Below, piece after piece: positions 1-33,785 of a stretch of DNA of 33,785 bases; within the stretch, counting starts at the first letter, position 1, and each line of letters opens with the position of its first letter. Origin of the DNA: Bacteroidia bacterium (GTDB lineage Bacteria; Bacteroidota; Bacteroidia; 2-12-FULL-35-15); assembly GCA_044377775.1 (NCBI GenBank), contig JBILYL010000002.1, forward strand, positions 1-33,785, in the 5' to 3' direction. The translations under genes and the position numbers were made by a program. The notes beneath the pieces are model-generated. The model saw nothing but the letters and a program-made list of their open reading frames with translations. It did not search any database and was not told the origin of the DNA.

Positions 1-807
<807 letters not shown>

Positions 808-894
808 TTAGATTTATTTGTTACTTTTTAAAATATTTAACGATAATGCTGTTTTCAATCATTATGCCAATGGAAATAAGGGGAAATTATGACA

Positions 895-925
895 TAAAAA
901 AAGTGCCTTTTTGTGAAAAGGCACT
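895..925 (-). terminator. Rho-independent terminator downstream of the 949..2016 lipoprotein gene
   Basis: Perfect 10-bp stem, AGTGCCTTTT (902-911) with AAAAGGCACT (916-925), and a 4-nt loop TGTG. The A-run at 896-902 on the plus strand gives a U-tract after the hairpin on the minus strand. Confidence 0.8.
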
Positions 926-948
926 TATATTTATGACAAAGAGGCAGT

Positions 949-2016
949 TTAGAAACAAGGATGTGTGCCTATGGAATTTACAAACTTAAGGTTTTTGGTG
1001 TATTGTCCGCAAGCCAATGAATCCCAAGAAGTCGGATCTAAGGGACGAGAAACAGGTGCTCTGTTCAGACGGGAAGAAAATAAACCCAAACCATTGGTGA
1101 TGTTAGTATATTCTGGACGTTCCTGAATGATACCAGTAGAGGGCTTATTCACATCGATATATGTGCTTAACTGATCCGATCCGGCAACTAAAAGTAGCTC
1201 CACCTTACCCGCTTTACGTTGAACTAATCCACTATAATCTGCAAGTGAATTACCAATATAACGGTAAAAATCTTTTCCTTTTAATGTTACTGTAAACGTT
1301 TGAGATCCATCCAGATTTTCTGTCCTTAACTCGGGAACGGTATAATCTATTGATTTATTGAGTGTATCACCTGTGGATAAGGAATCTGTATAATTTAACC
1401 GCAACGTGATCTGGTACAACCTTGCATTTTTAGCACTGTTCCATTTTATAACAAAAGGATAGTTTGGATAATTTCCAATAATTACAAACGAAAAAGTTGT
1501 TCCCGATGCTGTTGGCGTATCAAAACCGGTGATATCAGTAATTAATGTAGTTTTTGAAGTAACCACTGTGCCTGTTTCACTGTTTCTTACAGTTAATTCG
1601 TATTCGCTGTCCGGCTTTAATGCATTTGCTGCTGAAGCAGATGGAGTCGGAAACGAATAAATGGCGTTTGTTTGATCTCCGGAATAAAAGATTCCAGTAT
1701 CCTTTGGCTTATTGGTTGGAGTGAGGTAAATTGTGGGACCTAATTGTGTACCATTTTTCAAACGTCTGATTTCAACGGAAAGAGCATTTACATATTGAGT
1801 AGAATCCTTTATCTGAGCATATCCAAATGCATTTCCCTCACCTAAAAAAGCCTTATTCACCTTCACATATTGTGTATCCTGAGCCTGATCCAACAAACCG
1901 TAAACAACCATTGTTTCTTTATAATCTCCTATTACATCTAAATCTGTGCTGCAACCAGAGAATAACAATGTTCCGGCTATTAATAAGCAAAATATATTCC
2001 TTTTCAAACGATTCAT
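949..2016 (-). CDS. Hypothetical lipoprotein, possibly DUF4249-like
   Basis: 365-aa ORF. The likely start is the internal ATG giving MNRLKRNIFCLLIAGTLLFSGC, a signal peptide with an LFSGC lipobox. The family assignment is from memory of Bacteroidota DUF4249 lipoproteins and is weak. Confidence 0.7.
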   Translation of the reverse strand: MNRLKRNIFCLLIAGTLLFSGCSTDLDVIGDYKETMVVYGLLDQAQDTQYVKVNKAFLGEGNAFGYAQIKDSTQYVNALSVEIRRLKNGTQLGPTIYLTPTNKPKDTGIFYSGDQTNAIYSFPTPSASAANALKPDSEYELTVRNSETGTVVTSKTTLITDITGFDTPTASGTTFSFVIIGNYPNYPFVIKWNSAKNARLYQITLRLNYTDSLSTGDTLNKSIDYTVPELRTENLDGSQTFTVTLKGKDFYRYIGNSLADYSGLVQRKAGKVELLLVAGSDQLSTYIDVNKPSTGIIQERPEYTNITNGLGLFSSRLNRAPVSRPLDPTSWDSLACGQYTKNLKFVNSIGTHPCF

Positions 2017-2140
2017 TTTTATAATGTTGAGAAACAAAAGTATCAATTAATTCGGTTAAAAACCAACAATTTTTCAGACGGTAGTATTTCATCAATAAAC
2101 GGCTAAAAAACGGAAAAAACGGAATCCCGAAAACAATTTG

Positions 2141-2148
2141 TAATTTTG
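2141..2148 (+). promoter_or_regulatory. Candidate Bacteroidota sigma-A -7 box (TAnnTTTG) for panB
   Basis: TAATTTTG lies 35 bp upstream of the panB ATG at 2183. Confidence 0.4.
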
Positions 2149-2182
2149 GAACCTCATTGAAGAAAAATTCAATTTTAAGACT

Positions 2183-2998
2183 ATGTCGATACATAAAGAA
2201 GTGAAAAAGGTAACCACGCATGTTTTGCAGGAAATGAAAAGCAGTGGTGAAAAAATATCAATGCTTACGGCATATGATTACACGATGGCTAAAATAGTTG
2301 ACCATGCAGGAATTGATGTGATCCTAGTGGGTGATTCTGCTTCCAATGTAATGGCCGGACATGAAACTACGTTGCCGATCACATTAGATCAGATGATCTA
2401 CCATGCATCCTCTGTTGTCCGAGCTGTTGACCGTGCTTTAATTGTAGTAGATCTTCCCTTTGGTTCCTACCAAGGAAATTCTAAAGAAGCGTTGAATACA
2501 GCCATCCGGATCATGAAAGAAAGTGGGGCACACGCTGTAAAATTAGAAGGAGGATCGGAAGTAACAGAATCGATACAACGTATATTAACTGCCGGAATTC
2601 CGGTAATGGGACATTTAGGACTTACACCTCAAAGCATCTATAAATTCGGAACATATAACGTAAGAGCAAAAGAAGAACTGGAAGCAAAAAAATTAGTTGA
2701 AGATGCGCATGCACTTGAAAAAGCAGGATGTTTTGCTCTTGTACTTGAAAAGATCCCAGCGAAACTTGCTGAGAAAGTTGCCAAAGAAATTACCATTCCT
2801 GTGATCGGCATCGGAGCCGGTGGAGGCGTTGACGGACAAGTTCTTGTTTTTCATGACATGGTTGGATTGAACAACGAATTTAATCCTCGTTTTTTAAGAC
2901 GCTATTTAAATCTTTATGATGATATAAAAGGTGCTGTAGGTAATTATATCAAAGATGTAAAGTCAAAAGATTTTCCAAACAGTAACGAACAGTACTAA
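2183..2998 (+). CDS. panB: 3-methyl-2-oxobutanoate hydroxymethyltransferase (ketopantoate hydroxymethyltransferase)
   Basis: 271 aa. Contains [31 protein letters not shown] and AVKLEGG, which are typical PanB motifs and length. Confidence 0.95.
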
Positions 2999-3010
2999 CT
3001 AAGACGCCAA

Positions 3011-3045
3011 CGAATTAAGAATTTTTTACGAAAAATACGAAATAC
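3011..3045. repeat. ACGAA/CGAAT-rich short-repeat block, upstream flank of the GxxExxY gene
   Basis: CGAATTAAGAATTTTTTACGAAAAATACGAAATAC, with a further CGAATTACAAATTA at 3061-3074. The same modules occur in inverted orientation at 3556-3595. Confidence 0.5.
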
Positions 3046-3128
3046 AAATTGTTGGAGCAGCGAATTACAAATTATATACAAAATAGAAATACTAAAAGTC
3101 TACTCCGTTAAATTTAAAAATTTAATTT

Positions 3129-3536
3129 ATGACAATTAGTACGCTTAAAAGAACTGACTTGGTTTACCCTGAACTAAGTTTTATTATTGTGGGATGCGCC
3201 TATGAGGTATTTAATGAATTGGGGCCAGGACATACAGAAAAGATTTATCAAAGAGCCTTGGCTACAGTTTTTGAAGAAAAGAAAATCACATTTAAAGAAC
3301 AGGAATATTATCCTTTGAAATTTAAGAATAAAGTAATTGGTAGAGGTTTTTTAGATTTTTCAGTCGACAATAAAATAATTGTAGAGTTAAAAAAAGACCA
3401 AACATTTACTAAAACGCACATTGATCAAGTAGTGAATTATTTAAAGTTGAGTAATTATAAGCTCGCAATACTAATAAACTTTACTCCACAAGGTGTGAAA
3501 TTTAAAAGATTAGTCAATATGAATCAAGAAGGTTAA
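3129..3536 (+). CDS. GxxExxY family protein (PD-(D/E)XK nuclease-fold superfamily)
   Basis: 135 aa. The N-terminal GCAYEVFNELGPGHTEKIYQRAL contains the eponymous G-x-x-E-x-x-Y. The central DFSVDNKIIVELK resembles a D...E-x-K nuclease-fold core. Confidence 0.85.
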   Translation: MTISTLKRTDLVYPELSFIIVGCAYEVFNELGPGHTEKIYQRALATVFEEKKITFKEQEYYPLKFKNKVIGRGFLDFSVDNKIIVELKKDQTFTKTHIDQVVNYLKLSNYKLAILINFTPQGVKFKRLVNMNQEG

Positions 3537-3555
3537 TATGATAAAGAGAAGCAAG

Positions 3556-3595
3556 ATTCGTAAATTCTTATTATTCGTAATTTTTTCGTAATTCG
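3556..3595. repeat. TTCGT-rich short-repeat block, downstream flank of the GxxExxY gene, inverted relative to 3011-3045
   Basis: ATTCGTAAATTCTTATTATTCGTAATTTTTTCGTAATTCG. Its reverse complement contains CGAATTA, ACGAAAAAATTACGAA and AAGAATTTACGAA, all of which have counterparts in the upstream block. It abuts the ATG of the next gene at 3596. Confidence 0.5.
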
Positions 3596-4285
3596 ATGGA
3601 GTATAAGTTAGAAGTACTATTTGAAGACAATCATATAATTGCTGTAAACAAGCATCCATCGGATATTGTGCAAGGCGACAAAACAGGTGACACACCGCTG
3701 AGCGACTTCGTAAAACAATACATCAAAGAAAAATATAATAAACCTGGAGATGTTTTTGTTGGAACAGTTCACCGCATTGACCGCCCCGTTAGCGGGATCG
3801 TTTTATTCGCAAAAACCAGTAAGGCATTAACCCGGCTAAACCAGATGTTTCAGACGAAGGAGATTCAAAAAACGTATTGGGCAGTCGTTAAGAACAAACC
3901 CAAAAACATCATTGGTACACTTGTTCATTATTTAAGAAAAAATGAACAAAAAAACATGTCAAAGGCATTTGAGAAGGAAACACCTGGTGCATTACGTTCA
4001 GAGCTAGAATACGAATTAATTTGCAGTTCCGACAATTATCAGTTACTTGAAGTAAAGCCACATACCGGCCGACACCACCAGATCAGGGTTCAACTATCAA
4101 GCATGGGTTGCCCTATTAAAGGTGATCTTAAATATGGTTTCGACAGAAGCAACAAAGACAAATCTATTCATCTACATGCCAGAAAAGTAGAATTTATTCA
4201 TCCGGTAAAAAAAGAAACTATCGTTATTATTGCTCCTCCTCCGAATGAAGTATTGTGGAATGAATTCATGAAACGTGTCGGATAA
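3596..4285 (+). CDS. RluA-family pseudouridine synthase
   Basis: 229 aa. Contains HRIDRPVSGIVLFAKT (the catalytic-Asp motif of the RluA/RsuA superfamily) and HTGRHHQIRVQL. Confidence 0.9.
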   Translation: MEYKLEVLFEDNHIIAVNKHPSDIVQGDKTGDTPLSDFVKQYIKEKYNKPGDVFVGTVHRIDRPVSGIVLFAKTSKALTRLNQMFQTKEIQKTYWAVVKNKPKNIIGTLVHYLRKNEQKNMSKAFEKETPGALRSELEYELICSSDNYQLLEVKPHTGRHHQIRVQLSSMGCPIKGDLKYGFDRSNKDKSIHLHARKVEFIHPVKKETIVIIAPPPNEVLWNEFMKRVG

Positions 4286-4359
4286 TTTTAAAATCAGATC
4301 ACAGAAATACGCCACCAATAAAACGGCAACAACTGCGTTAATAAAATAAAAACTCAATC

Positions 4360-4962
4360 GTGAAAAAACACTACCTCACTGTTTTATTAATACTACTAAC
4401 CATAATACTAAAGGCACAAAATCCACCCATGCTGCTGTCTTTTGAATTGAACAGATTTCAAAATGAACTGCTTGTTACATGGGAAATTGAATCCGGAAAT
4501 TTGTGTACAGGATTAAAAGTAGAACATTCCAGCGATTCAATAAACTTTACAAGCATCTATGAATACCCGGGCATCTGTGGCAGTTCAACAGCAAACGAGC
4601 GCTATTCATTCTCACATACAAATCCTATTGCTAATGCAAGAAATTATTACCGTATCAACTTAAACACAAATGGCGTATCAGATATTTTAGGAATCACATT
4701 CATCAAACTGGAAGAAAGTGGTTATGCACTGTTTCCAATGCCTATAGAATCGGGTAGTAAACTCTATTTCAGCAACGACAATAATGGAACGGCTGACTTT
4801 TCAATATACAATTCATCCGGTGCTTTGGTATTGAAACTAGAAGGATTAAAAACGAATGAAATATCTTTAGATGAAATAAACCTACCCGTGGGAGTTTATC
4901 ATTTCAAGATCATGGTAGCAGACAGAAAAATTGAAGGGAAATTTATAGTCGCAAAAAAATAA
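4360..4962 (+). CDS. Secreted protein with a T9SS (Por) type-A C-terminal sorting domain
   Basis: 200 aa with a GTG start. The signal peptide is MKKHYLTVLLILLTIILKAQ. The C-terminal ~75 aa (LFPMPIESGSKLYF...FSIYNSSGALV...LPVGVYHFKI...GKFIV) match the T9SS CTD pattern. Confidence 0.75.
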   Translation: MKKHYLTVLLILLTIILKAQNPPMLLSFELNRFQNELLVTWEIESGNLCTGLKVEHSSDSINFTSIYEYPGICGSSTANERYSFSHTNPIANARNYYRINLNTNGVSDILGITFIKLEESGYALFPMPIESGSKLYFSNDNNGTADFSIYNSSGALVLKLEGLKTNEISLDEINLPVGVYHFKIMVADRKIEGKFIVAKK

Positions 4963-4965
4963 AAC

Positions 4966-5370
4966 CTACCAATCCTTTTTTCTGAGTTTTTTAATTTCAG
5001 AATCTCTCTTCTTACCGGTCAAACGTCTTTCTTTTGACCCTTTACTTGGCTTTGTGGGTCGTCTCTTTTTTTGAACAACAAAGCATTTATGAATCATCTC
5101 ATAAAACTTCCTGATCACAATTTCTTTATTGCCCAATTGATTCCGTTCGGTTTGAGAAATCACCTGAAGGATACCTTCTTTGGAAATCTTATTATAAAGC
5201 TTCGCAAGGATGATCTCCTTTTGCTCAGGGGTTAGCAGCGCAGAATTTACAACATCAAAATCCAATTCCACTTTCGTGGAAACTTTATTAACGTTTTGTC
5301 CGCCTGCCCCTCCACTCCTGCTGGTTTTAAAACTAAATTCCGAATCGAACTGAATTCCTTTGATGTTCAT
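4966..5370 (-). CDS. arfB: Alternative ribosome-rescue factor ArfB (peptidyl-tRNA hydrolase, ICT1/YaeJ family)
   Basis: 134 aa. Contains SRSGGAGGQNVNKVSTKVEL (GGQ motif) and a basic C-terminal tail, KKRRPTKPSKGSKERRLTGKKRDSEIKKLRKK. Confidence 0.9.
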   Translation of the reverse strand: MNIKGIQFDSEFSFKTSRSGGAGGQNVNKVSTKVELDFDVVNSALLTPEQKEIILAKLYNKISKEGILQVISQTERNQLGNKEIVIRKFYEMIHKCFVVQKKRRPTKPSKGSKERRLTGKKRDSEIKKLRKKDW

Positions 5371-5426
5371 AAAACAAAATTAACATAAATTATCCAATGC
5401 CTTAATTGATTATTTTTGTAACAGAA

Positions 5427-6719
5427 ATGAAAAGCACCATTTATATATTCCTATTTCTTTTCCTGAGCACAAACATCACTGCTCAGAAGGATGTGCAATC
5501 CAAAATCAAATACGCCACCGAAAAAGCGCAAACATATTTAGACAGAGAAAAAGCACTTTCGGGTTATTATTCTATTGACAAAGAAGGAATAAAAATATAT
5601 AGTTCTCCTCAAAATAAATCCGTTAACAAACCTGAATATACTGTCAGTTGGCTCTTGTCTGATTATCTGAATGACAAAATAAAGAACCGCACAAATCAAC
5701 AGTTGTTTGACATTTATTTCAAAACCGGAACATTTAAATTTCCTGAGGGAGAATATCCCGATGGAGTTTATATTAAAAAAAATCCGAATGCTAAAAAGCT
5801 GGAAGGAATAAGAATCGCAATTGACCCAGGACATATTGCAAACGATTTCACAATGGGTGATCTCGAAAAGAAGCACATCATCATCAAAGGCGATAGTATA
5901 AACGGAATAAAAGACTCTATCGAAATTGCTGAAGGAATATTAACATTCGCAACTGCACAATTACTGAAAAAGAAATTAGAAAAAGAAGGAGCTGTTGTAT
6001 TTTTAACCCGCACTGCCGATCATTGTGCATTTGGGAAAACATTTACCCAATGGAAAAAATCGGATTTAAAAAATGCAGTAGATAGTCTCTATAAGATCGG
6101 AGAGCTTAAATCATCACAAAAACAATATTTTTTAAGTCCGAAAGCAAAAGACAGGGATATCTTCAGGGTTATTTTCCGAGATTTAGAATTGGCCAAACGT
6201 GTAGAATTGATTAATCAATTTAAACCGGATTACACCGTTGTGATCCATTTTAACGTAGATGAAACAAATTCAGATTGGAACAAAACAACTGCAAAAAATT
6301 ACAACATGTGTTTTGTTGCTGGCGCTTTTATGAAAAACGATCTGTCTAATAAGGAAAAGCGTTTTGAATTTTTACGCTTACTCATTACTGATGATTTAGA
6401 AAAATCTATTGCCTTAAGTTCCTCCGTTACAAAACAATTTGAAACTGAATTAAAAGTTCAAACAGCAACTATCCTTGATGCAAAATACTTAATAGAAGGC
6501 TGCTTACCAACAAATGCTGATGGCGTATTTTGCAGAAATCTGCAACTTCCACGTTACATCCATTCTCCCGTTGTTTATGGAGAAACACTCTATCAGGATA
6601 ATATCAATGAATGCAAATTATTATGTGAAGAAACCGATAAGACAAAAAACAAACGCATACAGCAAGTTGCAGAAGCATACTTCAAAGGCATCATTAATTT
6701 TTTAACTAGCAACAAATAA
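5427..6719 (+). CDS. Secreted protein, N-acetylmuramoyl-L-alanine amidase (Amidase_3)-like
   Basis: The ORF track starts at a TTG at 5406. The ATG at 5427 gives the signal peptide MKSTIYIFLFLFLSTNITAQ. IAIDPGH, FLTRT and VVIHFNVDE resemble Amidase_3 zinc-ligand regions. The functional call is tentative. Confidence 0.6.
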   Translation: MKSTIYIFLFLFLSTNITAQKDVQSKIKYATEKAQTYLDREKALSGYYSIDKEGIKIYSSPQNKSVNKPEYTVSWLLSDYLNDKIKNRTNQQLFDIYFKTGTFKFPEGEYPDGVYIKKNPNAKKLEGIRIAIDPGHIANDFTMGDLEKKHIIIKGDSINGIKDSIEIAEGILTFATAQLLKKKLEKEGAVVFLTRTADHCAFGKTFTQWKKSDLKNAVDSLYKIGELKSSQKQYFLSPKAKDRDIFRVIFRDLELAKRVELINQFKPDYTVVIHFNVDETNSDWNKTTAKNYNMCFVAGAFMKNDLSNKEKRFEFLRLLITDDLEKSIALSSSVTKQFETELKVQTATILDAKYLIEGCLPTNADGVFCRNLQLPRYIHSPVVYGETLYQDNINECKLLCEETDKTKNKRIQQVAEAYFKGIINFLTSNK

Positions 6720-6871
6720 TCTCAGCAAGGTCATTGCGAGAATACCAAAGCAATTGGACAAAATGATTTAACAGCTCGATTAAGTCAGCTTAAAATTAAA
6801 CTAAATTAATGTTGGGTGGTGGATTTAAAATAAAGGAAACACAAAGTATTAAGACTGCTTCATTGTTTTAA

Positions 6872-9406
6872 TTACATTGGATCAACATCGATCTGGATCC
6901 TTACCGATTTATAATCAGCGGAGGACTTAAATTTCACAAGAAGTTCAGAGAGTATTTTTTTTACTTGTCCGACAGAAGCATCTCGCTCTATCTTCAATAA
7001 AATATTTTTATGATACAAATTGCGTACTCGGGAAACCAATGGAAATTCAGGACCTAAAACCCGTTTGGCAAAATGTTTTTTTAAAGCATCCGCAAGATAT
7101 TTGGAAGAAGCATTGACCATATCCACATCTTTGTGAATAACAGTTACCTCGATCAACCGGAAATAAGGTGGATAATTAAAGTTTTTTCTGTCCATCAACT
7201 GATTGGTATACATCGATGCAAAATCATTCGCGATCACCTCCTGAATAATACTGTGATCAGGATTTTGTGTCTGAATAATTACTTTACCGCGTTTACTTTT
7301 TCTACCGGCTCTTCCGGAAACCTGAGCCATCAATTGAAAACTACGTTCAAAGGATCTGAAGTCGGGAAAATTAAGCATACTGTCGGCATTTAATATCCCA
7401 ACCATACTTACATTATCAAAATCAAGTCCCTTAGTAACCATTTGTGTTCCTACTAAAATATCAATATTTCCTTCTTCAAAATCCTGAATGATATGTTGAT
7501 GAGCAAATTTACTTCGCGTTGTATCGAGATCCATCCGGGAGATCCTAGCCTTAGGATAGAAAATAGATAATTCTTCTTCGATTTTTTCGGTACCGAAACC
7601 CTTCATCTTCAAATCTGTATCACCACATGCAGCACATTTTGTTGGCGGTTTAATTGAATAGCCGCAATAATGACAACGCAACTGATTGCTCACTTTATGA
7701 TACGTTAAACTCACATCACAATTGGCACATTGCGGAATCCAGGCACACATATTACATTCGAGCTGCGGAGCAAAACCTCTTCTGTTTTGAAACAAGATCA
7801 CCTGCTCTTTTTTATCAAGTGCTAAGGTTATTGTATCCAATAGCAAAGGAGAAAAATGCGACTTCATTTGTTTTTTCCGAGTCGCCTCTTTGACATCAGC
7901 AATCAAAATTTCCGGCATCTGAACACCACCAAATCGTTTTGTCAATTCAGCAAAACCGTATTTCCCATCATGAGCATTATAATAACTTTCGATACAAGGA
8001 GTTGCCGAACCTAATAGTGTTTTAGCTTTGTGAATATGAGCCAGATAAATGGCGGCATCTCTGGCATTATAGCGAGGAGAAGGATCGTATTGTTTATATG
8101 AAGTATCATGTTCTTCATCAACGATAACTAATCCTAAATTGCTGAAGGGTAAAAATAAAGCAGAACGGGCACCGATAACCAGTTTAAAATTCGGAAATTC
8201 AGTATCGTTTTTTTCCTTATCAAATGATCTACCCAGAACATTGTTCCACACCTCCACCCGTTCATTTTCATTGAATTTACTATGATAAACACCAACCATG
8301 TCACCAAAATATTTTCTCAACCGATTAATGATCTGAGTGGTCAGCGCAATTTCAGGAAGTAAATACAGAACCTGTTTCCCTTCTGCAATGGCCTGTTCGA
8401 TGAGCTTAACATAAATTTCAGTTTTACCGGAAGACGTTACACCGTGTAATAATACAACATCTTTAACCGGCTGACCGGAAATGTTTTCAGTTCTTCCGAA
8501 CTGAACATTTATTGAATCTAAAATCGTTTGCTGCTCTTCATTCAGATTTGAAATTTTATTTTCATTTTCAAAACTTGCCAGTCGTCCGACTTCACGTTCG
8601 TATAATTCAAAAACATTTTTTTTGATCAGGGATTTCAATGCAGCCTCCCCACCTTCAACAACTTTTAATATATCTAATTTTCTTACTTCAACACGTTCTT
8701 TGGAATAACGCTTCGATAAAGTGATGTAGGTCATTACAACATCCAATTGTTTGGGTGCTTTTTTTTCAAGCGCGACAAAAAATGTTTTTAAATTTTCTTC
8801 ATCATCCGCGTAGTCGGTAATGCGAACAAAACTTTCAATTTTGGGCTTAAACTTTTCTTTCAGTTCTTCCTGAATAAGAACGACTCCTTTTTCGATAAGT
8901 GATTTAATGATCGGATAAACAATTTTCTGTTCAATAATATCAGATACATCATTCAGTGTTAATACTTGCCGAATCTCCAATGCATCAAGGATCAAAAACT
9001 CTTTATCGTTAAGTTCCTTTTTTAAAACCTGCTCTTTGTATGCCTGATTCAAAACAACCTTCGTTTCACTGGACAAACGCAAACCGCCAGGCAGAGCAGC
9101 AACCATTACATCACCAATATTGCACATGTAATAACTGCACATCCATTCCCACAATTCAAATTGTTTTTGATTCACAATCGGATGATCATCAAGAATCGAA
9201 TCGATGTATTTTGCAACATATTGTTTGGGCGGGATTTCATGAATTCTCCTGACAAGTGCGGAATACAATTTCCCTTTTCCGAACTGAACCACAACACGTT
9301 TTCCAATAGCTATTGAATCTGTCCACTCAAAAGGCACACGATAAGTGTACAAATTGGGAACCGAAAGGGGTAAAATTACATCAACAAAGTAAGTGGTGCG
9401 ACTCAT
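6872..9406 (-). CDS. priA: Primosomal protein N' (replication restart helicase PriA)
   Basis: The likely start is MSRTTYFVDVILPL, 23 codons inside the ORF-track start. Contains Walker A GVTSSGKTE, DEEHD, and the Cys-rich zinc region CNMCAWIPQCANCDVSLTYHK...LRCHYCG...CAACG. Confidence 0.95.
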   Translation of the reverse strand: MSRTTYFVDVILPLSVPNLYTYRVPFEWTDSIAIGKRVVVQFGKGKLYSALVRRIHEIPPKQYVAKYIDSILDDHPIVNQKQFELWEWMCSYYMCNIGDVMVAALPGGLRLSSETKVVLNQAYKEQVLKKELNDKEFLILDALEIRQVLTLNDVSDIIEQKIVYPIIKSLIEKGVVLIQEELKEKFKPKIESFVRITDYADDEENLKTFFVALEKKAPKQLDVVMTYITLSKRYSKERVEVRKLDILKVVEGGEAALKSLIKKNVFELYEREVGRLASFENENKISNLNEEQQTILDSINVQFGRTENISGQPVKDVVLLHGVTSSGKTEIYVKLIEQAIAEGKQVLYLLPEIALTTQIINRLRKYFGDMVGVYHSKFNENERVEVWNNVLGRSFDKEKNDTEFPNFKLVIGARSALFLPFSNLGLVIVDEEHDTSYKQYDPSPRYNARDAAIYLAHIHKAKTLLGSATPCIESYYNAHDGKYGFAELTKRFGGVQMPEILIADVKEATRKKQMKSHFSPLLLDTITLALDKKEQVILFQNRRGFAPQLECNMCAWIPQCANCDVSLTYHKVSNQLRCHYCGYSIKPPTKCAACGDTDLKMKGFGTEKIEEELSIFYPKARISRMDLDTTRSKFAHQHIIQDFEEGNIDILVGTQMVTKGLDFDNVSMVGILNADSMLNFPDFRSFERSFQLMAQVSGRAGRKSKRGKVIIQTQNPDHSIIQEVIANDFASMYTNQLMDRKNFNYPPYFRLIEVTVIHKDVDMVNASSKYLADALKKHFAKRVLGPEFPLVSRVRNLYHKNILLKIERDASVGQVKKILSELLVKFKSSADYKSVRIQIDVDPM

Positions 9407-9528
9407 TGAACAAATATACGCACAAAGTTTCTCGACTTCGCTTGAAATGAAAAAAATGGTTGAGTGGAAAAGCACTTTGTGCTTCGCACATAGGAAAGGA
9501 TTGTCGCGAGAATTTGTAATAATAGAAT

Positions 9529-9567
9529 TAAAAAAAGATGGGATATACTAATTAAGAGTTACCCATC
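9529..9567 (-). terminator. Possible terminator after the DUF218 gene
   Basis: 6-bp stem, GATGGG (9537-9542) with CCCATC (9562-9567), and a long 19-nt loop. The plus-strand A-run at 9530-9536 gives a U-tract on the minus strand. The stem is weak and the loop is large. Confidence 0.35.
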
Positions 9568-10226
9568 TACTCCTTCTCATATTTAATATTCTTTCCCATA
9601 GTCCCTCTTCTTCTATAGCGCTTGGATTGCGTTTCAGTAATAGACTTGAAGTTTTCAACTTTAGCAATGCTTGCATCAATTTTAGGAAACACATCGTCTA
9701 TCTTTGCAAGTGTATCAATCACAAAGGGAATATGTGCGATCGGTAATTTGAAACGAATGCGGGAAAAACGCATGAGCAAATTAGATTGAAAAGGATCAGA
9801 AGCAACTGCAATTTTGGTAAAGCCCATTTTCTTAGCAAGATGGTAGGAATAATAAATATTTTCGGTGCTATGTTCCGCTTTGTCTTCAATAATAATATTT
9901 TCCTTTGGAGTACCTAACGCTTCAGCATAAAGAGCCATAACCTTCGCTTCAACATAAGGGGTGTAGACAGCAGCGCCAGAAAATATCACATTTTTTGTGA
10001 TTCCATTTTTAATTAGATAATCGGCCCAGATAACACGGCCCTTCATCGCTGTGGTCCAATCAGCTCCATCGTATGGACAACCGGGAACAATTACCACATC
10101 GTAAGGTTTAGTTTCAACTGCCCGATTAAATAATTTTATCGGTCGTGGCCGGAACAAAGCACAACTACTAAAAAACATCGAGGCTATAAAAAGAAAAAAT
10201 ACGGACTTTAATGTTTGATAATTCAT
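9567..10226 (-). CDS. YdcF/ElyC-family (DUF218) lipoprotein
   Basis: The internal ATG gives MNYQTLKSVFFLFIASMFFSSC, a signal peptide with a lipobox. VVIVPGCPYDG...VIFSGAAVY...EAKVM...ST.EN is typical of DUF218. Confidence 0.8.
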   Translation of the reverse strand: MNYQTLKSVFFLFIASMFFSSCALFRPRPIKLFNRAVETKPYDVVIVPGCPYDGADWTTAMKGRVIWADYLIKNGITKNVIFSGAAVYTPYVEAKVMALYAEALGTPKENIIIEDKAEHSTENIYYSYHLAKKMGFTKIAVASDPFQSNLLMRFSRIRFKLPIAHIPFVIDTLAKIDDVFPKIDASIAKVENFKSITETQSKRYRRRGTMGKNIKYEKE

Positions 10227-10300
10227 TCCTTTCTGGAGCTTATGTTTATAATTCAGTTGAGATAGAAACAACAAAAAGATAATTTTGTTTAGCTAATGTA

Positions 10301-11269
10301 CTAAAGAGACAAAATACCAACCATCCGCATCAGATCAGGATTGAGTTCCTGAATATGTTTAACAGCATTTTGGAAAGGAGTGTGCAAAATATTTTTATCA
10401 ACGATTCCGATCATACTATTTTTTTCGCCATTCATCAATGCTTCCACGGCAGCGAAACCCATTCTGCTGCTATTCACTCGATCCATAGCCGTGGGGTTTC
10501 CTCCACGCTGAATATGACCAAGAACAGTGATACGCGTATCGTAATCAGGTAAACGTTTTTTAACTTTTTCAGCAATTACAAAAGCACCACCCGCTTCGTC
10601 CCCTTCAGCAACAATAATTATTTTGGAGGATTTGCTTTTACGTCCGCCTTCCAATCGCTTGATCAGATCTTCAATATCCGTTTTAGTTTCCGGCATTAAA
10701 ATACTCTCCGCTCCAACACCTATTCCTCCACGCAATGCAATCAATCCGGCATCACGACCCATTACTTCAACAAAAAATAAGCGGTCGTGACTTTCAGCTG
10801 TATCACGGATTTTATCAACCGCTTCTACAACCGTATTGATAGCTGTATCATATCCGATAGTAAAATCTGTCCCAACCAAATCATTATCGATTGTCCCCGG
10901 ACAACCAACAAAAGGGATGTTACACATTTTACTGAATTCCAACGCTCCTTTAAAAGTTCCATCACCACCAATTGCAACAACACCATCAATGCCATGTTTA
11001 AGTAAATTTGCTTTCGCCTTTTTTTGCCCTTCCAGCGTCATAAACTCTTTACTGCGAGCCGTTTTCAACACAGTGCCTCCTCTGTGAATAATATTAGCAA
11101 CAGACCTAGAATTCATTTCAATAAATTCATCTTTAATCATTCCATCATAACCATGAAGAATTCCGACAACGTCTATTTTATGAAAAATAGCCGTCCGGAC
11201 TACAGCACGCAAACAAGCATTCATACCGGGCGAATCGCCTCCTGAAGTAAAAACAGCAATTTTTTTCAT
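10301..11269 (-). CDS. pfkA: ATP-dependent 6-phosphofructokinase
   Basis: 322 aa. Contains MKKIAVFTSGGDSPGMNA, GGDGT, PGTIDNDL, MGR and GHIQRGG, the canonical PfkA motifs. Confidence 0.95.
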   Translation of the reverse strand: MKKIAVFTSGGDSPGMNACLRAVVRTAIFHKIDVVGILHGYDGMIKDEFIEMNSRSVANIIHRGGTVLKTARSKEFMTLEGQKKAKANLLKHGIDGVVAIGGDGTFKGALEFSKMCNIPFVGCPGTIDNDLVGTDFTIGYDTAINTVVEAVDKIRDTAESHDRLFFVEVMGRDAGLIALRGGIGVGAESILMPETKTDIEDLIKRLEGGRKSKSSKIIIVAEGDEAGGAFVIAEKVKKRLPDYDTRITVLGHIQRGGNPTAMDRVNSSRMGFAAVEALMNGEKNSMIGIVDKNILHTPFQNAVKHIQELNPDLMRMVGILSL

Positions 11270-11349
11270 AGTAACAATAAATTACAAATACGAATTTATA
11301 AAGTTAATGAATTTAACACCAATGATGAGCATCACACCCACCTAGGAAT

Positions 11350-12543
11350 TTAGTCAGCGCGAGAAACTGAAGATTCGTTTTCCCCGGTATTACGACCTTC
11401 CAACTTATGTATTTTTTTTGTGCCCTGATACATTTCAAATTTCATAAAACGGCACTCCAACTGACCGTTATACAACTGAATTTTCCGGGAAGGACGAAGT
11501 CCGACATGCTTGAATGCTTCCATGTTAGAACTCAGGATCCAACAATCGTATCCCGAGAAATTTTTCTTGAACGTATCGCCCATCATTTTGTATAGTTCCT
11601 CAATATTATCTTTCACCATTCGCTCGCCATAAGGTGGATTAATAATAACAACACCTCTTCCCGGGGGAACTTCAAAGTCTTTCATATCGCAATTCTTAAT
11701 TGAGACAATATCATCCACCTTCGCATGTTTGATGTTTTCTTTCGCTTTTTTTGCAACATTGGGTGACAACTCACCACCAAGAATTTTTTGTTCGTGATTC
11801 GTAATTTTATTTACGGCAGCATCAAAAATGGTATTCCAAAGTTCTTCATCAAAGGGCATAAATTTTTCCCATCGTTCAAAACCAAAATCTTCACGGTAAT
11901 AACCTGGAGGAATATTGTTTGCAATTAAAGCCGCTTCAATTAAGATTGTACCTGAACCGCACATCGGATCGATAAAATTAGTTCGCTTATCCCAGCCGGT
12001 CAACAAAACCAGCCCGGCAGCCAATACTTCATTAATAGGAGCCAAATTGGTTTTATCGCGGTAACCACGCTTGTGTAGTGATTCACCTGAACTATCTAAT
12101 GCAACAGTACAAATATCATTGTGTATATGAAGATTGATCCGGATCGTAGGTTTTTCAAGATCAACAGATGGACGGGCATCGTATTTCAACCGGAACTGAT
12201 CAACGATGGCATCTTTGGCCTTTTGAGAAATATATTGTGAATGGGTGAACAGATCGGTACTTAAAACAGTATCAATCGCAATAGTATCTGTAACATTGAT
12301 GTAATCCTCCCAGTTGATCAACTGCATGGCGGTGTACAAGGATTTTTCGTCAGTCACTTTAAATGTCTTAAAAGGAACCAGGATCCGAAGAGCGGTGCGC
12401 AAACACAAGTTTGCTTTATACATAAACCCCTGATCGCCAGTGAAGCTAACAGCACGGTTATGAATTTCTACATTTTTGGCACCCAATCGTTGTAATTCAA
12501 GTGACAATAATTCTTCCAAACCAAAAATGGTTTTGGCAATCAT
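11350..12543 (-). CDS. THUMP-domain class I SAM-dependent RNA methyltransferase (RlmL/YpsC-like)
   Basis: The likely start is MIAKTIFGLEELL; the ORF-track start at 12588 is a TTG. Contains DPMCGSGTILIEAA (SAM motif I) and INPPYGER (motif IV). Confidence 0.9.
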   Translation of the reverse strand: MIAKTIFGLEELLSLELQRLGAKNVEIHNRAVSFTGDQGFMYKANLCLRTALRILVPFKTFKVTDEKSLYTAMQLINWEDYINVTDTIAIDTVLSTDLFTHSQYISQKAKDAIVDQFRLKYDARPSVDLEKPTIRINLHIHNDICTVALDSSGESLHKRGYRDKTNLAPINEVLAAGLVLLTGWDKRTNFIDPMCGSGTILIEAALIANNIPPGYYREDFGFERWEKFMPFDEELWNTIFDAAVNKITNHEQKILGGELSPNVAKKAKENIKHAKVDDIVSIKNCDMKDFEVPPGRGVVIINPPYGERMVKDNIEELYKMMGDTFKKNFSGYDCWILSSNMEAFKHVGLRPSRKIQLYNGQLECRFMKFEMYQGTKKIHKLEGRNTGENESSVSRAD

Positions 12544-12978
12544 TTTTATATCGATCTCGTTCTTCAAAGCGTTCTTTTTTTGTTGCAAAGATAGAAATAA
12601 AAAGTGCGGTTCGGCAGACCAAATAGAGAGAGGTGCTGAGTAGCCAAAAAGATAATTTCAGAACAAATTAAAAAATTGCCGGTCTTCGGCTTCAGAATAA
12701 AGTAGAAATTCGATTCCAAAACCACAAACAATTAGCTTTAAAATCCGAATTTCTTCCTAAATCGCTCTGATTTGAATAAAAACAAGAGAAAGAAAGCAGC
12801 AATTTCTAAACACGGAATACAACAATATAAGCTCATAATAAGGACGTTTCTAGCACTTCAGAAATTCAAAACCCTCAAAACCGTAAAAAAACATATTAAG
12901 AATGAATAAGGGGTATTTTTTACTAATTAAAATAATAAAAATATGCTGATGAAATGTTTGATTTATTAGATAAAGTGT

Positions 12979-12986
12979 TATTTTTG
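12979..12986 (+). promoter_or_regulatory. Candidate -7 box (TAnnTTTG) for the 13026 lipoprotein gene
   Basis: TATTTTTG lies 40 bp upstream of the ATG at 13026. This supports 13026, rather than 12954, as the real start. Confidence 0.4.
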
Positions 12987-13025
12987 AGCATTAATTTAAA
13001 AAACATCAAAAACCCCATAATTGAA

Positions 13026-13922
13026 ATGAGATTGAAATTTATCACATTTAGAGGAGCATTTTTATTCTTATCAGCTACCGCATTGCTTTCAGCAGGTTGC
13101 GGAGGTGGAGAAACAAAAGATTCGGATGAATTGCCTCCAGTTGACAGTACCCAAACAACTATTTTGAATGTAAACGGTGAGATTTTCAGTATCCCCTCTC
13201 CGATTCAAACAGCATTCCTAATTAAAGGAAGTGGTGCATCATACAGCAAAGATATCCTTAATCCATCAAATAAATCTTCAGAATATTCCACAAACTTTTC
13301 TAAAGCATTGAATTTAGGAATTTACGGTGCTGACTTAGGTTATGTGACTATTTATGATCAAAACCAAGATGCAATCGGATATTTAAATGCTGCTAAAAAA
13401 CTAGCAGATGAATTAGGTGTTTCAGGAGCATTTGATGCCAATACAATTGAGCGTTTCGCGAAAAACTTGGGAAACAAAGATTCAATGTTAGTTTTAGTGG
13501 GTGTTGCTTACCGTTCAAGTGATGCTTATTTAAAGAATAACGACCGCAGTGATGTTAGCGGATTGGTTTTAGCTGGAGGATGGTTGGAAAGTTTATATTT
13601 CGCGACAAACGTTTATAAAACAAAACCAAACGAAGATGTAAAACGAAGAATTGCTGAGCAAAAAACTTCGTTACAAAGTCTTATCAAATTACTTACTCAG
13701 TTTTACAGTCAACCGGAGTATACCGAGTTCATCGACAACCTGAATGATCTATCAACAGTTTTTGACGGAGTGGAATTTAAATACACGTATGAAAAACCAA
13801 CTACAGATGCTGACAAGAAAGTAACAACGATCAACAGCAAATCGACAGTAAATATCACTCCGGAACAAATTGAGTCAATCACTCAGAAAGTTAAGTCAAT
13901 CAGAAGTCAAATTGTAGGATAA
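13026..13922 (+). CDS. Hypothetical lipoprotein, paralogue of 32531..33394
   Basis: MRLKFITFRGAFLFLSATALLSAGC gives a signal peptide with a lipobox. The core SKALNLGIYGADLGY...NKDSML...LAGGWLESLYF is clearly homologous to SKALNLGVYGADLAY...NKDSLT...VAGSWLEGLYL in the 32531..33394 protein. Confidence 0.75.
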   Translation: MRLKFITFRGAFLFLSATALLSAGCGGGETKDSDELPPVDSTQTTILNVNGEIFSIPSPIQTAFLIKGSGASYSKDILNPSNKSSEYSTNFSKALNLGIYGADLGYVTIYDQNQDAIGYLNAAKKLADELGVSGAFDANTIERFAKNLGNKDSMLVLVGVAYRSSDAYLKNNDRSDVSGLVLAGGWLESLYFATNVYKTKPNEDVKRRIAEQKTSLQSLIKLLTQFYSQPEYTEFIDNLNDLSTVFDGVEFKYTYEKPTTDADKKVTTINSKSTVNITPEQIESITQKVKSIRSQIVG

Positions 13923-13970
13923 TTTCGGATAGCTAATCGCTACATCGTCACATAAAAATTTAAAACAGAA

Positions 13971-14405
13971 ATGAAAAAAGGAATTTTAAAATTAGTATTC
14001 GTTGTTGGTGGATTCATTACAATAAACAGTGCATCGGCACAAATTGCGGATACCGTTGCTTCACAATGTGCAAGACACTTAGAAAATCAATTCATCTCTG
14101 ACGGACAACAATATCGTGCATTATTGATGAACGCTGATGAAACAGCAGAGTTTCATACAACACTTTACGGAGGAACCGTTTATCGTATTGCTGCTTGCAG
14201 TGGATTATCTGATGGGAACTTAGTTTTCTCGGTATATGATTCAGAAAGAAATTTATTGTTTACAAACAGTGAATTTAAAAATGCTCCGTATTGGGATTTC
14301 AAAATCACAAACACACTTGATTGTTTAATAGAAGCAAAATTGAGCGGAAGCGCTCAAGGTTCTGGAAGAGCAGTTTTATTGATCGGCTTTAAACAACAAA
14401 AATAA
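13971..14405 (+). CDS. Small secreted hypothetical protein
   Basis: 144 aa. The signal peptide is MKKGILKLVFVVGGFITINSASAQ. It starts 48 bp after the lipoprotein gene with no intervening hairpin. I recognise no family. Confidence 0.65.
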   Translation: MKKGILKLVFVVGGFITINSASAQIADTVASQCARHLENQFISDGQQYRALLMNADETAEFHTTLYGGTVYRIAACSGLSDGNLVFSVYDSERNLLFTNSEFKNAPYWDFKITNTLDCLIEAKLSGSAQGSGRAVLLIGFKQQK

Positions 14406-14430
14406 TATCGAATAAAAAACCTTTAAAAAA

Positions 14431-14468
14431 AGGCATTAATTACTGCGGTATTAATGTCTTTTTTTTTC
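14431..14468 (+). terminator. Rho-independent terminator between the small secreted protein gene and the ABC gene
   Basis: 10-bp stem, AGGCATTAAT (14431-14440) with ATTAATGTCT (14450-14459), including one G-U pair. The loop is 9 nt and a T9 run follows. Confidence 0.8.
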
Positions 14469-14494
14469 CTTAACTACTTAACTTTTTTCGAGCA

Positions 14495-17400
14495 ATGAGT
14501 GAACGAATATTAAAAGCCTTAATGCAAATGTTTGCAATTATTGCAAGGGTTGACGGCATCAATGACAATGGCCGCCTGATCGTGCAATCTTTCTTAAAGC
14601 AGCAGTTGAATCAGGAATTAGTGGATCAATACTTGGCAATATTTGATGAGTTTTTAGAAGCACATCACCAGGTTACAAAAAAGAAAGACGGAACAGCAAA
14701 ACGCACCTCTTTAAATTCGGTTAAAGTATTAAAGATCTGTACCCAGATAAACGGAGAACTTACTCAGGTTCAAAAAGTAGTTGTACTTCTGCGCTTGATC
14801 GAATTTATCAATTCAAACACAGAGATTGCTGAGCAGGAAATGGAATTCGTTATTACCGTAGCGGAAACATTTAATATTGAGGATGAAGAATTCAGACGCA
14901 GTATGGAATTTGTCAGAGCAGACATCAACAACATCCCTGACTCGTCTCGCATACTTGTGATCGACAATAAGACCAACCATAATTTCAAAGAAACAAAACA
15001 TATTTTTGCAGAAGGTGTTACCGGTCAGGCACGTGTTCTCTGGATTCAGAGTGTAAACATGTATGCCTTATTGTATTATGGCAAAAGTGACATTTTACTT
15101 AACGGACAATTATTAACGCAGGGTAAAGTATTCATCCTGACACCGGGATCATCATTACGGAGCTCGAAAGTAAAACCTGTTTATTACAGCGATATTCTGA
15201 GTGCCTTCATGAGTGACACTTCCAAGGCAAAGGTTTCTTTCGTAGTAAAAAACTTAGAGTATAAATTCAAAGGCGGTAAATTAGGTCTTCGTGATATTAA
15301 CTTCAGCGAAGACTCCGGGAAGCTTATCGGGATTATGGGTGGGTCAGGAGCAGGAAAATCGACACTTCTGAATGTGTTGAACGGAAATGAAATTCCTAGT
15401 GGTGGTTCTGTAAAAATCAACGGAATAAATATTCATTCCGAAAAAGCAAAAATCGAAGGAGTGATCGGACACGTTTCACAGGACGATTTACTGATCGAGG
15501 AATTAACTGTATTCCAGAATTTATTTTACAATGCGAAGCTTTGTTTTGGAAACAAAACAGATGTCGTGATCAACCAAATGGTTACCGATGTTTTAACGAG
15601 TATCGGTTTAATTGAAACCCGCGACTTAAAAGTAGGAAGCCCTTTAGAAAAAACGATCTCCGGTGGTCAACGTAAACGATTGAACATTGCATTGGAATTA
15701 ATTCGTGAACCATCTGTACTTTTTGTTGATGAGCCAACTTCCGGTTTATCATCAAGAGATTCGGAAAACATTATGGACTTACTTAAAGAACTTGCGCTGA
15801 AAGGCAAGTTAGTTTTTGTAGTAATCCACCAGCCATCATCCGACATTTTTAAAATGTTTGACAAGTTGATGATCCTGGATGTGGGTGGTTATCCTATTTA
15901 TTACGGAAACCCGGTTGACTCCGTTATCTATTTCAAAACGGTTGTAAACCACGTTAACAGTAATGAAAGTGAATGTATTGAATGCGGCAACGTTAACCCA
16001 GAACAAGTTTTCAATATTATAGAGTCAAAAGTATTGGACGAATATGGTAACATGACCCGTAACAGGAAAGTTTCTCCATCGGAATGGAATGTTCACTATA
16101 AAGAAAAAATTGAAAAAACCATTGAGGAGGTAGAAAGTATAACAGAAATTCCTGAAAGTACTTTTAAGATCCCTAACAAGTTCAAGCAGTTTAAAGTATT
16201 TATTACACGTGATGTATTATCGAAATTAACAAACACGCAATACATTTCTATTAATTTGCTGGAAGCACCTGCATTGGCATTCATCCTGGCTTACTTCATA
16301 AAATTTATCAATTTAGACTTGTCCAATAAAGTTGGTTACACCTTCCGCGAAAACGAAAACATCATCATTTACATGTTTATGGCTGTGGTTGTGGCCCTTT
16401 TCATTGGATTGACAGTAAGTGCTGAGGAGATCATCCGCGATAGAAAAATCCAAAAACGAGAATCATTCCTTAATCTGAGTAAAGGAAGTTACATCTGGTC
16501 GAAGATCATTATCATGTTCAGCTTATCTGCTATACAAGCTTTCTTATTTGTATTGGTAGGCAACTATGTTTTGGAAATCCAAGGAATGACTTTCCCTTAT
16601 TGGGTTCTATTGTTTAGTTCATTCTGCTTTGCCAATATGTTAGGACTCAACATCTCTTCCAGCTTTAACTCTGCTGTAACGATATACATTTTGATTCCTA
16701 TTTTAATTATTCCGCAATTATTATTTAGCGGTGTGATGGTTAAATTCGACAAATTAAACCCCATCATTACTTCCCAAAGTGTAGTTCCGGCAATTGGCGA
16801 CATGATGGCATCAAGATGGGCATTTGAAGCACTTGCAGTGAAGCAATTCAAAGAAAATAAATTCAATAAAAAAACGTACAAGTACGATAAAGCAATTCAC
16901 ATCGCCACCTACAAAAAAGATTATTGGATAATCGATATGGCGAAAAAGATCGATTTCTGCGAGGCAAACTTCAAAAAACCTGAAAGTAAGCAGGAAGTGA
17001 TTGCTGCATTAGCAATGATACAAAATGAACTTAAGAAAGAATTAAAAGTTCCAGGAAATGAAAAACTGAAAGTTGGCGGAATGGATAAATTAAACATTGG
17101 TGCGTTTAGTCCGACTGTTGCTACTCAAATGCGCGACTTCGTTTCAAATACTTTAAGAACCGTATATCTGAACAACTTCAAACGTGCGACTGAGTTAAAA
17201 GAAAAAGAAGTCAATCTGATGAACAAAGACAGTGTATCACGTTCACAGTATTTAAAAGATAAAGATGATTATGAGAACGAAAGTTTATCCGATCTGGTCA
17301 CAAACAGAAATACCCCTTATCGTATTTTGGATCTTAACGGTGCGTTTGTACAAAAGATCGACCCCATTTATCTGGATCCAGTGGATTCTGATCTAGGGCG

Positions 17401-17587
17401 TGCGCACTTTTTTGCACCGCGCAAAAAAATCTTCGGAAAATACTATGATACATACTGGGTTAACATCTGTGTGATATGGGGAATGTCTCTGACATTAGCT
17501 ATTACACTTTATTTTGATGTATTGAAAAATCTGATCGGTGGATTAGGAAACCTATTCGGCAGATTCAGCAGAAAAAAGGGACGTTAA
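14495..17587 (+). CDS. ABC transporter ATP-binding/permease fusion (ABCG / ABC-2 type) with a TerB-like N-terminal regulatory region
   Basis: 1030 aa. Contains Walker A GGSGAGKST, signature ISGGQRKRLNIA, Walker B LFVDEPTSGL and H-loop VIHQPS, followed by 5 hydrophobic helices, a ~200-aa hydrophilic insert and a final TM (WVNICVIWGMSLTLAITLYF). The first ~135 aa are helical and resemble TerB/DjlA-N-like domains. Confidence 0.9.
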   Translation: MSERILKALMQMFAIIARVDGINDNGRLIVQSFLKQQLNQELVDQYLAIFDEFLEAHHQVTKKKDGTAKRTSLNSVKVLKICTQINGELTQVQKVVVLLRLIEFINSNTEIAEQEMEFVITVAETFNIEDEEFRRSMEFVRADINNIPDSSRILVIDNKTNHNFKETKHIFAEGVTGQARVLWIQSVNMYALLYYGKSDILLNGQLLTQGKVFILTPGSSLRSSKVKPVYYSDILSAFMSDTSKAKVSFVVKNLEYKFKGGKLGLRDINFSEDSGKLIGIMGGSGAGKSTLLNVLNGNEIPSGGSVKINGINIHSEKAKIEGVIGHVSQDDLLIEELTVFQNLFYNAKLCFGNKTDVVINQMVTDVLTSIGLIETRDLKVGSPLEKTISGGQRKRLNIALELIREPSVLFVDEPTSGLSSRDSENIMDLLKELALKGKLVFVVIHQPSSDIFKMFDKLMILDVGGYPIYYGNPVDSVIYFKTVVNHVNSNESECIECGNVNPEQVFNIIESKVLDEYGNMTRNRKVSPSEWNVHYKEKIEKTIEEVESITEIPESTFKIPNKFKQFKVFITRDVLSKLTNTQYISINLLEAPALAFILAYFIKFINLDLSNKVGYTFRENENIIIYMFMAVVVALFIGLTVSAEEIIRDRKIQKRESFLNLSKGSYIWSKIIIMFSLSAIQAFLFVLVGNYVLEIQGMTFPYWVLLFSSFCFANMLGLNISSSFNSAVTIYILIPILIIPQLLFSGVMVKFDKLNPIITSQSVVPAIGDMMASRWAFEALAVKQFKENKFNKKTYKYDKAIHIATYKKDYWIIDMAKKIDFCEANFKKPESKQEVIAALAMIQNELKKELKVPGNEKLKVGGMDKLNIGAFSPTVATQMRDFVSNTLRTVYLNNFKRATELKEKEVNLMNKDSVSRSQYLKDKDDYENESLSDLVTNRNTPYRILDLNGAFVQKIDPIYLDPVDSDLGRAHFFAPRKKIFGKYYDTYWVNICVIWGMSLTLAITLYFDVLKNLIGGLGNLFGRFSRKKGR

Positions 17588-17607
17588 TAATTATTATCTC
17601 AAAACAA

Positions 17608-17643
17608 ATGCTTCACCCGTAAATAAGGTGGAGCATTTTTTAT
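17608..17643 (+). terminator. Rho-independent terminator after the ABC gene
   Basis: 10-bp stem, ATGCTTCACC (17608-17617) with GGTGGAGCAT (17627-17636), including one G-U pair. A T-run follows. The next ATG, at 17648, comes only a few bases later. Confidence 0.8.
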
Positions 17644-17647
17644 TTAT

Positions 17648-18208
17648 ATGGACACAATTTTAATTTACCTGCAACTGGGATTCCAACACATCCTCCCTTG
17701 GGGATTTGATCATGTACTTTTTATACTCTGTTTGTTTTTTTCCGGAGACAATCTCAAATCTATTCTATGGCAGAGCACCGCATTCACCCTTGCGCACTCA
17801 ATCTCACTGGCACTTGCAATGCTGCAATTCGTTCCTGTTTCATCAGCTTTAGTTGAACCGATGATTGCGATTTCGATAGTATTTGCATCGGTAGCAAACA
17901 TATGTACAGACAAACTAATAAAAACAAGAATTCTGCTTGTTTTTTTATTCGGATTAATTCACGGATTAGGATTTGCGGGAGTTTTAAACGAACTGGGATT
18001 GACAGAAGGGCAATTTTTCAAATCATTAATCAGTTTTAATATCGGAGTAGAATTCGGACAGTTGACAGTAATTTTAGCCGCTTGGTTTCTGATTGGAAAA
18101 TGGTTTCACAAAAAAACATGGTACCGGAGACGGATTGTTATACCCGTTTCTACAACCATTGCTGTAATTGCTGTTTATTGGACAATAGAAAGAATATATT
18201 GGGGATAA
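17648..18208 (+). CDS. HupE/UreJ-family membrane protein (putative Ni/Co or other metal transporter)
   Basis: 186 aa, polytopic. The N-terminal motif is GFQHILPWGFDHVLFILCL (H-x-x-x-G-x-D-H), with a later HG.GFAG. This matches the HupE/UreJ_2 pattern. Confidence 0.78.
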   Translation: MDTILIYLQLGFQHILPWGFDHVLFILCLFFSGDNLKSILWQSTAFTLAHSISLALAMLQFVPVSSALVEPMIAISIVFASVANICTDKLIKTRILLVFLFGLIHGLGFAGVLNELGLTEGQFFKSLISFNIGVEFGQLTVILAAWFLIGKWFHKKTWYRRRIVIPVSTTIAVIAVYWTIERIYWG

Positions 18209-18249
18209 AGAAAGAAAATCCAATTAGCGAAACCGATATTTTATTAAAT

Positions 18250-18287
18250 AAAAAGCGAGATAAAATGTTATTTACACTTTATCTCGC
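18250..18287 (-). terminator. Rho-independent terminator of the siaB/siaC-like operon. It may also stop hupE-like transcription from the other side.
   Basis: Perfect 10-bp stem, GCGAGATAAA (18255-18264) with TTTATCTCGC (18278-18287), and a 13-nt loop. On the minus strand it is followed by TTTTTATTT. Confidence 0.8.
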
Positions 18288-18311
18288 AAGTAATTATTCG
18301 GAGTGAAAATA

Positions 18312-18692
18312 TTATTCAGCTACCTGAACCATTTTAAATGGAACATTGATGATTGCTTGATAATCTTCACCTGCTTCTAACATATCCTCATCATCTTCTT
18401 CGTAGTACCAATTAATTACTACAGCACTTCCATTTTTATTGATTGCTTCCAATTTTTTGAATACATCTAAAATACATTTAGATGAACTCGTATTGAAATA
18501 TTCCAATTGAATATTTACGTTTGTTGCTGATTGTGGTTTTCCTGCATATTTTTCTAACCAATCCACTAATGGCTTATAAAACTCAATAGAGTTTTCAGGA
18601 ATAGAGCGACCTTTGATCTCTAAAAATCCTTTTCCTGTGTCAAAAGTAATAGTTGGTGTTTTTGGTGTTCCTTCAATTGAAATTGTTTCCAT
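18312..18692 (-). CDS. SiaC-like regulatory phosphoprotein (DUF1987)
   Basis: 126 aa. Contains PKTPTITFDTGKGFLEIKGRSIPENSIEFYKPLVDWLEKY, which is typical of the DUF1987 N-terminus, then LEYFNTSSSK with Thr at residue 68, and an acidic C-terminus, WYYEEDDEDMLEAGED. Confidence 0.85.
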   Translation of the reverse strand: METISIEGTPKTPTITFDTGKGFLEIKGRSIPENSIEFYKPLVDWLEKYAGKPQSATNVNIQLEYFNTSSSKCILDVFKKLEAINKNGSAVVINWYYEEDDEDMLEAGEDYQAIINVPFKMVQVAE

Positions 18693-18702
18693 AATCTTAT
18701 TT

Positions 18703-19248
18703 TTATTGTGATATTTTAATGTTTAAACTGAAAAATGAAAATTTATCATCTACAGGTGAAAAGCTAAAATTCAGTTTCTCTCCTGTTTTGCGTGCAATGT
18801 CAATCATTCCTAATCCACCTCCACCTTTCATGGACATTTCACCGTTATTTAATACCGCTTTATAATATTCTTTTAATTCTTCTTTAGAAAGTAAATTGAT
18901 ATCTTCTAATCGCTTCTTTAACCCTTCTACATTTTCTTTTCTGATATAATTACCGGTAACGATGTTGTATTGGTTATCAATTTTACCGATCATAAAAATA
19001 GCAGAGCGGATAACATCATTTTGTTCAGGAGCAACTTCGTCCATATGATGGTAAAGATTTTGAAGACACTCCACTAAAACATTGTAAACTTTCTTTTTGA
19101 TTTTGGGTTCTTCCTGCAAATTATCCAATTTGGATTCCATTATTTGCAAAATGGAGGTCAGCAATTCAGAAGTGATATCACCTTTAAATGAAAGCATAAT
19201 ATTATTACGCTCCATTTTATCATAAAAATCGTAAATATCTAACATCAT
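18703..19248 (-). CDS. SiaB-like protein kinase (GHKL/anti-sigma-kinase-like ATPase fold)
   Basis: 181 aa. Contains NIMLSFKGDIT...L, an N-box-like ECLQNLYHH, and a Gly-rich ATP lid GGGGLGMIDIARKTG. It ends 10 bp upstream of the DUF1987 gene on the same strand. Confidence 0.8.
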   Translation of the reverse strand: MMLDIYDFYDKMERNNIMLSFKGDITSELLTSILQIMESKLDNLQEEPKIKKKVYNVLVECLQNLYHHMDEVAPEQNDVIRSAIFMIGKIDNQYNIVTGNYIRKENVEGLKKRLEDINLLSKEELKEYYKAVLNNGEMSMKGGGGLGMIDIARKTGEKLNFSFSPVDDKFSFFSLNIKISQ

Positions 19249-19304
19249 AAACGCTAAGTTAAATCGATAAAGCTGATATTGATCCTGTTAATTAATTAAT
19301 TAAG

Positions 19305-19312
19305 CAAATATA
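19305..19312 (-). promoter_or_regulatory. Candidate -7 box (TATATTTG on the minus strand) for the siaB/siaC-like operon
   Basis: The plus strand reads CAAATATA, which is TAnnTTTG on the minus strand. It lies 57 bp upstream of the ATG at 19248 and is bracketed by the inverted repeat TCCTGTT...AACAGGA. Confidence 0.4.
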
Positions 19313-19418
19313 TAAATAAGTTTAGTTAATCAAACAGGAACTCACGTTTTTTTACTTCTAATTAATTAACTTATAAACAAAGTCAAATTGGTCATTCGAA
19401 AAGGGTTTCCTTTCAAAA

Positions 19419-20243
19419 TCAATTCATTGTAAACGCGAACGTATTCCCATTTATGGTAAGTGTAGCCTGGTTATCGCAAACACCGGTTCCATAATCAACG
19501 GTACGGACTGCTAAACCTTCCGGTGTCAAATCAATTCGTCCGGAATCGATCCATGGACAAGATGATTTTTTAACAACGGGAACCACCACATTTACGGTAT
19601 AATTTTTCCCTTCTCGATTTTTCCCAACAGCACTTCCTGTGAATTCAAAAACATCATTACTTGCAATCGTATCACCCATTCCAGCAGTTTGTGTTAATGT
19701 TCTTGAACACGCCCACTCCATACTCCAGCTGGCTGCGATACATTTTCCACCGATAATAGAATTCGTATATGAATTTAGAGAATTGTGAACGATCATCATA
19801 CTATCGCAAGCATACTGAACAAAATTGGAAGTACCTGCTTTTTTTACATAATAATTCAATAATTTTACGGTAACAGTTGCACCTAAACTATCCCACGAAC
19901 GGTCAAATGTAGCCTGAATCTGACCTTTACGTGTTTTATTATCTGTAGCATCAACAGTTCCAACAGTACCATAATCAAGGATCAATGTGATCGGGAAACC
20001 ATTCAAAGTATCAGTAGGGTCAATGATAATAGCAGGTGAACCAGACATCATCGATTTCACACCTTGTTCCTTAATGGCAATACTATTGATAACCGGCATG
20101 CGAGAGGTAAATTCACCTTCACAAACGCTATTATCAATAGCCGATTGAGTTTCTGTATCCGGTTCTTCCTTTTTACAAGAAGTAAATGTAAATGTTGTGA
20201 TTGCAGAAACAAAAAAGAGAGAAGAAAAAAGAATACGTTTCAT
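19419..20243 (-). CDS. Hypothetical Cys-containing lipoprotein
   Basis: 274 aa. MKRILFSSLFFVSAITTFTFTSC gives a signal peptide with a lipobox. The mature part appears beta-rich and has six further Cys. I recognise no family. Confidence 0.72.
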   Translation of the reverse strand: MKRILFSSLFFVSAITTFTFTSCKKEEPDTETQSAIDNSVCEGEFTSRMPVINSIAIKEQGVKSMMSGSPAIIIDPTDTLNGFPITLILDYGTVGTVDATDNKTRKGQIQATFDRSWDSLGATVTVKLLNYYVKKAGTSNFVQYACDSMMIVHNSLNSYTNSIIGGKCIAASWSMEWACSRTLTQTAGMGDTIASNDVFEFTGSAVGKNREGKNYTVNVVVPVVKKSSCPWIDSGRIDLTPEGLAVRTVDYGTGVCDNQATLTINGNTFAFTMN

Positions 20244-20286
20244 ATTATTGGAGTTTTGTGTTATAGCTTTATTATATCCTGAGCAT

Positions 20287-20294
20287 CAAATATA
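20287..20294 (-). promoter_or_regulatory. Candidate -7 box (TATATTTG on the minus strand) for the lipoprotein gene
   Basis: The plus strand reads CAAATATA, 44 bp upstream of the ATG at 20243. The extended context AAATATATGAAT recurs at 23667. Confidence 0.4.
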
Positions 20295-20345
20295 TGAATA
20301 TTTTACTATTTTCCAAAATAAAGAGTTCAATGGAATTAAGGAAAA

Positions 20346-23300
20346 TTAAAAACGAATTCCGATAACAAGAATGTCATCGATCTGCTGCAAATCGCCCCTC
20401 CAGTTTTCAAATGTCAGGTCGAGCGTTTTGGCTTGATCTGCCATACTTTCAGACTGCATTGCAAGCAGCAACTCATTGAATCGTTTTACCATAAATTTCT
20501 TACCTTTTTCACCACCAAATTGGTCTGCATAACCATCCGAAGCCATGTAAACTGTATCGCCCTTCTCTAGCGCAAGTGTATGCGAAGTAAATTTCCTGTC
20601 GGCATCAAGCTGTGAGCCACCAATCGAATTTTTATCCGCGTCAATTTTGTTGAATTTATCTTGATTTACAATAAACAATGGACGAAAGGCCCCTGCATAT
20701 TCCAAGGTATTATTTGCACTATCGATGCAGCAGATCGCTACATCCATACCATCGCTGGTATCTACCACATTGGTTCCCTGTTTTAATGCTGCCTGAACAC
20801 CACGGTGCAATGCGTTCAATATTTCATCCGGTTGGGTAATTCCATTCTCGCTAATGATCTGATTTAACAAATTATGTCCAATCATACTCATAAATGCCCC
20901 CGGAACACCGTGTCCTGTGCAATCTACAGCAGCAATAATTTTCTTACCTTCTTTTACCCCAAACCAGTAAAAATCGCCACTAACTATATCTTTAGGTTTA
21001 TAGAGAATAAAAGAGTCGGGGAAATACTTGTATACTTGCTCCAAAGGAGGCAAAATCGCCAGCTGGATACGTTTCGCGTATTGAATGCTGCTGGTGATGT
21101 CTTTGTTTTTTTGTGCCAATTCCTGAGTCCGTTCTTCAACTTTTTCTTCCAGAATTTTATTTTCACGTTTAATGGCACTTGTTCTGTATTTCAAAAAGCC
21201 CCAAAAACTTCCAATAACAATAAATATACAAAGTCCATAAAACATTTTGGTTTTCCAGAATGGCGGGTTGATCCTGATAAAAATCGTTACACCTTCGTTA
21301 TTCCATATTCCATCATTATTTGCTCCTCTCACCCGCAATACGTAATCTCCACCGCTTAATTCTGTATAACTTGCATACCGCTGCGTACTCGGTGGCGACC
21401 AGTCGGCATCAACACCTTCTAGCATATAGGAATATTTATTTTTCCCGGGCATTTGATAATCCAGAGCCACAAAATCAAACGAAAAGAAATTTTGTTTGTA
21501 AGACAGTTCCAAATATTTTTTATCGTAGATAAGCGTATCCAACAAAACTTCTTTACCAAAGCGTTTATAGGATATTATGTGTACCTGTGGGACATTCGGA
21601 TTGTCTTGAATTTTATCAGGGAAAAAAGTATTGAAGCCATTAACGCCTCCTAAAAATATTTCACCGTTTTGTGTTTGATAATATGCTCCCTGATTAAATT
21701 CCAAACCCTGCAAACCATCATTAACATCGTAATTCCTGAATGCAGAACCATTTTCATTTTTCTGTTCAGGGTTAAATTTTGACACTCCTTTATTTGTGCT
21801 CATCCATAAAAAGCCTTTACTATCAAGTAATATGGAATATATAAAATCATTCGGCAAACCATTTTTCTCAAAATATGCTTCAAATTTCCCTGTTTTGTCG
21901 TCCAGTTTATTCAAGCCATTTGAAGTCCCGAACCACATATTTCCATGCTTATCTTCCTGAGAACAATTCACCGAATTCGAACTGATGCTGTTAGCAATTT
22001 CATCCCTGTTAAAAACCCTAAAAACGTTTGAAGCGGGATTGAAGCGAATCACTCCTCCTCCGTCAGTAGCGATCCAGATATTGTTTTTACTATCTTCAAA
22101 AATATTATAGATATTATTAATACTCAATCCGTTTTCACTATTATAATTTGTGAATTTCTTTGTGCTCTTATCGTAAACAAATACTCCGGCACCATAGGTT
22201 CCTATCCAAATTTTACCCCGGGAATCCTGAAAAAGTGAAACAATTGTTGCGGCACTCACAGCTTTAAACTCAGGATAAACAGTGATTTTTTTTGTTTTTT
22301 TATCATAGGAATTTAATCCTGCACCCCAGGTTCCAACCCAGATAATACCATCACGATCTTCCATCAAAGAAAGAATGGAATTATTTCCGGTAGTGGATAT
22401 TTGAGGATAATGCTGATAAGTATTTGTTTCCCGATCCAACGTGGATAAGCCACCGCGACCGGTTCCAACCCACAACAAACCGTCTTTATCCTGAAGCAAT
22501 GCATATACAATGTTACTCTTCAAACCATTTGTTGCACCTGAATTGTTTGTATAAAACTTAAATTTATTGGATGCACGGAAATGTGCATTTACTCCTCCAC
22601 CTTCTGTGCCGATCCATACAGAACCTACTTTATCGTGGTAGATGCACTTAATTTGATTGCTTGATATTCCAGTAAGATTTTTTTCATCAAAAGAAATACT
22701 TCGAAAACGACCGGTTTTTTTATTGTAAAGATCGATTCCTGCTCCATAGGTCGCCAACCAGAGAATACCATTGGCATCTTCGGTAATACTCATCACCTGA
22801 TTATTTACAAGGGAATTTTGATCTCCTTCTTTTTCTCTTAAATTATTGATGAATTTACCTGTTTGCGGATTAAAGATCTGGACTCCTGCTCCGAACGTTC
22901 CAATCCAAAAAACGCCTTCCTTGTCTTCGTAGATAGACCGGATCAAATTAATATTCTCATACAGTAAGTTCCCCGAATTATCGAACTGATTGAAGTGTTC
23001 GAATTTTCCTGTTTTTTTATCGTAAGAGTTCAATCCGCCACCATATGTACCGATCCACAATTTACCATCTGCCGTTTCGTGCAGACACCAGGCGTTATTA
23101 TTGGAAATCGAATTTGCGTTATTGTTATCGTTTAAATAACGGGTGATTTTTTTTGTTTTAGAGTTATATGAGTTTAATCCATCATCAGTACCGATCCATA
23201 ATAATCCATCACTATCTTCCAAAATGGATTTTACATTATTATTACTCAAGCTGTTTTTATTTCCGGAAACGCCAATGTGATGAACAAACTTCCCTGTACT

Positions 23301-23648
23301 CAGATTGTACGAATCAAAACCGCCACCGTTAGTTCCGATGACTAGATCACCATTTTTGGTTTCATACAATGCATTGATAAAATTATTGGAAACAGAATTC
23401 GAATCGAGCTGATTGTTTTTATAAACGGTGATGCTGTATCCGTCATATTTATTGAGACCATCCTGGGTTCCATACCACATAAAACCTTTACTATCCTGCA
23501 GAACACAATTCACAACACCCATAGACAAGCCTTGTTCGGCAGTAATGTGGCTGAATTTAAATTCCTGGGAATTACCTGAAATTGTTAATCCAAATAGCAA
23601 TGACAGCGTTAATAAAACTCTTAAATATGTGGAGCAAAATTTATTCAA
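20346..23648 (-). CDS. Sensor PP2C/SpoIIE-family Ser/Thr phosphatase with a periplasmic double Reg_prop beta-propeller, a Y_Y_Y domain and one TM (SiaA-like role)
   Basis: 1100 aa. Only a TTG start is available upstream of the signal peptide LRVLLTLSLLFGLTISGNSQ. By eye there are about 14 repeats of [LIMF]W[IVLF]GT..G[GL]..[YF][DN], for example LWIGTDDGLNSYN and IWVGTWGAGLNSYD. These are followed by YSYMLEGVDADWS...GDYVLRVRGANNDGIWN (Y_Y_Y), a TM (MFYGLCIFIVIGSFWGFLKY), a coiled coil, and PP2C motifs SGDFYW, DCTGHGVPGA, DGMD, SDGYADQ and DDILVIGIRF. Confidence 0.9.
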   Translation of the reverse strand: MNKFCSTYLRVLLTLSLLFGLTISGNSQEFKFSHITAEQGLSMGVVNCVLQDSKGFMWYGTQDGLNKYDGYSITVYKNNQLDSNSVSNNFINALYETKNGDLVIGTNGGGFDSYNLSTGKFVHHIGVSGNKNSLSNNNVKSILEDSDGLLWIGTDDGLNSYNSKTKKITRYLNDNNNANSISNNNAWCLHETADGKLWIGTYGGGLNSYDKKTGKFEHFNQFDNSGNLLYENINLIRSIYEDKEGVFWIGTFGAGVQIFNPQTGKFINNLREKEGDQNSLVNNQVMSITEDANGILWLATYGAGIDLYNKKTGRFRSISFDEKNLTGISSNQIKCIYHDKVGSVWIGTEGGGVNAHFRASNKFKFYTNNSGATNGLKSNIVYALLQDKDGLLWVGTGRGGLSTLDRETNTYQHYPQISTTGNNSILSLMEDRDGIIWVGTWGAGLNSYDKKTKKITVYPEFKAVSAATIVSLFQDSRGKIWIGTYGAGVFVYDKSTKKFTNYNSENGLSINNIYNIFEDSKNNIWIATDGGGVIRFNPASNVFRVFNRDEIANSISSNSVNCSQEDKHGNMWFGTSNGLNKLDDKTGKFEAYFEKNGLPNDFIYSILLDSKGFLWMSTNKGVSKFNPEQKNENGSAFRNYDVNDGLQGLEFNQGAYYQTQNGEIFLGGVNGFNTFFPDKIQDNPNVPQVHIISYKRFGKEVLLDTLIYDKKYLELSYKQNFFSFDFVALDYQMPGKNKYSYMLEGVDADWSPPSTQRYASYTELSGGDYVLRVRGANNDGIWNNEGVTIFIRINPPFWKTKMFYGLCIFIVIGSFWGFLKYRTSAIKRENKILEEKVEERTQELAQKNKDITSSIQYAKRIQLAILPPLEQVYKYFPDSFILYKPKDIVSGDFYWFGVKEGKKIIAAVDCTGHGVPGAFMSMIGHNLLNQIISENGITQPDEILNALHRGVQAALKQGTNVVDTSDGMDVAICCIDSANNTLEYAGAFRPLFIVNQDKFNKIDADKNSIGGSQLDADRKFTSHTLALEKGDTVYMASDGYADQFGGEKGKKFMVKRFNELLLAMQSESMADQAKTLDLTFENWRGDLQQIDDILVIGIRF

Positions 23649-23665
23649 AATCTTTTATTTGGAAG

Positions 23666-23673
23666 TAAATATA
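23666..23673 (-). promoter_or_regulatory. Candidate -7 box (TATATTTA, one mismatch to TAnnTTTG) for the propeller-PP2C gene
   Basis: The plus strand reads TAAATATA, 18 bp upstream of the TTG at 23648. Confidence 0.3.
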
Positions 23674-23811
23674 TGAATTTTTGGGAAAGGTAATTGAGTA
23701 ATGGGGAATTGTGTGATTGGGTGACAGGAAAGCAGCAGAACACATCTGTCTCAATTTACTTAGTAAGCTTTTTACTTCATCACTATATAACCTTAATTAC
23801 TTTATCACCCC

Positions 23812-25215
23812 TTATATTCTAATACCAATAACCAAAATATCATCGACTTGCTCCAATTCTCCTCTCCATAATTCGAAATGATAATTCAGGATATGCTTTT
23901 GTTCCTCCATGTTGTTATCCTGCATCTCGATCAACAACTCCTGAAATTTTTTGTATTTGAATTTCTTACCTTTAGGTCCACCAAACTGATCAGCATAACC
24001 ATCAGTAAATAAATACACCGAATCACCTTTTTCCAATTTTATCACATGGTTAGTAAATACTTTCACATGCGCATCTTCCGTATCAGCCCCAATCGCTTGT
24101 TTATCGGCCTTCACTTCAATAATTTGTTTTTGGCGTACAATGTATATCGGATTATTTGCTCCGGCATATTGCAGTTCCATCCGATCGAAATTAATGGCAC
24201 ACAATGCCATATCCATTCCGTCTTTAATGGAATTAAGTGTTTTGGTAATTTCTTTATTTAAAAAGCCCAATGAATCAGCAGGGTTTTTCACCGCAGCAAC
24301 TGAAGTAGTTTGATTTAAAATGGTACTACCAATAATGCTCATCAATGCACCGGGAACGCCATGACCGGTACAATCTACTGCAGCCATAACCACAATACGT
24401 TCTGAAGGATTCCCATTTTGAGGAGTTGTGCTTACCGCAGCATGCCAATAGAAATCACCACTCACAATGTCTTTTGGTTTAAAAAGTATAAAATAATCGC
24501 TCAGAACGTCCCTGATCTTTTCTTCAGGCGGCAAAATTGCTTGTTGAATACGTTGAGCATAATTGATACTGTCGCGGATATCTTTATTTTTTTCTTCAAT
24601 GATCTCGTTTTTGATCTCCAGCAAATTATTGGATTCGGCCAACGCCAAACGTGCAATGATCTCCTTTTTAGTAAGGTTTGTTCTGGTATGAATCAACAAA
24701 ATTGTAAACAAGGCAACAGAGAGTGTGAGCATCCCTCCATTGATCAGTATCTCACCTACCGACAAGTGACCAAAAAGACTAAAGCAAATAATGTTTGCCA
24801 CTAAGGAAATGCCGACTACCCAATAAGAATAAATGGGGCGCCACAACACAAACATTCCGGCACCTATAAATAAGGCGATGTAAGCAAAGGTATGTTTCTG
24901 CAATTCAGAAACATTTAAAACACTGAACATATAAGCATTCTGAACAGAGATGCCGATAAAAGGTATAAATGCAATGATCTCGGGGTGTTTCAGGAATTTG
25001 CTTTTCATAAGCACAACAACAAGTGTCAATATAGCGACAGTAATGCGAAAAATCAGAAAATCAGTAAAATGATCGGGACTATTAAAATAATCGCCTATGG
25101 CCCATATGGGATTTAAACCAACAGCGACCCAAGCAATTAGCACGTGGTATTTAAAAGCTGCTGCTTTTAATTCGGTTTTCCAATCAACAGGAGTAATTTG
25201 ACTGATTTTTGCCAT
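23812..25215 (-). CDS. Polytopic-membrane sensor PP2C/SpoIIE-family Ser/Thr phosphatase (SiaA-like role)
   Basis: The ATG at 25215 (MAKISQITPVDW) is preferred over the ORF-track TTG at 25236. The N-terminal ~190 aa hold about 6-7 hydrophobic helices. A coiled-coil linker follows, then a PP2C domain closely paralogous to that of 20346..23648 (KPKDIVSGDFYW, AAVDCTGHGVPGA, DGMD, TDGYADQFGG.KGKKF, DDILVIGIRI). Confidence 0.9.
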   Translation of the reverse strand: MAKISQITPVDWKTELKAAAFKYHVLIAWVAVGLNPIWAIGDYFNSPDHFTDFLIFRITVAILTLVVVLMKSKFLKHPEIIAFIPFIGISVQNAYMFSVLNVSELQKHTFAYIALFIGAGMFVLWRPIYSYWVVGISLVANIICFSLFGHLSVGEILINGGMLTLSVALFTILLIHTRTNLTKKEIIARLALAESNNLLEIKNEIIEEKNKDIRDSINYAQRIQQAILPPEEKIRDVLSDYFILFKPKDIVSGDFYWHAAVSTTPQNGNPSERIVVMAAVDCTGHGVPGALMSIIGSTILNQTTSVAAVKNPADSLGFLNKEITKTLNSIKDGMDMALCAINFDRMELQYAGANNPIYIVRQKQIIEVKADKQAIGADTEDAHVKVFTNHVIKLEKGDSVYLFTDGYADQFGGPKGKKFKYKKFQELLIEMQDNNMEEQKHILNYHFELWRGELEQVDDILVIGIRI

Positions 25216-25233
25216 AAGAATTATTAATGCAAT

Positions 25234-25241
25234 CAAATTTA
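25234..25241 (-). promoter_or_regulatory. Candidate -7 box (TAAATTTG on the minus strand) for the 7TM-PP2C gene
   Basis: The plus strand reads CAAATTTA, 19 bp upstream of the ATG at 25215. Confidence 0.4.
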
Positions 25242-25430
25242 CTGTTTAATAAATTTACAAGCAAATCTTTTATTTCTAAATGCAACTTCTGTATGTATAA
25301 TGAATTTGCATGTAGTATAAAGTCCGCTCCGAATGAACTCCATCAGTTAATATCTAAAATTTATCACTTAGTCTCTTTAAACAAGGCTGGTACGTTTAAT
25401 AATTTCTATTTTTACAACAAATTAAAATAG

Positions 25431-26174
25431 ATGTCCGGAATTAAACATACAGAATGGTTTGAAAGTTGGTTTGATTCGCCTTACTATCACCTGCTTTATA
25501 AAAACAGGGACTTTTCAGAAGCGGAATTGTTTATCGACAACCTGATAACACTACTTCATCCTGAAAAGGGAAGCCGTTTCATGGATCTGGGCTGCGGCAA
25601 AGGACGCCACTCTTTTTATCTCAATCAAAAAGGTTTTGATGTAACCGGAGTGGATCTTTCGGAGGAAAGTATCCGTTGTGCAAAACAATCTGAGAATGAG
25701 CATTTACATTTTTACGTGCATGATATGCGTAAACTTTTCAGAACCAATTATTTTGATGTAATTGTAAATTTATTTACCAGCTTCGGTTATTTTGAGCAAA
25801 AACGAGATGATCAGGCAACCTTCGATGCTTTATGCAAAGGATTGAAACCGGAAGGAATATTTGTTATGGACTTTATGAATTCGAAAAAAGTTATTTCAAA
25901 TTTATCTCTCTTCGAAACAAAAATTATTGAAGAAATTGAATTTAAGATCACTAAAAAAATTGAAAATAATTTTATTGTCAAACAAATTGAATTCTTCGAC
26001 AAAGGAAAACATTACTGTTTTCAGGAGCGTGTAAAAGCATTAATACTAAGCGATTTCGAGAAATACTTTGAAGCAAATAAACTTAAAATAGTACATTTGC
26101 GGGGCAATTACAATCTGGAGGAATTTAATGAAATAAGTTCGGACAGGTTGATCATTGTTGCGAAAAAAGTCTAA
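25431..26174 (+). CDS. Class I SAM-dependent methyltransferase
   Basis: 247 aa. Contains FMDLGCGKGRHS (motif I), VTGVDLS, and a later D.IVNLFTSFGY. The substrate is unknown. Confidence 0.85.
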   Translation: MSGIKHTEWFESWFDSPYYHLLYKNRDFSEAELFIDNLITLLHPEKGSRFMDLGCGKGRHSFYLNQKGFDVTGVDLSEESIRCAKQSENEHLHFYVHDMRKLFRTNYFDVIVNLFTSFGYFEQKRDDQATFDALCKGLKPEGIFVMDFMNSKKVISNLSLFETKIIEEIEFKITKKIENNFIVKQIEFFDKGKHYCFQERVKALILSDFEKYFEANKLKIVHLRGNYNLEEFNEISSDRLIIVAKKV

Positions 26175-26235
26175 GATCGTTTCGTTCACTGTAATGACGG
26201 GATAAATTAAATTCGCGTAAAAAAACATTTACAAC

Positions 26236-26952
26236 ATGAATTATTTAATGTACATCATTCTATTTTTATCTGTAATCCTTAGCGGAACGAGTGTGCTATT
26301 CATAAACATCAGCAGTAAACACTTAAAGCTGCTGCTCTCTTTCAGTGGTGCTTTCTTGTTTGCAATCAGTGTACTTCACCTGATCCCTGAAATTTATTTG
26401 TCGGGGACGCCCGATATCGGCATTTATATATTGATTGGTTTTTTTGCTCAGATATTATTGGAGTTTTTCTCTGAAGGGATTGAACACGGACACATTCATG
26501 TTCACAAGCACGACCACAAACACACAGCATTTCCATACGCAATGATGATCGGCTTATCCATCCATTCATTTTTAGAAGGGATGCCTTTGGCGAATATGGC
26601 AACAGATGCCCACAATTCTTTATTGACAGGAATTGTAATGCACAACATTCCTATTGCTATTGCACTGATGACAATGCTTTTACAATCACACATCAGCAAA
26701 CAAAAGGCAATAATTTGGCTTATCGTATTTGCTCTGGTTACACCATTAGGGACGTTAATCAGCTATGCCATCGGACAAAACCTGCTTTTTGATCTTTCCA
26801 TCTATTTTGACAAGATCATGGCAGTAGTAATTGGAATTTTCCTACATATCTCCACAACTATACTATTTGAATCGAGTGAAAATCATCGGTTTAACCTTAT
26901 AAAGTTTGCAATGATCTTATTGGGAGCCGCTACAGCAATAGTGATGATGTAG
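26236..26952 (+). CDS. ZIP-family divalent metal transporter (ZupT-like)
   Basis: 238 aa, polytopic. Contains a His-rich loop EHGHIHVHKHDHKH, and HSFLEGMP / HNIPIA motifs characteristic of ZIP transporters. Confidence 0.85.
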   Translation: MNYLMYIILFLSVILSGTSVLFINISSKHLKLLLSFSGAFLFAISVLHLIPEIYLSGTPDIGIYILIGFFAQILLEFFSEGIEHGHIHVHKHDHKHTAFPYAMMIGLSIHSFLEGMPLANMATDAHNSLLTGIVMHNIPIAIALMTMLLQSHISKQKAIIWLIVFALVTPLGTLISYAIGQNLLFDLSIYFDKIMAVVIGIFLHISTTILFESSENHRFNLIKFAMILLGAATAIVMM

Positions 26953-27044
26953 TTCTATTTTTAAAAGCCTATGTAAAACGCTATCGTTTTCCTTTAGCAC
27001 AAAGTGGAAAGAATTTTACAAAATGTACATTACCTCAAAGCAGC

Positions 27045-27512
27045 TTATTTCAATCCGGCTAGCACTTCTTTTATCTTCACGAAATTAGGAATTTCAGCAG
27101 CCTTTTCAAGCACTTCAACATATCGAACAATTCCATTTTTATCGATTATAAATGCCGAACGTTTGGAAACGCCATTCATGCCGATAAATGTTTCATAGAA
27201 TGAACCATAAGCTTTTGACACCTCTTTATTGAAATCGGAAAGCAATGGAAAGTTCAATTTTTGCTCTTCTTTGAATTTAGCAAGAACAAATCTGGAATCC
27301 ACAGAAACACCAAACACATTCGCATTAACAGCGTTATAAGATGCTATATCATCGCGCATGGAACACAATTCCGCAGTGCACGTTCCGGTAAAAGCCAAAG
27401 GAAAAAACAATAACAATACATTTTTACCTTTTTGTTGCTCTAATGATACTTCATTTTTATCACTGTCTAAAAGTGTGAATGAAGGAGCCTGTTGTCCGAT
27501 TTCTAACGCCAT
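27045..27512 (-). CDS. Peroxiredoxin, AhpC/TSA-Redoxin family (Bcp/AhpE-like)
   Basis: 155 aa. Contains LLFFPLAFTGTCTAELC, with the peroxidatic Cys in a T-x-x-C context. Confidence 0.88.
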   Translation of the reverse strand: MALEIGQQAPSFTLLDSDKNEVSLEQQKGKNVLLLFFPLAFTGTCTAELCSMRDDIASYNAVNANVFGVSVDSRFVLAKFKEEQKLNFPLLSDFNKEVSKAYGSFYETFIGMNGVSKRSAFIIDKNGIVRYVEVLEKAAEIPNFVKIKEVLAGLK

Positions 27513-27592
27513 ACTATTTTTGTTTATTTAATTGAACAATAAATATAACTAATTGTTTAATCTATAAATCAGTATTGATGTACCATTTTTCG

Positions 27593-27600
27593 TAAATTTG
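27593..27600 (+). promoter_or_regulatory. Candidate -7 box (TAAATTTG) for the 2-Cys peroxiredoxin gene
   Basis: TAAATTTG lies 41 bp upstream of the ATG at 27641. A TTG-containing segment at ~27575 sits at about the right spacing for a -33 element. Confidence 0.45.
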
Positions 27601-27640
27601 TGCCGAAAATTTTGTTAAACCTTAAAAAACACATAAAACC

Positions 27641-28270
27641 ATGTCATTAGTAGGAAAAAAAGCGCCATCATTTAAAGCGCAAGCAGTAGTAAACGGAGGA
27701 GAAATTATTGCAGACTTCTCATTGGATCAATATATCGGCAAAAAACATGTGATCTTCTTTTTCTATCCGAAAGATTTCACTTTTGTTTGTCCGACAGAAT
27801 TACATGCATTTCAAGAAAAAATTGCAGAGTTCGAATCACGCAATGTTGCGGTGGTTGCTTGTTCAACAGATACTGAACAATCACACTGGGGATGGTTGCA
27901 AGTGCCAAAAGCACAAGGAGGAATTCAAGGAGTTAAGTATCCGATCGTAGCGGATACTACAAAAACAATATCTATGAATTTTGATGTTCTTTTTGGCGAG
28001 TACGAAGTAGATGACAACAACCAACTGGTTGCAAATGGACCAATGATCGCATTCCGCGGCTTATATCTGATTGACAAAAACGGAATCGTTCGTCACCAAC
28101 TGATCAATGACCTCTCTTTGGGACGCAACGTAGACGAGGCACTTCGTATGGTTGACGCATTGCAGTTCAATGAAGAGAACGGAGAAGTTTGCCCTGCAAA
28201 CTGGCACAAAGGTGATACAGCAATGAAAGCAACGCACGATGGTGTAGCGAACTATTTAGCTAAAAACTAA
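27641..28270 (+). CDS. Typical 2-Cys peroxiredoxin (AhpC/Tsa family)
   Basis: 209 aa. Contains FFFYPKDFTFVCPTE (peroxidatic Cys) and GEVCPANW (resolving Cys). Confidence 0.93.
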   Translation: MSLVGKKAPSFKAQAVVNGGEIIADFSLDQYIGKKHVIFFFYPKDFTFVCPTELHAFQEKIAEFESRNVAVVACSTDTEQSHWGWLQVPKAQGGIQGVKYPIVADTTKTISMNFDVLFGEYEVDDNNQLVANGPMIAFRGLYLIDKNGIVRHQLINDLSLGRNVDEALRMVDALQFNEENGEVCPANWHKGDTAMKATHDGVANYLAKN

Positions 28271-28296
28271 TTATTAACATTTTTTAATAATAACAG

Positions 28297-28328
28297 AAAC
28301 GTCCTTCAGTAATGGAGGACGTTTTTTA
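28297..28328 (+). terminator. Rho-independent terminator after the 2-Cys peroxiredoxin gene
   Basis: 9-bp stem, AAACGTCCT (28297-28305) with AGGACGTTT (28316-28324), and a 10-nt loop. A T-run follows. Confidence 0.75.
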
Positions 28329-28363
28329 TTTTATCTTTGATCATAAATCTAAACACAAACAAA

Positions 28364-29005
28364 ATGAACAAAAACATCTCACTTTTTCTGAATGTGATTT
28401 TAGCGGTTGCTGTCGGCATCTTGTATTATTTACATTTTACTTCCAACTCAACTGCAACCGAAACAACTGCTTCATCTGACTCTACAATAGTTGAAAAACC
28501 AATTGTAATGGCACCTTCTGAGATCAAGGCATCCAAGATCGTATTCGTAAATTTGGATGTTTTGAGTGAGGGATACGATTTCCTGAAAGATGTAAGCGCT
28601 TCTGCTCAGGCAGAGCAAAACAATTTGCAAAATCTATACCAGTCAAAAGGTGAAAAATTGCAGCAAGATTATATGGAGTTCCAGGAAAAAGCAAACAAAG
28701 GCTTATTGTCGGAAAATCAAATTGCCACAGAACAGGAAAAATTTGCAGGTAGAAAAGATGAACTCGATCAACTTCAATTAAAGTCAGAAGCATTGGGAGA
28801 AAAAATTCAGGCCAGAACAGAAGAGGCCAGAAAAAATCTGACAGATTATATCAAAGATTATAACAAATCAGGCAACTATAATTATGTATTAGCATACAGT
28901 GAAGGCCCTTTAAGTCCTGTTTTACTTGCAAACGACAGCCTTGATATCACAAAAGATATTCTGGAAGGAATAAATGCCCAATACAGAGCAAAGAAAAAGA
29001 AATAA
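28364..29005 (+). CDS. OmpH/Skp-family periplasmic chaperone
   Basis: The ATG at 28364 (MNKNISLFLNVILAVAVGILYY) is preferred to the ORF-track TTG at 28337. Contains KIVFVNLDVL and long coiled-coil Q/E/K-rich arms typical of Skp/OmpH. Confidence 0.78.
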   Translation: MNKNISLFLNVILAVAVGILYYLHFTSNSTATETTASSDSTIVEKPIVMAPSEIKASKIVFVNLDVLSEGYDFLKDVSASAQAEQNNLQNLYQSKGEKLQQDYMEFQEKANKGLLSENQIATEQEKFAGRKDELDQLQLKSEALGEKIQARTEEARKNLTDYIKDYNKSGNYNYVLAYSEGPLSPVLLANDSLDITKDILEGINAQYRAKKKK

Positions 29006-29053
29006 CAAATTTTTATTCCTGTATTGAAACGTAAAAATAAATAACATAAAAAA

Positions 29054-29467
29054 ATGGACTCAAACACAACAACCGGAAATTTAATTCATAAGATCAGACA
29101 TGTAGAAATATTTCACGATACATTTAAGATCGGGAACAGATATACACCAACATCTGAAGTTGGTGAGAATGAATACACATTGCGTTACAACCTTATAAAA
29201 GAAGAAAACGAAGAATATTTAGAAGCCTGCAAAAACAACGACTTAGTTGAGATCGCAGATGCATTGGGAGATCAATTGTATATCTTGTTCGGAACTATCT
29301 TGCGCCACGGATTGCAACATAAAATTGAAGAAGTATTTGACGAGATCCAAAGAAGCAACATGAGTAAATTGGATGAAAATGGGAATCCTATTTTCAGAGA
29401 GGACGGAAAAATCATGAAGAGCAATTTGTATTTCAAACCAAATATCAAAGATATACTGGAGAAGTAG
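29054..29467 (+). CDS. MazG-like nucleoside triphosphate pyrophosphohydrolase family protein
   Basis: 137 aa. Contains the all-alpha NTP-PPase acidic motif LIKEENEEYLEA...VEIADALGDQLY. Confidence 0.7.
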   Translation: MDSNTTTGNLIHKIRHVEIFHDTFKIGNRYTPTSEVGENEYTLRYNLIKEENEEYLEACKNNDLVEIADALGDQLYILFGTILRHGLQHKIEEVFDEIQRSNMSKLDENGNPIFREDGKIMKSNLYFKPNIKDILEK

Positions 29468-29472
29468 TCATT

Positions 29473-30090
29473 TTATACAAATACTTTATAAACCATTATC
29501 AGTCCGGAAATCATTAAAATAATACCGGCTATAATGCTTATAATCCGTAATACTTTCTCACTTAAAAATTTACTTATTTTATTTGCTGAATAAGCTTTCA
29601 GAACATCCGTAAAAAAAACAGTTAAGAGAGAAGCAATGAAAAAGAACAATACGTGAATAAATGTATAATCTTTATTGGAGCTCACTGTAACCACAAAAGC
29701 CATCCACAAACCAATAACAACAGGATTTAAGAGATTTAGAAAAAAACCTTTAATGATATACAAAGGAATACTTACCGCTCTTACTTCCAGATCTTTTTTC
29801 TCAACTTTCTTTCGTTGAAACACGCTAAAAAAACCAAACATCACCAATACTGTTCCACCCACTAATCCGATATACAATTTATTTTGGGGATTATCAAAAA
29901 ACTGGGCGACTCCTAAATATGCCAGAAGAACACAAAGCACATCACTTAGAAAAATCCCGAATGCAAGTCCAAGTGCTGGTCTGAACCCACTTTTGGTACT
30001 GGTTTGTATCAAAGCAAAAAAAGAGGGCCCAAGTGAAAGCGCCAATGCGAGTCCCAATGCTAATCCCTGAAAAATGGCTTTAAAGATCAT
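29473..30090 (-). CDS. LysE-family translocator (amino-acid or derivative exporter)
   Basis: 205 aa, about 6 TM. The N-terminus FQGLALGLALALSLGPSFFALIQT is typical of LysE/RhtB. It lies 6 bp downstream of the GH3 gene on the same strand. Confidence 0.85.
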   Translation of the reverse strand: MIFKAIFQGLALGLALALSLGPSFFALIQTSTKSGFRPALGLAFGIFLSDVLCVLLAYLGVAQFFDNPQNKLYIGLVGGTVLVMFGFFSVFQRKKVEKKDLEVRAVSIPLYIIKGFFLNLLNPVVIGLWMAFVVTVSSNKDYTFIHVLFFFIASLLTVFFTDVLKAYSANKISKFLSEKVLRIISIIAGIILMISGLIMVYKVFV

Positions 30091-30096
30091 TTTTTT

Positions 30097-31626
30097 TTAC
30101 TTTTTTATTTTCAAATATGTTTCCCAATCCAGCAATTGATTCTTTTTTAAAACACGAGGAAATTTATAAGAAGAACCAATCTTTCCTTTTGTCTTCATGT
30201 AATCATAAAAAATGCTGCAAGGCAACACATCTACAATTACATCTTTTAAGGCAGCAATACGTTCAACTTTATAATCATCGTTTAATTCCATCAAGGTTTC
30301 ATCCAAGCGTTTTTTTAAGACTTTAACATCAACAGTATCATCTGTACCGATAAACCAGTGATGAGCAAACATTGTATCGTAATTTATACCGGCTACCGTA
30401 AATTCTTTTATATCAATATTTAATTCAGCGGAAACCAATTCAACAGCACGGTTCATATTATCCTGAGAGAGATGCTCACCGCATAAACTTAAAAAGTGTT
30501 TAGTCCGCCCGGTAATGATGATCTCGTTTTTTTCTACAGAAGTAAATTTAACAACATCACCAATCAAATAGCGCCAGGTACCGGAGCAGGTTGTAACAAG
30601 AAGTGCATACTCCTGCCCTTCTTTCACCTGATCGATATGCAATGTTTCCGGATCGTCAAGAATGTTACCATCCTCATCGAAATTCTTTTCATTGAATGGA
30701 ATAAATTCAAAAAACAATCCATTGTCAAGCATCAACTTCATTGATTCGGACTCTTGTCGTGTTTGAAAAGCTATATAACCTTCAGAGGCAAGATAGGTGT
30801 CGAGATAAACGATCGGGCGCGATAATAACTTTTCAAAACCTTTTTTATAAGGAGCAAATGAAACACCGCCATGGATGTAAACATTTAAATTCGGCCAGAT
30901 ATCATGAATCGTTTCTACATTATAATCGGCAATGATCTTTTCGAATAGAATTTGAATCCAGGCAGGAACACCACAGATAATACCAATATCCCAATCTTTC
31001 GCTTTTTTACTGATCTCCTCTAATCTTGCTTCCCAATTTCTTTCACGAGCAATTTTTTTACCGGGCTTGTTGTATCCTTGTACGTAAAAAGGAATGGTGC
31101 TGGTGGTAATGCCGCTTAAATCACCCTCATAACAATTACCATTGTATTTCAAATCGGTGCTTCCACCAACCATCAACACACCTCTTTCAAAATGCTCTTT
31201 TGGCAAACCGCAATGTACCTGAGAGATCATGAGACGAAGACTTACTTTCTGAATAACTTTGAGCATGTCAGTTGTAACGGGAATGTATTTACTGGACGAT
31301 TCTGAAGTACCGGAGCTAAGGGCAAAATACTTTATCTTGTTTGGCCAGCAAACATTAGCTTCTCCTTCTTTTGCACGGTACCACCAATTTTTGAACATAG
31401 AATTATAATCATGTGTTTTCACTGTTTTCTGAAAAGCACTGATCACATCAGCTTCACCCAATATTTTTGAAAAATTATAATGTTCACCAAAAGCTGTAAA
31501 TTCAGCCTTAGCAAGTAATTTCTTCAATACTTTTGTCTGTTGTTTATAACCGTCTTTCTTTCGAATTTTGGGTAATCTCTCCCTTAACTCAAACGACCGC
31601 TTTATAACGGAACCAATGATTGCCAT
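30097..31626 (-). CDS. GH3-family (auxin-responsive-promoter family) adenylate-forming acyl-acid amido synthetase homologue
   Basis: 509 aa. Contains FALSSGTSESSSKYIPVT (compare the GH3 SSGTS...K.IP adenylation motif), YLASEG and GEYALLVTT-like (QEYALLVTT) segments. The length is typical of bacterial GH3 proteins. Confidence 0.86.
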   Translation of the reverse strand: MAIIGSVIKRSFELRERLPKIRKKDGYKQQTKVLKKLLAKAEFTAFGEHYNFSKILGEADVISAFQKTVKTHDYNSMFKNWWYRAKEGEANVCWPNKIKYFALSSGTSESSSKYIPVTTDMLKVIQKVSLRLMISQVHCGLPKEHFERGVLMVGGSTDLKYNGNCYEGDLSGITTSTIPFYVQGYNKPGKKIARERNWEARLEEISKKAKDWDIGIICGVPAWIQILFEKIIADYNVETIHDIWPNLNVYIHGGVSFAPYKKGFEKLLSRPIVYLDTYLASEGYIAFQTRQESESMKLMLDNGLFFEFIPFNEKNFDEDGNILDDPETLHIDQVKEGQEYALLVTTCSGTWRYLIGDVVKFTSVEKNEIIITGRTKHFLSLCGEHLSQDNMNRAVELVSAELNIDIKEFTVAGINYDTMFAHHWFIGTDDTVDVKVLKKRLDETLMELNDDYKVERIAALKDVIVDVLPCSIFYDYMKTKGKIGSSYKFPRVLKKNQLLDWETYLKIKK

Positions 31627-31711
31627 CCTTTGAATTGATTATATCTTTTTTCACTAAATTTTGACTAAAATAGCAATTTAAAAATTAAATTTCATGTTTT
31701 TTATCATATAA

Positions 31712-32527
31712 TTGTCACCAAAAAAACAATCTCCATTTCCATTGAAGCGATTTTTATTTTTTTTAATTTTATATTCTCCTGCATTTTTATATTCACAAGA
31801 ATGCTGTTTAAAGAACGCACATTCGCATAATGACTATAAACATAAACAGCCCCTTTCTGATGCATTATCTTGTAAATTTAAAAGCATTGAAGCAGATGTC
31901 TTTTTAGTTAGTGGCGAACTTCTTGTTTCTCACACACACCCTCTTTTTAAAAGAAGAAAACTGGAAGAACTATATTTAAAACCATTGCTCGACAGTTGCA
32001 ACAAATACAATGGGAAGGTATATGCAGATTGCAAAGAATCTCTTATTCTACTTATTGATATAAAATCAGATGCGGAAAAGACCTATAGCGAGCTAAAAAT
32101 AATATTCGGGAAATACAAATCCGTACTAAGCAGTTACGAAAATGGAATAATGATGGAAAGAGGTGTAACAATTATCCTTTCAGGCAACAAACCTTACGAA
32201 CTGCTGCAGCACGATTCAATGCGATATGCTTTTATCGACCAAAATTTGCTCTCAATTCAGCAAGAAAAAAACAATTCAATCTACCTGATGGCAAGTACAA
32301 AATATTCAAACATTACACACTGGAAAGGATCTGGTGAATTGCCAATTGCAGAAAAAGAAAAATTGAACATTTTAGTCAACAATGCACATAGACAAGGGAA
32401 AACAGTTCGCTTGTGGGCTACTCCTGAAAATAAAAAAGTTTGGCAAGCACTGTTGGATTGCGGAGTAGATCTTATAAACACGGATGATCTGAAAACATTA
32501 AGCGACTTTTTAATAAAAAAACAATAA
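31712..32527 (+). CDS. Secreted PI-PLC X-domain / GDPD-like phosphodiesterase (AIM6-like)
   Basis: There is no in-frame ATG, so the start is a TTG at 31712 or, more signal-peptide-like, a TTG at 31742 (LKRFLFFLILYSPAFLYSQ). HSHNDYKHKQPL...SIEADVFL...LLVSHT matches the catalytic His/Asp region of this superfamily. Confidence 0.68.
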   Translation: MSPKKQSPFPLKRFLFFLILYSPAFLYSQECCLKNAHSHNDYKHKQPLSDALSCKFKSIEADVFLVSGELLVSHTHPLFKRRKLEELYLKPLLDSCNKYNGKVYADCKESLILLIDIKSDAEKTYSELKIIFGKYKSVLSSYENGIMMERGVTIILSGNKPYELLQHDSMRYAFIDQNLLSIQQEKNNSIYLMASTKYSNITHWKGSGELPIAEKEKLNILVNNAHRQGKTVRLWATPENKKVWQALLDCGVDLINTDDLKTLSDFLIKKQ

Positions 32528-32530
32528 GGG

Positions 32531-33394
32531 TTATTGCCCTTTAATTATTTTATTCCGAAGCGCTTCTACCTTTGAATGAATGGCAATCAATTGTTTTTCA
32601 TTCATCTCGACATCTGATGTAAGATTATTATATTCAGATGTAATTTTCTTTAATTCAGAAATAATTCCGGAAATAAATTCATCTGTTTGATTTTCTTCAA
32701 GCAATTTTATCACGATTAATAAACTCTGCTTTTGCTCACCAATAATATTGTAAAGTGATTTATTTTCAGCTGTTTTAGGTGTATTGATAAATGTTTTTGT
32801 TGATAAATATAGCCCTTCCAGCCAACTACCGGCAACGACTAAAGCAGCCAGGCTGACACGCTCATTATTTTTCAAAGCTTTATCAACCTGACTGTATGAA
32901 TCATAAACAATTCTGGTAAGAGAATCCTTATTGTCTTTAAACTTTGAATATTTATCCATCATCGACTGATCAAACGCATAAGGGATATTTAGTTCTTCCG
33001 CTAACCTCTTTGTGTTTTTTACATATGCTCCTAATTGCTGAAACTGCTCGTACGTTACCGAATAAGCCAGATCAGCACCATAGACACCTAAATTCAAAGC
33101 TTTTGAATGATATTGATTATACTTTGATACAGCTGTAATGTCATTCATTGCAGTTTGATCAAAAGGTACTTTTTTGCTATAGAGGTTTTCAATGATTTCA
33201 AACGGGAAAGGAATATCACTGATTACCATATCGTATTCTGCAAAAGAAATCTCCGAAACCTTCTTTTCTAATAAAACCAAAGAATCTCCTGAATTAAATG
33301 CATCCTCCTTGTGGGATGAAGTATCCGCGTTACAAGCGAATAAGAAAAGGGAAAAGAACAACGCCAATATGTAAAACGGGGAAATTGTTTTCAT
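32531..33394 (-). CDS. Hypothetical lipoprotein, paralogue of 13026..13922
   Basis: 287 aa. MKTISPFYILALFFSLFLFAC gives a signal peptide with a lipobox. See the shared core motifs listed under 13026..13922. Confidence 0.75.
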   Translation of the reverse strand: MKTISPFYILALFFSLFLFACNADTSSHKEDAFNSGDSLVLLEKKVSEISFAEYDMVISDIPFPFEIIENLYSKKVPFDQTAMNDITAVSKYNQYHSKALNLGVYGADLAYSVTYEQFQQLGAYVKNTKRLAEELNIPYAFDQSMMDKYSKFKDNKDSLTRIVYDSYSQVDKALKNNERVSLAALVVAGSWLEGLYLSTKTFINTPKTAENKSLYNIIGEQKQSLLIVIKLLEENQTDEFISGIISELKKITSEYNNLTSDVEMNEKQLIAIHSKVEALRNKIIKGQ

Positions 33395-33478
33395 GATTTT
33401 TGTTTTAAAAATTTACGAAAAATAAAATTAAAAGTTCCAACATTTATTTCAATAAAAAAAAAGCAAAAGCCCTTTAAT

Positions 33479-33785
33479 TTATTTTTTACTATACTTAAAA
33501 TCGTGATTATTTTTAATGGATTTTAATGATTCGAAGATCAGCTTGATTACATTTTCAACATCGTCTTTGTGCACACTTTCAACTGTTGTATGCATATAAC
33601 GAAGCGGCAAAGAGATTAAAGCAGATGGCACACCACCAATAGAATATGCAAAAGCATCGGTATCGGTTCCGGTAGCTCTGGAAGCGGCTGCACGCTGAAA
33701 AGGAATTTTTTTGGTAACGGCAGCTGCAATGATCAATTTTAAAAGGTTATTCTGAACAGCCGGTCCATATGTCAAAACAGGGCCT
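33479..33785 (-). CDS. M42-family metallo-aminopeptidase (FrvX/cellulase-M-like). C-terminal ~100 codons; the CDS runs off the right edge.
   Basis: The frame stays open to the window edge (GPVLTYGPAVQN...). TGTDTDAF...GVPSALISLPLRYMHTTVE is characteristic of the M42 C-terminus. The ORF-track M at 33775 is actually a TTG-encoded internal Leu. Confidence 0.82.
   Translation of the reverse strand, partial: GPVLTYGPAVQNNLLKLIIAAAVTKKIPFQRAAASRATGTDTDAFAYSIGGVPSALISLPLRYMHTTVESVHKDDVENVIKLIFESLKSIKNNHDFKYSKK

Follow-up and report, generated by a model that had tools for sequence, protein, structure and literature searches.

A conserved Bacteroidia signalling module related to Pseudomonas SiaABC with an output other than an adjacent cyclase

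The closest described relative of the locus discussed here is the SiaABCD system of Pseudomonas aeruginosa, which combines a membrane PP2C phosphatase, a SiaB-family kinase and a SiaC (DUF1987) phosphoprotein. Presumably the same module is also found in Comamonas testosteroni. A similar arrangement exists in the RsbU/RsbV/RsbW and SpoIIE/SpoIIAA/SpoIIAB systems, where a PP2C phosphatase opposes a GHKL-type Ser/Thr kinase on a small STAS-like switch protein, and the fold of SiaC is related to such switch proteins (PMC7647112, PMC8457831). The locus was analysed within a window, the whole stretch of 33,785 nucleotides from a Bacteroidia bacterium. The sequence-only reading of this DNA had described five consecutive minus-strand genes at 18312-25236, and all five open reading frames were found there. 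They make up a genuine and widely conserved signalling module of Bacteroidia that is related to Pseudomonas SiaABC. Unlike SiaABCD, the module does not include a SiaD/GGDEF gene, it has a conserved lipoprotein gene inserted and it possesses two phosphatases. It also differs from the Rsb and SpoII systems, as there is no sigma partner in the locus, the switch protein is DUF1987/SiaC and not a canonical STAS protein, and the most constrained component is the phosphoprotein and not the kinase.

The siaB-siaC core

Profile-HMM searches assign the 126-aa protein (18312-18692, minus strand) to the SiaC family (Pfam SiaC PF09345, E=4.4e-46) and the 181-aa protein (18703-19248, minus strand) to the SiaB family (Pfam DUF6272, E=3.2e-43; NCBIfam SiaB_fam_kinase NF038262, 171.4 bits against a cutoff of 85), as had been proposed, at the level of family or subfamily. 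For SiaA, SiaB and SiaC alike, the module proteins score below the NCBIfam equivalog cutoff, another difference from the Pseudomonas system. The kinase matches P. aeruginosa SiaB (6kko_A) across its full length with E=4.6e-16, and its motifs are well kept among relatives, ExxQN in 132 of 135 and GGGGLG in 117 of 135. SiaC aligns without gaps to P. aeruginosa SiaC (6kko_C, E=2e-20) and the switch motif Y65-x-N67-T68-S69 is intact. Among 163 SiaC relatives, YFNTSS is present in 160 and EDDEDMLEAGEDY in 123. The siaB and siaC genes are separated by 10 bp in the window and by a median of 13 bp across the 79 loci where they are adjacent, and SiaB-SiaC fusion proteins occur. The two genes form the invariant core of the module, while the lipoprotein and PP2C genes are additions that vary by lineage.

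Predicted motifs indicate that siaB and siaC are cotranscribed from their own promoter, with transcription ending at an intrinsic terminator (18255-18287, minus strand; 14-bp stem and T-run) that lies directly 3' of siaC, a further difference from SiaABCD. A Bacteroidota sigma-A -7 box, TATATTTG, is located 57 nt 5' of siaB (19305-19316, minus strand) and a second -7 box, TATATTTG, 44 nt 5' of the lipoprotein gene (20287-20298, minus strand); the consensus was taken from PMC9723704. In 48 of 77 loci the motif TAnnTTTG was found 5' of siaB (background 0.10 per 150 nt), and the region 5' of the lipoprotein gene carries it in 43 of 51 loci, while no conserved TAnnTTTG was seen ahead of siaC in the same comparison. 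The five genes do not form a single simple operon: such motifs are conserved ahead of siaB as well as ahead of the lipoprotein gene.

SiaC appears to be conserved on par with class-I aldolase and AccD and far above its own kinase. Within the same loci the mean pairwise identity is 89.8% for SiaC, 88.3% for aldolase, 87.2% for AccD and 82.6% for SiaB, and 54 of 126 SiaC positions are invariant in 81 sequences; the loci were selected by SiaC similarity, which inflates its conservation, and the within-locus benchmarks offset this bias only partly. For divergent pairs the identities are 77.8% for SiaC and 43.6% for SiaB, a difference that indicates SiaC, not SiaB, as the component that binds a partner. 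Bacteroidia conserve each of the 14 positions that correspond to SiaD contacts (13 are invariant and position 10 is at 95%), however nine of them differ from P. aeruginosa, eight non-conservatively, including D29R, D79K and R103D, plus M75L. Within Bacteroidia, the surface used for cyclase binding in Pseudomonas thus appears to be kept, yet to be chemically different. The conserved face must also fit SiaB and the PP2C domains, therefore its conservation alone is not proof of a third partner.

Sensor phosphatases and the lipoprotein

Both proteins that had been read as membrane PP2C/SpoIIE phosphatases contain a SpoIIE domain and transmembrane segments. The large one (1100 aa; 20346-23648, minus strand) has Pfam matches to Reg_prop (7.8e-74, 11 repeats detected), Y_Y_Y (7.4e-17) and SpoIIE (2.6e-18). 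It is laid out as a signal sequence or first transmembrane segment, a periplasmic Reg_prop double beta-propeller with Y_Y_Y, one further transmembrane segment at about residues 801-819, a linker and the PP2C domain. Its periplasmic part resembles the structures of hybrid two-component sensors (4a2l, E=3.6e-130; 3v9f, 1.5e-93), and the double propeller and Y_Y_Y are homologous over their full length to those of the Bacteroides HTCS sensors (PDB 4a2l/4a2m, 3v9f, 3ott). The HTCS proteins, however, carry histidine kinase, receiver and AraC DNA-binding modules, whereas the 1100-aa protein carries a PP2C domain.

The small phosphatase (474 aa; 23812-25236, minus strand) has a Pfam SpoIIE match of 1.1e-18 and scores 175 bits with NCBIfam SiaA, under the equivalog cutoff of 700. 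An N-terminal region of about six transmembrane segments, which had no Pfam match and belongs to no known family, is followed by a coiled-coil linker and a SiaA-like PP2C domain. The PP2C domain of the module is closest to that of SiaA; it matches the SiaA PP2C structure 6k4e with E=1.3e-30 and, compared with that structure, retains the GDFY, DCxGHGVPGALM, TDG and DDI motifs. The sensor regions differ from SiaABCD, as the double propeller with Y_Y_Y and the 6-TM region stand where SiaA has its own N-terminus. Two alternative input phosphatases had been proposed for the module, and both are present here, but the small one is limited to the close clade of the window (related loci L001, L003, L005, L006 and L010).

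The gene at 19419-20243 (minus strand) encodes a 274-aa protein with a signal peptide and a lipobox cysteine, C23, and it had been described as a lipoprotein of no known family. This was borne out, as there was no match in Pfam or NCBIfam, and the 110 homologs are each annotated as hypothetical; it is a member of a new, unnamed family. C23 is invariant among the homologs, and S22, K24, K25 and D29 are nearly invariant. The lipobox cysteine is followed by KKEE, which is LES-like by the definition given for lipoproteins in PMC5080379, and then by a mostly beta fold. An AF2 model was obtained with pLDDT 83 and pTM 0.78, and a PDB fold search with this model gave nothing at E<0.1. The gene adjoins siaB in 51 of 74 loci, and a PP2C gene adjoins the lipoprotein gene on its upstream side in 32 of 38 informative loci. 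By likeness to RcsF and NlpE, co-sensor lipoproteins of the outer membrane, the protein may act as a co-sensor; here, too, a lipoprotein of the envelope is linked genetically to a signalling protein of the inner membrane. However, it has no sequence or fold similarity to either of them.

Candidate outputs

The output of the module is something other than an adjacent cyclase. The sequence-only reading had noted that the window has no recognisable output gene, and Pfam scans of the remaining window open reading frames of at least 90 aa (apart from a partial edge frame at 1-801, minus strand) agreed, giving no GGDEF, EAL, HD-GYP, sigma, anti-sigma or HTH regulator domain. Searches of the window for small open reading frames, Rfam families and tRNAs that could have been missed gave no plausible case. 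A GGDEF partner was encoded just outside the module in none of 160 related loci (8-10 kb flanks). In related loci, 1,975 open reading frames contained no GGDEF, EAL or HD-GYP motif, a six-frame translation of about 2.08 Mb (164 fetched loci and the window) contained no RxGGDEF-type motif, and 116 representative neighbours contained no recurrent regulatory domain.

The module has conserved flanks that were overlooked in the first reading, namely a divergent methyltransferase-ZIP pair and a convergent TerB/FHA-like ABC exporter. Based on neighbourhood they are the only output candidates. The pair consists, by Pfam, of a class-I SAM methyltransferase (25431-26174, plus strand) and a ZIP-family metal transporter (26236-26952, plus strand). 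It is the most persistent neighbour of the siaBC core, and its products are candidate partners. If SiaC or SiaB bound or regulated the methyltransferase, the transporter or both, siaBC would control this unit post-translationally. Of 117 informative loci, 52 have the methyltransferase gene directly upstream of the module in divergent orientation, and in 41 of 44 metagenome-set loci both genes are at most three genes away. This proximity spans more than 20 different contexts on the downstream side and six compositions of the module. The junction is kept although the methyltransferase has diverged to 40-56% and ZIP to 34-58% identity; by contrast the downstream junction is scrambled, with any one gene common to at most 10 of 41 loci. 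The PP2C and lipoprotein genes also look inserted between the methyltransferase gene and siaB, in the window as elsewhere. We nevertheless consider this output unlikely. The large clade that has aldolase and accD downstream lacks the adjacent methyltransferase, as do Bacteroidales-type loci, and in the genome set it is at most three genes away in only 9 of 62 loci. Its NCBIfam and PDB matches are generic class-I ones with no known Ser/Thr signalling link, its conservation is far below that of SiaC, which would not be expected of the partner of an invariant surface, and the divergent order could reflect inherited synteny or shared promoter architecture.

The convergent operon (12954-17587) encodes a lipoprotein (c11; 12954-13922, plus strand), a secreted protein (c10; 13971-14405, plus strand) and an ABCG-type half-transporter (14495-17587, plus strand; Pfam, NCBIfam, AF2/Foldseek) with N-terminal TerB-like and FHA-like domains. 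It is a weaker candidate that recurs less than the methyltransferase-ZIP pair. An FHA-like domain that reads phospho-Thr68 would let phosphorylated SiaC gate export, presumably in the manner of FHA-regulated ABC transporters such as mycobacterial Rv1747. In 17 of 81 sources (the window and 80 genome loci) the operon lies convergent to siaC. These sources fall into three groups with differing upstream context, including siaBC-only Bacteroidales and Marinilabiliales loci, and an independent metagenome set shows the operon again in about 10 of 41 loci. In the AF2 model of ABCG residues 1-258 (pLDDT 83.9), a TerB-like helical domain is accompanied by a beta domain whose best Foldseek matches are almost exclusively FHA (probability up to 1.0, target-normalised TM 0.4-0.5), but with every E-value at 0.016 or above. 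There is no FHA signal in the sequence of the exporter, and while N203-G204, G218 and R222 are invariant or nearly so, the canonical phosphothreonine-binding residues GR and SxxH are not clearly conserved. In three independent contexts centred on the ABC gene (L081, L082, L083/L084), neither SiaB nor SiaC is encoded within 10 kb, the housekeeping gene rlmL is part of the operon's synteny block, and the operon is not co-transcribed with siaC, with a HupE gene between them in the window. Gated export is quite improbable on this evidence.

It is very improbable that the module works as a classic partner switch, in which the kinase doubles as an anti-sigma factor or sequesters another protein and unphosphorylated SiaC frees that protein, as for RsbW/RsbV. 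SiaABC has been described in these terms, with SiaB in the anti-sigma-kinase position and SiaC structurally similar to anti-sigma antagonists (PMC7647112). An ECF sigma gene is at most three genes downstream in 14 of 63 genome-set loci, and one adjoins the module in L001, the closest relative of the window. However, the window scans contained no sigma factor, the nearby ECF sigma gene is followed by a gene for its own membrane protein, a putative anti-sigma factor, and is separated from siaC by aldolase and accD genes, and the SiaB and SiaC identities in divergent pairs favour SiaC as the partner-binder. To our knowledge, no sigma factor sequestration by P. aeruginosa SiaB has been described. 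There is a similarly slight chance of a c-di-GMP output after all, by way of a SiaD-like cyclase whose gene is distant from the module. SiaD is the sole characterised SiaC target (PMC8457831), but nine of the 14 contact positions have been replaced, some with reversed charge, and fixed in the new state, no GGDEF motif was found in about 2.08 Mb around the 160 related loci, and GGDEF genes are few or absent in Bacteroidetes (PMC1183210, PMC7288161). The neighbourhoods and this literature suggest that the module is independent of c-di-GMP.

A proposed signalling scheme

The reading we prefer, with a probability of roughly 0.6, is that of a Bacteroidia-wide Sia-type threonine-phosphorylation switch whose target is a conserved partner, with no adjacent SiaD-type cyclase. 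The phosphorylation, the signalling direction and the binding of a target are proposed here by analogy with the P. aeruginosa system. The core of a SiaB-family kinase and a SiaC-family phosphoprotein would have gained, in this lineage, same-strand upstream genes for an envelope lipoprotein and two membrane PP2C phosphatases. SiaC would be held phosphorylated on Thr68 by SiaB. The propeller/Y_Y_Y domain would sense a cue in the periplasm, probably a glycan or a ligand derived from the envelope, with possible assistance from the lipoprotein in the fashion of RcsF or NlpE, and the 6-TM phosphatase would sense a membrane cue. These cues would activate the PP2C domains and SiaC would be dephosphorylated. 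In this unphosphorylated state SiaC would use the alpha2/alpha3 face surrounding Thr68 to bind its target. Most likely this target is a single partner, strongly conserved and probably basic, and its gene may lie elsewhere or in a conserved flanking unit, either the methyltransferase-ZIP pair or the TerB/FHA-like ABC exporter.

Composition of the module

Five consecutive genes occupy the minus strand at 18312-25236, as the sequence-only reading had claimed and as the ORF listing bears out. The same reading had placed the 126-aa and 181-aa proteins in the SiaC and SiaB families, and profile searches assign both at the family level. The SiaC-family protein (126 aa, 18312-18692, minus strand) matches Pfam SiaC PF09345 (DUF1987) with E=4.4e-46, and the SiaB-family kinase (181 aa, 18703-19248, minus strand) matches Pfam DUF6272 with E=3.2e-43 and NCBIfam NF038262 with 171.4 bits vs. 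a cutoff of 85. P. aeruginosa SiaC (6kko_C) aligns with the window SiaC without gaps (E=2e-20), and residues Y65, N67, T68 and S69 are identical. P. aeruginosa SiaB (6kko_A) aligns with the window SiaB with E=4.6e-16, and the SiaB motifs ExxQN and GGGGLG are conserved. Two membrane PP2C/SpoIIE phosphatases had also been proposed, and a profile search finds SpoIIE in both proteins. The large phosphatase (1100 aa, 20346-23648, minus strand) has in addition 11 Reg_prop repeats (7.8e-74) and Y_Y_Y (7.4e-17). The small phosphatase (474 aa, 23812-25236, minus strand) combines SpoIIE with a multi-pass membrane region, which matches nothing in Pfam even at E<=10. With the SiaA PP2C structure 6k4e, the small phosphatase aligns at E=1.3e-30 and retains the metal-binding motifs. 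The NCBIfam model for SiaA aligns with both window phosphatases through its C-terminal PP2C part only. None of the NCBIfam equivalog cutoffs is reached (SiaC, 104.9 vs. 150 bits; SiaB, 96.1 vs. 225; SiaA, 212.8 and 175.1 vs. 700). Judged by these alignments, the SiaA-, SiaB- and SiaC-like proteins of the window are family members, and orthology to the P. aeruginosa proteins is not demonstrated. The remaining gene encodes a 274-aa lipoprotein (19419-20243, minus strand) with a signal peptide and a lipobox cysteine but no family match in Pfam or NCBIfam, in agreement with its earlier description as unknown. The module joins family members with intact motifs in a core-plus-accessory architecture.

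Apart from the partial edge ORF at 1-801, the scan covered every other ORF of 90 aa or more in the window, and these encode housekeeping or transport functions. A Pfam search of the same ORFs finds no GGDEF, EAL or HD-GYP gene and no sigma factor, anti-sigma factor or HTH regulator, in agreement with the earlier claim that the window has no such genes. No overlooked small ORFs, Rfam families or tRNAs were found in the window, the Rfam and tRNA scans being empty.

Gene order and putative inputs

Relatives of the window SiaC number in the thousands; the best 120 are 85-98% identical, and the named ones are labelled Bacteroidia or Bacteroidetes. Gene order was compared by clustering the ORFs of 80 loci from species-representative genomes (the genome set), in which SiaC is 74-99% identical. 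The gap between siaB and siaC is 10 bp in the window and has a median of 13 bp across the 79 of these loci where the two genes are adjacent. The lipoprotein gene lies directly 5' of siaB in 51/74 informative loci and is itself preceded by a PP2C gene in 32 of 38. The small phosphatase with six transmembrane segments is limited to the close clade of the window and is the sole phosphatase in two loci (L006 and L010).

The Bacteroidota sigma-A -7 consensus is TAnnTTTG (PMC9723704). This motif occurs about 41 nt 5' of the lipoprotein gene in 43/51 loci and about 42 nt 5' of siaB in 48/77, but 5' of siaC in only 3/82, compared with 0.10 per 150 nt in the background. Allowing at most one mismatch, the window has just three matches to TTCATATATTTG, and they precede siaB, the lipoprotein gene and the large PP2C gene. 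The -7-like box of the large PP2C gene (23666-23677) ends 18 nt before the predicted TTG start, and the true start may lie downstream or the mRNA leader may be very short. A sigma-70-type promoter scan gave no enrichment, as expected for Bacteroidota. A terminator with a 14-bp stem directly follows siaC. The conserved promoter motifs and this terminator indicate that the cluster comprises at least three transcription units arrayed on one strand, and siaBC forms its invariant core.

Variations on this layout have been observed. The closest relative (L001) has three PP2C genes (467, 759 and 1100 aa) 5' of the lipoprotein gene; where the window has its HupE gene, L001 has an ECF sigma gene. L010 has a second SiaB-like gene that is convergent to siaC. 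ORFs of about 84 aa right after siaC in L021, L026 and L027 are mutually non-homologous and probably spurious.

The periplasmic part of the large phosphatase is closely homologous to sensor domains from Bacteroides hybrid two-component systems (4a2l, E=3.6e-130; 3v9f, 1.5e-93). The hybrid two-component systems (HTCS) and the large phosphatase share the sensor, a Reg_prop double propeller with Y_Y_Y, but differ in the output. In HTCS proteins the output consists of HisKA/HATPase, a receiver and an AraC-type HTH, whereas only SpoIIE/PP2C is found after the transmembrane segment of the large phosphatase. Since 4a2l and 4a2m are the heparin-sensing BT4663, a periplasmic glycan would be a reasonable guess for the ligand of the large phosphatase. 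Bacteroidia are mainly known for sensing glycans at the transcriptional level; the large phosphatase indicates that a glycan sensor of the HTCS type can be wired to a Ser/Thr phosphatase.

The lipoprotein belongs to a family of 110 homologs, none of them named, with the consensus SCKKExPDTE, in which the lipobox Cys is invariant and the second acidic position varies. In Bacteroidetes lipoproteins, K-(D/E)2 after the lipobox Cys is a surface-export signal (PMC5080379), and the window protein, a putative surface lipoprotein, reads C23-K-K-E-E, which is compatible with this signal. The AlphaFold model of the lipoprotein is confident (pLDDT 83, pTM 0.78); compared with PDB folds it finds nothing under E=0.2, with TM<0.3. 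From gene linkage and the analogy with RcsF and NlpE, we propose that the lipoprotein may act as an envelope co-sensor. In L022 and L023 the gene 5' of the lipoprotein gene encodes, in place of a PP2C, a repeat-rich protein of about 1205 aa with what look like PKD-type repeats and a C-terminal tail of the secretion type. The lipoprotein gene of L055 and L079 is divergent from siaB. These four loci indicate that the lipoprotein stays linked to siaBC even when no phosphatase gene is adjacent.

Conservation of the SiaC switch surface

SiaC is exceptionally conserved. Across 81 sequences 54 of the 126 positions are invariant, YFNTSS is present in 160/163 SiaC sequences and the acidic alpha3 13-mer EDDEDMLEAGEDY in 123/163. 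In the 23 loci with both aldolase and accD genes, mean pairwise identity is 89.8% for SiaC and 82.6% for SiaB, compared with 88.3% for the class-I aldolase and 87.2% for AccD. Among divergent pairs of the 17 sources with an ABC gene (16 loci plus the window), the means are 77.8% for SiaC, 43.6% for SiaB and 54.3% for the ABC protein. In P. aeruginosa, 14 SiaC positions contact the SiaD stalk (PMC8457831). The equivalent positions are conserved in all 14 cases in Bacteroidia SiaC (13 invariant, position 10 at 95%), but 9 of the 14 residues differ from P. aeruginosa, including D29R, D79K, R103D and D114I. We read this face as a probable target surface that is conserved but different; the same face would also meet SiaB and the phosphatase.

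The SiaC/DUF1987 family comprises 5,157 clusters at 50% identity. Its long members include SiaB-SiaC fusions, tandem SiaC and HEAT-SiaC proteins, and none of them has an informative output domain. P0358, P0400, P0361 and P0371 comprise natural SiaB-SiaC fusions, a 654-aa protein that combines a weak SiaB-like (DUF6272) domain with three SiaC domains, and a HEAT-repeat protein of 715 aa that has two. A single SLT-SiaC case may be a gene-call artefact. Bacteroidales-type loci have a second, divergent SiaC paralog of 132-161 aa (L053:4679-5164, L069:4765-5163, L077:2152-2556) between GMP synthase-like and S41 peptidase-like genes, with Ser rather than Thr at the switch position (Y-x-N-S).

Candidate outputs of the switch

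By analogy with P. aeruginosa (PMC7647112, PMC8457831), SiaB would phosphorylate SiaC at Thr68, the PP2C sensors would strip the phosphate on signal, and unphosphorylated SiaC would bind its target. What is that target in Bacteroidia? A diguanylate cyclase is the precedent, and SiaABCD has a co-transcribed siaD; the window module, however, is without GGDEF, ends in a terminator and has the altered SiaD contacts. A GGDEF partner just outside the module had been considered, and none is adjacent across 160 related loci by motif scan. GGDEF, EAL and HD-GYP motifs are absent from 1,975 ORFs, and about 2.08 Mb translated in six frames (164 fetched loci and the window) contain no RxGGDEF-type motif. 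Few or no GGDEF genes have been reported for Bacteroidetes (PMC1183210, PMC7288161). A sigma factor is the other precedent. In the RsbW/RsbV switch the kinase sequesters a locus-encoded sigma factor, whereas no sigma gene was found in the window. An ECF sigma gene does lie near the module, 3' of siaC, in 14/63 genome-set loci, with housekeeping genes between. Together with aldolase (22/63) and accD (22/63) it is read as clade-level housekeeping synteny. Neither the window nor other clades have these genes there, and siaC and the aldolase gene are separated by a median of 101 bp. Among 116 representative neighbours, a Pfam census finds no regulatory domain that recurs. The comparison of siaC neighbourhoods that had been suggested finds two recurrent, conserved flanking units, a methyltransferase-ZIP pair and an ABC operon.

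Of the associations found, the methyltransferase-ZIP pair persists most. Another 80 loci (SiaC median 71% identical to that of the window) came from a metagenome scan that used a sister SiaC as seed. In 41 of the 44 with upstream sequence, genes for a class-I SAM methyltransferase and for a ZIP transporter are found no more than three genes 5' of siaB. In 38 of these the methyltransferase gene is the direct neighbour, in divergent orientation. Over both sets it is the immediate upstream neighbour in 52/117 loci, and the adjacency spans more than 20 downstream contexts and six module compositions. The association does not extend to other clades, and in the genome set it holds for 9/62 loci. In the window (25431-26952, plus strand) it is divergent from the small phosphatase gene, so the PP2C and lipoprotein genes look inserted between the methyltransferase gene and siaB. 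For the methyltransferase, NCBIfam and the PDB give generic matches only. Its best NCBIfam match is TehB, far below threshold, and together with a HupE/UreJ-family transporter (17648-18208), the ZIP transporter and a TerB-like domain (14495-15268) it lends the surroundings of the module a metal or metalloid flavour, which may be coincidence.

The convergent operon (12954-17587, plus strand) encodes two exported proteins of no known family, a 322-aa lipoprotein (12954-13922) and a 144-aa secreted protein (13971-14405), in a conserved arrangement with a 1030-aa ABCG-type half-transporter (14495-17587). A 287-aa paralog of the 322-aa lipoprotein lies 18 kb off at 32531-33394. The confident AF2 model of ABC residues 1-258 (pLDDT 83.9) shows a TerB-like helical domain and then a beta domain. 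FHA domains make up most of the top 50 Foldseek matches of the beta domain, with probability up to 1.0 but a best E of only 0.016. No FHA signal was found at the sequence level in the ABC N-terminus, and a PDB profile search with A3 yielded mainly ABC ATPase matches and was uninformative. Candidates for the FHA phosphothreonine residues (GR, SxxH, NG) are N203/G204 (95-98% conserved), G177/R180 (only 67%) and S186 (74%), and no His stands where the spacing would place it; the putative phosphothreonine-binding residues are not clearly conserved. The operon adjoins siaC in 17/81 sources (80 genome-set loci plus the window) and about 10/41 metagenome loci, and SiaB and SiaC are absent within 10 kb of the ABC gene in three independent ABC-centred contexts.

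In our judgement a distal conserved partner is the likeliest target, followed by the methyltransferase-ZIP pair, then the FHA-like ABC exporter, and last a distal cyclase or a sigma factor reached via SiaB. The most far-reaching reading, at roughly one chance in five, is that siaBC is a c-di-GMP-independent switch in which the near-invariant, strongly acidic SiaC surface (YFNTSS and the alpha3 13-mer) would control a transport or modification unit, either methyltransferase-ZIP or, via phospho-Thr68 docking, the TerB/FHA-like ABCG exporter. Envelope glycan sensing would enter through the HTCS-type propeller wired to a PP2C, with the new-fold lipoprotein alongside. If true, such an output would be a new class for partner-switching systems, beyond a cyclase or sigma factor.

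To our knowledge, the sole known function of SiaC/DUF1987 is the activation of one diguanylate cyclase in Pseudomonas. The phylum is largely without c-di-GMP enzymes, yet the module keeps the machinery of kinase, phosphatase and phosphoprotein, and its SiaC is conserved like central metabolic enzymes, from which we infer a different, important target. Annotation pipelines recognise the parts, since Pfam and NCBIfam already have names for the protein families; literature on Sia-like or partner-switching systems in Bacteroidota was not found in the library searched. A probably different output, HTCS-type sensor domains and a new-family lipoprotein set this Sia-type switch apart from the known kind. 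The module is well defined and makes the question of DUF1987 switches without a cyclase testable. Identifying the SiaC target would show the general role of these switches and would uncover a signalling route in Bacteroidia that acts after translation.
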